A stretch of 63,812 nucleotides of DNA, filler included, from Hausera hauseri (lineage: Eukaryota): the NCBI GenBank assembly GCA_046269625.1. It is 11 parts of 11 records of this genome, joined end to end, with 100 filler letters (N's around TTAATTAATTAA, not from the genome) between each part and the next. Parts side by side here need not be neighbours in the genome. Positions count along the whole stretch, not along the records: positions 17,326 to 23,737 come from JBJURY010103432.1; 10 more parts are not named here. One strand, given 5' to 3'. The notes beneath the pieces were generated by a model, which saw nothing but the letters and a program-made list of their open reading frames with translations, did no database searches and was not told where the DNA came from. Position numbers and translations under genes: made by a program. This document shows positions 1 to 63,812 of this stretch, in pieces. Numbering within the stretch: the first letter of the stretch is position 1; each line of letters opens with the position of its first letter.

Positions 1-93
1 GATTTTTTGATTTTTTGATTCAGATTTTTGGGTAATTAAGAGATCCTAACAAAAGTACCTATTGTTAAGATAAATTAAATTCTATTTCAGCTA

Positions 94-1185
94 TTGTTAC
101 TTGCCCATGATACGAGTCCGATAAGAGAAATAGCCCGGACAATACTGGCTAAGGCAGCTGAGAATAAGAAAGGAAGAAACGAAACAGTAAGAATAACGTT
201 AAATGAAGGAAACCAAGACATGAGGGTCATTAGAATGAATGAAGCTGATGATATACAAACATTACGAGAAAAGATTGAAGAATTGGAACCGTTTTACAAG
301 GAAAAAGTATACGGATTAAGTTTCTATGGACGAACGTTATATACTTATGATAAGTTACTAAGAATTGGATGTAGAACTGAAAATTATAATCCAATTATAA
401 CAGACATACACCCCGATGCAAGAGCAGAAACAACGATAGATAACATAATGAGGGAACTGGAACCTCAAGAGGTCGAAGAGCAACTATTAGGTGATACACA
501 GGATGTTACGGGACGAACAGAAGCCCGAAGAAGAGGAAGGTCAAGAGGAACAAAAATAAGTGATATTCGAAACAGGAAGAATCGGAATGAAGAAATCGTG
601 CGACGTTTATTATTGGCAGGGACGGATACGACGCCAGAATCTATAGATATAGATCCATTGTTAAGAACTCTATTAGCCAAATTACACACGTCATTTGCAT
701 CGTTTGACATGCAAATGGCAATTTCTGACAAACTGTTTCAGACGTTACGTAACGGTATGTTAAAAATTAGTAGGCAATTTTATGAAAATATTGGCGAGGA
801 ACGAATCAATGAATTACACGAGCAAGACATACTAGAAAAGATATTTGCTACAGGAATCACACAAGAGAAAGTAGTAACGGCTACCGCTTACTTATTATAT
901 ACGGTAATCGTTATTAATTATCAGACACAAAATGTTGAGGAAATCGAGAGGAACATCAAGGTAACGGTGAAAGTTTTACGTGATACTTTGGGAAATTGGG
1001 TACAATGTAGAGGCAGATGGATACCAAGCCTAATGAATGGCAGACTAAGACCTGAGGGAGGATCATATGAAAGATCTATCATAACACAATCTAGTGCCAT
1101 TAGACAGGCTCTAGGTGGAATATCATTTATGGAAATATTACAATTATTATTAATAGCATCCATCTGTATGCCTAAAGCTATGGGA
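94..1185 (+). pseudogene. Retroelement polyprotein segment: ubiquitin-like domain (about 181-410), helical region, internal signal peptide
   Basis: ETVRITL...IQTLREKIEEL...LSFYGRTLYTYDKLLRIGC fits a beta-grasp/ubiquitin pattern; hydrophobic ILQLLLIASICMPKAMG directly precedes the glycoprotein. Confidence 0.6.
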
Positions 1186-3000
1186 ATAGTAGACTATGAT
1201 TGTTCGAAGCCCAAAGAAGGGCAGAAGTACTCATTAGTCTATCTAGAAAATGTCCGGAAGCCGATCCAGAACAACTTACTACGACTGGCGTTCACCTCTA
1301 TTGGGTATATTAAGAACAGAAGTTTATTAAAGTTAAAATTAAGAAAGGTTATGTGGAGAAATCGTTCTTTTTGTTTCACTCTGCATATTATTCGGGAAAT
1401 TCTGCCATTATTGAACCAACAACGCCTTTTGAACCAATAATAATATCACGAGTAGAGTGCCAAGATGCTTTTAAAATTGAAGTCATAACAATACAGAACG
1501 CCCAGATACAAGCAGTACGACGGAAGATAAAGTATACTCAAATCTTCCGAGTAGGAAGAATCGACAAAACGATAGAAGGCACTTGTAAAGAAGTAGATTA
1601 CAATGTCGGAGGTACCATCGCTCCAAGAACAGTAGATATCGAAAATTACCAAGTTCAATTAAAAGAGTACGAAAACTATTTGACTCACAGACTAAACTCA
1701 TGACGACAATGAGTGAATGCGAATGAGAGTGGTAAATGTGACACTGGAGAGTCAAAGATGACTTGGGAAATATCTTCAAACCGATGTCACTTGACTTTAT
1801 TAAAAGAAAGGAAATTCAATAAAACGGTAGGAGAGATAGATGAAAAAGAAACTACAACCTATAAGGAAGGAGTTAAAGAAGTGAAAATAACAAATGTTGC
1901 GACAGTCGTGTACTCAGAAAACCCGGAGGAAATGATGCGTTTTAAAATTATGGGACCAAGCAATAAATGTGACGAAGAAATGTCTAAGACCAACTATAAA
2001 GGGATATATCTCTCACCCAAGGAGGTAGCACAGACTAAGACAAAAGTGGATAAGAAAGATATTAAATTAACACAATATTTTGATAACAAGATCGACTTTT
2101 TAATTAATTACGTCAGAAAAGAAATTCGAAGTCTAGAGAGAAATAATATTAAATGAATGCAAGTTAAATTACGAAATAATTCGTAATAAGATGGCTTTAA
2201 TAATAACAAACCCAGATATGGTAGCACCAGTGATGCCATTCGGCGATGGAGTAATCGGAAGAGTGATGAGCGAAGTATTAATAACTATTGAATGTAAAAG
2301 GATAGAAGTGTCTATTAGAGAAACTAAAGAGTGCACTTCAGAATTACCGGTTATCTACAATTCGGAACCCCGTTACGTAATGCCAGTAACACGAATATTA
2401 CTAGACTCCAATGCAAAACCTACGAAACTGGATAATTGCACTTTTAATATGTCGCTAATGTTCAAATTGGATGATAAGTGTATCAAGATGCCGAAAAAAG
2501 AATTGCTGCCGAAACCTGAAACATTAACTTTGATCAATTTACAAAGAAATCAAAGGTTTGAACCACTCACGGGCATATCGCAAGGAGGAATTTACACACA
2601 ACAAAACTTGGAAGATTATCGAAGAATGTTATTGTTTTCTCAGCAAATACAACGTTTAATAACTGAATTAACAAGAAGGGTAATGTGGGACGGAGAAGGA
2701 TCACCACATTGGGAAAATCTGATGGGAAAGGATTATTTGAAGAAAGTAACAAGAAACGTAATGGAAAAGATGTGGGGAAAGTTTTTATATTTCGGCCAGG
2801 CGGCCTCTGGATTTTTAGAAATATACTTTATTATCAGTGCCTTACGAACTATATTTACTGCCCTCGGTAAAGCTTATGGAATCCATGCAGCAATTGGATG
2901 CTCATGGAAAATCCTCATAGCCATAATACCGGCAGTAGCCAGTTGCTTTTTAGCAAATCACCATGCGAAATGGAAAAGGAAAATACTTAAGGAAAAGAAT
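1186..3000 (+). pseudogene. env: Chuvirus (Jingchuvirales)-like envelope glycoprotein, split by a frameshift near 1248 and by stops
   Basis: Motifs IVDYDC..KYSL..LE.C; YFDNKIDF; NPDMVAP..G..GRVMSEVLITIEC..IEV..ET.EC.SELPV.Y...YVMPVTRILL; GGIYTQQNLEDYR; WGKFLYFGQAASG..TM..AYGIHAAIGCSW match the chuvirus G pattern as I recall it. Confidence 0.82.
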
Positions 3001-3363
3001 CACGATACTGAAAATAATTCACCGTATAGCACCTTAAATAATAGAGATGACTTAAATCCAAACCCTAAGAATGATAGATATATAAATCGAATTAAACGGT
3101 TTTCCTGGAAACCCCGAAGGCAGAAATATAAACAAAGACTAATTGCCGACTTACCGCAATTAGATCTCGCGAATGAATACCAAGGGCACGTATACATTGA
3201 TCAGCCTTTAGTAAATCCCTCTGCCCCTCAATATCTGAGACATAGTGGAATGTACCTCACATACCAAGTATTACAAATGAAACAGGCCTATGAAGAAGAT
3301 CCTGTATTACATAATCATGAACCTACGTGTAAAACAAACAATAAAGACAAAACCCAGTCTATT

Positions 3364-3700
3364 ATAAGACCGGAGATAGATATTAAAGTGAATGGATATC
3401 CATTAACCGCGCTAATAGATACAGGATCAATAACCACCATCATGGGACAAAGTCAATTACCTAAAGAGCTAATGAAGAAGTTGCGTAAGGCAAAGAAACC
3501 GCTGGTTAATATTGGAGCCTTTGGCACTAAAGAAATAAAAATGGTTCTCGATGCCATAATCAAGATATGCGACCAGACAATAAAACATGATTAGAATAGC
3601 CAAGAACCTAACCAATAAAATATTGATAGGATGTGACGTACTACAACAGTTAAGTGATGTATATATTAATGTTAAAACCGGTCAACTTAAAACGTTCAAT
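3364..3700 (+). pseudogene. Retroviral-type aspartic protease, in frame with the glycoprotein tail
   Basis: RPEIDIKVNGYPLTALIDTGS (Asp codon 3418-3420) lies inside ORF 2191..3594; ILIGCD motif follows after a frameshift. Confidence 0.9.
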
Positions 3701-4199
3701 AAAGATCGATATGGAGGATCAGTTTCAATAATCAAGGATGTCATAATTCCTCCTCGTTCGGAAATAATAGTATCTGGTAGAATAAAGAATAAATCACTGG
3801 CGAATTGCATGCACTTCGAACCCTTTCCTCAAGTGATGAAAAAACACGACATCCTAGTCGCTCCACAAGTGGATAGAATAAGACAAGGAAGAATTTATTT
3901 GAGGATCTGTAACGCTGGAACGAAAAAAAAAACGATTAAGAAAAAATACTTGACTTGGAAAGATAACAACAATTGAAGAAACACCGAAGGAAGTGATCAA
4001 TTCAATCATCACAGATGTGGAGAAGATTGAGAAAATGATGGTAAAAAAATTAAAGAAAGAAGTAAACCAAAACTAGAGAGAAAAGAAAGCCGGCAACATC
4101 AATTGGGAAGAAAGATTAGGTGTTTGTAAGACCCTAATTAAGAAAGAGAAATATATGTTTATCCAACTGTTATAAAAGAATGATAACCGATTAGCGTGG

Positions 4200-5520
4200 A
4201 ATGATTATGACTTAGGGACGATGAATGCGATACAACACGTCATCAAATTAAAAGACGGACAAGAAAAGCCGATAAAGAAACGACCTTATAGACTAGCATA
4301 CGATAAAAAGGAAGAAGCACGAGAAATTATAAAATAAATGCGAGAAAAGAAAGTAATACGGCCCAGTTGTTCTCCTTGGACAGCACCAGTAGTGATGGTC
4401 AAGAAAAAGGATGGCACCATGAGATTCTGCATATATTATAGAGCATTGAACGAAATAACGGAGACCGATACATACCCATTGCCAAAGATTGAGGAAATAT
4501 TATATAAATTACATGGATCAACAATATTTACCACTATTGATATACAGAAAGGATATTGGCAGGTAGAAGTAAAAGAAGACAAACCGAAAACGGCTTTTTC
4601 AGTAGGTGCAGGATTATGGGAATTCAATATGATGCCGTTTGGATTAAAGAACGGGCCGCCAACTTTTCAAAGAGGAACACAATTACTACTTTTAGACGCA
4701 TCCCATGCTATTGTATATATCGATGACGTGATAGTAGCATCATCGAATTTTCAACAACATTTGAAGGATTTACAAGATCTATTCGACAGATGCGAAATAA
4801 TGGGTTTAAAATTAAATCTCAGGAAGTGCACACTTAATCAAACTGAAGTTGATTTTCTTGGACATCGAGTTGATAGGCATGGCGTCAGACCACAAAAAAG
4901 ACTACTAGGAAAAATCCAAGATTTTCCAAAGCCCACTACTGTTAAAGAATTGCGACGATTTCTCGGACTTGCGAATTATTGTAGAAAATTTATAAAGGAT
5001 TTTAGTAAAATAACTAAACCGCTTTACGAGCTATTATACGCAGACATAGAAAAGGTAATATGGACAAACGATTTCCAGAATCCGTTTGAAAATTTGAAAG
5101 AAAAATGATAAAACGCCCCTATCTTAATTTATTCGGACATGACTAAGCCATTTATATTAACAACAGATGCAAGTGACTATGGAGTAAGAGCAGTTCTATC
5201 ACAAAAAGAAAAGGATGGTGAGGAACATCCAATTGCATATGCATCAAGAAAATTAAATAAGCACCAGAAAAAGTATGCCGTTATCGAAAAAGAATTATTA
5301 GCAGTAATATTCGCATTAGATGTATTTTCACCTTATATCAGTGAGAAGAAACCTTTAGTAATATACACAAATCATCGACTGTTACAATGGCTGAAAATGC
5401 ATGAAAATCCCAACAGTAGATTATTACGATGACTTTAAAACTTCAGCCCTATACATTAGACTTTCAATATAAGCCTGGCACGCGAAATGCGAACGCTGAT
5501 TACTTATCGAGAATGCCGCA
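4200..5520 (+). pseudogene. pol: Reverse transcriptase and RNase H (Ty3/Gypsy)
   Basis: SPWTAPVVMVKKKDG, MPFGLKNGPPTFQR, YIDD, LTTDASDYGV, YASRKL, EKELLA, NADYLSR. Confidence 0.95.
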
Positions 5521-5789
5521 GGAACAAAAGGAACGAAAAAAGTAGTAGCAGCTGTATGAAGCATGGACGAATCCGTAGAAAAGATAAGAGAATCAAAGGG
5601 AAGATGAAGAAATAAAAATGATCAGAAATTATATTCAAAGTATAATTATACCAAAGAATAGAGAGCTAGCTCGTCATTTAGCCCCATTCAGTGAAGCTTA
5701 CAAATCAAAAAACGGATTTCTGTATTATATTCATCAGAATGGACTCGCACTAGTAATTCCAAAAAAATAGAGCAGTCTTACTAACCCAG

Positions 5790-6800
5790 TACCACGACGG
5801 ATTATTAGGCGGACACCAGTCAGTAAAAAAAACGATAAATAAGCTGAGAAGAAAATACTTTTGGTCAACCATGACAAAGGATGTTCAAGACTGGTGCGAT
5901 AGCTGCAAATTATGCGCTACCTGGAAGAATACCGGATCTAAGTTTAAAGCCCCTCTGAAAGTATGGGGCAATCCCCCGGTTCCATTTGAATTTACTGCAA
6001 TGGATACAACTGGACCATTACCACTAACTAGAAATGGAAATCGATACATTTTTGTATTTATAGACTATTTTACTCGATGGGTCGCAATCGCACGAAAAAT
6101 TTGTAGAAAATATTGTATTTAATTATGGAGCTCCAAGGATCCTATTAACAGACCAGGCGTCGAATTTAACCGGCAGTGTGATGCAAGCGATATACGAGAT
6201 TATGAGTATACTAAAGTTGCGGTCAACACCCGCTCATCCGGAAAATAATGGAATGGTGGAAAGATGCATCGGTGACTTGAAGAATAAGTTACAAATGGTC
6301 GTCGGTACTAGGCAAGATGATTGGGACGAATACATTAACACTTGTGTATTCGTAAATCGAACGTCAGTACATGAGGCCACAAAAAAGACTCCATTCTATT
6401 TGATGTATTTAAGAGATGCTAGACTACCCATTGACTTGGATTTCAACGTAAGGCCCACATCCCACTTAATGGAGGTGGAAAAATACAAACAACTAATGCA
6501 AGAGCGATTACAGTTAGCATATAAGATAGTAAAGGATAATCAAAAAGATTATAAGACAACTTATAAAAAGTATAATGACAAAAAAACTAACCAACTGACC
6601 ATTAAAGTAGGAGATTCGATCATGTTATATACTCCACTAAATAAAAAGGGAAAAACATCCAAATCGGATAGACCATATAAAGGACCATACGCAGTAGAAA
6701 AAGTAGATCTACCCAACGTTTGTCTCAAAAAAGATAATACTAATCTTAAAGTTCATGTTAACAGATGGAAACCCGCGCCTAAGGAGAGCGAATTAAGAAA
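5790..6800 (+). pseudogene. Integrase (HHCC zinc finger, DDE core, GPY motif)
   Basis: YHDGLLGGH...CDSCKLC; AMDTTGP; LTDQASN; NGMVERC; YKGPY...VHVNRWKP. Confidence 0.93.
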
Positions 6801-6859
6801 CAATGAACAAGAACTTATACGGGCCATCAACTATAAGAAGAGAGCTAAGAAAATTTCGA

Positions 6860-8180
6860 ATTACGATGTATTCAAATACTTCTGCCTATGGGTTCTAATA
6901 AGCATGCCAGGCCTGTGAGCTTAGACAATAAAACCACTTGACCCATGGATGAGAACATTCCCTTCAAACGAAACCTTAGAAAATAGCCTAATGATGAGTA
7001 TTTATCATGAGATAACTTATACAAGAAAAAAAGCAAAAATGTATAAGATTTATAGTATTCGAAAGATTACCCAATCAGTACATGATAGGAATCCAAGTAA
7101 TCCACGAGCATGATCATGAGCGAAGCTCGAAGCAACGAAAGTATGATTGCGGCAATACTTATTGGAGGAACACGACGGAATGTATAGTAGACGATTCCGG
7201 CAATTATCTTGTATATTACACTCTGATCAAGAGACATAAGAATCGCTACCAATGGCAATATACCAAGTGCTGAGGTATTATACATGTCTCTAATAGACGA
7301 ATAATTAACACAACCAGATTAGGCGAAATAATACTGACCCAACTTACCATTAAGCCGATAGGATTTAAAAGAAGACGAAGTTGTATAGAAATTAGAACAA
7401 TGATAGAGCTAGAAGAAAATAGAGCTATAAGTATAAGGCTCACGGAGGTAAAAAAGAAACAAAAGATGCCAACAAAATGTCGGCTGACTGACAGATACCT
7501 TCGAGTTTGCTGTAAAGTCGTACGAGAAAGAACCTACGGTGTACAAATTATGTTAATACGAAAGGATTCAGAGAATGTCAAGACTTTGACTTATCAAGGG
7601 CCTAGAACATGTTCCATTTAAAAATGTCGATGAGTATGACGACTACCAGCAACTAAGTGTCACGACACCTCTTGTGAGTCCTACACGACCTAATGAAATA
7701 AAGATTAATTTCGGAGAAATGGCTGTTCTTATGTGACCCCACGTTTTACCCTATCGTCACAAACGTTCAGTTTTAAAAAATGTCACAGTATCTTCCACAC
7801 TTACTTCCTTAGTTGTAGCTATCCCACCTGATTTACATTTCTATAAAATTAAACTTATCTGCAAGCTAGGTCAAAAGATAATAGGAAAAGGAATAATCAC
7901 ACCAGACGATACAATAGTGCCGTATGCCGACCTAAGTCCCAATACAAAATATACGGTTACATTACAACTATATGGCGACGATAATACGATGATTGCAACT
8001 AAATCGTTAACAGCTTCGACGAGAGCCCGAATACAGCAAAAACCAGAAAATGGGAAAATAAGTACAAGCTCAAACCAAAAGATACAACCACCAAAAGCAA
8101 GTTATACTTATTCTCGAATAGAATTAATCATAATAACGGTAGCATGTCCTATAAATTTGTTAATTGTACTGACACGATAA
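6860..8180 (+). pseudogene. Degenerate post-integrase membrane protein with furin site, FN3-like domain and TM helix
   Basis: Hydrophobic FKYFCLWVLISMPG at the integrase end; RHKR at 7755-7766 in frame with LKNVTVSSTLTSLVV...LSPNTKYTVTL and a C-terminal IELIIITVACPINLLIVL. Confidence 0.5.
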
Positions 8181-8383
8181 AAATAATCATTTATGTACGA
8201 AAACATCAGAGATCAAATTGGATTAGGATAGATATGCGACATATACCGAATATCCTAGATACCAATAATCCAAGTTAATGGTGGCTGTTTCGGATTGTAG
8301 CTGCAATCCGAATAGTTAAGATAACTAAACGCCATCTAGTTATCTACGCATTAAATAAAAGTAAAACCACAACGATTACCAAT

Positions 8384-9682
8384 ATGTGCATGATAACCGT
8401 TGTGTTGAAAATAAGTATTCTGTACATACCGATAGTGACGTTATTTCATATAGTCTCCGCTTCAACATTCAACCAAATCCAGTCTATTACAAGATCCAAA
8501 TATTGGTATAATAACGCCAAGAACCACATTATTAACGCCAGTTCAGCCAATCAATACTATGTGACCCATAACGATTATACAATCAGTTTAAATTATCCAC
8601 AAACTCAGCAGATACCCAATAATTTAAAAGGGTACAGCATGGCGAACAGATCTTTGGCGATACTTTAGATGACAAAGGCAACCTCATTATATCATACTGA
8701 CATTATTCTCCTCCCTGATAAATATTACTCATTAAACATTTACTGTATAGTTGGACAGTTCCATATTAAAACTACAGCCAGACAAACCTCAATAAAAGGA
8801 GATCTTATCAATATGAATCCAGAGCATGGATTAGCATTCAATTATTCGTTTATTCAAAACAATACCATAAAGATACGATCTCTTACTAATCAAATAATAA
8901 TGGCAATCGAGGTCATTAGGAACAAAAAGTTTCAACCTAGAGTGCCCAATGGAAAATGTTTTGATCTTCCCGAACCCGATTGTGTCAAAAATAAAACTAT
9001 ATCTTATCGACAAATACAGCAGATTACCGATACTGACCTGGTCATAGCCGCTGTTAATTTAGCCTATTACCATAGGAATCAACTCCAGCCTATCGAGATA
9101 TCTATTATAACTCCCTCTGGAAACACCTTATTCTACACGATCGTCTACCCCAGACAGCGTATCAATAATTTTGATAGCCATATAACTGGCCTAACGGAAG
9201 CAAACATCAGCAATCAGATGGACCCTACAGAAATAATCACGGACAAGATAGTCATTGGAACCGATGTAATTGAATTGATAATAAATCACTTTAGGTGCCC
9301 CATCAGACGGATAGCCGGAGTTCGTAATATTTTATATCACGAAGAGGTTATTCGAAAATACCAGCTATCAATCAATACATACAAAGAACTTGCGAAGAAG
9401 TTCTACGATTCAAAAGGATTCCCTTTACGAAGTACTGCCTTGGTACAATGCTACCAGGCCATCTATTGACAATCAAAATGGAACGATGAATTAATCCTAG
9501 AAGATGCGGCACCCGATAGTGTGCGAAAAGCACAGATAACATCAACATGTGGACGAAAAAGAAAGCTCCAAGTCGACGAAACCGTGATTATAGACGATGA
9601 AATATATGAACCAGAATCTATCCGTTATAAATCCAGATCATCAGATAAAGTTATTCATGTACCATTGCCTTTCGATCAATGA
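8384..9682 (+). pseudogene. Accessory ORF ending in a degenerate DEDDh (REX/ISG20-like) exonuclease fold
   Basis: 8384..8668 and 8669..9469 share a frame, separated by one TAG; IEISIITPSGNTLFYTIVYPRQRINNFDSHITGLTEANI and KIVIG resemble the REX-family core, but the DxE motif is replaced by AAVNL. Confidence 0.5.
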
Positions 9683-9717
9683 CAAATTTGGGACAACTTC
9701 TTCAGTCCCCCATGAAT

Positions 9718-10528
9718 TGTGCAGATGTCGATTGACTTAATTTCCCATTTCTCGAATTAGCAAACTAATTTAGCAAATGTCGATTGACTTAATTTCCCAT
9801 TTCTCGAATTAGCAAACTAATTTTACAAATGTCGATTGACTTAATTTCCCATTTCTCGAATTAGCAAACTAATTTAGCAGCTGTCAACTAATAAATGTTA
9901 ACAATAAACGTAAACCAGTGTGGTAATAAAGACTAGGAACTATTCCTTTCGGTAACATGTGATTTCAATATGGTATTGTGTGAATTTTTATTCGAATATT
10001 GTAATATATTTTTTGGTTGCTGTTATTTATTATTGGATATGTGTAAACATAAAATAGTATATATACAACAGTGTTTGAGCATTGATCATGAATTTGTTAA
10101 CCTGTCTCTTCTCAGATGACTACACGTAAGTGTCATTCTTTTGTGGCTGATTGTTAACATCTTTGTTTACGATGCATTTTGTATTTAGGCGTATTTTTTG
10201 TATAGTTGAAGAGTTCATTTTTATTCTACACGTAAATAATTTGAATAACTAAGTAAAGCTGCTAAGTAAAATCAGAGATTCGTCGTCCAGGTTAACCCGG
10301 CCTGACGACAGCCAGTTTAAAATAAGTAATCCCATAAGATATTAAACCGTAATAAATAAGTAAAATATAGATCACTGTCCCCTACACATTACCGACATAT
10401 AAGTAGGTAAAGTAGTAAGACTCATTATCTGCTATCCTTACGTCCGAACGCATAACTACGTCATTTGTTCTCCTCGTTAGCCAATTTACAGTGAAGCCTC
10501 TCCCATTGTGGTTAAGGAGGACTGAACA
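9718..10528 (+). repeat. Putative LTR (single copy in this contig)
   Basis: Non-coding stretch between the last ORF and the PBS, bounded by TGT...ACA; contains AATAAA; 5' boundary uncertain. Confidence 0.55.
9725..9880. repeat. 52-bp tandem repeat, 3 near-identical copies
   Basis: ATGTCGATTGACTTAATTTCCCATTTCTCGAATTAGCAAACTAATT... starts at 9725, 9777 and 9829. Confidence 0.97.
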
Positions 10529-10531
10529 AAC

Positions 10532-10549
10532 TGGTGCCGTTACTTGGGA
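10532..10549 (+). promoter_or_regulatory. Primer binding site, tRNA-His-like
   Basis: TGGTGCCGTTACTTGGGA lies 3 nt after ...GAACA and resembles the complement of the tRNA-His 3' end (TGGTGCCGTGAC...); it is just upstream of gag. Confidence 0.75.
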
Positions 10550-10652
10550 TAACTAGGCAAGAAACCTTTAGATAAGCATCTAGGCTACTAAAATTACGAC
10601 CAGAAGAGGAACACCGTATAGAGTAGAGACAGAAGACAACTTACCCTTTGGA

Positions 10653-12127
10653 TTGGAATTCTTAAACAACTTAAGTGAAGAAGAAGAAAACGGAATGGCC
10701 CAGAATGAGCATAACGTAGAACAGGTGATACAGTCGAAGGCCGACTTCACCTTACCCATGAAGAAGTTTTCAGGGAAAGAGGACGTACAAGATTTTATTA
10801 TGGAATACGAGGTATATTTAAAGAGTTTTGGATGGAATGACCAGCAAAGGATGGAAAGGTTACCTCTCCATATTAAAGAAACTGCATTAACGATTTACTT
10901 CCAAATGCCAGAAGAAGACAAAAAGGATTGGAAAACTGTCAAAGATAAGTTGCTTAAAAAGTTTTTAGTTGATCCCTCTGGAAAAGGAAAATAGAATAGT
11001 TTATAAGAAGAAGGCAGCAAAAAGATGAGACAGTCTAGGATTTTATTTGCGCATTGGAAAAGTTAGCCACAAGGGCTTACCCTGATGCAGTAATAAGAAG
11101 TAACGCACTGTTGGCTCAATTCCAATATGAGTTAGAAGGAAAGTTAAGAAGTATAATATTACAAGCTGACCCACCTACATTTCAAAAGGCAATAAGGAAA
11201 GCACAAAAAGCCGAACAGGACACCGAACTATATCGGTGGACAAAATCAAGAAATGATAATGGTAATTACGATAAACGATCGAATAATAGTACACAAAAGT
11301 ATTAGCGGTATAATAGAAACCGAAGCACTTCACAAACATCAGCTACAGAATCTGAGTCAGACATGAAAGAAAGTGAGGTTCAAATTAAAGAACGATAAAG
11401 AAAAGTCAAACTATGAAAAAGGGTCTACAAAAGATAGAAGGGCACTACCAAATATAGATTCGGAAGGAAGCTTAAAGTGTTTTAACTGTAATAAGTATGG
11501 CCACATAGCAAGGGCATGTAGGTCACACAAAAGAGAGTCCACAAAGTCAATAAAGGATTATACATCAGCTACGTCGGATTAATCATCCGATAAAGAACAT
11601 GAAACAGAAGATAGTGAAGAAGAAACAAAGAAAAAAGATAAAAAGAAAGAAAGTGTAAATTATGTTAATGAGATACTATCCCAACATATGAAAAAGAAGC
11701 TAGCTATAGAATTAAAAAACTATAAAATTCAACAGAAACGATTAAAAGAAAATAGTATTTATGCAACGGAAGAAAAGCCAAAAGGAGGAAAAGTACGACA
11801 AGGAAGAAAGAAGGGTAATAAAAAGATAACAGAAGAGGTGGAAAGCAGAGAAACTTCTGTGGAGAAAACCGATTTAGAACAAAAAAAAGGAGACGAAAGA
11901 AAATTGAATCTGGCAAGTCGACGTCGGAAGAAAGTAAAGGAAACGTGCTACCTACAAAAATTTTCGATGAAACCGTTATTGAACAAGTAATACATGATAT
12001 AGAAGTAGACTTAGATGCCGAGGATGATCTTATCCAAGCAGTGATTGCTATAGACCCCGAAAATATAATAGATGTGATTCAAGCGACAAGCACAATACTA
12101 CAATTAATAGACAATAAAGTGTTTTAG
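10653..12127 (+). pseudogene. gag: Gag (capsid plus CCHC nucleocapsid) with a charged C-terminal extension
   Basis: KFSGKEDVQDFIMEYE...W..VKDKLLKKF capsid pattern; CFNCNKYGHIARAC zinc knuckle; interrupted by stops and frameshifts. Confidence 0.9.
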
Positions 12128-12138
12128 TTTTTTAACAT

Positions 12139-12238
12139 NNNNNNNNNNNNNNNNNNNNNNNNNNNNNNNNNNNNNNNNNNNNTTAATTAATTAANNNNNN
12201 NNNNNNNNNNNNNNNNNNNNNNNNNNNNNNNNNNNNNN
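12139..12238. other. Artificial contig linker
   Basis: 44N-TTAATTAATTAA-44N, with stops in all six frames. Confidence 0.99.
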
Positions 12239-12825
12239 AAACAATCAACAGTTGCGATTTCAGGAAATATCTGACATGAAGACAACACATGATTACGTGT
12301 ATACACAGAAACAGACATAATACATTGAAAATAAAAAAAAAACAGTTGAAAACAATAATCGAGACACAGACATTTCACAGAAATAAACAAATGTGTACAC
12401 GCTAAACGGCACAACAAGCAAACTAAAATTTCGTTGTAACGGGAAGAGCAGGGGCGTTCTGCAACGAGTCGGTAGGTTGAACAGCTTACAAGAATCACGT
12501 TACACAATTGGGTTGGGGTTGTGCAGGGTTTTTCAGCACCCAGAAATCTGACGAATATTGCTAGCGGCACTGCATTGTCAGTCAAGGCAATCTTTAGCGG
12601 TTTTGTCAGATGGAGTCGTGTTGTAGTATAGACCACAGAAAATTGGCAAAAATTCCTGAGCAGGCTGGTACCCCTAATCCTGCTCAAGCGCGAGAGGTCT
12701 TTTCTGTCTGAACATAACAGGAGATTCTCTGCACACTGTTCATTTTAAAAATAGCTCTGATTATTGGAGGCGTGACGGTTACACATATTACATCAATAGC
12801 TTATCCTTAGTTACAATATGATAAA

Positions 12826-15800
12826 CTATTCTGTTGATGTAGGAGGCGTGACCCTCACATCTCCAAGAGACAGATCTACTAAAAACTGAACAATGGGCAT
12901 TAGAAAATCCTTGTCCGAGTCCGGCTCACCAGGCAGCCAACTTGTAATATAGAAGGATTTGTTTGTAATATCCGTTCCACGTTTACCTTTTGTTGGCTGT
13001 ACCCTGGTGATTTTCTCCGAGTACTCGGTGACTTTACCGTCCATGTACCAGACATGTTTAAAGGTGCAACCAACCACTTGTGTTGGATCGGCAATAATTC
13101 TCTTTAAGAAATCCATACCCGCATCATCTAAATTTTTGAACATATCAAGTTCATCAACATGCTGACGATGAATAACCGCATTAGTCAGTGTTCTCTCTGA
13201 CTTCTTCCGAGAGGTGTCGTCCTCCTTTTGAGCACGTTCCATCTGACGCCTCTGGATTTCCTCATGCAGATGAACAGTTTTCGCTTCATTAACATCGCGC
13301 ACATCTCTAGCACGCGTAGTGGCGAACGAAATGAGGTTTCGTTGTTCATCTTTGGGGAAAGCTTCCAACCATTCAAGGACTTTGTTAAAGGTGCCTTTTA
13401 CCTTGCCATCAATGAAGCCACATGTGGCGTTAGGTGCTCGCCGCCAGATGGCATCCATGGTGCCCAAAGCCCTTTCTGCCTGCATGTTATTGGCGGGAGC
13501 AGATGCAGTAGCCGCCAGCATTTCGTCGGATGGGTGCGCAAGATCACCATGGATTTGAGATTTCAGCTGATTACTTAGGACGTGGTGGATTGAAGTGGCT
13601 AACGCTTTAACAGTTGCTAACAACTGTTCCTCTAGCTCTGGCTGCACATTTCTAAGGGCCCGCACATCGTCGGACAGGTTTATAGGCGCTCCAAAAGCAT
13701 CCCCTGTACCATGTAAAATTATGGCCGCCTCGTGCTGCAGTTTGCTCACATACTCCAGGCCTCTTCTAATAAAGTCATTTAACTGAAGGTTGGATTTTTT
13801 CTCCGGATTTGCATAGAAAACACCCAGCCATGGCTCAGTCAGCACAATAGCAAACAGCCCAAGAGCTTGGAGCTGGACTTGTACAAGCTCTTGCTGTAAC
13901 CCGTCCCTGATGGGTTTCTTGAGCTTCGAATGAATGCCCGTTTTCAGGTATTCCATAAGATGTTCTCTATACAGGAAAATGGTGGCCGCGTTGTGAAACA
14001 AGGTATTAATCCTGTTTCCAACAACTTTTGGGAATAGTCCCATTTTGAGTTTTTTTTGCCTCAAAAAGTTCATAAACCCAAGTGGGTCACCTGTTTCCTT
14101 GTACCGCAGCTTCGATATTTTGTAAATAAGGTCAGCTGCGATACATTCTGTACCGGATAAATTTGGGCGCTGGAGGTTCCACTCATGATCAAGTTTGGTG
14201 AGGGTACTTTTAGCAGCACGAGCCACGCCATCTAGAGGATGTACTAAACAGTTCAGCTCAATTACATGCATGTCCAACTGTTCTCGCAGTTTTTCAACCA
14301 CACAGTGGTTTACAGGGGCTTTATCGGACATGGTACTCTTGATCTTATCCACAATTATTGTTCGAACGTCATCTACTGCCAGTTGAAAGGCATCTGAATA
14401 AATGCGGATAACATCGAGCAGAGCTTTAGAAATGTGCGCGTAATAGTCGGCAGTAGTTCCGCCGGGCAGCACATCTATACTAATTATAAACCTGTCAGAC
14501 TCTGTTTCGATGTGCACCTCATTAACATGGGAGCCTTTAAGAGTTGTTGCATCCCATGCTAATGTAGCCACTCCTGCCGTCCTATGTAATTCATAACCTA
14601 CTTTGATATCCGACAGAACGCCCAGTTCGTAGGACATATGGGAAACTATAGATTTGGTGGGAAATGCAGACAATTGTTTGTGAAACAAACACTCACCAAC
14701 ATATTTTATTACATCACAACAATTGGTAACGCTCACGTGACAAACTAAACATTTATATATACATTTCCTGAAATCACATCCGTAAGTCTTACCATTATCT
14801 TTCACTTCAATCGAACTAGCATTCATCTCATTCACCATCTCTTTCAAACTTTCAATTTTATTTTCCATCCAACTTGCACTCATACTTTCTCCTTTCTTCA
14901 ATTCATTCATTTCTGCTTCAAATTGTTTAGTCAGCTCTTGTGATTTCTTCCTCGCATCTGCTCTGAATTTTTTTTGTTTCTTTTGTAACTTTTGGATGCT
15001 TCTCTTTTTTTTTCTAATTGTTTATTTAAATTTTCTGATGTCATTTTAAGGTTCGAAATCTCTTGATTTTGTAGCCCAATGCAATTTTTTAATTCTGAGA
15101 TTATTTGTTTTAGTACCTGTACTTCGCTTTGTTTTACTTTGGCTGTTTGGTACATATCTTTCCATTTGTGTGCACTGTTTGATTTTGTTCTTATTATTTG
15201 TTGTTGACGCCTGCGCTCCACTGTATATATGTTTTCATTGAACAACCTCTTCTGTTCTCGCAACTTTTTTCGTAAAATTTCATTATTTTGTTTAACAGCC
15301 ATTATAGTTTTTAAATGTGACACACATTTTTCGCAGTTACGCCTCAGCTTCTTGGATGTTGTTGCCTCAAATAAAGTACTCAGCGGCTGTGGGGGAAGGG
15401 AAGCAGTGAATTGCGCAAAAGGAATTAAAAAATGGTCTGGCAGCAACTTCATAAGTGAAGGCCACTCACTACTTAAATTTTTTTTTTTCCGCCAGAAAAT
15501 CTTGAAAACGCCTAATAGCTGCCCCTAAGGCATGTACATTTATACAGCGATCCTTTTCGGTGGTTTCCACAACAGCTATAACTTGCTTCTGCACTTCACT
15601 TATGCTGTTGCCACCAGACAGCAACCTAGCTACATAACCATTTTTTACAGGGTAATCATTATTAAAAACATTTAAATACATGTCCAGATCGGCAACAGTT
15701 TTAGTCATCAAATGCTTTCCAGATCCTTCCTCCGCACAGCGATCTTCCTTTCTCGTCTTTCTTAGCGTCATCGGCCCTGAAGGTGGACGCGTTGAGGGAG

Positions 15801-16137
15801 ATTCAGATGCTGTGGGAGTTAAAACTGGCTGTTCAAACACAGAAAGATCGTAAACCTCATTGAACAAATTCGACAGCAAAGCCCACTTGGTTGTTAAATT
15901 GGGTCTGTACTTTTTCAGCTTGTCATGAAAACGTTCAATTGATCTTTGTAATGCAGTCTCATTAATGGACAGTGTATCATCTGTAGAAGCAACAATGGAT
16001 ACTATTTGCTCAAGCACTTCGCTTGCTTTAAAACCTTCAAAAAGCAGTCGGGCGACAAATCCCTTTTTAATAGGGTAGTCTGCAGAAAATGATGTTAAAT
16101 AATGTCTTAGGTCTGAGACTGTCTTTCTGGCTGCCAT
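12826..16137 (-). mobile_element. DDE transposase of about 1100 aa (hAT-superfamily-like, possibly hATw type), split into three ORFs by frameshifts
   Basis: LAWDATT (D1), TMSDKAPVN (D2), NCLVHPLD (CxxH), GNR, NNMQAERALG (E); breaks lie near A-runs at about 15480 and 14930-15010. Confidence 0.75.
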
Positions 16138-16258
16138 GTCAGATTACAGATTGCCTGTAGATGTAAATATATATACACACATATATACACCTATTAGTAT
16201 CGTGTTACAATAAATTAAACATGCACACACTGTAACAAATTAAGGCCGAGATAGAGGT

Positions 16259-16440
16259 CTGTGGAGTTGCGATCCATAGCCGGCCCTGTTACATAATGCC
16301 AGGGCTGACGAATCAGTCAGCCAAGATCCTCGACCGACGTTCCTGCCCCCAGGCAATGGTAGGTGAACCTGCCCGCAGAAGTTTGGGATGGTCCCCAACT
16401 GAGTGGCGCATGATTTCTAGGAGGCCGACCATTGCACTAA
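16259..16440 (+). ncRNA. Conserved multi-hairpin element, copy A (homologous to 57928-58125)
   Basis: Shared blocks CCATAGCCG.CCCTG, GGCTGACGAATC..AGTCAGCCAAGAT, GGTAGG....CCTGCC, CTGAGTGG, GGAGGCC...CATTGCACTAA. Confidence 0.6.
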
Positions 16441-16640
16441 GTAGTAAAGTAAAGTCCATTGTGCACGCCTAAGAAGACGTATAGGCAAATGTGGAGTTAG
16501 TGTCCACATAATTTCCTAGGCATCGGCACGTAATTGGGTTATGTTGTCAGCATAAAGCCAGGCCGCCTTTTCAGAGAATGTCTCCGGTACCCATTTTTTA
16601 GGCTCGCTGGGCGCCTGGAGCCGTTTGCACTACCGTCAGA
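16441..16640 (-). mobile_element. SINE-like remnant with Nin/Deu-type core
   Basis: Minus strand contains CCCAGC...AAATGGGTACC core motif and ends in a short CTTTA-type tail. Confidence 0.5.
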
Positions 16641-17225
16641 GACACCTTGATCCACCTCCTTAACACCGCTGGGACACCAGGAAAGCTCAGCTACCCACCT
16701 CCAATTTCATTCTCAGGCCCAGAGCCTATGCTGGTCGGTGGGGCACATTAAATGACCTCCAAACGACCCTTCTTCATTTCTCTGTGTGCTGTGATGCGCT
16801 GAACGTATAGGTTTTCCAGAACGGGTTAGACAGTTTCAGCTACTATTTTACGTCACATGTCAAAGGCGTCATTGAAAATAATATAAATGATAACTACAAT
16901 TGATGCAAATATGAAACTTGCTGCTAATTTTGCGCTATAATTGTAACAATGCAGGAAACACCCCGCCAGTGAAAAAATATTCACTGCATTGACCATTTAT
17001 GATGAGTGTCTAAAATTAGAACGGGTAACGGGTCAAGGTCGTCAAACACGACATGGTCTTTTAAAAATGCAATATTATGAGTTGGAAATCATCAACGTCG
17101 TAGAAAATGGTACACACAGTACGAAAATGGATGCTAATAATTTGTATCAATTCAATTCATTAAGGACTAGCTGCGGTCTGCTATTATAATCAGAAAACTG
17201 TCGGGTATCTTATGACCACAAACAG

Positions 17226-17325
17226 NNNNNNNNNNNNNNNNNNNNNNNNNNNNNNNNNNNNNNNNNNNNTTAATTAATTAANNNNNNNNNNNNNNNNNNN
17301 NNNNNNNNNNNNNNNNNNNNNNNNN
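17226..17325. other. Artificial contig linker
   Basis: 44N-TTAATTAATTAA-44N. Confidence 0.99.
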
Positions 17326-17367
17326 ACTCGTAAGTTAATTAAGCATAACTTAATAGACGTTGAAAAC

Positions 17368-18380
17368 ATGGTTGAGAATCAAGCAGTAGCCCAGAGGCTA
17401 GATATTTTTACATTTGATTCTCTGAATCTACGGGCATACGACGGAGACCCGGATGGACTTAATGAATTTCTGAAAACCATTAAGCTGTACGCAGAAAGTG
17501 CTGGACTCGCATCTAATGTAACGATTAAACGTTTGTCGTTATATTTGAAGAATTTGGCCTCTGATGCCTACAGTGAACTCACCGATGATGAGAAGAAATC
17601 TTGGTCCTCCCTGGTAGGAGCCTTAAACCGAAAATTATTACCGACTAACTCCACAACAAAAACTCATGGCTTTTCAGAATGGAATGCAACAAAAGGGTGA
17701 ATCAATAACCCATTTTGCATGTGCCTTAAAGAAACTGGCAAAACAGTTATGTGAGTACCTTAAGAATAGCAAATATAGCCAAAGCTAAAAAACAAAACAG
17801 AACGTGAAGCCGCAGAGAAGGCAAACCCTCCCGATTTAGATGTATTTGGTCTAGAGACATAATAAAGCAGTTGATTTTAGCACATCCAGAGAACTTTGAC
17901 AGAACATTGCAATTAGCTCAAGGCTTAGAAATGGCACTGGACAGGTATGCCAGAAATAATGACACAAACGATAGAAACAATGATTGAAATAATCGTAATA
18001 ATAAAAATCATAATGATAGGCGATTTATAGAAACTATGGAAATAGAAATCAGAGCGGTAACAATGATTATAGAAGTAATCGGTATGGTAAACGAAATTTT
18101 GACAACGACCGAAATAGTCCATCTAGCAAATCAAACTATAGTACGGATAGGCGCTCAGGTGGCCTCAGAAATGTTAACAATGGGAACCGGCATAATGATA
18201 ATCAAAGCAACGATAACCTCAAAATGGGGACACTAGACAAGTCTCGTCGAGTTATAACAGAAATTCAAGTAGATCGAAGTATCCGGTAAATGAAGACGCT
18301 GACAAAGGGTCGGTAGTAACGGTAACCTAATTTGTTACACATATGGACAAGAAGGACACGTAGCGATGTCCTGTTCAAAC
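17368..18380 (+). pseudogene. gag: Gag with Asn/Arg-rich linker and degenerate zinc knuckle
   Basis: YDGDPDGLNEFLKTI...LYLKNLASDAY...SWSSLVGALNRK; CYTYGQEGHVAMSC at about 18330-18375. Confidence 0.8.
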
Positions 18381-21300
18381 TCACTAAGTGTTTCGTTTGT
18401 GGAACCTAGCAAAACTAATATGATTAAGAATGAAAACTTAGAAGCAATTTATGACATCCGTAAAGACACGGGTATGATTATTGAGATACAAGATTTTCGA
18501 CGTTTTTTGAAGACTCAGCCTGATACTAATAATCCAAAAGTTGTGATGGTCAGGAATGAGTATGAGCACAAGTTACGATTGCTAGAAGTGTATCATGGCC
18601 TTAAAGGCCAGAAACTGAATACGAACGTTCAATTGCGCCACCAACGCTTGCTGACATGGTTTGTTGATTATAAGTCGTAGAAAAAGAAATCCAACAATAG
18701 TAACAATTTTTTGTATTTTGTTTCAAATTCCAAAAAAAACTACCAATACTGTAATTTAATCAATTCTTGTACCATGTCTATCATGTAATAAATAATATCA
18801 CAAAGATATCTATATTTTACACTAGCTTTTAGTAGAGAAGTGACGTAGATTTAAATGTGAGCCGAACTGAACTGTCTGTTAAAAAGGAACATTGTAGATG
18901 TGCGAAGCGATGTAACCATTTATTGAAACGACGTTGTAAATAGAATGATGGAAAGTTTATATGGTTTTGGAGCAGTTTGATGATTCAACAAATGATAGTC
19001 CTTCAACGTTTGATTTCATAGACGATTTGATAAACGATTTGAAAAATGATCCTGAACGAGTCACGTGTGGGAGAGATTGCAATTTCCACTGAATGAGAGA
19101 AATTGGATATGTTTTCGGAAACTGGAGATTGACGACCAGTATTCTAGTGAGAAAACGAGCTGCTTCCGCGACCGTGACAGCACACACATGGCACGTAAAA
19201 AGAATTTTCCTGCGACTTATAAAGAAGCATAGAAAGCAGAAAAATTTGAAACCTCAAATAAAGTAGACTTGGACGCGGAACCCGAATATATGGTAAAAAA
19301 AGTAAACAAAAACTATAGAAATTGACGAAGAAAAAGAATTTATGGAATCGCTAATACTAAAAATTACCAAGAATAGAGGCCGCAGCCCATCATTAAAGCG
19401 GAAACGTAAGGATTGTTTGCGATCTCCGATGACTAAGGAAAAGTCAGACGGAGCAAAAAAAACTGAAATCGCTCTAGGAAGTTATGCAGAGTTCATTTTG
19501 AGCACCCAGGAAACTAGTGTAACTACGCCTGTCGAAGTAGAAGAATTAGCAAAATCTGGAAATGAAATAAATGATATATGTCCATTGCCTACTATTGAAG
19601 AAGAGACAGAAGAAGCTGAGAAATTCGATCATAAATAGTGGAAAATCAGACGTTCTGGGAAATTTACTGATGAATTAAAGCGAATAAGGATTAATTGCCT
19701 CAACCCAGACGTATTGCAACAGAATCTGGAGAAACTTAAAGAAATGAGCAAACAAATGGATATTTCCGGTAAAGAACAACAGTTTATAGAAAGGCTATAA
19801 AGAAAAATGAAGTTATGTAGTGAAGGGAAGTTAAGCGAAGCAATCGACCTGGACCAGCCGGAAGAAGTGTCAACAGAAACATTGGTAAAATGGGAACATG
19901 AATTAGAAACGTAGATAAAAGTGGAGTAAGACTCCCAGCGGCATGGGACAAAACTACCCAGGGCGTTGAAGCAAAATCAACCAAGCCCAGTCGTTGGTTG
20001 CCACATTAGAAGCTAATCCGAAATTAAAAAGTGTAACACATAACTTAGAGCGCATCATGAGTAAAATTAAATTTAAAATAGTTGAGCGACTCAAAGAGAA
20101 ATCGGTCAAGGAACAAAACGAAATTGATCTAAAAATATTAGGCATAGATTCCGTAGATATTCCGTCCTTAATGCAAATGATAAAAATTGCTTCCACCGCT
20201 TCTACAAGCCTGGAGAATCCCATTAAGATTGAAACCGAAAAAAGATCGCAAATATGCAGTCTGAGGAATAGAATTATGCAAACAAACAGTGATGAAACAC
20301 AGAAAATAATTACAGCCTGTATCCTCGAATTTGATGAGTATAAGGATAAATTCAACTGCGCATATCAGATCATTGGCTTTATTAAAGGCCCGGATGATGA
20401 ATTAGAAAATGCTCGCAAAATGTTAGAAAAAGCAATACTGGTAAAGCCAAATATCGATAATCAATTAAGTGAATGGTCCAAAGTCATAACACGACTAAGT
20501 AAACTAGTGCAGAGCCACATAAAAGAATTTCCAGAAAGCGAGCATACAGTGAGAAAACAATTAAAACAGAATCTCAGAAATCTTGACACAATGAAAGCGG
20601 AAATAGATATCAGGACCCAATTCGACGCATTACGCCGGCTAAACTTTATAAACGAAAAATAAAAAATAACGATACCAGTGGACATATATAAGATGATTAA
20701 AGAAACGAACTTTACAAAAAAGCGGAACATGACTTGCAACTCTTACTCGAGATTGAGAAATGTCCGTTTAGAAGGAATCCAACATTTGACAGCCGAACCT
20801 ATCGAGATCTCAATTCGTGATCTCAGAACCTTGGACCTTTGCCCGGAACATCGGTCAAATGTAGAAGAAACAATGAAATTCTTGCACAACCCACAAGAAT
20901 GGATGATAGGAACGGATAAAATATGTCATACCGAACTGATAAAAATAAGAAACGACCACCACCTCAGCTTCGAAGAAGCCAAGTTTGTGAAGAAATGCTA
21001 TAGACCCGGACTCAAAATTATCAACGATCTGTACGAGTTAGCGCTACTAATGGTGGAAATGGCAGAAATCAGTGATGAGAAAATAAGGTAATTGCTACCC
21101 CAAATACGGCAAGTCGAAGAAACTTGCTTTATGACCGAACAAAGCGAGGTAAGATTAGACGAAGTGACTAAGGAGCTTAAAGTTTATTAAAATAAGTATG
21201 CTCTTACAGAAGTAGAGAAGGCCGATAAGTCACTTTTCGTGCAGAGCTAACTAAGTATCAAGAAAAAGGATCGATTTCAGCCGAATAATTATGCTAGTTG

Positions 21301-21756
21301 CTAAAAGTATTACGCCAAACTTCCGGAAATGGACGATGTTCACGAACCACTCAAATGATTATAATGCAACAAAAACTGCGCGAAATGAGAGAATCATTTA
21401 AAGACGTAAACGAGGCACAACCACTAGAGATGCTGGAAATTGATTTCGGACTGCCCGAAAATAAAAGTGAATGGGATGCGTATCTAAATGCAGTAGTCGC
21501 CGAGAATCCTAAAACCTTCGTACATTTGTACGAAACGGAGACTTGTGCACCGGATCAGAGATTCAGTGTGGGAATGCTGCTAGACTCAGCACAAACGTAA
21601 AAAGATTTAATTAAGTTAATTAAAGTAAACCTTACCGAAAATCCGCTAAGATAGTTAGTTCCCACCCTAACCAAACTATGAAGCGAAGGTGCGATTTACG
21701 ATGCTGTGCCAAAACTTTTAATAAAAGAGTACGCTAAAATCTTAAAAACAAAGCCA

Positions 21757-21990
21757 GAAGAGACGATTAAAATAAGAATAACGTCCGACGGGATGGACGA
21801 TAAGGAACACGAGTTCACTACGAGTTCTCTTGTGAGAGATGTAGTACTATGGTTAAGGAGTAATGGTTATGCGAATGAACCGAACTGTAGACTCTATTTT
21901 AGAGGAAGAATATTAGATGAATTGGAGAGATTAATAGACGTTGGAATCAATTTATGTGAAACCAACCGGATGGTAGTAACGGTCGCTACG
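21757..21990 (+). pseudogene. Ubiquitin-like domain
   Basis: ETIKIRIT...VRDVV...CRLYFRGRILDELERLIDVGI resembles ubiquitin [21 protein letters not shown]. Confidence 0.65.
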
Positions 21991-22752
21991 ACCGAAACCA
22001 AAGAGGAAACTACAAGAAGGGCTAAAATGTATCACTGTGTAGGACGAATAGTAGGAGTTCAAGATGCAGCGATGTACTTCGAGTATTTGCAAACGGACGA
22101 AGACAAAGAACAATATGATAAGAATTTAGTACCACTCAGTGAGCGCGTTGGTCGTAGCGAAACCGAAGCCTTCCGTCGGTAGACGGCGAAAATCCAAGAA
22201 GAAATTAATCATAGCGGAGACTTAATTACAGGATTGAGGAAAATGTCCATATCGAACTTCAGTGCAGATAACGAAGAGCTGAATGAACTCATGAAAAATT
22301 TGATACGCATAGTAAATCACTCTAGTCTCTGTGGTGATATATTAGACGAGAAAGAGAAATCTATATTCAATGCAGCCAGGATCATGAAAAATTTCCGTTG
22401 TAAATACTCGAAAGGAACCTTAAGCGATGAAATGGTGATCGAGAAAATTATGGTAGAGAACACTATAGAGGAAATGAGAAAAGTATTGCTATATTTGGTC
22501 ATTAAAACAAATCCGACCCGAGGAAGCGAAACTGACAAAGCCACTGGTCTAGCGCAGAAGACCGCCAGGAAACTACCCCAAGAAATAGACTGGTCTAAAC
22601 TTTTTGAAAAGGAAGAGGAACATCGAAATAGAGCTTTCCCTAACCGACTTGAAGACATGATACGAAACTTAACCGGAAATAATCGAGTAAATGACTCAAA
22701 CTGGTTAATCAAATTTGTAACCGTAATGATGTTGATAAGACAATTGGGAGCA

Positions 22753-23737
22753 GTTACAATATATGACTGCGACAAATTCACGTTTGGCCAAAAATATTCA
22801 TTGATTGATTTAGAAATGTGCGAATACGCGAGACCACAAAAACTGAAGACAAAAGTGAAGAATTATGTGCTGTATCAACAACGCGAATTAATCGCACTGT
22901 AACGGTGCAGAATACGATACTGTAAAAGGGTTAGAGTCGAACGTAGTGGTTGCGCATTTCTACAAAACCGAAATGCGCCCACGAAAAGTGATGTTTCATA
23001 GTGTTACTAAACTCTACACGGAAAACCAGAAGTGTCACATCCAGAGCGGCACTTGTTCCAACCAAAACTGGTTGCAATTTTATTAGAATTAAAGAACTTA
23101 AGTTTAATGAAACGACAGGGAAACTTTATATAGGTAGAGGATATAGCCGAACAACCTATACCTACCATATTAATCTCCGATGCTCATAAATTAAAGTTTG
23201 TTAAGAAAGATATACTCACAAGATGTGATGTAATAATGTATACCACTAACTATGAAGCGTTCTTTGTAGCTGAGTCTGAGATAGATGCCAAGACGTTCCA
23301 GCTGAAGACTCAAGGTATTCGAATTGAGGATTATTTGAAGAACAGGGACGATTACTTCTACTATAAAGGACAGGCTGGAATAGCTGAATTATTATACAAG
23401 ATGAAAACGAATGACTGCAAGTTAGACTTAGAAGTCATAAGAACCAAATTGGCCTTAATTTATGCCAATCCCGAACTGGCATCACCAATAATTTTAATGA
23501 AAGAAGACGTTTTTTGCCGGGTGACCGGAGAAGTTTTACTGACCTAGGAATGTGAGAAAAGGGATGTACCCATTAATGTGGAAAAGAAGAGGTGTATACA
23601 AGAGCTTCCAGTGATATATTAAGACGTACCAATATTAGTAACACCAATTACTAAAGTATTGTTGGCAAATTCTACTCAACCTACAATTTTGTGAGACTGC
23701 AAGACCAGTCTAGGCGAACCAATGTTCCAACGGAGCG
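22753..23737 (+). pseudogene. env: Chuvirus-like glycoprotein (N-terminal part, decayed, cut by the contig end)
   Basis: Signal LIKFVTVMMLIRQLGA then VTIYDCDKFTFGQKYSLIDLEMC; LALIYANPELASP...CRVTGEVLLT*ECE...CIQELPVIY...VTPITKVLL. Confidence 0.8.
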
Positions 23738-23837
23738 NNNNNNNNNNNNNNNNNNNNNNNNNNNNNNNNNNNNNNNNNNNNTTAATTAATTAANNNNNNN
23801 NNNNNNNNNNNNNNNNNNNNNNNNNNNNNNNNNNNNN
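23738..23837. other. Artificial contig linker
   Basis: 44N-TTAATTAATTAA-44N. Confidence 0.99.
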
Positions 23838-24703
23838 ATATTAATCAATAACTAATCAATAAATTTAAATTCTAACTGCACATTCATATACTACATCATG
23901 TTTGCTTCCGATTGAACCCGATCACGGATTCTAATCATCCATATTGGATTTATCGGAAATTCGATATTATTGATTTTTTCACACTTCCGCACATGTTTTT
24001 GCACTGCACACCACCCACCAAGGTGCATCTCAATGTGCTCTATCTAACTGCACTTGACCCAGATCAATTCCATCAATCCTACGCTGCACAATGGCAAAAG
24101 TGTGTAAAGTGAAAAAGTGCTCCTGCACATCGATCAATAATCACAGCACACTAGAATTGTACACTATTCGATACTACATCAAGTACTGCACCTGTCTGTA
24201 CATGTGCCATTTTGATATCATTGAGTTAAAATTTACAGCGAAAAGGCCTATGGCGGTTCTGCCCCACTTGCGAATTATTCGAAGTCCAATCAATCGATTT
24301 AAATTCTAACTGCACATTCATATACAACATCAAGTGCACTACCGATTGCACTCGGCCCCGAGTGCTAATGATCGATTTTTAAAATCTCAAAAATCCAATA
24401 TTATTGATTTTTCACACTTGCACATGTGCTGCACACTTGCGCTGTGCACCAGTCGATGCACTTCGATGTATTCTATCGATTAGCACTTTGTCCCGATCGA
24501 TTCGATCAATAGTGCACTGTGCAGCGATCGATATGTGCAAAGTGCAAAAGTGCCCTTAGCAACTGTGTCTAGCGGCACCGTTGCTAGGCACGTTATGGAT
24601 CGATAGAGCACAATGTGCACTATCGATCGACATATGTGCAAAATCAACTTATCGATTACCCCACCCCGGGATGGTGGGCCAGAACCTCCATTTTCCCCGT
24701 ACT
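23838..24703 (-). mobile_element. Polinton/Maverick terminal region starting AGTA, abutting a truncated pPolB
   Basis: Minus strand AGTACGGGGAAAATGGAGGTTCTGG...GGGTAATCGATAA aligns with 48770 onward; internal direct repeat of about 430 bp. Confidence 0.7.
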
Positions 24704-27700
24704 TCCATGTCTAACTGCCTGATGGAGATTGATCTAACAGACTACATACCTCCCCCTATTACACAGATGGCAGAGCAGCTTTCTCTGCTTTCCATGAGGC
24801 TGAGGCCTGCTCTCAGGGAGGAAAGGCAGCTGTTGATTACTTGTGTAGATGGAAGAAGGATATTCCATATCTACCTCCAGTATGTATCCCGTATATCCAT
24901 TGGGATCCAGTTCCAGTAAGGAAATGTTTTCAGGATTCTCGACTTATTTGAAGTTATCGTATGACAGTAGGGCGCTAATTGCCCATCCATACAAGTTGTT
25001 GGCATCCAGGTATGATATATATATATGATGATTTCTTTGTTGAGTCGTATTCCGCCATATACTTGTTATTGGACTCACTACCGATGAATGGCCTGGCATA
25101 TTTCACCTCAAATGCCTCTCTCGATCATAAGGATCATATCATAATCCTTAATGATCAGCAGCCTAATACGAGTATAGCGCAGCATTGCTGCCCATCTCAT
25201 TCCTGGAGCTGTAGAGAAATGAGCAGGATCCAAAGCATGGCTCTTCATTGTAACATCCCTAAAACTCTCAAAGGCATCTGTCAGCAACAGCACGCCCGTC
25301 TTGAGGTAAATATCACTGTATTCCCCTATTGTCCCCAATTGCAATGCATGCCAGATTTTCTGGGCATGCTGGTAATCCATATCACTGATATCGCAAACAG
25401 AAAGGATATTGTAAAAGTCCTTATTGTCCGGCAATGGGGTTTCATCCAGTCTTTCCCATGAAGTTATATAATCATAAGGAAACACACCTTTCATCTTGAA
25501 TAGGTCAAATGCAGTGGGGAAGAACCGCTTCGTCTCCCTAAGTTCTTCTGCAGGGAGGTTAGTCACTAAACTGTCCAATAAAGACGACATGAAACAAAAA
25601 CTGTCTATAAAGCGAAGCCTGCTTTTGCCCACATGCTTGGTAAATGTGATATATTTTTCGTCACTGTTGGGGATCACATCTATATTACCACCAATGTTGC
25701 CTAATTCTCGGACTATGAAATGGGAATCATAGGCACTGAGATTATGGAAAACTACAGGCACATATGTGCATGTTTTGCAGCAAAGATTGCAGTTGTTGCA
25801 TGCTGCTCCTCGATATTCACCTGTAAAATGGCAGTGATCCTTGACTTTCCAATTTTCCTTCGTTAACGACGTGTCGCACAAGTAACATGCTGTTGCCTTG
25901 CGCCATTCTTCTGCTTGTTTCCACGACATTCTCATTTTATCCTTATGCTCCTGAAGCATGTTTTCAAGCTTATGAGCCATATATTCAAGTCGTTTTATGA
26001 AATGAGCTGCTTCACCTGGACCCCTGAATAGATGTGGTTTACTGTCCAGTCCTTGGGTATACACACAATACGATGAGAGCTCATGATATTGGTATGCCCT
26101 TGTGCTGATATATTGAGGACTGGCAGTGCAACTGTGAACTAGCCGGAGAATAGCTTCAAAGTTACAATAGATAACTATTGGAACATTGATCTTCTTCTCG
26201 AATTCCTTGAATTCAATATGGTCCTCCTTGGGAAATTCTGGTTTTACACAGTAATTGTTGTTGCAGTTTATTTTATGCTCTGCAAGCTTGTCCACTGCTG
26301 CATCAACTCTGGAATGAGACAGATATCGCTTACATATTTCTATTTGTTCATGATGATTCGTAATTTCGGATCTGACTAGACGCTCAAAGTTCTTGATCCA
26401 AACATAATGTTTCTTTCTTCCATCGTCGAGTAGGATCATATCCCTATTATCTTCTAATTTATTATCATACATCTGCAAGGGATAAAATTTATCATCCTCA
26501 TCCAATCCAAAGATGTTGTCTGATACTTTGTTGAGTCGATTGAACTTCTTAATTTCATGTAAGGATGAAGGGAATGTGGTACACTGGAAGTCATAGTTGG
26601 GCTGAACATCTTTATATTGCCATACTCGTGAAGCATTATGTTGATCAGGCACGAGTTTTGATGGAATGGCATACATTAAACACATGTTGTCATTATTATG
26701 GAAATTCATACATGCTTTTTTATTAGCGATCCAATTAGTGGGTTGAATATATGAACTAACCCGCATGGAGGAGAATCTATGCACATACAGCAGCAATCTC
26801 GTGATAATTGCTGGAGTCCATCCGCTCTTCTTACTTTGGCACTCATCAGCTTCACAGATCAGCTTTGCATGCTCTTCCTACAGCCATTCTACTCTATTGG
26901 TGGCTTTAAAAATTGGTCTATTTTTGGTCTTGAAGGGCCCTTTGGACTTTTCGCCATCAACATTAATGTATGTGGCCTCAAGTTTCATATAAGCCTTAAT
27001 AGCCTTAAGCTCAGCTATGTTGTCCTGAAGAATCACCTCTGTTTCTTCTTCTGTGTACTTCAGGAACTCCTTCATGGTTGTTTGTCCAGTTGCATCAATG
27101 CTATATTTGCGCCATTTTTTCTTTAATGTTGAAACAACAACTGGCCGCTGTCTTTGACTCTTTGATGCAGCGGGTACGCGTGATGCGCGTGATGCGTCCG
27201 ATGCGCATTTTAGTCCTGCATCTGACTGTGCAACAGGTTGTGGTATTGCAGGCTGTGATACTGCAGGCTGTGGTACTGCAGGCTGCGGTAATGGCTTATG
27301 TTCATTAAAGACGATCTTCTTTGACTTTGATGCGAAGTCAGTAGAATGATGTTTGTGATCTTAATAAAACTGTATGTATTCTCCATCACATACAGCCTCA
27401 CATCCTGGGCATATATAATAGATGATCCTATTGAATTTGTATCCATAATAGCTCCTCATGGTATTGTTGCAATTCTGAGGGTTGTGTATTGCACATGTGC
27501 AATACACATATGAACTGCATCCTTGATTTTCCTTTGGCATGAAAGTCGTTACTGGCATATTGGTACTGAATATTTGTTTTTTCGACTTGGTGAAGGGAAT
27601 CAAGTGCTCTTTATAGACATTGTAAAAGTCTTCATAATTTGTTTGGCACACTACCTCACATGTACGAAATATATAATACTAAACCCTGTTGTAAATATGG

Positions 27701-27828
27701 CTAAAGCATTTCATCATAATACTGTGTCAATTTTCAGGCTCATGGATTTGAGACAAGCATTCTTTGTAAAGTTTGCACATCCCAAAATCAACCAATTATT
27801 TGAGGAGCACAATTAAAAAACTCATCAT
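24704..27828 (-). pseudogene. Polinton protein-primed family B DNA polymerase, 3'-truncated
   Basis: NNDNMC...HYVWI (vOTU-like), DHCHFTGEYRGAACNNCNL (EndoVII-like), FHNLSAYDSHF, FIDS, KGVFPYDY, YLDANNLYGWA; one frame with stops from 27828 to 25108. Confidence 0.92.
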
Positions 27829-28263
27829 TCGTTGAAGTGATTTTAAAAATATTGAAAAATATAGCCATATCACTATGTACTGCCCCGTTTATTGATCGGT
27901 TTAATGTTCTTTTGTTTTAATGCATGGATTAAATTATATATATTGTGGCGCCAAATTTAAGTTTCTCGACCATGTGGATTCGAATGGCGTCATTAGATTC
28001 TTCGCATAATGCATGCTTGACCGAATATTCAAGTTCGAATAGCTAATTATTCGACTCCGAAGCTCGAATTCAAATATCTAACATCATATTCCGATTCGCA
28101 ATATATGATTTCCTATCCATGCCCGCTTATAAATTTTTTGATTTCCGCTTCACTGGGCTTTATATGCACATTTTTCTTAATTCGAAATATTGATTTGGCA
28201 TCGATATAGTACATTTTCATGGAATAATTTTCACGTATGAGGGGGTTGTCATATATGAAGAAT

Positions 28264-28363
28264 NNNNNNNNNNNNNNNNNNNNNNNNNNNNNNNNNNNNN
28301 NNNNNNNTTAATTAATTAANNNNNNNNNNNNNNNNNNNNNNNNNNNNNNNNNNNNNNNNNNNN
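28264..28363. other. Artificial contig linker
   Basis: 44N-TTAATTAATTAA-44N. Confidence 0.99.
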
Positions 28364-28789
28364 TTTATGTTTAGGTTGGGTATCATAAGGGTACTTGAAG
28401 GTGATTTAGGTCGTCTTCTTCATGCTTATGCATGCTTATGGGAGCAAGTGTCAGCAGTTTTCATGTTGGTGACTTTGTCATATCGGCGACTTTTCAGGTT
28501 GTGTCGTCAACTCTTGTGTCGTCAACTTTCATGTCCATGACTTTGGTATATCGGTAAGTTTTTCATGTCAACGACCTTCCAAGTCTCTAGGTTTCATGTT
28601 AAGATTTTTCACATCGACAAGTTTTCATATCAACAACCCTGATGTCAACAACGTTCATGTTGGCATCCTTACCGGAAGAATTATATAAATTGTATAAAGA
28701 TAATTGGCTAACAATTAACAAATACGTGTCAACATACAAATGATAAGTTTGTCCGATAGAAGAAGAAACACGTCTACAAGCAAGGCACA

Positions 28790-29705
28790 TTATCTTAAAC
28801 CACTGCCAGCACCCGTGAGAAACAGGACCATAACAGAAAAAAATGTGCCTCTTTAATGAGCCGACATGTCCCTAAACATGAAGAAGACGACTTAAACCAC
28901 TCGCAGCACCCTTGAGAAACACGACCTTAACAGAAAAAATGTGTCCTTTTAAAGGTCGACATGTCCCTAAACATGAAGATGACGACTTAAACCACCAACG
29001 TCACCTCGAGAAACACGACCTTAACTGAAAAAAATGTGCCCTTTTAATTATGCGACATGGCCCTAAACATGAAGATGACGACCTACACCACTGCTAGCAC
29101 TCTTGAGAAACACGACCATAACAGAAAAAATGTGCCCCTTTAAATTTCCGACATGTCCCTAAACATGAAGGACACGACTTAAATCACCATCAGCCCCCTT
29201 GAAAAACACGACCTTAACAGAAAAAATGTTTCCCTTTAATGATCCGACATGTCCCTAAACATAAAGAACACGATTTAAACCACTGCCAGCACCCTTAAGA
29301 AACACGACCTTAATAGAAACAATGTGCCCCTTTAATGATCCGACATGTCCCTAAACATGAAAGACACGAATTAAATCACCATCAGCCCCCCTGAGAAACA
29401 CGACCTTAACAGAAAAAATGTTTCCCATTAATGATCCGACATGTCCCTAAACATGAAGAACACGACTTAAACCACTGCCAGCACCCTTAAGAAACACGAC
29501 CTTAACAGAATAAATGTGCCCCTTTAATGATCCGACATGACCCTAAACATGAAGAAGACGCTTAAATCACAATCATCACCCTTGAGAAATACGACCTTAA
29601 GAGAAAAAGTGTGTCCCTTTAATGATCCAATATATCTCTAAACATGAAAACGACGACTTAAACCACTGCTAGCCCCCTTGAGAAACACGACCTTAACAGA
29701 AAATA
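28790..29705. repeat. 96-bp tandem satellite, about 9.5 copies
   Basis: ACATGTCCCTAAACATGAAG (with variants) recurs at 28864, 28959, 29055, 29151, 29247, 29343, 29439, 29535. Confidence 0.96.
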
Positions 29706-31309
29706 TCACTCTTCCATGAACATGACCCACTACCTATATACGCCAAGGTACATAACGATACCTAGACCTAACACACTACCATTCCCAATATAAAGACACG
29801 GCACCACCACAGCCCCTCACCCCCTGTTTGTCACCATCTTGCTATGACCTTACCTAATGCCCACTCTGAGTTCACCTTCTGCTGTCACATGACTCAGCAT
29901 CCTGCTCTGCTTGACTTTGCCCACGTGGACCCTTTGTCATGACTCTGCCTTCCTAATTCTCTACAGAAAGACGAACCATATCACGGTTACCCTTTACATT
30001 GTTGACGTCCACATTCGTTCTTGTCAATGTTTAAAATCAAATATACATAACTTATCAATTACTGTTATCTCCCCTCTGCTGACGACGAGCTTCCAAGACA
30101 ATAAGAACCTACATCTCAGATTCCATAAGAACGAGCCCAACTGGTAGCAACACCTTATTGCACCTGATGACTTACATCTATGAACAAATACGACAAAGGA
30201 TCCCCAGACATTTCTTATACATGATGCCCTCTACAAAGGAACATGATGATGATGAAAAAAAGGAAACTATACTGAGGTATAGAGCCTCATCACTACTACC
30301 ACCACCCCCGCTCCATCACCCCTAAATACACATGTCATCAAAAGAACTTTCATCACGACTTATTTCTTTCGTTTGTCATGCCCGCTGGGCTTGTAATAAA
30401 CGATTAATCCAGGGGTTAAATTGTCACGAGATCGGATTAAGACCAGTGTCTCGTAACGGCGGCATTGTAATCACTGACATATGTTAAGGATTATCCAGAG
30501 ACCTTGTTTTTCCTTCAGGTACGTGGACAAGGTTAAACATTCCTTTGAACAAAATCGGTAAATGTATAACATATCACGAGACATTGTAAATACATTTCGT
30601 TTAGATGAGGGACATTTTTCATCCATGAGTTTTAACGAAAAGACTAAAATATTTACATGCCTAATGACTCTTTGTGAAAGACCGGTGTGTAAAAAAGTGA
30701 AATATTTTCATTAAAACCTTTGATAGACCGGTGTAAAAACCCACCCAATTGCATGTCCTATATGAAAATATGTTACTTTATTACAATGACGAAATAAAAA
30801 AATGATGAAAATATACAACACCTTTTGTTATATGTCGTGTTAATGTTGTGAAATAAATGTCCTTCAATACACAACACCCAAGGCAAACCCCTCTTAACAA
30901 GACACGTTTGGAAAAACCCCGCCACCACAAGCCTGAAAATGTTTGTGAAAAACCCATTAGTCATCTGATTTTATCATGACCCAAAGTCATGTCTCGAGAA
31001 TTGGGAAAGTGACCCGGGAAAGTGACCCGCGACCCGGAGGACGACGACCCGGCCGACCTCGCACTGGAGGACCCGGCCGACCTCGCAGCAGACGACCCTG
31101 CGGACGACCTCAACACCCTCGAACGACGCCACTAATTACACCAAACACATAATTACCTAAAAACAAAAATATGCAAGAGTTATTTCCCCCTTAAAAACTC
31201 CTAAAAGTAATCTCCCCTTACCCCGATGACCTCCTCTCACAGGGGGAGGAAATATTTACTTCTACAGGCTATATCCTTCCCTTGAAATGCGCGTCGTTTT
31301 GCAGGGTCT

Positions 31310-31590
31310 ATACCACTGCTGTGTCATGTGTGGAGTCGGAACATAGTCACCTGTTCTTTTCTGTTTAGCTGGTGGTAGGCATAATTTTTGTTGTAGCCTG
31401 GATGATCTTTCTTCCACTGTCCCACTCTTCTCTGTATTTGCTCCTAATTATTCTGCTTGCCTCTTCGTATGTTGCACTTGTGTCATCCTGTGGTAATTTG
31501 CTGCCTTCTTTTGCCAGCATGTCCCTGGGCCTTCTAATTCCCCGGTATGTTGCAGCATGATGGGATCCATTGCACCACCACTACATCCCT
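31310..31590 (-). pseudogene. Non-LTR retrotransposon (I/Ingi-like) RNase H C-terminal fragment
   Basis: VVVQWIPSCCNIPGN*KA..MLAKEG...LNRKEQVTMFRLHT. Confidence 0.7.
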
Positions 31591-31799
31591 TGGCAATTGG
31601 AAATCGAAAAGAGTAGGCCTAATGGCCACTGTCCGGGTTAAATTCTGAGAATAATCTATCCCTAGGGCAGAAATGTAAAAAGGCAATATTGCCTATTTCT
31701 CAATATTGGTTAAATAAGGATCTTATCATATCTTTTGAACTGTTTGCATGGATTGGTAATTACCTTCCTTAGGTCACTCAGTTCTCTGCTTTGTTGACT

Positions 31800-32030
31800 C
31801 CTCAGTGCACACCAATCAAGACCACATGAACTGAACAACTAGAGGCAAGGAGAAATAGAGGACGACCAAAGACAACCTGGCGTAGAATAGTGGCAACATA
31901 TATTACAGCTGAATAACCATACAGCTGCAGACCAACAGAGGTGGATAGCATGTGTTACTGCCTCACAAGGCATTCTTGGTAACGATCGCTTTGATGGTCT
32001 TCACCTAAGGACAGATGATGATGATGATAC
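31800..32030 (+). mobile_element. RTE-type LINE 3' end with (GAT)n tail
   Basis: RRNRGRPKTTWRR...ADQQRW..CVTA followed by GATGATGATGATGAT. Confidence 0.65.
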
Positions 32031-32210
32031 TAAATATGCAACGCATGCAAACAGTTTTGATAAAATAATAACATTCTAAGGAAGGACTGGATGAAAAAAA
32101 TTATACACGGTTGCGAAGTAACACCAGGGAATAGGAATAAACAAACACAAGAACCACATTTGGACCGTCTCCATCACGTACAACAAAAATACGCCACAGA
32201 AACTACACAT

Positions 32211-32385
32211 GGGATACGGTAACATGCGTCGTTAGATAGTGTGTGACACGGTAACATGCGTGGTAAGATAGTGTGGGACATGGTAACGTGTGGTAAGATA
32301 AGGTGGGACACGGTAGCATGCGTCATAAGTTAGTGTGGGACACGGTAACTGGCATGGTAAGATAGTGTGGGACACCGTAGCATGC
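32211..32385. repeat. Minisatellite of about 32 bp, at least 5.5 copies, running into the contig end
   Basis: GGGACACGGTAACATGCGTGGTAAGATAGTGT consensus. Confidence 0.93.
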
Positions 32386-32485
32386 NNNNNNNNNNNNNNN
32401 NNNNNNNNNNNNNNNNNNNNNNNNNNNNNTTAATTAATTAANNNNNNNNNNNNNNNNNNNNNNNNNNNNNNNNNNNNNNNNNNNN
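32386..32485. other. Artificial contig linker
   Basis: 44N-TTAATTAATTAA-44N. Confidence 0.99.
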
Positions 32486-34039
32486 AAATCACTTCCTTAG
32501 CAGACAGGTTATGGGCTACCCGTAACGCTGTCATTTTTTATAAATTGTTTAAACTCTAGATGTGATTGATTGTTTCGTGGTATAAAAGACGTTGATGAAA
32601 ATGCATTGTTTATATTATTCTTTTCCTCGCTATTATTTATCAAGTATTTTACCAGCTTGTTCGTTTGCACATGTCAAATCTTGCGACGACCTTGCTTGGC
32701 AGCATTGTATTTCATTAAGGATCTCAAGAAACAGTTTTTGAACAGAGATCGGGAGATTGTTATAAACGTTCTTCACTGCTAATTTTCCATTTTTTTTTTT
32801 TTTTGCTTATTGATGGAGTAAATATTTTGCGAAGTGTATCAGAAATGCTTCAACTGTCGTTGTTTCTTCGCTAATTTTGAATTGTTTTCCCAAGCTCGCA
32901 TTTCTGCATATCTACTTCCAAACCACATGATGAACTCCTCTACGTTTTTTTAGTTAGTTACCTTGTGTATGGGTTGTTATTTCACTGAACGGCAGATGAT
33001 TGAATGCTTTTTTCTATTCTTATAAAAACACATCAGTATTTCTATGACAATGAGTTTCTGATGATTCTGTGCCAACAACTTATTTTCACTCTGAAATGTT
33101 TGTCTGATCTTCTCCTTCCATCTGTTTATTGAACCCTTTTTGTATCTATACCTATTCTTTTCTTCCTGAAGGAAACTTCTCGTTTCACTGATGTGTCTGA
33201 TGTGCACGGCATGTTACTTCTCCTGATGATGAGGTTATAGAAATCTAGAGTTTATTTATTGACTGAATGAGGGAAAACATAGTTCATTCTGTTTCTATTT
33301 CTTGGAGGTATATATTTCTATAGGCGCCTGTACGTGAATTCTTGTTCTATCATTCTGGTCTGCATTTTTCGTGCAGATACATGTCTCTTAGTGGTTTACT
33401 CGAAAGCAGGGATGATTGTTTGAACTTTCTAATGCCTGGTTGTTGGAGAGTCTGGGCTGAACTCGTGTGTAGTGGCCGCTTTAATCATCCAATTGAGGCT
33501 TCTTTATGATGGAATATTGAGATGATATGAACTTCATAAGTTTGTATTTGTAGCTACAATTTGTAGCTTATACACATGTATTCATTGGAGGATGTTGGTT
33601 CATAATCTGTCAGCTGTGGCGCCAATGTAGCAGCATCTATTTGGGCTGTCATTAAGGTAGCTAGCCATATGTGAGATGAGAGTGATTTGGACATTGTGCG
33701 TTACTGGTTGTTTTACAACGGGAGTGTTTGCTAATTTGCTTTCAATTTGTATAAGTCATATGCTTGTTAATAGAGCATCTGTTTATACATTGGTGCTGTT
33801 TGATTTTTAGTTCTCTTATGTCTTACTATGTCACTTTTCATTGCTTTTTTTTTCACACAGATAGAGCGTCACTAATATGTCTTGGAGTGTGTGTAGGATC
33901 ACGGATACACACTACCGTTCTTTGTTGTAACCTTTTTTTTTTTACTACCGTCTGTAAATTGCTAGTGTCGACCATTGATGTCTTTGCCAGTGAGGCTATT
34001 GAAGGTTACTTCAGTCTGCATTGATGTATATAGACAGAA

Positions 34040-35751
34040 GTGTATGATTGTTGTCTGTAGTTGTATGAATGTCCAAGGGTTCTCTAGCAACTGGCGGTGT
34101 TCAAGGAACATCGTGAATGGATTGTCGTCTGTGAAGTAGGAACAGATTCCCTCATCATGCATATTTGAGACGGGGTCATGCAATCAGAGGGGGAAAGTTT
34201 ACGAGTTTGGATGCGAAGAATTGTTTCTTCATCGGAAGAGTCTATGAAATAGATTGAAAATGCGGGTGTTAAACGTTGGCTTGCCGCGTGGTTACCCCGG
34301 CTCATGTGCGGAAGGATATAAGAGATTTTGTTACCTCTATTCACTAAATACTTTTTTATCGATATTTTCGATGACTTTGGGAACTCATGTGCTTCTTGGC
34401 GGTTTTCTTTTTTTCTACCTTGTCTCCTCAAATATGGCTGCTGGAGGACTTAGTTCCAGCCGTATTTTCTGTATACATTGCTAACATTGTCGCATCGTAT
34501 GAAGTACGACCAAAATATTGGCTTGTTGTTTCCTCTGTTTGCCATTATATAGCGACTATTGGGGAGTTCATGATTCCGTTAATCTTGCCGTCCTAGTACT
34601 ACTTTCTTGCGGCCATTATGACTGCAATCCTGCGTCAAACTTCTAATTCGATGCATTTCGTTTCCCGGTAGTCAATCTTACAACACTTTGCTGTGAGACG
34701 GAATCGAGGAGAAATCCAGAAAAAGTTCAATTCATTTGGAATGATAATTTATACGGTTGTTGCAGCCCTCGGCATACTGTTTACTACGTTTATTACCAGT
34801 TGATAGCTATACATCCTTACTGTTCTTGTTTGTGCCTGTGGTTCACTATCGTTGTCTCATTACTGCACGTCACATATTTATTTTCGTGTGTTATCTGCAA
34901 CGACAGGTCAGCTCGTAGTGCAGTCGTTCCCGGATTCACATTTCAAAAATGTACTTTCTACACAGGAAGTAGACTCTGTTTTAGGTGTGAGAGGGAGTGC
35001 GAGGAAGAACGAGTATCTAACAAAAATGTTTGCCGTTAACTTGCCCTTGACCGAGTTGTGTTTGTACCACTCGAGGTCGCCATGCCACGCAGCGTTGTGG
35101 ATGAGCCGCTCTGTATTGATGCATCACCCAGCGTTATCATTTACCATTGGTTTCTGGAGAACAAGGAGACGGGGAAGGCTCAATCACGGATTGTTGGGAC
35201 GCATTTGTAGTAAACTATGGTGGAAGAATTGTTGTTCTGTTAGGGGGAGAATGTTGGCTTTATTTCTTCATGAGGGATGTGACAATGATCAAATATTATT
35301 TGCTCACCTGTTGTGTCTTGCTGCGTTGAAGCGAGCGAAAATAAGTCAACCTGTCAGAGAGCAATTTTTAGACCAAACAATGCGTATGGGTCGGTATGGA
35401 TCAATTGCTAGCGCGATTTATATCGAAAAGCAATGGGAAAAAGAGATCAAATTGTTCTTTGAAGATGCTATGAGATCTGTCGCCATGATCACTTCGAACA
35501 CGTTTCACGAAGCTTTCTTGTCTGTTGAATTAGAGAATGCTCGTGCAGCGTACGGAGTTACCAAAGTGAAACACATAGACAATGAAGAAGAGGCATGCTC
35601 GAACAATGTTGAAGGTGTGACGGTGAATGAATGGATACAGAGATCCTCGATCATGAAATATATGCTTCATGAAGCTGGATGGGATGTTAACACGCTGGTG
35701 ATGGACGCTCTCGATTTCCGCATCAGTGAGGCTTCAAGGTTTACGTATTGA
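34040..35751 (+). pseudogene. RUS1/DUF647-family membrane protein, intronless, disrupted
   Basis: LPRGYPGSC..GY.RF, IWLLEDL, SILQHFAVRRNRGEIQKKFNS; several in-frame stops and frameshifts. Confidence 0.6.
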
Positions 35752-36029
35752 AGAACTATATATGAGGCGCTGCATTAAGTGGATGATCGTTCGGCATGTG
35801 TCGAATGTAAGTGCTGTTGTGTTGTCTCATTTTTTTTTGTTTTGCTGCCTCTATTTTGCATGCCTGACCACTTCTACCGACTAATTCCTGATTTTCTTAC
35901 TGATAAAACAGTTGCTCTTAGTGCTACTCTTGAAGCGAAATAGGATTTTTTTGTTGTTTTTTTTCTTTTTTAGATTCTTGTTGACATATAACATATACGT
36001 GCACATACTTCCCCGAACGATTTTCGATA

Positions 36030-38057
36030 ATGACGCTGATACCTCCTGGAAGCATTTATTCTCTATTTTTTACTACGCTAACTCTGATCTTGTTAGCCGC
36101 GTCTGCTGCTGTCTTGCCTGATATTCATACTCATGGAAGTGCTGGAGGTGATAAAATACTTGAACACCGTTGCATTCATGACGAGGTGCAACGACAAACG
36201 TTGAAGCTGCACCCATTGTCTACCCCAAATCGAACCGATATTGTCAATGGGACGAAAAGGTCTTACTGGCCTGTACTGCTCACAACTCATAAGAAGACCA
36301 GAGTAGTGGATAATCAAACGGCTAAAATGTCCATGTTGATTGAAGAGCATGAACATTATACTACACTCATGGTACCACAAGACTACAAAGAAAAAAATGA
36401 ATTGTCGTCTGGTTCGTATGCCCCTATGAGGTTTGTATTTCTACATGACAATTTATATAACTCGAAATATTGTACAAACGAGTCCGGGAGCGCGACGTAC
36501 TTCGTGGGAGGAGAGGCTAAAAAGTGCGTCGATTACTACGTTTTCACCGACGCAAAACGTGACAATCTAATAAACCGTGTGCTTCCTGGTCTAGCTAGCT
36601 TCTTGTCTAATGCCCTAAGAGTACGACCTGTTGCTACTAATGTTGTTGTACCCAGCAACAACCCGTGTGGAACGGATTACACGACGCGCCCAGAAGACAC
36701 ATCACCAGGTGTACCCAATGCAGACTTTGTAATATATGTGACAGCTGCGCCTACCAGGGGTGCAGTTGCATGGGCGTCTTATTGTGCATTGGACAACAAT
36801 GGACGTCCTATAATTGGTCGGATTAATTTCTCACCTACTTGGTTGGGATTTCCAGCAAATGACAAGCGAGAGCTAGACTCAATGATTCGAGTTGGTGCGC
36901 ACGAGCTGATTCATGCGCTAGGCTTCACGTGGGGTTACATGGCATCCAAGTATTTTGGGCCGCCAAGATCCCCTTATCTGCAGTCGAGGCGACGAGGGAA
37001 AGAAGTGTGGCTTTTCACTGGGCCAAACGCACTGGCTCAGGCTCGTACATTTTACAACTGCTCGACGTTGGACGGTATTGAATTGGAGGACGAAGGAGGA
37101 GCTGGCACTGCCTGGCACCATTGGGAAAGAAGAGATCATTTGGAAGACATTATGGCTGGAATTACTGGGGTGAAAAAGTCTCTTAGCAGTCAAACGTTGG
37201 GATTTCTAGCCGATTCTGGAAAGTACCAAGTAAATTACGATGCTGCGGAACCAATAGCATGGGGTTATCAAGCTGGTTGCGGTTTCCTACTACAGCCATG
37301 TAATACTACTGCTGGGGGTGCTGGTGAGCTGTTTTGTTTTGATGCTTCAGGTACTATTACAAGCTGTACATATGACAGGAATTCCTTTGGTACTTGTGAG
37401 ACTGGTATTTGGGATGATCCGATTCCTATCTGGGGACAATATTTTCCTGGACAACCAAAGTTAGGTGGTAATTCGTATTTTATGGACTATTGTCCACTGG
37501 TTGGTGGTTACTCTAGCGCGTTGTGTTCTGATGCGAGTAGAGCAACTACTAATGTAGTCTCAGCTCAGTATTTTGGCGATGGTGGTCGTTGTCTTGTGAC
37601 TTCCGCTGGTCTCATTAAAAAGAATAATGCATATGGCGGTAAAAACCCTGGCCCTGCACGTTGTATGAAAGTTCGTTGTACCGGTTCTATGGTTGAGTTT
37701 AGGATCGGTTCGAATCCGACCTGGATCAGCTGTCCTGCTGATGGCTCAGAGAAAATAATGGACATGTCCCCTTATGGCTACAGAGGTACGGTTACATGCC
37801 CCAAGTCATATCTTCTGTGTCCGTTGTCAACTGCCACCACCGTTAGCACAAATACGTCAACAAAAAATTCAACAACGAACTCAACAACAAATTCAACAAC
37901 AACATCAACAACAAACTCAACAACAAATTCAACAACAACAACATCAACGACGTCAACAACTCCGTCAGGAGCGAGCGCCATCGGTACTTTTCACGACATA
38001 ATTATACGCGGCGCAATTGGTTGTTTCATTATTATTCTGGTCATCATTATTGGATAA
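36030..38057 (+). CDS. GP63: GP63 / leishmanolysin (peptidase M8) surface metalloprotease, kinetoplastid type
   Basis: Signal peptide, HRCIHD propeptide, ADFVIYV, HELIHALGF, LEDEGGAGT..HWERR, DIMAG Met-turn, Cys-rich C domains, Thr/Asn stalk, hydrophobic GPI-like tail; no introns; polypyrimidine-AG upstream. Confidence 0.95.
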   Translation: MTLIPPGSIYSLFFTTLTLILLAASAAVLPDIHTHGSAGGDKILEHRCIHDEVQRQTLKLHPLSTPNRTDIVNGTKRSYWPVLLTTHKKTRVVDNQTAKMSMLIEEHEHYTTLMVPQDYKEKNELSSGSYAPMRFVFLHDNLYNSKYCTNESGSATYFVGGEAKKCVDYYVFTDAKRDNLINRVLPGLASFLSNALRVRPVATNVVVPSNNPCGTDYTTRPEDTSPGVPNADFVIYVTAAPTRGAVAWASYCALDNNGRPIIGRINFSPTWLGFPANDKRELDSMIRVGAHELIHALGFTWGYMASKYFGPPRSPYLQSRRRGKEVWLFTGPNALAQARTFYNCSTLDGIELEDEGGAGTAWHHWERRDHLEDIMAGITGVKKSLSSQTLGFLADSGKYQVNYDAAEPIAWGYQAGCGFLLQPCNTTAGGAGELFCFDASGTITSCTYDRNSFGTCETGIWDDPIPIWGQYFPGQPKLGGNSYFMDYCPLVGGYSSALCSDASRATTNVVSAQYFGDGGRCLVTSAGLIKKNNAYGGKNPGPARCMKVRCTGSMVEFRIGSNPTWISCPADGSEKIMDMSPYGYRGTVTCPKSYLLCPLSTATTVSTNTSTKNSTTNSTTNSTTTSTTNSTTNSTTTTSTTSTTPSGASAIGTFHDIIIRGAIGCFIIILVIIIG

Positions 38058-38457
38058 CATTGAATTGATTTTCCCCATTTTATCCTTGAGGTAACGGCTG
38101 ATTATCTGTATACACGTTTCTTTATGAATTGCCTGAATTTGTTTTCCACATTATCATGTCATGGGCACAGTACATTTCTAGAATGGTGCGTCCGTATCTA
38201 TTTTCATTTTGTCACGTTTTCTGACGCCCAGCTGAAAAAATATCTATTTTTTTTTTTATAAATTGAACTACACGTATTTGCTGAACACTTTAATCCATCA
38301 TCACTACTTACACACTTCACATATCGTTTACACGTCATTGACACTGCTTCCAGTTATAAACGTACTTGCTGAACCTTTTTTTTTTTTTTCTGATTAGTTC
38401 TTTAGGAAGGTGGTGCTGAACACTTGTTTTTCCTTTTCTGTTTCAGAATACTTATTC

Positions 38458-38557
38458 NNNNNNNNNNNNNNNNNNNNNNNNNNNNNNNNNNNNNNNNNNN
38501 NTTAATTAATTAANNNNNNNNNNNNNNNNNNNNNNNNNNNNNNNNNNNNNNNNNNNN
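38458..38557. other. Artificial contig linker
   Basis: 44N-TTAATTAATTAA-44N. Confidence 0.99.
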
Positions 38558-38559
38558 TG

Positions 38560-39060
38560 TCTGTCTTCTTTATTGACTTGGAGGGATTTGTGGATAATAA
38601 TAGTGGATACATCATAAAGGAGCTATGTATAATGCCAGTGGATAATGTTTCAGCCACTACATTACGTATTTGCGTAAGTGAATTTTAGTATAGTACGTGT
38701 GATTTATGCTATTTGTTTAGACCTACACTCTATTCTTGTACGAGCAAGGCTCAAGCAACAAATGCTTATTTGATAATCCATTATCACAAACTGACTTGGG
38801 AAGAATATAATATCCAGTTTTACAGAGATTGCTTTATGCGAAATATTGGGAATGTGATATAAATGAATCCATGTTCTATGTCAAAGATCATGCTGATGGG
38901 CGAAAGAAGATATTTGATTGCGCATTTCCAGAATTGCGAATATGTGCATATGAATGTAACAAATTGGTAGCTATACCAAAGAACATTACATGTATTTATC
39001 GTGAACGTGGTTCACATTGTGCATATAAAAGTGTTTAGTGTTATGTCAAAGTTATATTGT
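38560..39060 (+). pseudogene. Small Polinton-associated DEDD-like exonuclease-fold protein, convergent with pPolB
   Basis: FIDLEGF...YIIKELCI...YLFRP...TNAYL..HYHKLTWEE, then C...H...SHCA at the end; stops and frameshift. Confidence 0.5.
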
Positions 39061-39212
39061 TACTAAATAAATGTGTTATGAAATTATTTCATCTTATCCT
39101 ATATAGTAGTTACTTAGTTTTACTTGGTCTTATATCCCACATAACTTGATCAAGAAGACAACACGATATTTCTATACAACATTTATGTAACAGAATATCT
39201 ATATGTACATAG

Positions 39213-42200
39213 TTACAATAATGTCACATGTTTATGAGGTAGTGTCTGAATTCCGTCTTGAACAATGTGCCTCTTGTCATCGAACTAATCGAGACTTTAT
39301 TTCCGCATCGCAGCTGTGGCAATCGAATGTTCCCAGGACTGGATCCTCTTCATCTCGCTGACGATGTCAGTTTGTTCCCTCAACACTCAAAATCTACAAA
39401 GCCTATATCTTTATCTAACGTGGACCTTTGAACTCCCTTATCCCGCTTCTTTACCAAACCACTTACGTCGATGGCGTACATTTTTGATTTCAACACAACG
39501 AAACGGGTGATGATCTTCCCATTCACCTCGTCTTTAAACTTCCCGAGGACCTTGTTGACGGTTGAGTAATTTGCATGATCCTGCGGATAGTCCGAGGTAT
39601 TCATATACTGCGCCAATTTTGCATGCTTTTTAAAGACATCATCTGTGTAGATCTGGTATATGAAACTGTCCGTGTCTATGTACATTAGCTGGAGCTCCTT
39701 GAATGTGGGGACCATGATTTAATGAAAGTCATACATCAAGGTCTTGGATAGATCCAATATGGATATGCCCACATATATAGGCTTGTTGAACTCAAGTGAT
39801 GTCTTGAGCATATGGATGCTCACCACGTTCTCTGTGTAGATTGTGCTGCTGTGGAAGCTGGGCTTAGTGATGAGTTTCTTTGCCCTCTTCCAGTCACATA
39901 GCAGCTTAATGTTTATCCCGTTCCGGATATTTTCCATAGTTTTGCCAAAGACCGGGTTGTTGTAAAGTTTGAATTGGTCCTTTTCAAACTCGTTCTTGGC
40001 ATTGGCCCTCAACTGGGTATTGAGGTCTATGTAGGGCTGCAGCCATATTGACTGGCTGAACTGCAGGGCCCGATAAATCCTGATGACTCCGAGTCCATAT
40101 GGGATGGCCTGTTGGAGATTTATGTAGTGGACAACATACCTCTCCCTGTTTTCGACGTGACAGAGCAGCTTCTTGTGCTTTCCATGGGGCGAAGGCCTGC
40201 TCTCCGGCAGAAATGGCAGCTGGTCATACCTTCTGTGGATGATATGTAGGTATTCCACATCCACCTCCATTATATAGCCCGTATCTCCAGTGGGATGTAG
40301 GTCCAATATTGGGATGTCTTCAGGATTCTCGACCCATTTAAAGTTATCATGGGGTAATGGGTTGCTCATTGCCCATCCATAAAAGTTGTTGGCATCCAGA
40401 TATGATATATGAGGATTCCTTTGATGGATCATAATCTGCCATGTATTTGTTGTTGGCCTCACTGTACTTGTGAATGGCCTGGCATATTCTACCCCTGATG
40501 CCTCTCTCTACCATAGGGACCATATTGTAATCCTTCAATATCTGGTGCATTATGCCGGTATAGCGCAGCATCGCCGCCCAGCTCATTCCTAGAGCTGTAA
40601 AGAAATGGGCTAAATCTAACTTGTGGCTCTTAAGGGTTACATCACGGAAGCTTTCAAAGACATCTGTATGCAGCAGCACATCTGTGAGGAGATAGATATT
40701 ACTGTATTCCCCTATTGTCATGCACTTGGAGGTTTGCCATACTCTTTGAGCATTCTCATAGCCAGCATCGCTAACATAACTGGATGACAACTGACTATAA
40801 AAGTCCTCCTTGACCGGTAATGCTTTTTTATTCAGTGTTTCCCATAAGGTTATATAGTCATAGAGGAACACGTCTTTCCTCTTGACGAGGTCCAATGCAG
40901 TGGTGAAGAACCGCTTCGTCTCCTTGAGTTCTTCTGCTGGAAGGTTCTTCACTAAACTATCCAGTGACGAGCTCATGAAGCAGAAGATGTCTATGAATCG
41001 GAGCCTGATGCAGCCCATATGCTTAGTGAAGGTGATATATTTTTCCTCACTGTTTGGAATGACATCGATATTCCCCTCAATATTACCCAGTTCCCGAACA
41101 ATGAAGTGGCAATCATAACCACTGAGATTGTGGAACACTACAGGCACATATGTGCATGTTTTGCAACGTAGATTGAAGTTGTTGCCTGCCGCACCTCGAT
41201 ATTTGCCTGTAAAATGGCAATGATCCCTGACTTTACAATTATCCTTGGTGAAGGACTTGTAGCACAAGTAACATGTGGTTGCCTTGCGCCATTTATCTTC
41301 TTGCTGTTTCGACATGCTCATTGTATCTATATGCTGCTGAAGCATGTTTTCAAGCCTATGAGCCATGTCTTCTAATCTCTTCATAAAATGTGCTGCTGCG
41401 TCTGGCCGTCTAAATAGAAATGGTTCACTGTCCAGTCCTTTGGCATGCATACAATATGATGGGAGTTCATGATGTTGGTATTCCGTTGTGCTGCTATCTT
41501 GAGGATTAGGGCTGCAGCTGTGAACTGGGTTGAGGATGGCCTGAAAATCACAATAGACGACAATCGGCACCTTCTGCATCTTCTCGAACTCCTTGAATTC
41601 CAGGTAATCCTCCTGGGAGAATTCTGCTAGGATGCAATAGTTTGTATTACAGTAGGTTTTGTGCTCTACCAGCTTTTCTGCGGCTGTCGCCCCATTAAAA
41701 TGGGTAAAGCAACTCTTGTATATTTCCTGCCTTGATTTATGTTTGGATATTTGGGATTCTACGAAACGCTCAAAATTCTTGATCCAGATGAAGTGCCTGG
41801 TTTCTCAATCATCTGGCAGGAGTAGATCTCTATGATCCTCCACTTCCTCCTTGCAGACATGTAATAGATAAAATTTGTCGTCCCCCAATCCGACGATGTT
41901 AATGGAGATGTTGTTCACGTTTTCAAATTTCACGACTACATCTAGGCTCGGCGGGAATGAAATACAGCTGAAGTCGTATGTGTACCGCACTTTGTCATAT
42001 ATCCAAACTAGGGAAGCATTAAGTTGGTCTTGGACTAGTTTTGATAAAATGGCATAGATGAAACACATGTTGCCATTATTATGGACATTGACACATGCCT
42101 TTTTCTTAACTATCAATTCAGGAAGCGGTATGTAGGACCTGGCTGTCATGGGAGAATACTTGTGCACATGCACAAGTAACCCCTTTATTGTTGCTAAAGT

Positions 42201-43190
42201 CCAACCGCTCTTCTTTTCCTGGCTTTCTTCGGCTTCACAAATGAGACTTTCATAGTCCTCTGTAATGAAATCCTTAATGTTAAAGGATTTCTATAGTGTC
42301 CAGTTTTTGTCTTGAAGGCTCTACTAAACAGCTGCCCTTTGACATTGGTAAAGGTGGCTTCCAATTTGAAGTTCAACGTAAGGGCCTTAAGCTCCAACAA
42401 GTTGTCCTAAAGAATTCCTGCTGCCTTCTCACTTGAATATTCCAGGAAATCATGCAGCGATGTCTGCCCCACTGCTGCTTTGTAGTATTGGCAAACTTTG
42501 CTCTTCAGTGCAGCTGCATCAACTGGCCGCTGTCTTCGGCTTTCTGATGGAGCATCTTCTGCTACTCCTGATAGGCGCTTTTGGTCCTGCATCAGGCCTT
42601 GCTGCTAAACAGGCTGTATAACTGGCTGTGCTGCCAAAGCAGGCTGTGCTGCCAAAGCAAAATGTTGTTCATTAAATATGACCTTCTTTGGCATTAAATT
42701 AAAGTCTGTCAAATGGGCAATATGGTCTTTGTAAAACTGAATGTATTCTCCATCACATACAGCCTCACATCCAGGGCAAATATAATAGAGGACTTTATTG
42801 AATTTGTATCCATAATAGCTGATCATGACATTGAGGCAATTCTGAGGGTTGTGCATTGTCCATGTGCAATACACATATGAGCTGCATCTTTGATTTTCCT
42901 TTGGCATGAAAGTCGTTATTGGCATATGTTGGTAAATATTTGTTTTTTCGACTTGGTAAAGGAAATCAGGTGCTGTTTATGGACATTGTAAAAGTCTTCA
43001 TAATTGGTTTGGTACACTATCTCACATGTAGGCATATATAATACTGAACCATGTTGTACATATGGCTAAAGTACTTCTTCGTAACACTGGCAATTTTCCG
43101 GCTCGTGGATTTGAGCCAAACATTCGCTCTAAAGTTTGCACATCTAAAATCAACCAACTATTTGAGGTGCACAATTAAAAAACTCACCAT
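39213..43190 (-). pseudogene. Polinton pPolB, essentially full length but disrupted
   Basis: NNGNMC, DHCHFTGKYRG, FHNLSGYD, DANNFYGWAM, KLYNNPVFGKTMEN, YIDTDSF, KMY, KGV, DKR motifs in order. Confidence 0.95.
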
Positions 43191-43804
43191 TCCTTGAGGT
43201 GATTTTGGAAATAATGAACAATATTACCATATCACCATGTACTGCCTCGCTTATTGATTAGTTTTAATGCACTTTTGTTTTAATGCATCAATTAAATTAA
43301 ATACCTGGCGGTGCCATGAGAAATCAAATGGCATCATTAGATTCTTCGAATAATGCATGCTTGATCGAATATTCGAGTTAGAATAGCTAAGTATTCGACT
43401 TGTAATCTCGAATTCGAATATCTGGTGCCATATTCCAGTTCAACATACATGACTTCTTATCCCGCCCCGCTATTACATTTATTGATTTCCGCTTTACTGG
43501 GCTTTAAATACACATTTTGCTTCATTCAAAATATTGATTTTGTATCGATATAGATCATTTTCATGCAATAGCTTTAATGCATATGGGGGTGTTCATATAT
43601 CAGGAATCGATTATCGCTGTTAGGCTTTTCGAATAGTTCGAACTTCGATATTTGAGCTCGAAATTATTCGATTTTCGAATATCTGACTTGAGATTCGAGA
43701 TAGCCATACTCGACTTCCTATCTATCCCCGCTAATTATAACATCGAATTTTGAGTGCTAGGGGCAAATAAAACGTATGGGAAGTCTGCATCAGTTGCACT
43801 TTGT

Positions 43805-43904
43805 NNNNNNNNNNNNNNNNNNNNNNNNNNNNNNNNNNNNNNNNNNNNTTAATTAATTAANNNNNNNNNNNNNNNNNNNNNNNNNNNNNNNNNNNNNNNN
43901 NNNN
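43805..43904. other. Artificial contig linker
   Basis: 44N-TTAATTAATTAA-44N. Confidence 0.99.
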
Positions 43905-44925
43905 ATGAGTATAAATATGTTAAAATCGCTTTCGAAAAATGGTGAAATATAGAATTTCTCATTTTAGGCTCTTATTAAAAGATGTTTTGTGTCGTAACCA
44001 TGAAACTGTGTGTCTGCATGCAAATTAGTTAGTTTTGTCATGAGTTTTGTGTGTTTCTATAATATAAGTATGTTATTCATTTAAGTTTTGGTAATTTTTT
44101 GTAAATTTTTTTTGTTAGATATTTTCGTTTTTTTTTGCAATTTTTTATAAAAACATTTATTTAGCTTTTATATTATATTTATAACATTTATTTACTTAAA
44201 TTTCTTTTCACATTACCAATGCCAGCATCAAGGTATGTTATTAATTTTCAACGGGTGTATATCTTAGTCATTTTTTTTGGTAATTCAGTTGTTAATTCTA
44301 TTTCCCTAACAATGTTTATTTTTCATCATTGTTGAGAAAGAAGACATTTGAGGTCTTTGGAATTCTTTATGCCAATACAGCAGACTAATCATTTCAATAA
44401 TTAAAATATAAAAATTATTACAGGAATTGTGGAATTATTTGAATGTCTTTGGTGTGAAATGCTAAATGAATGTCTAAAATTTACTCCATTCTCATATTCT
44501 GAATACGATTTTTTTAAATACATTTTCGTACGACCTGAAACAATCTGGGTCTCTACTTTTTCATAAAATAAAAATATCGGTCAATGAGTTATGATTGACA
44601 ATTTTACCACATTTTAATTCTGTTTATTGTTATAGTGCGATGTTTACATAATCCACAGAAACTGTAACAGTTTAAAAAAAATAATAAAATCAATATAATC
44701 CCACTAAGACTAGAAGAGTCCGTTAATGTTGAAAAATGCTTTGTGAGTATATAACGACAGAAATACAATTAAATATTTGGAAACAAAATGAGAAAAATTA
44801 TAGATACATCTGACTATAGATATTCGATTTCCGCTAAAAACCAAGAAATGTCCTTAAAAGTCTTCCGTATAATTTAGAGAAAAGTATAAAAAATGAGTAA
44901 ATAAATCAAAGTAATATTTATATTG

Positions 44926-45600
44926 TTAAAAGTCGAGATCATCATCAGGATCATCCATGTCCTCGTCAGCAGTGTATGTAATTGCCCCACCAAACTACTT
45001 CTGGCTTTTATTCATTCGGCTTCAGTTCAAAATTAAATGTTGAAGCAGGTTGAACCGCCGGTTCGTTTGTCTCGATAATTCCTTGCTTCTTTACGTCCAC
45101 TGCAGAAACTGATAAAATATCATTGTCATTGAGATTTATCTTCGCCTTTTCTTTCTCAATTTGATGTTAAATTGACAAATAAAATCTGCTTTATCGTTTG
45201 AGATGCGATTTACATCCAACAATTTTAATGAAGCAGAAGCGTAACGATTAAATATGGTAGCATCTTCCTCACTGAAGCACTCTTCATGACCAAGTATAAA
45301 TATAGAAAAAACTGAAGGGTGCAACTGCAACTTATGCAGTAAATATAAAACTGAATTTGTCGAAGAATTAAGAATAATTTCACTGAGATCTTCGATAAAA
45401 ATATTTACTTTCGAGAAACTATCAAATCGATTTGGAGATAATTCATTAAAATTGATAAACTCAACATTACAGTTGAAATTCTGCTTAATCGTTGTCACCA
45501 ATAAAATAAATGTTACGACTGTATTTCTGAGCACTTTGATAAAATAGAACGAAACAAACATGAACCAGTTATATCCCAAGAATCATATACAAAAGTCAAT
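44926..45600 (-). pseudogene. ELP5: Elongator subunit 5-like gene, 3' part, damaged
   Basis: C-terminus PASTFNFELKPNE/KARSSL..ITYTADEDMDDPDDDLDF* matches the ELP5 tail; it has a frameshift and lacks the usual LPY stretch; 5' end not located. Confidence 0.6.
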
Positions 45601-46153
45601 TTATATGATTCAATCCCATTTAATAAGTTTTTAACTGAAATAATATTCATTTGAAAGCGTATTCACAAAAGCGACTTTTTGAAATGCAGCATTAATATTT
45701 AAACAAATTAAAATGGCAAATTGAAATAATTCCGCACTTTACATGAAAACATTGGCATGTAAATGTTATCCCCATAACTTTGTAAAAATATTGCCAAATT
45801 TTTCACATACAGAATTCTTTTCCAAAATTTTAATTTGTCTTATTCAAATGGTTTTTTCTGAACACAATAATGAATTGAAAAACAAAAAATTATCATAAAA
45901 TTTAACAGACATTTGCCAAGTGCAATTTAACTTTTTTGCTGTCGTTTTATCATTTGGATTCGTCACGAGATGGAATGCTCTCTGCATTTTGATCTTGAAT
46001 GATGATCTTCTTGAATGATTTTTATGGACTAAAATATATTTAAAAATTTGTTATTGTTTAATTTTTGTTTGATGCGTTGCATTTTTTGAAGAAATCTGTT
46101 TAATATAATGTTTTGTTTAAATATATCAATAATTTAAAATTTTCATATTGCAT

Positions 46154-46911
<758 letters not shown>

Positions 46912-47427
46912 TTAAATAAATGGTTTTATGCGTTTTTAGTTTTGCTGATATTGAATTTTTGCCGTTTTTGTATTTCAATGTGACCGACACATGGGAAACT
47001 ATAATACTTTGTAAGCCACAAGAAAATTCTTCAACTCCATTGGATTTCGTCTATTTGGAACGTGTGTCGACTAGACACGTTTGTTTATAAACGTTAAGAA
47101 ATCATATATCAAATATTAAGAAGGCGAGAAAAAAAACGGAAATGGCAAAATTTCTCAACGTTGTTGGGGTGGGAGAACTGAAAAAGTGCTCAAAATTTCC
47201 AATTTCGTTTTTTGCTTTCTTAGCAGATGCTATTAATCACCTTAAGATTTAAAGTATCTATTTAAATTCAAAAAAAAGTCCGTCCAAACCTAATATTTAA
47301 TTCCGGATTTATTCGATCGTAAATTCCTCAGTATATAGTTTTTATCCGATTTTGTTGTAAAACTGAATTCTGCACACACTGCTTGTTTCAATTTGTTTTT
47401 TAATGTTTTTACACTTTTGAGAATACG

Positions 47428-48110
47428 ATGATACTATATTGCTTGAGAATACGGAAACTTTTAATTGCACCGTTGATATTTATTTTATTGCTCGTTATTC
47501 TAAAAACGTATTTTGATACTGTTATAATTGACAATTACAACGAACAATCCTTTAAACTATGGAAAGAGAAATTCCATGAAACAAATTTCATTGATAATGG
47601 TATTTTCGATTTCTGTTATATGTTCATTGAAATATTCACAGGACAATTGGAAAGTAACGTAGATTTTAATCGCTCTACAATGTATTCGAGACCGGTAACT
47701 TGAAAAATGATATTCAGTTTATTTATTAGTAGCATCCATTTCATGATGACACGGAATGGAAATTAGAATTGGAAAGACGAAAATGGTTTGATACAATTTA
47801 CCGAATAAAACATGAAAGCATTAACACAACCAAAGAAAGAAGTGTGTTTTCATACAGACATAATACATTTATGAAGTACCGACCGGTTGTGTCTACATGG
47901 CAGGAATATATATTTGATGCGAAATCCAAACCACATATTATACGTGTATTAAAGTATTCTTTAATTAGTTTGATTAATGGTTTGATTTCGTTTAGTTACA
48001 ATCCGAAAGATCTGTTTCCGGAAGTTGCAAATGGTTTCATTGGAATTCAAGGATTTAATGACGAAATTCAGATACAATCGGTATTTTCCCGTAGTGGAAT
48101 GATGTCACAT
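47428..48110 (+). CDS. Unidentified type II membrane protein with short introns (possibly truncated)
   Basis: N-terminal anchor LLIAPLIFILLLVIL; GT-AG introns at 47600-47641, 47695-47732 and about 47946-47995 link the ORFs. Confidence 0.5.
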
Positions 48111-48577
48111 CTGTCAGATGTTTTATGCATTGATTATTATTATTATTTGTGTTTATTTTATGAGTGTATTACGTTTATGTATTTTTGATAAATTAGTAAT
48201 ATTTTATATTCATGATGTCACTAAAATTATTGATATTGCATAACGATTGAGCACTTGTTCAATATTACTGAACTTTTGAGTTTCATTTAGTTGACAGAAG
48301 AACAATAATACAATCGCTAGTGATTGAATTGAAATTTTCGGATTATTTACGTAATTATTTAAAAGACTAAATCCGACCCTTACACGACACATTTCACAAA
48401 TAAGAATAAAATAATAAATACAATATTATAGTAATAATTAATGCACACTTTCTTTGTGAACAGAAAATAGCTAAATTTATTGATCATTAACTAGAATTAA
48501 AAGTAAAGGTGACTTGTTGAGCCTAGATTCTCGTTGTGGAACTCCTGACTTTTATAGATTTTTGTTTTAGTATATAC

Positions 48578-48769
48578 CAGTGATTCCCAACCTGTTTTCC
48601 GCGGAAAACTGGTGTTCCGTAACTGCTTCGGAAGTGTTCCGCGAAAATTGTAAGTAATTTTAATACGCATTTTAAATATTAAAAAGGGAAAGAACAACAA
48701 AGCTAGAAGACGAAATGGGGATAGCGTTGTCTTTCACACGACCTAACAGAAGAAATATGCATGAAACAT
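48578..48769 (+). mobile_element. hAT (Charlie/Buster-like) left end, interrupted by the Polinton
   Basis: CAGTGATTCCCAACCT terminal motif preceded by the 8-mer GTATATAC with central TA. Confidence 0.55.
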
Positions 48770-61039: not shown

Positions 61040-63812
61040 TACGCCCAATTTTTATTCCGCATTACCCACATATGTTTATCATCATTGCATGATAAAGCGA
61101 CGTTTGAATATAATACCGTATAGAGCTGGTGCTCAATCGATCGGGTGATCGTTTGTGACACAAAGGCCTTTGATTGTCCTCCTCCGTCTCCTCATTCTTC
61201 ATAGACACGGCGATAATCACCGTGGTCGATTTCCGTCTGGGCCAGCTGAACGCCTTTTGTGAGCATTTTTTGGTCTACATTCCGTCAGGAGACTGTAGCA
61301 CCTTGGGCGTAGGAATACTTATTCTCGGTACTGAACACGGCCTTCGCTTTTATCCTTGAAGCAGTCGATTTTGTTCGAGATGGCGCTGCTATACAGCGGA
61401 TGATTCTGCAGGTAATTGGACCTGTCCAGTAATCCATTTGCCATCATTTACCGCAGCATCTGGTCGCGATTGACGTTTTTCAGCTGAAGTAAAAAGCTGC
61501 CTCTGTTCTCATCTCACAGCCGTCGAATATTTGCCGGTTACGTGCCAAGCCGCAATACTGGAGCTCGTATATTCGCAACTTATTCAGGTCCAGTACCACT
61601 TGTCCGATGTAGCTCGGTCGGTCCAGTATGACTTCTTCCCTGTTTAACAGCACGGCAATCAATCCATTGGCAATGTGCATTGACCGCCTGGACTGAGCCT
61701 TACTGGTGTACATAACCATCCGCTTTTTGTTGTTACATAGGCGCACATTGAGTCGCTTTTTGAGGTTCTCTACTGTTTTGCCGCAGAGAGAATTATTTTT
61801 CAACTTGCAGTAATCTTTTTCGAACTTTGTACAAGCTGCGGCTCGTTTTTCTGAATTTCCGTCAATGTATGCATTAAATATCGGCTGATTGAATTTGATT
61901 GCGCGATGCATCTGTGTGACGCGTACATCGAGCTGCATGTAAAACTGCAGTAGACGCCAATGAATCACGTAATTCGATTTGGTTTCATGCGTCATGAGCA
62001 GTTTCTTTACTTTTGATTTGGGTAGACATTGGCTCATTGGTACTACGGGTAATTCGTCCAGAGCGTCATGCACTTCATCTGGTACCAAAAGATCGACTTC
62101 CATTAGGTAGCTGACTGAGCTGCTTTCTGTCGTGTTTGCTGCTGGCAGACTGTCCAGCAATGTATTCAATTCTTGTTTGTCCATCATCCATTCAAATGAA
62201 CCGTACGAAAGGGTTGCGAAAGCGCTTAGCCGTACAGGTTATTAATATCGTTGTACAACATTGAAGTTGTTTCATAGTTATCACTGGTTACGTGATGCTT
62301 GTTGACAAATGTCATGCCGCTGCGAATACCAACATCAAACTCCCGGTACATTTCCGGGTTTTGCAGCAGCTCAATTGCCCTGTCCAGCGACATTCGTTCC
62401 GATGTCCAACTCATCCCCGGTATGGAGTAAAATTTTAGCGGCTCCAACCTATCTTCCTCCAACGCCTTAGCAGGAAATATCTGAAACACATCGGCTAAAA
62501 AGTATACGTCCAGTTTCAGGTACTGGAGCATGTACTCCAACATGTTTCTGCAGACGAGCTTTGTCTAAGCTCCCTGTGTTCTGTGGTACTCGTCCTCTGT
62601 GATTCCGACCCATTGTTGCGGCAATTTATCTGTTGTCTGAAGCCACTCGTACGACACAGCAACATCATATGGAAATATGCCTTTTCTGCGTGCAATATGC
62701 GCAGGGAACTGCGTGAGCGTTATCAGCACATCCGGCAATGCATTTACCAGCTTTCCTAGAGACTCATTGAGGAACTGTATTAAGTCAAGAAACCGTACCT
62801 GGTACCGGTTTATGCGTGCCGATAGGGACAAGTACTTCTCCATAGTTTTTGGAATTATAGAAAGTTCTCAGTGCGTAAATCCGCTTATGGCCCATTTCAA
62901 AATATGGTGACAATTATAACCTCAAAAATTATGAAATACCACCGGTAGGAATGGCCGCATACACTCTTCCGTATTGCATGAATTACATGCTTCTCCAGGA
63001 TATCGACCGGTAAAATAGTCGTGGTCCAGTACGAGCCATTCCCGTGCATCAAACGGTAATATTTTGTAGCACAGGTAACATTCATCTGTGACTGAAAACG
63101 TCATGCGTTTATCTTCATCTGTCCACATGAAAGGTTTATTGCTATTTCCACTATACCAGGGTGCAACTTCCGTTTCTACTATTGTTTCCAACATGTGCAG
63201 GAAATAGCGTACACAGTTCCAGCCATGAAAAACGTAATATTGCGGTTGACCTGCGGCTTTTATTGGGACAACTGACATACCGACGACGATTGGAACATGT
63301 TTCTGGTCATACATGTTCTGCCGTGGTAAGATATCTTCGATGTCGACATACACTACATATGCCGGGCTGTCTGTTTTTGACCAATCAGTGAACCTCAGTT
63401 CCTGTTTGAGGGACATGACGTACATTGTGGTTCCCGAGGAATTGTGTCTGCACAGAATCACATGTTTCTCCCATGTTGTTTCCCATCTGAATTCGTGCGG
63501 AGATACGGGACACAATTTACACCGTATACGCTTTTTTATAAATTGGTCATGTTCCATGTTCAACAATCTGTCTAGATTTGTGATTGCAACGTAATGGAAT
63601 TTTTTCTTTTGCTCCAATAACAACAAATTTATTGGGTTGCCATTTGGGTTCCGACTATGGTAAATTATATTCACATGGAGATTTTTGGAAATTTCTTCAT
63701 CTGCCGGTATTTCTACGATTGTGTTGTACCGGAACACGTTGATTGCCAGTGTCGGATTACGCTATTCAAATGTCGGAATGGATTTCGGTTTCATCGGCAT
63801 ACAGCATCTATC
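61040..63812 (-). pseudogene. Polinton pPolB from a more distant family, disrupted
   Basis: FHYVAI, DHDYFTGRYPGEACNSCN, VVFHN, FLD, KGIFPYD, YLKLDV, DINNLYG, KLKNNSLCGKTVEN, KCYS, DDK. Confidence 0.92.

Follow-up and report, generated by a model that had tools for sequence, protein, structure and literature searches.

A predicted ubiquitin-like domain between Gag and Env in compact Ty3/gypsy-type elements of Hausera hauseri

Two retroelements of Hausera hauseri carry, at the same place upstream of env, a short segment for which a sequence-only reading had proposed a ubiquitin-like domain (Ubl; hereafter copy 1 in element 1 and copy 2 in element 2) with a role in ESCRT recruitment, in processing or as a decoy. 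We asked whether this segment is ubiquitin-like and what it would do in the element. The window, i.e. the whole stretch of DNA that was analysed (63,812 nucleotides), consists of 11 contigs with N44-TTAATTAATTAA-N44 linkers between them, which give 10 gaps (e.g. 12139-12238 and 17226-17325). Adjacency across these gaps is artificial and, since element 1 and element 2 are on separate N-joined contigs, they are not neighbours in the genome. Both element copies are broken by stops and frameshifts. Their features are listed in Table 1.

Table 1. Positions in the window of the features assigned to the two elements, with the evidence for each.
Feature	Positions	Strand	Evidence
Element 1: helical stretch before the Ubl, within the Gag-to-Ubl region	79..180	+	Aligns with P0001 429-460; 10/34 identical
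Element 1: ubiquitin-like domain (predicted; without Gly-Gly)	181..408	+	34% identity to P0001 454-533; profiles, ESM Atlas
Element 1: Bcl-2-like helical domain (predicted)	583..1026	+	Pfam Bcl-2 E 0.0028 and 0.00045, below the curated cut-off
Element 1: internal hydrophobic signal/anchor before the env ectodomain (predicted)	1126..1194	+	Highest hydropathy window upstream of env
Element 1: env, gB/Monjiviricetes-type fusion glycoprotein; split over several frames	1195..3045	+	PF24664 on three pieces, best E 2.7e-51; 43% to P0001
Element 1: pol, gypsy order protease/RT/RNase H/integrase; broken	3367..6915	+	Pfam RVP, RVT_1, RT_RNaseH, Integrase_H2C2, rve
Element 1: non-coding LTR-like stretch (inferred)	9700..10550	+	Sequence; short tandem repeat 9715-9885; primer-site-like TGG motif at 10532 near the end
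Element 1 family: gag (capsid, one zinc knuckle, charged spacer); broken	10584..12127	+	46-52% to P0001 19-182
Element 2: gag; broken	17326..18677	+	37-48% to P0001 21-129; translations
Element 2: ubiquitin/SUMO-like domain (predicted; without Gly-Gly)	21757..21990	+	Pfam Rad60-SLD_2 E 0.016-0.026, below the cut-off; ESM Atlas
Element 2: helical domain at the Bcl-2-like position	22240..22620	+	Aligns with P0002 and copy 1
Element 2: hydrophobic signal and env ectodomain; broken, ends at the contig end	22705..23737	+	Hydropathy; PF24664 E 3.4e-6; tblastn to P0001 and L001

A search of 1.84 billion representatives gave 2 matches, with P0001 as the sole strong relative. In P0001 capsid, zinc knuckle, Ubl, Bcl-2-like domain and Env are in a single 1130-aa frame, with 33-36% identity to copy 1 in an alignment of about 440 aa; P0001 has one zf-CCHC match, with about 240 residues from the zinc knuckle to the Ubl, and no Pfam match to MATH, BIR, ankyrin or SMC was found in it, continuous as it is from Gag to env. 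L001 came from a metagenome motif scan in which one of three loci was usable. It consists of one uninterrupted frame of 2509 aa that begins with a Ubl-like segment, followed by a helical domain and env and, further on, by three proteases, RT and RNase H. The three retropepsin domains of this open frame (2-7528) are between env and RT, and its RT-RNase H is 49% identical to that of element 1.

Element 1 (piece 1 of the window, 1-12138) has the order Ubl, Bcl-2-like domain, env, protease, RT, RNase H, integrase, extra frames, LTR-like stretch and gag, hence all its genes and one LTR-like stretch are within 12,138 bases; a second LTR copy was not found in this contig. The gag-to-env order of element 2 (17326-23737) is the same as in the element 1 family. 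In run X1, 16,947 contigs map on piece 1, and several of them continue from its gag end (about 12,020-12,125) with the sequence immediately 5′ of the Ubl, i.e. in other copies the gag of the element 1 family precedes the Ubl. Because of these joints, and because the gag matches the P0001 N-terminus, we considered that piece 1 belongs to a large family of gag-Ubl-Bcl-2-like-env-pol elements, of which it is a copy in permuted or tandem form. The env is thus between gag and pol: gag comes before env in P0001, in element 2 and in the X1 joints, and env comes before pol in element 1, where the PF24664 match is directly 5′ of the protease, and in L001.

Further frames follow the integrase of element 1 (7274-7621 and 8279-9469; accessory genes, no Pfam match). 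Between them, a small domain followed by a hydrophobic stretch (7737-8177) has a counterpart in L001 (about 4700-5500, between two proteases in the polyprotein), with a BLASTP E of 0.001 and 18/82 identical residues; this small domain is presumably fibronectin-III-like. On other contigs of the window we observed a leishmanolysin (M8) metalloprotease frame (35985-38057; intron-free, 690 codons, on its own contig, Pfam E 4e-94) with a signal, a Thr/Ser-rich stalk and a C-terminal anchor; three related broken elements on the minus strand (24717-28263, 39380-43607 and 61480-63761) that encode protein-primed DNA polymerase B and endonuclease VII domains, two of these elements being 74% alike over 3.6 kb; a transposase-like frame (731 aa) with upstream frames at 12826-16143 on the minus strand, with no convincing Pfam match; and a tandem array at 28794-29728 with a unit of about 96 bases.

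The peptides quoted in the sequence-only reading are present at 316-372 in copy 1 (frame 79-1437) and at 21889-21948 in copy 2 (frame 21682-22179), each after the quoted helix and strand. Its estimate of about 250 codons to the env signal was also close, with 238 (copy 1) and 237 (copy 2) codons between the domain and the hydrophobic stretch before env. The same reading had called the domain conserved in both elements; of this, the equal position and the separate likeness of each lineage to Ubl families stand, and the link between the two copies rests on them, whereas the direct alignment is marginal. Precisely, BLASTP of copy 1 against copy 2 gave E 34 for the Ubl stretch, and HHalign a probability of 3% with E 0.014. 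Leave-one-out profiles recovered the other copy at E about 0.6-0.7 (46,121-residue set), from 1 to 93 of 2000 shuffles reached the true score in eight tests, and 3 of the 246 non-self segments of the window scored as high as the true pair. A significant pairwise alignment of the two segments, suggested as a check, was hence not clearly obtained.

We consider it likely that the segment is a ubiquitin-like domain. In fact, three divergent lineages, each separately, point weakly to ubiquitin-like families by sequence comparison, with four sequences in total and all the scores below the curated or usual cut-off. Copy 1 alone had no Pfam or NCBIfam match to the Ubl segment, and against PDB sequences it gave one row, which was no Ubl. 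P0001 matched Pfam ubiquitin with E 0.031, and a profile of copy 1 and P0001 searched against PDB sequences gave nine rows, of which the first four were RAD23A (E 0.031-0.24). In ESM Atlas, copy 1 gave named matches at 0.88-0.89, to be read as leads only, and unnamed clusters that equal those of copy 2 in length and size; for copy 2 the top match was a Rad60-SLD cluster (0.92; family on 51% of the members) with 156 shared features, below the 170 that are typical of same-family matches. FUBI was in 2 of the 6 rows obtained with L001 alone (E 1.2-1.4). When copy 1, copy 2 and L001 were combined in one profile (A5), the first 12 of 19 rows from PDB sequences were ubiquitin-type by name, the best being ubiquilin 3 (E 0.012) and the UHRF1 UBL (E 0.03), and the profile of all four sequences (A4) gave ubiquilin, RAD23A or ISG15 in 6/6 rows.

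AlphaFold was run on one sequence and on four sequences, and both models (mean pLDDT 59 and 61, respectively) have, at low confidence, a strand-strand-helix-strand start, a helix after the central strand and a last strand that is unresolved. The ubiquitin-like call is likely right on the several weak and separate profile signals; the two models are of too low a quality to reveal a beta-grasp. The marginal pairwise scores, the low-confidence models and the profile matches, all under the cut-off, would also be expected if the segment were not a beta-grasp, or if two unrelated small alpha/beta domains resembled a Ubl by chance. We consider this improbable, as separate lineages and separate methods give the same superfamily at the same polyprotein place, where HHpred is also reported to give PF11976 in the planarian element Burro (PMC6431247).

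Immediately upstream of the env signal there is the Bcl-2-like domain (583-1026 in the window, 651-748 in P0001 and 36-98 in P0002), with a Trp-x-Gly-x-Trp-type motif at its end. The element 1 domain has 63/148 residues identical to P0001. The best of the Bcl-2-like matches was that of P0002 (Pfam Bcl-2 E 7.7e-5), still below the cut-off, and the helical domain of element 2 had no Pfam Bcl-2 match.

As the sequence-only reading had stated, a C-terminal Gly-Gly is missing: within 60 residues after the conserved Gly it is absent in 4/4 sequences. For this reason neither conjugation of the Ubl nor its cleavage by ubiquitin hydrolases would be expected, and the processing role suggested for it is unlikely. 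More precisely, a Ubl that is inside a polyprotein and upstream of a domain needing release could serve as a processing signal for the ubiquitin hydrolases of the host, and ubiquitin insertions in cytopathic pestiviruses are a described precedent (PMC8310069). Such a role, drawn by analogy, is however largely refuted and we give it hardly any credit: besides the missing Gly-Gly, element 1 has its own protease and L001 has three, the Ubl sequence is far from ubiquitin, and the sequences examined gave no evidence of cleavage by ubiquitin hydrolases.

The position that matches ubiquitin Ile44, which we take to be the reference residue of the hydrophobic receptor surface, is S, Y, H and T in the four sequences (register from the A5 profile alignment). 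Since it is not kept, it weighs against mimicry of the usual ubiquitin-receptor surface, and with it the proposed recruitment of ESCRT found no support. A Ubl that mimics attached ubiquitin and recruits ESCRT for budding would agree with the inference that env-bearing elements have to bud; moreover, the four scanned stretches 5′ of env have no PT/SAP, PPxY or YPxL motif, so that a different route is conceivable. We nevertheless consider it very improbable, given the variable Ile44-equivalent and an ordinary candidate in element 1, i.e. the PSAP motif at 3217 in the env cytoplasmic tail, although this motif is absent from L001.

The Ubl region remained translated and under constraint during the spread of the family. 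Differences among X1 copies were considered over 118-432, where 40 of the 65 listed rows were examined: 31/40 were at third codon positions and 28/40 were synonymous (12 were not), against an expected fraction of 0.285 (P 7e-8). As this codon test had no control region, it shows coding and not a special constraint on the Ubl. Between copy 1 and P0001 the identical residues are 26/76 in the Ubl, 20/58 in the linker behind it, 63/148 in the Bcl-2-like domain and 20/43 at the start of env, hence the Ubl is conserved no more than the linker and less than the Bcl-2-like domain and the start of env. Across lineages the Ubls are only 15-37% identical.

The setting of the domain, inside a Gag-Ubl-Bcl-2-like-Env polyprotein, was absent from the sequence-only reading. 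We considered as the probable role that of an integral, non-conjugated Ubl which, within this polyprotein of a GAG-ENV-POL Ty3/gypsy element, would be a module that binds proteins on the cytosolic side. Observed directly were the order of the domains, their single frame in the relatives, the lack of Gly-Gly and the coding constraint among copies. The decoy role of the initial proposal, as a binding module, may hold. In such a mechanism the internal hydrophobic stretch before env would route env into the ER, and the element protease would free the piece with the Ubl and the Bcl-2-like domain from Gag. After signal-peptidase cleavage both domains would stay cytosolic and be tethered to the membrane by the hydrophobic stretch. 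Cellular Bcl-2 proteins with a tail anchor are likewise on the cytosolic side and membrane-tethered. The Ubl would then dock this accessory piece on the host ubiquitin/SUMO machinery, setting its turnover or location.

This last part, a host-facing Ubl that couples the accessory piece to the host ubiquitin/SUMO machinery, may hold and we propose it tentatively; the nearest named sequences to the Ubl are the proteasome-shuttle UBLs of RAD23 and ubiquilin, the UHRF1 UBL and Rad60 SUMO-like domains. The Ubl could otherwise face the element, as an adaptor or folding unit that binds the Gag/RNA particle of the element or gives order to the junction between Gag and Env, by analogy with the coronavirus nsp3 Ubl1, which binds the viral N protein (PMC9938351, PMC8769549). 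Its place between zinc knuckle and env signal, in one frame, agrees with this, and co-evolution with a partner encoded by the element would be in line with the fast divergence and the variability of the Ile44-equivalent. On the other hand, the Ubl travels with the Bcl-2-like domain and, in Burro, also with MATH and BIR, all host-pathway modules (PMC6431247), and most env-bearing gypsy elements are described without a Ubl (in the main text of PMC13524379 "ubiquitin" and "SUMO", as well as "Bcl" and "Burro", have 0 matches). We consider the element-facing role unlikely and, as our best guess, ranked the module binding host machinery ahead of it.

A wider reading is that Ubl, Bcl-2-like domain and membrane anchor form an accessory unit of ancient origin that GAG-ENV-POL retrotransposons have kept across the lineage, far beyond the giant planarian Burro. 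The envelope leader would in this way supply a membrane-anchored, death-blocking protein with level or location steered by a built-in ubiquitin/SUMO-like tag. We regard this as speculative and rather doubtful.

Among known systems, integral UBLs of RAD23, ubiquilin and UHRF1 and Rad60-type SUMO-like domains are similar in that they have no terminal Gly-Gly and are embedded in a larger protein; the element Ubl differs from them in its scores below the cut-off, in the Ile44-equivalent that is not kept and in that no UBA or other partner domain was detected. As for the coronavirus nsp3 Ubl1 and the pestivirus ubiquitin insertions, a predicted Ubl is inside a viral-type polyprotein, but in the pestiviruses the insert is genuine ubiquitin, which host hydrolases cleave, whereas the element Ubl is without Gly-Gly (PMC8310069), and with coronavirus nsp3 the likeness is by description only, no sequence link having been seen.

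GAG-ENV-POL errantiviruses with an HSV/gB-type env have been described in nematodes, bryozoans and flatworms (Chary and Hayashi 2026, PMC13524379). The present elements have the same gypsy order of protease, RT, RNase H and integrase, a gB-type env, many copies and a similar size; unlike in that work, the copies here are broken.

The closest layout is that of Burro/GYPSM1 of planarians (Arkhipova and Yushenova 2019, PMC6431247), in which Gag, a Ubi2/SUMO-like domain (PF11976, by HHpred), a BCL2-like domain and a mononegavirus-like env are in frame, followed by protease, RT, RNase H and integrase. The Ubl is indeed not a standard LTR-retrotransposon domain, as the initial reading had remarked, but it was hence already published at the same place. 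Burro/GYPSM1 are giant gypsy-like LTR retrotransposons of Dugesiidae hosts, with an internal region up to 25 kb, an ORF1 of about 4900-5100 aa, two or three zinc knuckles, MATH, BIR, ankyrin or SMC cargo and a dUTPase-like domain between protease and RT (PMC6431247). As in Burro/GYPSM1, Ubl, Bcl-2-like domain and env follow Gag in frame (P0001; copy 1), with both domain scores below the cut-off. Element 1 is instead about 12 kb, and P0001 has one zinc knuckle and is without MATH, BIR, ankyrin and SMC matches. Between protease and RT, element 1 has a 130-aa frame (3584-3973) that is 29% identical to L001, with no Pfam or NCBIfam match. In element 2 the Gag-to-Ubl region is much longer than in P0001; long coiled-coil and helical frames are found there (19306-21597, between gag and Ubl), which may correspond to the SMC-like cargo of Burro.

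The Ubl-Bcl-2-like-env layout is therefore already published (PMC6431247), and what is new is that this cassette is also found in elements which are compact (~12 kb) and without the other cargo of Burro. The authors of that work put forward, as an idea only, an interference of the element with apoptosis and ubiquitination of the host (PMC6431247). We consider the compact elements as smaller relatives of the published layout rather than as a new kind of system; of the Burro cargo, Ubl and Bcl-2-like domain are what they retain in the absence of the remaining modules.

Follow-up and report, generated by a model that had tools for sequence, protein, structure and literature searches.

The window analyzed here is a stretch of 63,812 nucleotides made of 11 contigs of the Hausera hauseri assembly GCA_046269625.1, joined by N/TTAATTAATTAA linkers, and the element studied is contig 1 (positions 1-12138, JBJURY010048885.1). 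On its plus strand we found a chuvirus-like envelope (env) gene that runs in frame into the protease (PR) of a Ty3/Gypsy-type pol with RT, RNase H (RH) and integrase (IN), together with a broken gag, an extension between gag and env, a membrane module after the integrase and an accessory ORF (Table 1).

Table 1. Features of the element on contig 1 (positions along the window).
Feature	Position	Strand	Basis
Ubiquitin-like (Ub-like) domain in Gag extension	172..420	+	Profile of window stretch and 4 related stretches
Bcl-2-like domain directly upstream of env	700..1110	+	Pfam Bcl-2, E 3.7e-4, below curated cut-off
Internal signal-peptide-like hydrophobic segment (TM-a) before env start motif YDC	1135..1191	+	Kyte-Doolittle 1.95
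Class III (gB/chuvirus-like) env ectodomain, broken in window copy	1186..2772	+	PF24664 pieces; tblastn
Uninterrupted frame: env C-half, membrane anchor, disordered linker, protease	2137..3594	+	Stop-to-stop, 485 aa
Membrane-proximal helix, env TM (about 2809-2868) and second hydrophobic segment (2899-2955), the weaker in relatives	2773..2955	+	Hydropathy, model
Retropepsin (LIDTGS), frame ending before domain complete	3367..3594	+	RVP aa 411-480, profile 4-69 of 101, E 1.3e-6
dUTPase-like domain between PR and RT	3647..3955	+	3-sequence profile, best E 0.025 (weak)
RT and RNase H, Ty3/Gypsy type	4146..5521	+	Pfam; stops at 4173, 4335, 5106, 5109
Integrase (H2C2 and core), two frames	5760..6792	+	Pfam
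Signal-like hydrophobic segment after integrase (TM-c)	6862..6915	+	Sequence
FN3-like domain (7773-8033), then hydrophobic anchor (about 8118-8177)	7737..8177	+	7-sequence profile
Accessory ORF, DEDD/RNase T-like exonuclease homologue	8669..9469	+	tblastn from L002 downstream ORF, E 5.6e-10
Primer-binding-site-like 12-mer, after putative LTR (limits not fixed) and upstream of gag	10532..10543	+	
Gag (capsid and CCHC knuckle), broken; capsid/CCHC matches 10752-11564	10584..11564	+	tblastn of L001 Gag, E 1e-13

For sibling copies we used the contigs of one public run (X1), which is possibly from the source sample and therefore not independent. Most of the 16,947 run X1 contigs placed on contig 1 were less than 95% alike to it, indicating that the element is a member of a diverged multi-copy family. 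Run X1 contigs link position 12124 back to position 64, so the best reading of contig 1 is a circularly permuted (or tandem) unit of about 12 kb (about 12.1 kb), which when unrolled has the order gag, extension, env, pol, accessory ORF, LTR. With a profile of relatives, no match reached the piece of contig 1 just before 12124; it is therefore the run X1 joints that support continuity from one contig end to the other. An LTR pair was not found in contig 1, as would be expected if both LTRs collapsed in the permuted contig; the primer-binding-site-like 12-mer differs by one mismatch from the His-GUG 12-mer given in supplement 1 of PMC13524379. Three tandem 52-bp repeats (9715-9885) lie downstream of the exonuclease-like ORF and ahead of the putative LTR. 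In this copy, env is interrupted by stops (1311, 1701 and 1710) and changes frame near 1250 and again near 2140, with further breaks in PR and pol, the protease frame ending at 3594; the copy is decayed and is unable to make the polyprotein product.

Other contigs of the window hold features of their own. Another, diverged element of this kind occupies positions 17326-23737 on a separate contig; it has remnants of gag, a long extension in which a Ub-like domain lies at 21589-21993, and a signal-like segment (22705-22761) followed by an env start that is cut by the contig end. An uninterrupted 690-aa leishmanolysin ORF (Peptidase_M8, E 4e-94), which contains a Thr/Ser/Asn-rich repeat and is hydrophobic at its C-terminus, lies at 35985-38057 on another contig, perhaps from another organism. 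Decayed related ORF copies with Endonuclease_7 matches were seen at 25108-27360, 39719-42976 and 61480-63761 (minus strand), which resemble Polinton/Maverick-type DNA polymerase genes, and an intact 731-aa ORF at 12826-15021 (minus strand) had no Pfam match and looked DNA transposase-like by impression only.

The initial annotation had called the envelope chuvirus-like, and a profile comparison with viral fusogens bore this out: the Pfam family Monjiviricetes_fusion (PF24664) matched aa 2-302 of the frame at 2137-3594 (E 2.7e-51; profile positions 332-633 of 653), so the fusogen reading stands. The upstream env pieces matched the same family weakly (profile 65-186, E 5e-4; profile 249-332, E 6.5e-3), and tblastn of the ectodomain against intact relatives gave E values of 1e-81 to 1e-92. 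An AlphaFold2 model of the relative P0007 (pLDDT 82) matched herpesvirus gB in Foldseek (best E 8.6e-14, with TM-scores of only 0.3-0.4), which identifies env as a class III fusogen; this predicted gB-like fold belongs to the relative rather than to the window's own frame. In the AlphaFold2 model of the window frame, env was confident to aa about 290, one long helix crossed the membrane region, the linker (aa 297-410) was disordered and the protease part was poorly modelled.

As annotated initially, the ORF is stop-free from the ectodomain through the TM into the LIDTGS protease. The start given for it, 2191, falls within the open frame but is only an internal Met in mid-ectodomain, the true frame being 2137-3594. 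In the 1923 run X1 contigs covering 2700-3700, no indel is listed over 2700-3473, the first lying no earlier than 3474, and none of the 35 substitutions tested in sibling copies (40 shown, 312 in all) creates a stop. After the protease, Pfam matches to RT, RH and IN follow in Ty3/Gypsy order, in agreement with the annotation, and the RT piece is nearest to Ty3 among solved structures (top sequence matches in the PDB: 4ol8 and the Ty3-G Gag-Pol 7q5b, E about 1e-55); the PR-RT-RH-IN order and the Ty3-type RT place the element in Ty3/Gypsy (Metaviridae). Peptidase_A17 is the protease domain of BEL-type elements. Neither it nor DUF5641 occurred among the Pfam matches of the window ORFs, which were inspected for BEL-type protease and pol domains. 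All 13 PDB matches of the profile made between PR and RT are dUTPases.

The stretch at 79-1185, rather than being the capsid gene, proved to be a Ub-like and Bcl-2-like extension, with the Gag capsid and CCHC knuckle found at 10584-11564 instead. The Ub-like profile (five stretches) matched ubiquitin, ISG15 and the UBL of UHRF1 with a single-domain E of about 1e-4, and a profile made only from the relatives matched window positions 64-405 (iE 3e-4). Bcl-2 was the top match of the second domain in a PDB profile search (E 0.0025), and three of the six aligned members had a Bcl-2 match at E up to 1.

We then turned to relatives of the env. Searching 1.84 billion representatives with phmmer yielded 593 matches, 150 of them listed. 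Among these best 150 of 593, at least 14 homologues continue from env to a protease motif within one protein, and 11 of the 14 rank among the top 16; Pfam confirmed the protease in 12 of those 14, P0010 and P0130 being recognized by the motif alone. Among the matches listed, env and RT share one protein in P0003, P0005, P0011, P0069, P0152 and P0154, and Gag features lie upstream of env in P0003, P0006, P0009 and P0010. A scan of metagenomes added three loci, two of which, L001 and L002, are intact copies with the same env-PR junction. L001 is a single 3703-aa ORF with Gag (two CCHC knuckles), env, two protease domains, RT, RH, IN and a C-terminal extension, in keeping with the gag-env-pol order proposed for the window element; L002 is a single 3426-aa ORF whose start coincides with the contig edge and which contains env-PR-RT-RH-IN; and L003 is truncated within env and carries a single in-frame stop immediately ahead of the env signal. 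The annotation had pictured an Env-Pol fusion separate from Gag. This had to be revised, since the intact relatives L001, P0006 and P0009 carry Gag within the same ORF, which points to one gag-env-pol polyprotein. A scan of viral contigs found no relative, and a word-index protein search, superseded by the phmmer matches, yielded none of greater length. Two to five retropepsin-like domains per polyprotein, some past the integrase, were observed in P0005, P0006, P0154, L001 and L002, and extra hydrophobic segments between proteases in L002 and P0154. The env-pol polyprotein P0003 is deposited under a Flavobacteriaceae MAG name, most likely through eukaryotic contamination of the bin.

A FastTree phylogeny of 142 env C-halves, leaving out 6 cluster duplicates and rows matching fewer than 200 query positions, grouped all 14 env-PR rows within a single 20-row clade (SH-like 97). 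Its remaining six rows comprise three fragments that stop short of the TM, and P0007, P0012 and P0014, which end after the TM without a protease; we tentatively read these last three endings and the L003 stop as decay or contig ends. The DUF5641-env protein P0127 lies outside the clade, as does P0098, in which an integrase is followed in frame by the same glycoprotein family (a pol-env fusion). The homologues listed, the ORFs of L001 and L002, and the single clade together support the in-frame env-PR junction as a trait of the lineage, as the annotation had supposed.

Examination of hydrophobic segments allowed us to propose a topology. Of the 14 relatives tested, 13 have a hydrophobic stretch ahead of the [YF]DC motif, as does the window. 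In stand-alone glycoproteins of 600-720 aa, [YF]DC lies within the first 60 residues in 61 of 73, near the N-terminus behind the signal peptide, suggesting that an ancestral signal peptide has been kept as an internal signal. Two hydrophobic segments follow the ectodomain, and in each of 14 relatives the first is the stronger, so that there is probably only one true TM rather than the several annotated; the window copy is reversed, with the second segment stronger (1.94 vs 1.55). The number of hydrophobic segments before RT was even in three of seven long relatives at one fixed hydropathy threshold, a count that depends on the threshold. With this arrangement, Gag would remain cytosolic and the internal signal would move the env ectodomain into the lumen; signal peptidase would likely cut just before YDC, restoring the native env N-terminus and leaving Gag membrane-anchored. 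The single env TM would stop transfer and keep PR-RT-RH-IN cytosolic, and it is a reasonable inference from the topology that Pol begins as the cytosolic tail of env. Pol would then travel with env to the budding membrane, where its own protease may free the enzymes.

A further membrane module was apparent after the integrase. TM-c has a counterpart after IN in P0003, P0005, P0069, P0152, P0154, L001 and L002, and the complete signal-FN3-TM module was found in the window and six relatives. The FN3 profile (seven sequences) matched FN3-containing receptors and matrix proteins (best E 9.5e-5). This second signal and anchor pair would display the FN3 protein on the same membrane as env, and the module may be an overlooked second surface protein. 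The accessory ORF in the window had no direct Pfam match; RNase_T was matched in the downstream ORFs of L001 (E 1e-3) and L002 (E 1.4e-5), and rotifer LTR elements are described as carrying DEDD exonuclease accessory ORFs (PMC5408684). In the literature searched we found neither the signal-FN3-TM module nor the DEDD exonuclease ORF, which subscription papers, Repbase reports, figures or supplements may describe. As a speculative proposal, possible but doubtful on present evidence, Burro-like elements could be four-pass polyprotein viruses that pair a class III fusogen bearing a Pol tail with a second surface glycoprotein (signal-FN3-TM) as attachment partner on budding particles, and that encode a separate DEDD exonuclease downstream.

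In intact relatives the domain order is continuous: Gag, Ub-like, Bcl-2-like, signal-like segment, class III env, TM, PR, dUTPase-like, RT, RH, IN, signal-like segment, FN3, TM. An element of this type is in print. The planarian elements Burro1-4/GYPSM1 (Arkhipova and Yushenova 2019, PMC6431247) are described as having one ORF with env in frame between gag and pol, running Gag with CCHC knuckles, Ubi/SUMO-like, BCL2-like, env, PR, dUTPase-like, RT, RH and IN; env sits between BCL2 and PR and matches arthropod and fish mononegavirus glycoproteins. They are present in many copies, decayed ones among them, exceed 30 kb, and have an ORF of about 4900 aa with MATH, BIR, Smc and ankyrin cargo. In planarians, BURRO1 RNA increases upon smedwi-2 RNAi (PMC8532177). 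GAG-ENV-POL Ty3/Gypsy elements with a gB-type env are reported from Nematoda, Bryozoa and Platyhelminthes (Chary and Hayashi, eLife 2026, PMC13524379). With these two descriptions published, the arrangement cannot be kept as the undescribed system that the initial annotation suspected. We conclude, with a probability of roughly 0.8, that the locus is a decayed copy of a multi-copy Burro/GYPSM1-type Ty3/Gypsy element, whose intact relatives encode Gag, a gB-like env and Pol in one frame as a would-be ER-threaded single polyprotein; the host is likely a flatworm, judging from likeness only.

The stops and frameshifts that abound in this copy, and its place on a contig that is concatenated, apparently permuted and part of a repeat family, would also fit an env-PR junction that is open by chance, through decay or a chimeric assembly of a single dead copy. 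However, the junction is open in at least 14 listed homologues and in two intact loci, and sibling copies have no listed indel between the TM and the protease motif; L001 and L002 effectively refute this explanation, whose chance we consider close to nil. More serious is the case in which the ORF is real and env and Pol are mostly made separately, through splicing, an internal start or recoding, so that Pol would not routinely be the tail of env. The demand of retroelements for Gag and Env usually far exceeds that for Pol, which speaks for separate production, as do the endings of P0007, P0012 and P0014 after the env TM and the L003 stop ahead of env. The absence of intervening stops between the domains in L001, L002 and the long homologues, and the conserved position of the internal signal sequence within the ORF, argue against it, and we hold separate production to be unlikely.

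The layout could also have arisen convergently, in an independent GAG-ENV-POL lineage of another animal phylum that is no relative of Burro. Such elements are not monophyletic according to PMC13524379, and the unit of about 12 kb, against >30 kb for Burro, and the lack of MATH, BIR, Smc and ankyrin in the window ORFs scanned would agree with a separate origin. Yet the Ub-like, Bcl-2-like and dUTPase-like domains all stand at Burro positions, ankyrin is present in the relative P0154, and the YQES motif of intact relatives occurs at four places in the ectodomain file of PMC13524379, all of them Schmidtea rows. We thus regard an independent lineage as quite improbable and retain the Burro/GYPSM1-type assignment.

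The likeness to Burro is one of domain set and domain order, the named Burro elements being compared by their description. Shared with Burro/GYPSM1 are the env in frame between gag and pol (env-PR in the window and the whole ORF in L001, the Gag side of the window copy being broken), the mononegavirus-like class III fusion glycoprotein, Ub-like then Bcl-2-like domains before env (modest matches, Bcl-2 below the Pfam cut-off), and a dUTPase-like domain between PR and RT (weak, E 0.025). Unlike Burro, the window unit is about 12.1 kb rather than >30 kb and so is not of giant size, and the window ORFs scanned had no Pfam match to the Burro cargo MATH, BIR, Smc or ankyrin; the relative P0154 reaches 4844 aa and has Ank_2. 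The window element further differs from Burro as described in PMC6431247 in having a signal-FN3-TM module after the integrase and, downstream, a DEDD exonuclease ORF. Given its smaller unit and the lack of MATH/BIR/ankyrin cargo, we file the element as Burro-like and not as one of Burro1-4.

With the GAG-ENV-POL errantiviruses of HSV/gB type (Platyhelminthes_C1a group, PMC13524379) the element shares gene order and a gB-type env related to chuvirus G. Compared by eye with the Schmidtea ectodomains (Smed_errantivirus_1-6, PMC13524379 supplement 2), the window env has CDTGES and TNYKGIY in common, and the relatives YQES. Those published elements are intact, whereas the window copy is broken, though its relative L001 has all three genes intact. 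A term search of the main text of PMC13524379 returned no mention of in-frame fusion, polyprotein threading, FN3 or exonuclease. In the literature searched we found no test of how capsid, fusogen and enzymes would be processed and packaged from one membrane-threaded chain. Non-canonical ERVs of nematodes reportedly have a continuous gag-env-pro-pol ORF, a phrase without occurrence among the literature matches listed. These ERVs (Sacco et al. 2022, as cited in PMC13524379) form a nematode clade with a metavirus env ahead of pol, and their likeness to our element is by description. Mosquito BEL/Pao elements with a chuvirus glycoprotein (Dezordi 2020) are described as carrying the same glycoprotein family with a BEL/Pao pol, unlike the Ty3/Gypsy pol of the window. 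Since the arrangement is already in print, our element represents one more family of a known kind, smaller and decayed, and what remains new beside the published systems is the post-integrase FN3 membrane module and, as a mechanistic question, the processing of the polyprotein.

Follow-up and report, generated by a model that had tools for sequence, protein, structure and literature searches.

A decayed Ty3/gypsy-type element of Hausera hauseri carries a probable second membrane-protein gene behind its integrase

Env-bearing retrotransposons are normally drawn with one env, and viral entry that is divided between two components is known from herpesviruses (gB with gD/gH-gL) and paramyxoviruses (F with H/HN/G). 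A gag-env-pol gene order with an HSV/gB-type env has already been published for Nematoda, Bryozoa and Platyhelminthes (Chary and Hayashi, PMC13524379). As described in the main text of that paper, these errantiviruses have a Ty3/gypsy pol order, a gB/chuvirus-type env before pol and a tRNA primer site, like the element that we describe here. They are annotated with three ORFs and a single env; in contrast, the Hausera element has ~2.8 kb of coding sequence after the integrase. The same main text makes no mention of “fibronectin”, “exonuclease” or “accessory”, the post-pol slot is not looked at there, and the discussion treats cell-to-cell passage of env-bearing retrotransposons of non-insect animals as an open question.

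Other described elements resemble ours in part. Bdelloid rotifer LTR retrotransposons with a non-env ORF3 (Rodriguez et al., PMC5408684) have post-pol ORFs, small TM/RxxR proteins and DEDD-family exonucleases, as does the element here. In the accessible sections of that paper, the rotifer exonucleases are of the DEDDy type and keep their catalytic residues, unlike the exonuclease-like gene of our element (gene Y, below), which is of the DEDDh type and lacks the motif-I acids; the same sections describe neither an FN3/Ig protein nor a gB env before pol combined with a second membrane protein. A chuvirus-like glycoprotein of the same Pfam family also occurs in BEL/Pao and gypsy elements (Dezordi et al., PMC7642597), which differ in retrotransposon family or gene order; the accessible part of that source does not speak of a second membrane protein. 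Across the literature covered, which took in few subscription papers, we found no report of an FN3 protein or a second glycoprotein in an LTR element, and none beside a gB-type env.

The window analysed here is a stretch of 63,812 nt in which 11 Hausera hauseri records are joined by N spacers; the finding is confined to the first record, 1-12138 (JBJURY010048885.1). The element in bases 1-12138 is of Ty3/gypsy type and decayed, and a gB/chuvirus-type glycoprotein lies ahead of its pol. On the + strand, Pfam matches run from a Monjiviricetes-type fusion glycoprotein through protease, RT and RNase H to integrase, with gag-type matches near the far end. The gB/chuvirus-type (Monjiviricetes) fusion glycoprotein gene (1135..2955, +), which is broken across frames 1/3/3/1, matches PF24664 on three ORFs (E 5e-4, 6.5e-3 and 2.7e-51); by hydropathy, it has one internal signal-like segment (1135-1167) and, at the C-terminal end, two hydrophobic segments (2812-2844, 2899-2955). 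Pol (3340..6771, +) contains several stops and frame changes, and has the order PR-RT-RH-IN with a GPY/F integrase tail (GPY at 6682) that is a trait of Ty3/gypsy elements (Metaviridae). Its Pfam matches are to RVP (1.3e-6), RVT_1 (9.1e-30), RT_RNaseH (2.6e-34) and Integrase_H2C2 (1.4e-19); it was also aligned by tblastn with P0007-P0009, and three distant pol proteins align to the element at ~38-41% over RT-RH. Positions 2137-3594 form a single stop-free ORF that holds the fusogen ectodomain and C-terminus, two hydrophobic segments and the protease, and hence is an env-pol fusion.

Env lies directly ahead of pol, a trait of GAG-ENV-POL errantiviruses of the HSV/gB type, and the placement of gag before env presupposes a permuted or tandem record. 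Gag (10584-12127, +) has a zf-CCHC match (E 2.7e-6) and weak Ty3_capsid and Retrotrans_gag matches in Pfam. Upstream of it is a primer-binding site (10532..10543, +), complementary at 11 of 12 bases to the 3' end of tRNA-His, as compared with the His_GUG 12-mer that PMC13524379 lists in its supplement; a CA just before this site may mark the LTR end. No second LTR was found within record 1-12138, which suggests that the record is a permuted or tandem piece of the element, and there is no clear polypurine tract in 9400-10540. Since stops and frame changes interrupt every gene, the record represents either a decayed copy or an imperfect consensus.

Several observations on the records stand apart from our main subject. 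Record 1 has a T-rich run at either end (1-78; 12127-12138), inside the gag-to-env region and with no overlap between the two ends; judged from these ends, it may represent an element in permuted or tandem form. Just upstream of the fusogen signal segment, and in frame with it, lies a weak Bcl-2-like domain (640-1110, +, frame 1) with a Pfam Bcl-2 E of 0.0028, which falls below the cut-off, and a match to BOK (E 0.05) over ~100 residues including BH1/BH2-like parts; going by its sequence, this is possibly an anti-apoptotic accessory protein. In other records of the window, ORFs at 25108-26877, 39719-41804, 62922-63761 (-) match endonuclease VII and protein-primed-type DNA polymerase B. We take these ORFs to be Polinton-like, and two of the records that carry them are 75-92% alike in places. 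A 690-codon ORF at 35985-38057 (+) contains a leishmanolysin (M8) domain (E 4.1e-94) and ends in a 12-base tandem repeat (37836-37979).

Behind the integrase, stop-poor tracks span 6868-8177 across three frames, well beyond chance length. On the strand of the element, these tracks together cover the region and read, in order, as a signal-like stretch, a Cys-bearing part of ~280 codons, RHKR, a seven-stranded β-sandwich, a stalk and a strong TM segment; we refer to the corresponding gene and protein as X. The integrase frame (6064-6915) is closed by stops at 6916 and 6922 directly after the signal-like stretch. Frame 1 is then open to 7110, frame 2 over 7016-7618 (with a stop at 7271) and frame 3 over 7590-8177 (with a stop at 7734). 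The gene is thus broken by four stops and two frame changes ahead of the TM segment, and the stop-free ORF 7737-8177 by itself holds RHKR, the sandwich and the TM segment together. A pair of tracks, each 190 codons or longer and holding no more than one stop, arose in 0/6000 simulations, and the openness of the frame-2 track was reached in 0/9000 shuffles. In base composition the region resembles pol, being rich in A. Searches around it showed neither terminal repeats nor the ends of a nested element, and there was no second copy of it within the window. Minus-strand ORFs at 6872-7533 (64-95 aa) were set aside as shadows of the A-rich strand, similar ones of which overlie gag, env and pol.

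The coding signal is uneven across these tracks. An element-trained codon model backs frame 3 at 7620-8177 (+0.069 per codon, against +0.077 for the integrase control) but does not back the open frames at 6925-7110 (-0.056) or 7115-7590 (-0.073). Over 7016-7618, G is more frequent at codon position 2 than at position 1, unlike in the G, RT and IN controls. The model also fails over 8351-8650, which is coding from 8390 on according to a 53%-identical relative. Because it misses this homology-proven coding stretch of gene Y, the model is a weak one, and its verdict on the N-terminal tracks is a caution rather than a refutation.

The signal-peptide-like hydrophobic stretch (6868..6915, +) follows a basic run at the end of the integrase frame and reaches a Kyte-Doolittle 11-mer value of 2.05; in the 1479 aa of the element's cytosolic tracks a peak that high occurs once, and in 6238 aa of five distant pol proteins twice. 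Stops separate it from the ectodomain tracks, and both the signal and the TM assignments rest on hydropathy. The putative N-terminal ectodomain (6925..7733, +), of ~280 codons by the stop map, has four sequons across its tracks, and the frame-2 track at 7016-7618 accounts for 9 Cys and 2 sequons; this part matched no Pfam family. RHKR (7755..7766, +), a furin-type site followed by SV at which the motif suggests cleavage, directly precedes the β-sandwich, with the stop at 7734 just upstream. On its own, an R-x-K/R-R match counts for little (P=0.195 in 440 aa, or 0.015 with the next two residues constrained, post hoc), and no fusion-peptide-like run follows RHKR. Beyond the sandwich are a Ser/Thr/Lys/Pro-rich stalk (8022-8117, +) and the TM segment (8118-8174, +), after which frame 3 stops at 8178. 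With a KD19 of 2.36, this segment ranks first among the 10 peaks listed across all three + frames of the record. Right after it, frame 2 (open at 8003-8275) is hydrophobic and then basic, and so contains a possible but uncertain basic cytoplasmic tail (8180..8275, +), which the codon model does not support. On hydropathy, the order of signal, basic site, sandwich, stalk, TM segment and basic run fits a type I topology. The case for X is weakest where the N-terminal part is joined to the FN3 part.

An earlier note on this DNA had described a signal-like end of the integrase frame, RHKR/SV, an FN3-like pattern and a TM segment. All four features are present in the sequence, with the FN3-like stretch at 7779-8021, but they do not share one open frame, and the gene is broken in several places. 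The note had named the lack of an Ig-like or FN3 match as grounds for rejection. On this point the methods diverge: AF2, Foldseek, VIA and ESM agree on an Ig-like sandwich, but Pfam fn3 (PF00041) gave no match at E up to 10.

The domain at 7767..8021 (+) is predicted to be a seven-stranded Ig-like β-sandwich, probably FN3-like. The hallmarks of FN3 are an L-x-P-x-T-x-Y tyrosine-corner motif, a Tyr in strand C and a conserved Trp in strand B. The motif is present at 7932-7964, as is the strand-C Tyr, and the usual strand-B Trp is missing, there being no Trp in ORF 7737-8177. The FN3 E-F motif, a pattern picked after it had been seen, has a single occurrence among the 127,620 six-frame residues of the window; 98/200,000 shuffles of the ORF contain it. 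For 7737-8177, AF2 run on the single sequence gives a model (pLDDT 56.8, pTM 0.49; two of five models agree) with seven strands in FN3 order (A-B-E / C'-C-F-G), then a disordered stalk. Foldseek on the PDB returned 28 FN3 domains or FN3-derived binders and 11 glycoside hydrolases among the 39 rows listed, classes that were read from the row titles; the best E was 9.4e-4, the only match at E <= 0.001. In VIA, other Ig-like sandwiches match as well as or better than FN3: the top rows are glycoside-hydrolase Ig-like domains (Z 9.5, rmsd 3.6, 99 aligned; Z 10.0, rmsd 2.3, 85 aligned), and fibronectin scores Z 8.5 (rmsd 2.6, 83 aligned) against a stated background of Z 7-8. ESM features place fn3 in 9/10 best rows (0.87-0.90), which at a recognition of 2143 (<2300) and with 156/256 features shared is a lead only. 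A viral fold library gave 0 matches at E up to 0.001, and its rows were mostly FN3/Ig or unnamed. Together, the AF2 model, Foldseek, VIA at Z 8-10 and the ESM fn3 lead give the Ig-like fold moderate support. We conclude that an Ig-like sandwich is probable in the modelled C-terminus of X, and that FN3 is its likeliest subtype, although this is not proven.

Comparisons with known proteins add context. Like FN3 domains of animal receptor and adhesion proteins (contactin, CD45, CD148, tenascin), X has the strand order in its model, the tyrosine-corner motif and a membrane-proximal site; unlike them, it lacks the Trp and a Pfam fn3 match, and identity is only 10-24%. The best PDB sequence match for the FN3 ORF is a contactin-2 FN3 (E 0.8), and among proteins of 259-2000 aa 0/649 candidates were related to it. 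A search with the fusogen C-terminal region among proteins of 1253-3989 aa, seeking an intact polyprotein, gave 0/557. phmmer of frame 2 (7016-9679), a query of which the frame-3 FN3 ORF is not part, returned 6 matches from 1.84 billion representatives, none with its best stretch on X; in all six that stretch falls on the following gene, Y. X had no relative among the 11 proteins retrieved (best E 0.38), and scans of its pieces against Pfam, NCBIfam and PHROGs gave nothing meaningful. With the integrase ORF, 5/951 candidates among proteins of 498-2000 aa were related (26-34% identical). Four of the five stop 35-131 residues past GPY/F, without an extension; all five are too distant to count as family members.

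The earlier note had passed over the accessory gene that follows X. Gene Y (8384..9679, +, frame 2, with two stops) encodes a hydrophobic N-terminal helix, a cupin-like domain, an ISG20/REX4-like DEDDh fold and a basic C-terminal patch. It is 53% identical to an intact 447-aa relative, P0001 (phmmer, E 8.3e-139), the model of which matches ISG20 at VIA Z 17.5 (rmsd 2.6, 156 aligned) and cupins at ~10. RNase_T is found in 3/6 phmmer matches of the frame-2 query; another of the six, P0002 (a PKD-repeat protein), is probably spurious. In the alignment, the acidic motif-I residues are missing from Y and P0001 and present in P0003-P0005, which from their sequences appear to belong to the same two-domain (cupin + DEDDh) family with the catalytic site intact. 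The hydrophobic N-terminal helix is restricted to Y and P0001 among the six aligned proteins. The intact relative of Y shows that working accessory genes, Y at least, once occupied the space behind the integrase. Just 3' of Y, a 52-base unit is present in three tandem copies (9715-9885).

What is the nature of X? A class III-type fusogen gene already lies upstream of pol, and the post-integrase region is therefore a second, separate membrane-protein-like gene. We are fairly confident that 6868-8180 is a real second membrane-protein gene of the element, although the whole finding rests on one broken copy. The element is of a known kind, and X is probably its second type I membrane protein, with a function that we infer. 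The proposal of the earlier note, a separate attachment or adhesion-type protein in the slot normally used by env, stands as far as the upstream fusogen and the C-terminal Ig/FN3-like sandwich go; a receptor-binder role is not supported yet. An F-type (class I) or gB-type env was considered for X and rejected on the lack of a Pfam match, the β-sandwich after RHKR and the 117 residues to the TM segment.

Our main reading, to which we assign a probability of roughly 40%, is that 6868-8180 is a decayed type I glycoprotein gene of a gag-env-pol element, and that X travelled with the fusogen as an attachment helper. X would be made as the tail of a polyprotein, or from its own RNA. In the former case, the polyprotein would thread the ER membrane a second time at 6868, where an internal signal would send X into the ER and release it from the integrase. 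The element visibly uses membrane-threaded polyprotein logic, in the stop-free ORF that runs from fusogen to protease; against a fusion at this second point, integrase and X are separated by two stops, and the fusion is presumptive. A furin-like protease could then cut at RHKR, yielding an outer Cys-bearing subunit of ~280 residues and an FN3-stalk-TM anchor of ~150 residues. X would most likely share a membrane with the gB-type fusogen and enter particles as an attachment or tropism helper. FN3 folds are function-neutral, and the candidate binder would be the outer subunit rather than the FN3 domain. The closest functional analogy may be two-component viral entry, in which the fusogen is separate from another surface protein, but X has no sequence or fold link to the herpesvirus or paramyxovirus binders beyond unspecific Ig-like rows, one of them an alphaherpesvirus gC fragment in the viral fold library (E 0.016). 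Moreover, a helper is not obviously needed, because the HSV/gB-type elements described in PMC13524379 carry a single annotated env.

A close rival reading also takes X as a real gene belonging to the element, but has it modulate the host as an accessory protein. Displayed on the producer cell as a receptor-like decoy or an adhesion protein, it would have shed its furin-released outer part and stood outside the entry machinery. This reading competes because the record also bears a Bcl-2-like domain and the cupin + ISG20-like gene, and we regard it as nearly as likely as the main one. FN3/Ig decoys are known from large DNA viruses and furin-cut FN3 receptors from cells, and a furin site directly before a membrane-proximal sandwich would free the outer part. 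The weak Bcl-2-like domain and the ISG20-like pseudo-nuclease are cargo of a host-interaction type, and extra ORFs of rotifer LTR elements with a TM segment and RxxR are, in the accessible sections of the source, often not env (PMC5408684). However, X shows no match to a particular host receptor family, and within a polyprotein it would share membrane and timing with the fusogen, which would favour packaging.

It is unlikely, in our view, that the region is composite or foreign, stemming from an FN3-TM exon captured from the host, from a different element or from a chimeric join in the record, and was never one functional gene. The codon statistics of the N-terminal tracks do differ from those of the FN3 ORF, GC skew is negative at 7801-9300 (down to -0.21), unlike in pol, and a single copy in the window with a single LTR end leaves the element boundaries uncertain. 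Nonetheless, the tracks follow on one another gap-free on a single strand, all the way from integrase to gene Y; codon bias in the FN3 ORF is that of the element itself, and there are no flanking intron-like gaps or repeats. In addition, gene Y has an intact relative, and at least that cargo was once working.

X could also be a second fusogen, for example a class II-like one. Class II proteins have an Ig-like domain III before the stem and TM segment, ~400 residues after the signal. The ~415 codons from signal to TM segment in X, with an Ig-like last domain followed by stalk and TM, fit that layout, and the N-terminal part has 9 Cys. We nevertheless hold this to be improbable: no Pfam fusogen family matches at E up to 10, no fusogen is among the PDB fold matches listed, and RHKR is followed by no fusion-peptide-like run. 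To our knowledge, class II proteins have neither an FN3 motif nor a furin site ahead of their last domain. Finally, that all these features are chance patterns in non-coding AT-rich DNA is very improbable, since, weak as every single motif is and with no sequence search above a curated threshold, two such tracks arose in none of the 6000 simulations, frame 3 has codon bias, and the architecture is ordered and the fold methods agree.

We suggest, with considerable reservation, that a lineage of gag-env-pol Ty3/gypsy elements could have become a complex enveloped virus-like agent with a two-part entry apparatus and host-control genes. The entry apparatus would consist of a class III fusogen and a separate furin-processed, FN3-anchored attachment protein off the end of the pol polyprotein, and the host-control genes would be the Bcl-2-like protein and the cupin/pseudo-exonuclease. 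In the table of PMC13524379, six of ten bryozoan rows have LTRs, with 1.1-2.2 kb from the pol stop to the downstream LTR by our own arithmetic; eight of nine flatworm rows have no LTR within 3 kb, and all 6 Schmidtea rows (<=215 copies) are without an LTR call. Among the 15 nematode rows examined, of 36, nine have LTRs and the gaps are 0.2-2.1 kb. Since nematode rows show similar gaps, long pol-to-LTR gaps are places to look rather than proof of genes; bryozoan and flatworm gag-env-pol elements may carry cargo of the X/Y type, perhaps in intact form, that is present but unannotated. A second surface protein, if true, would point to a separable tropism determinant, and would mean that the unannotated post-pol space in gag-env-pol elements holds genes.

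Follow-up and report, generated by a model that had tools for sequence, protein, structure and literature searches.

Background

Burro (GYPSM1) elements of planarians are giant gypsy elements described as having one ORF for Gag, a Ubi2/SUMO-like domain, BCL2, a mononegavirus-like Env and PR-RT-RH-IN (Arkhipova and Yushenova 2019, PMC6431247). The order GAG-ENV-POL with an HSV/gB-type env has been reported in Platyhelminthes, Nematoda and Bryozoa, including Smed_errantivirus_1-6 (Chary and Hayashi 2026, PMC13524379); the words ubiquitin, Bcl, fibronectin, exonuclease and polyprotein are absent from the main text of that work. Env also precedes pol in nematode endogenous retroviruses (Sacco et al. 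2022, as cited in PMC13524379), and bdelloid rotifer LTR elements with an extra ORF3 have, 3' of pol, an ORF for a DEDD-type exonuclease (Rodriguez et al. 2017, PMC5408684). The DNA analysed here (the window) is a stretch of 63,812 nt from Hausera hauseri (GCA_046269625.1) composed of 11 joined parts, of which contig 3 occupies positions 17326-23737 (JBJURY010103432.1).

Content of contig 3

In contig 3, gag is followed by a mostly coding stretch of ~3.2 kb, after which come a module of helices plus UBL, a further helical domain, a hydrophobic signal and, last, a glycoprotein of the Monjiviricetes/gB type, truncated by the contig end (Table 1). The initial annotation had given the same order from gag through UBL and signal to glycoprotein, which is confirmed by capsid tblastn, the UBL HMM and PF24664; its "~3.4 kb coding" sequence is, however, ~3.2 kb long (18400-21580) and includes a part, 18680-19000, that is not coding-like. 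The helical bundle before the UBL and the helical domain between UBL and signal had been overlooked.

Table 1. Features of contig 3 and contig 1, with positions in the window
Feature	Position	Strand	Evidence
Contig 3			
gag capsid region, frameshifted	17368..17746	+	tblastn with P0001, P0004, P0008, P0009, P0010, P0012, E 4e-6 to 1e-12
Degenerate CCHC zinc knuckle	18333..18374	+	translation; P0012 match E 0.01
Short open stretch, then ~300 bp not coding-like	18400..19000	+	stop-path test
Coding cargo, part of repeat family	19000..21580	+	stops fewer than 100/100 shuffles; family copies cover stretch
Helical bundle + ubiquitin/SUMO-like domain (UBL ~21766-21984), without di-Gly end	21583..21987	+	relatives' HMM iE 1.9e-11
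Helical domain, slot of relatives' Bcl-2-like domain	22183..22632	+	colinear in MAFFT; model pLDDT ~30-54
Hydrophobic segment, likely internal signal sequence	22717..22761	+	best 15-mer hydropathy 1.67
gB/Monjiviricetes-type fusion glycoprotein, first part, broken, cut by contig end	22762..23737	+	PF24664 E 7e-16
Contig 1			
Helix plus UBL module	79..408	+	HMM iE 3.9e-12
Bcl-2-like domain	592..1050	+	Pfam Bcl-2 E 7e-4 (below cut-off); leave-one-out E 2e-22
env ectodomain + transmembrane region	1195..3042	+	PF24664 E 3e-51
PR, RT, RNase H, integrase (Ty3/gypsy order)	3367..6800	+	Pfam; tblastn of relatives
FN3-like domain + transmembrane segment after integrase	7761..8174	+	family HMM iE 0.03; hydropathy
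DEDD/ISG20-like exonuclease remnant	9119..9331	+	35% to L001 ORF2, E 3e-9
gag and linker	10695..12124	+	tblastn; other copies connect ~12124 to ~64

The capsid was matched by tblastn of relatives at 17371-17746 (E down to 1e-12), and translation places the earliest ATG of gag at 17368. As in Ty3/gypsy gag, both a capsid and a zinc knuckle are present on the 5' side, the knuckle being degenerate and unmatched in the Pfam search. The cargo at 19000-21580 is depleted of stops, unlike 18680-19000 (stop test against 100 shuffles); no convincing match to it was obtained from Pfam, NCBIfam, PDB or Atlas, nor did tblastn of relatives match these 2.6 kb. The UBL, the helical domain, the signal and the beginning of env lie in a single frame, and relatives carry a hydrophobic segment at the position matching the signal. 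The copy is decayed, with stops, frameshifts and an env ~105 codons short (144 codons, compared with 246-259 for 13 relatives). Pfam, tblastn of relatives and the family HMM detected neither PR nor RT over the whole length of contig 3, in agreement with the annotated lack of protease and RT between gag and env. A gB/Monjiviricetes-type env after gag with no pol between, the arrangement of GAG-ENV-POL errantiviruses, is thus what contig 3 displays.

UBL module and the slot before the signal

The HMM that found the module in contig 3 was built without window sequences. The UBL matched Pfam Rad60-SLD_2 weakly (E 0.007-0.02), and a model of its region (pLDDT ~60; a single-sequence fold gave only pLDDT 48.6 and was unusable) hit in Foldseek against PDB, among the matches listed, nearly all ubiquitin/SUMO folds, with a best E of 4.7e-4. 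A domain of this type between gag and env, as in Burro-type elements, is therefore present in contig 3. Of the 14 relatives, 12 have the module, and the other two proteins begin downstream of it. A di-Gly near the UBL end was seen in 1 of 16 relative matches and in neither contig 1 nor contig 3; since the di-Gly end is missing, the UBL likely serves for binding rather than being conjugated as a tag or cleaved by a deubiquitinase. A TFIIS-N likeness of the helices preceding it gained no support from Pfam.

The slot before the signal appears to hold variable cargo, Bcl-2-like in some lineages and likely anti-apoptotic there. The Bcl-2-like domain is weak but consistent, being detected in contig 1 and 6 of 14 relatives and undetected in contig 3; all 18 PDB matches of its alignment (A2) belong to the Bcl-2 family (E 0.11-2.2). 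A Bcl-2 identity for the helical domain of contig 3 was not supported (hhalign 13.5 against a shuffle 95th percentile of 14.5; hmmsearch E 0.12). Searched together with the UBL against a viral fold library, this domain gave no Bcl-2 and mostly ubiquitin-like matches. Residues 420-760 of P0001 yielded no usable Atlas match.

Copies and relatives

The contig 3 family is multicopy: 4,889 contigs of run X1, which may derive from the source sample, were placed on contig 3, covering all 30 bins, and 4,158 of them are <95% alike. Joints in X1 connect the parts of contig 3 in order, and deletion joints occur among the copies too. One other copy spans 21071-21728. X1 contigs have little summed depth over 18610-19250, and ~18650-19300 is missing from two of them (joints 18641>19249 and 18659>19309).

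Env lies before protease in all 11 long proteins and in L001, that is, in 12 of 12 long intact relatives; the long-protein search took only proteins of at least 1,884 aa and so was unable to return pol-less forms. The same frame continues into RT-RH-IN in L001 and 8 of the 11, while the other three stop after protease. Five relatives have gag-UBL-env-PR-RT-RH-IN in a single frame, and P0001 runs from gag to env in one frame. The Ty3/gypsy order PR-RT-RH-IN was found in contig 1, L001 and the same 8 long relatives, and nowhere within contig 3. Relatives' env are 42-78% identical to that of L001. Of the 9 relatives that carry RT, 8 have an FN3-like membrane protein after the integrase; hydropathy places hydrophobic segments on both sides of env and of this protein. 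Two relatives, P0003 and P0005, have ankyrin repeats.

Of three loci from a motif scan, one (L001) is clearly related; L002 shares the motif alone, and L003 looks like a chance match. Queries with the contig 1 env-PR among longer proteins (no homologs) and with the P0001 env (P0001 alone returned) are weak negatives. Neither the scanned viral contigs nor an alignment-based metagenome scan gave a relative.

Comparison of contig 1 with contig 3

Contig 1 and contig 3 share 43% identity over 102 aa in env and 26% over 74 aa in gag, with a best blastn E of 0.065 between their DNAs, so that the reported protein resemblance without evident DNA similarity was borne out. The two had been said to show the layout independently; this stands as regards evidence and fails as regards origin, the elements being homologous. 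In both the env tree and the gag tree, contig 3 is a long branch without a well-supported sister. The family HMM detected no pol piece matching contig 3 in the other window contigs, and reads placed on contig 3, which ends inside env, gave at most 30 loose letters.

Contig 1 is related to contig 3 but circularly permuted, as joints leading back in other copies indicate: its gag end joins its UBL start there, so the order gag-UBL-env is the same. Its env shares one ORF with protease (from 2137; RVP E 1e-6 in that ORF), and the family pol profile best matches Ty3 Gag-Pol. The alignment of the post-integrase domain (A6) matches FN3-containing PDB chains; L001 ORF2 matches RNase_T and, best, ISG20. 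No terminal repeat was found in either contig. Contig 1 has a single non-coding stretch (9700-10690) with CA and, starting at 10532, TGG, by eye a possible primer site; its unit is ~12.1 kb and likely includes one LTR. The initial estimate of ~15 kb is larger than this unit but fair for the contig 3 type, which would measure ~14.6-14.9 kb, with a second LTR to be added, provided that its 3' half is like that of contig 1.

Discussion

Very probably, contig 3 represents the 5' half of one decayed copy of a multicopy retrotransposon, likely Burro-type Ty3/gypsy and from a probable flatworm, with gag, cargo, UBL and a gB-type glycoprotein, pol likely following as in intact relatives. By sequence comparison, its gag, UBL module and env are homologous to those of the intact relatives; by analogy with these, pol would come after env in its own family as well. 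The order of env before protease in every long intact relative, with the same order in contig 1, upholds the proposal of an old family trait rather than a one-off rearrangement. The implied novelty of the layout is unsupported, because this layout, real and common to intact relatives, is already published for planarian elements.

It is improbable that the contig 3 family is a non-autonomous derivative that kept gag, cargo and env, lost pol and is copied by contig-1-type enzymes. The unobserved pol, the short env, the deletion joints and the three relatives ending at protease would suit such a derivative, but every long relative runs from env into protease, and the missing pol is uninformative where the contig ends within env. 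Still less probable is that gag and the UBL-env portion come from different nested insertions, or that the stretch between is largely foreign. One strand and a similar A-rich composition throughout, a self-blast without repeat or target-site signature, copies in all bins with joints tying the parts in order, and relatives with the same order in one frame all speak against it; the non-coding-like 18680-19000, the low depth with two contigs bypassing it, and the cargo unmatched in relatives speak for it, and a small insertion may lie near 18650-19300, leaving the layout unaffected. That the glycoprotein is an endogenised negative-strand RNA virus fragment lying beside gag by chance is largely refuted already: although the Pfam family takes its definition from fusion proteins of Monjiviricetes, the glycoprotein is in frame with the UBL module, its detectable relatives lie in retroelement polyproteins and the viral contig scans gave no relative.

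The retrotransposon resembles Burro in the gag-UBL-env-pol order, the Ubi/SUMO-like domain, high copy number and, in two relatives, ankyrin (PMC6431247). Unlike Burro as described there, the elements are ~12-15 kb rather than >30 kb, no dUTPase was matched, contigs 1 and 3 have no Pfam match to BIR, MATH or ankyrin, and contig 3 has no Bcl-2 signal. In view of the unit size of contig 1 and the lack of BIR/MATH/ankyrin cargo in contigs 1 and 3, the element was filed as Burro-like and not Burro proper, a likely assignment made on described domain order. By eye, env rows of Smed_errantivirus 1-6 resemble the env of contig 1, P0001 and L001, and the relatives' env are unlike the bryozoan rows and the two nematode rows compared (PMC13524379); that work deals with intact copies, whereas the contig 3 copy is decayed. 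Env ahead of pol is shared with nematode endogenous retroviruses as presented there.

One polyprotein would be translated without splicing or frameshifting, the cytosol retaining Gag, cargo and UBL. The internal signal would direct the glycoprotein to the ER, where host signal peptidase may free its start, and the env transmembrane segment would bring the chain back to the cytosol (a topology predicted from hydropathy). There the element's protease would liberate RT, RNase H and integrase, and a second signal after integrase would export the FN3-like membrane protein. Production of Gag, Env and Pol in equal numbers, with all three tethered at the membrane, would favour enveloped particles. More tentatively, the retroelement could be infectious and enter cells by means of two proteins cut from one multi-spanning polyprotein: a gB-type fusogen encoded ahead of pol and a separate attachment protein with FN3 repeats encoded after integrase. 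Its host-control cargo would be swappable; in the contig 3 lineage, another module may have taken the place of the Bcl-2-like one, and ~2.6 kb of protein cargo, of a kind not yet described, may have been acquired.

Contig 3 and its relatives widen a group that is published but little studied. The gag-UBL-env-pol polyprotein has been kept in lineages that share an env block of only ~43% identity and coexist as large families in one sample. Its helix-UBL module, gB env and pol form a constant core, whereas the cargo varies and includes Bcl-2-like domains, ankyrin, extra proteases and unknown domains. The FN3-like membrane protein and the exonuclease are unmentioned for Burro in the available portions of PMC6431247. 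We have not met the former in print for this family, and figures or supplements of Sacco 2022 and Grohme 2018 may already show FN3-like or exonuclease cargo; the FN3-like protein is a testable candidate for target-cell choice by such elements. A DEDD-type exonuclease ORF 3' of pol is shared with the bdelloid elements, in which env is of the paramyxovirus F type and follows pol, and whose exonuclease is DEDDy/RNase D-like, whereas L001 ORF2 best matches ISG20 (PMC5408684).

Domain order of contig 3

The window consists of 11 contigs with N spacers in between; contig 3 (17326-23737) is compared here with contig 1 (1-12138). Contig 3 had initially been annotated as gag, about 3.4 kb of uncharacterised sequence, a ubiquitin-like domain (UBL), a signal and a glycoprotein (env). 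This order was confirmed by the gag, UBL and env matches listed in the table, with the uncharacterised stretch measuring about 3.2 kb instead. That stretch, which follows the zinc knuckle, gave no convincing match in Pfam and other searches; its stop count was below that of all 100 shuffles at 19000-21580 and not at 18680-19000. Neither a protease nor an RT was found anywhere in contig 3 with Pfam, the relatives' proteins or family HMMs, in agreement with the claim that none lies between gag and env.

Features of contig 3 and the other contigs (window positions unless L001, a related DNA locus, is named)
Feature	Location	Strand	Basis or remark
Gag capsid region, contig 3	17371-17746, ATG at 17368	+	matches from relatives, E down to 1e-12
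Degenerate zinc knuckle, contig 3	18333-18374	+	translation
Helix-plus-UBL module, contig 3	21583-21987	+	HMM from relatives only, iE 1.9e-11
Helical domain, contig 3	between UBL module and hydrophobic segment	+	colinear alignment with relatives
Hydrophobic segment, contig 3	22717-22761	+	before env
Monjiviricetes-type fusion protein (env), contig 3	after 22761, truncated by contig end	+	E 7e-16
FN3-like membrane protein	7761-8174; L001 ~4811-5314 and 9122-10027; P0004-P0010	+ in window	family HMM, hydropathy
DEDD exonuclease, separate downstream ORF	9119-9331; L001 10617-11528	+ in window	closest ISG20, E 5e-4
Decayed protein-primed DNA polymerase B, Polinton/Maverick-like	within 23838-28263, 38558-43804, 43905-50818, 50919-55286, 60076-63812		pieces in three contigs
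Leishmanolysin (Peptidase_M8), intron-free	35985-38057		E 4e-94
731-codon ORF with two shorter ORFs upstream	12826-16143	-	no passing Pfam match
Tandem arrays, contig 5	28817-29719 and 32210-32384		~96-nt and 32-nt units

The same helix-UBL HMM finds contig 1 at iE 3.9e-12. In the predicted model of the contig 3 region, pLDDT is about 60 across the UBL; almost every PDB match listed for it is a SUMO or ubiquitin fold. As proposed, contigs 1 and 3 are alike in protein (43% identity across 102 aa of env and 26% across 74 aa of gag) and not in DNA, blastn between them giving no significant match. Contig 3 took no supported position in env and gag trees. Its copy carries numerous stops and several frameshifts, with an env stretch of 144 codons versus 246-259 in 13 relatives; it is dead.

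Env precedes pol in the relatives

The related protein P0001 runs from gag through env in a single 1,130-aa frame. In L001 the reading frame stays open for 3,426 aa or more, running from UBL and env into three proteases and on to RT, RNase H and integrase. The L001 env query recovered 11 proteins (2,099-4,057 aa), all with env N-terminal to protease; eight reach RT-RH-IN, and P0004, P0005, P0008, P0009 and P0010 are complete gag-UBL-env-pol proteins. This search admitted long proteins only and was blind to pol-less forms, but did not select for domain order. The best match of the family profile was Ty3 Gag-Pol. The helix-UBL module is present in 12 of 14 relatives, with a di-Gly near the UBL end in one of 16 hits.

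Several contigs of a public run connect ~12124 of contig 1 back to ~64; contig 1 is thus circularly permuted, its true order being gag, linker, UBL, Bcl-2-like domain, env, pol and 3' cargo in a unit of about 12.1 kb. This shared order and the 11 long proteins support the layout as an old family trait. Thirteen relatives, namely contig 1, L001 and the long proteins, lead us to infer that pol follows env in the family of contig 3 as well. The layout of contig 3 is real; its novelty is low.

The helix-UBL module is doubled in three of P0003, P0004, P0005 and P0013, the last having an additional UBL-like match near its C-terminus. As many as three or four copies of retropepsin, some of them beyond integrase, occur in L001, P0006, P0007, P0008, P0010, P0011 and P0013. 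Between env and RT lie ankyrin repeats (P0003, P0005) or C2H2-like fingers (P0006, P0007, P0013).

Copies and element size

Copies were surveyed in a public run that contains the contig 3 stretch and may be the source sample. Contig 3 was matched by 4,889 run contigs (206 at >=99%, 525 at 95-99, 2,114 at 90-95 and 2,044 below 90) and contig 1 by 16,947. Since the former cover all 30 bins of contig 3 and deletion joints among the copies connect its parts in order, the entire contig, cargo included, is repeat-family sequence. One further copy spans 21071-21728, and a copy-specific insertion is possible near 18650-19300. By arithmetic from blastn and joint data, gag lies about 2.5 kb further from the shared env block in contig 3 than in contig 1, so a contig 3-type element would be 14.6-14.9 kb plus a second LTR, provided its 3' half resembles contig 1. 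The suggested size of about 15 kb thus suits this type and not the contig 1 unit. The non-coding stretch of contig 1 holds three 52-nt tandem repeats (9715-9885) and a possible primer-binding site (10532).

The slot before env

A domain before env is shared by contig 1 and six of 14 relatives (P0001-P0005 and L001); the other eight lack it. Pfam Bcl-2 matched it in four cases, all below cut-off (E 8e-5 to 0.055); all 18 PDB matches of its alignment, which also took in the contig 3 segment, are Bcl-2 family, each weak, and leave-one-out recovered seven of seven members. The helical domain of contig 3 aligns colinearly with this slot. Its hhalign score against the Bcl-2-like family (13.5) was below the shuffle 95th percentile (14.5), and its model was low-confidence even with Bcl-2-like rows in the alignment. 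Either it is a Bcl-2-like domain that has diverged too far to be recognised, or it is another domain.

Cargo and proposed polyprotein

After integrase, eight of nine RT-bearing relatives encode a second type I membrane protein with a signal, FN3-like repeats, a Ser/Thr-rich stalk and a transmembrane segment; L001 has an extra copy between its proteases. Pfam fn3 did not match the post-integrase repeats; of 30 PDB matches of their alignment, 29 are FN3-containing by name (best E 4e-5, summed over repeats). By hydropathy, hydrophobic segments flank env and also the post-integrase protein in relatives.

By analogy with known signal sequences and retroviral proteases, Gag, Env and Pol may be parts of a single membrane-threaded polyprotein that signal peptidase would cleave on the lumenal side and the element's own protease in the cytosol, yielding the three in a one-to-one ratio. 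The UBL, Bcl-2-like, exonuclease and FN3-like parts may be host-interaction cargo; a two-glycoprotein entry system is possible, though less likely than not.

Comparison with known elements

For GAG-ENV-POL elements, Chary and Hayashi cite Sacco 2022. Such elements with a gB-type env are described from Nematoda, Bryozoa and Platyhelminthes by Chary and Hayashi (PMC13524379). By eye, the env sequences of contig 1, P0001 and L001 look like the six Schmidtea rows of its supplement and unlike the bryozoan and nematode rows inspected; the host is therefore probably a flatworm. The element works like Burro, the giant planarian gypsy elements with Gag, a SUMO-like domain, BCL2, Env and then PR-RT-RH-IN in one ORF (PMC6431247), but is without their size and cargo features, and is thus classed as Burro-like. 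BURRO1 is described in PMC8532177 as a PIWI-silenced, expressed planarian transposon. Exonuclease cargo is documented in rotifer elements (PMC5408684). The word "fibronectin" is absent from the text of PMC6431247, PMC13524379 and PMC5408684, and among the papers listed by a literature search none was on FN3-like cargo in such elements.

Other contigs

Contigs 4, 7 and 8 share DNA at 75-92%, and contig 9 has frames resembling Polinton capsid pieces by eye. The 731-codon ORF looks DNA transposase-like by eye. The leishmanolysin has a Thr/Ser/Asn-rich stalk and a hydrophobic end and adjoins another intact ORF; the sequence bearing it possibly comes from a protist in the sample.
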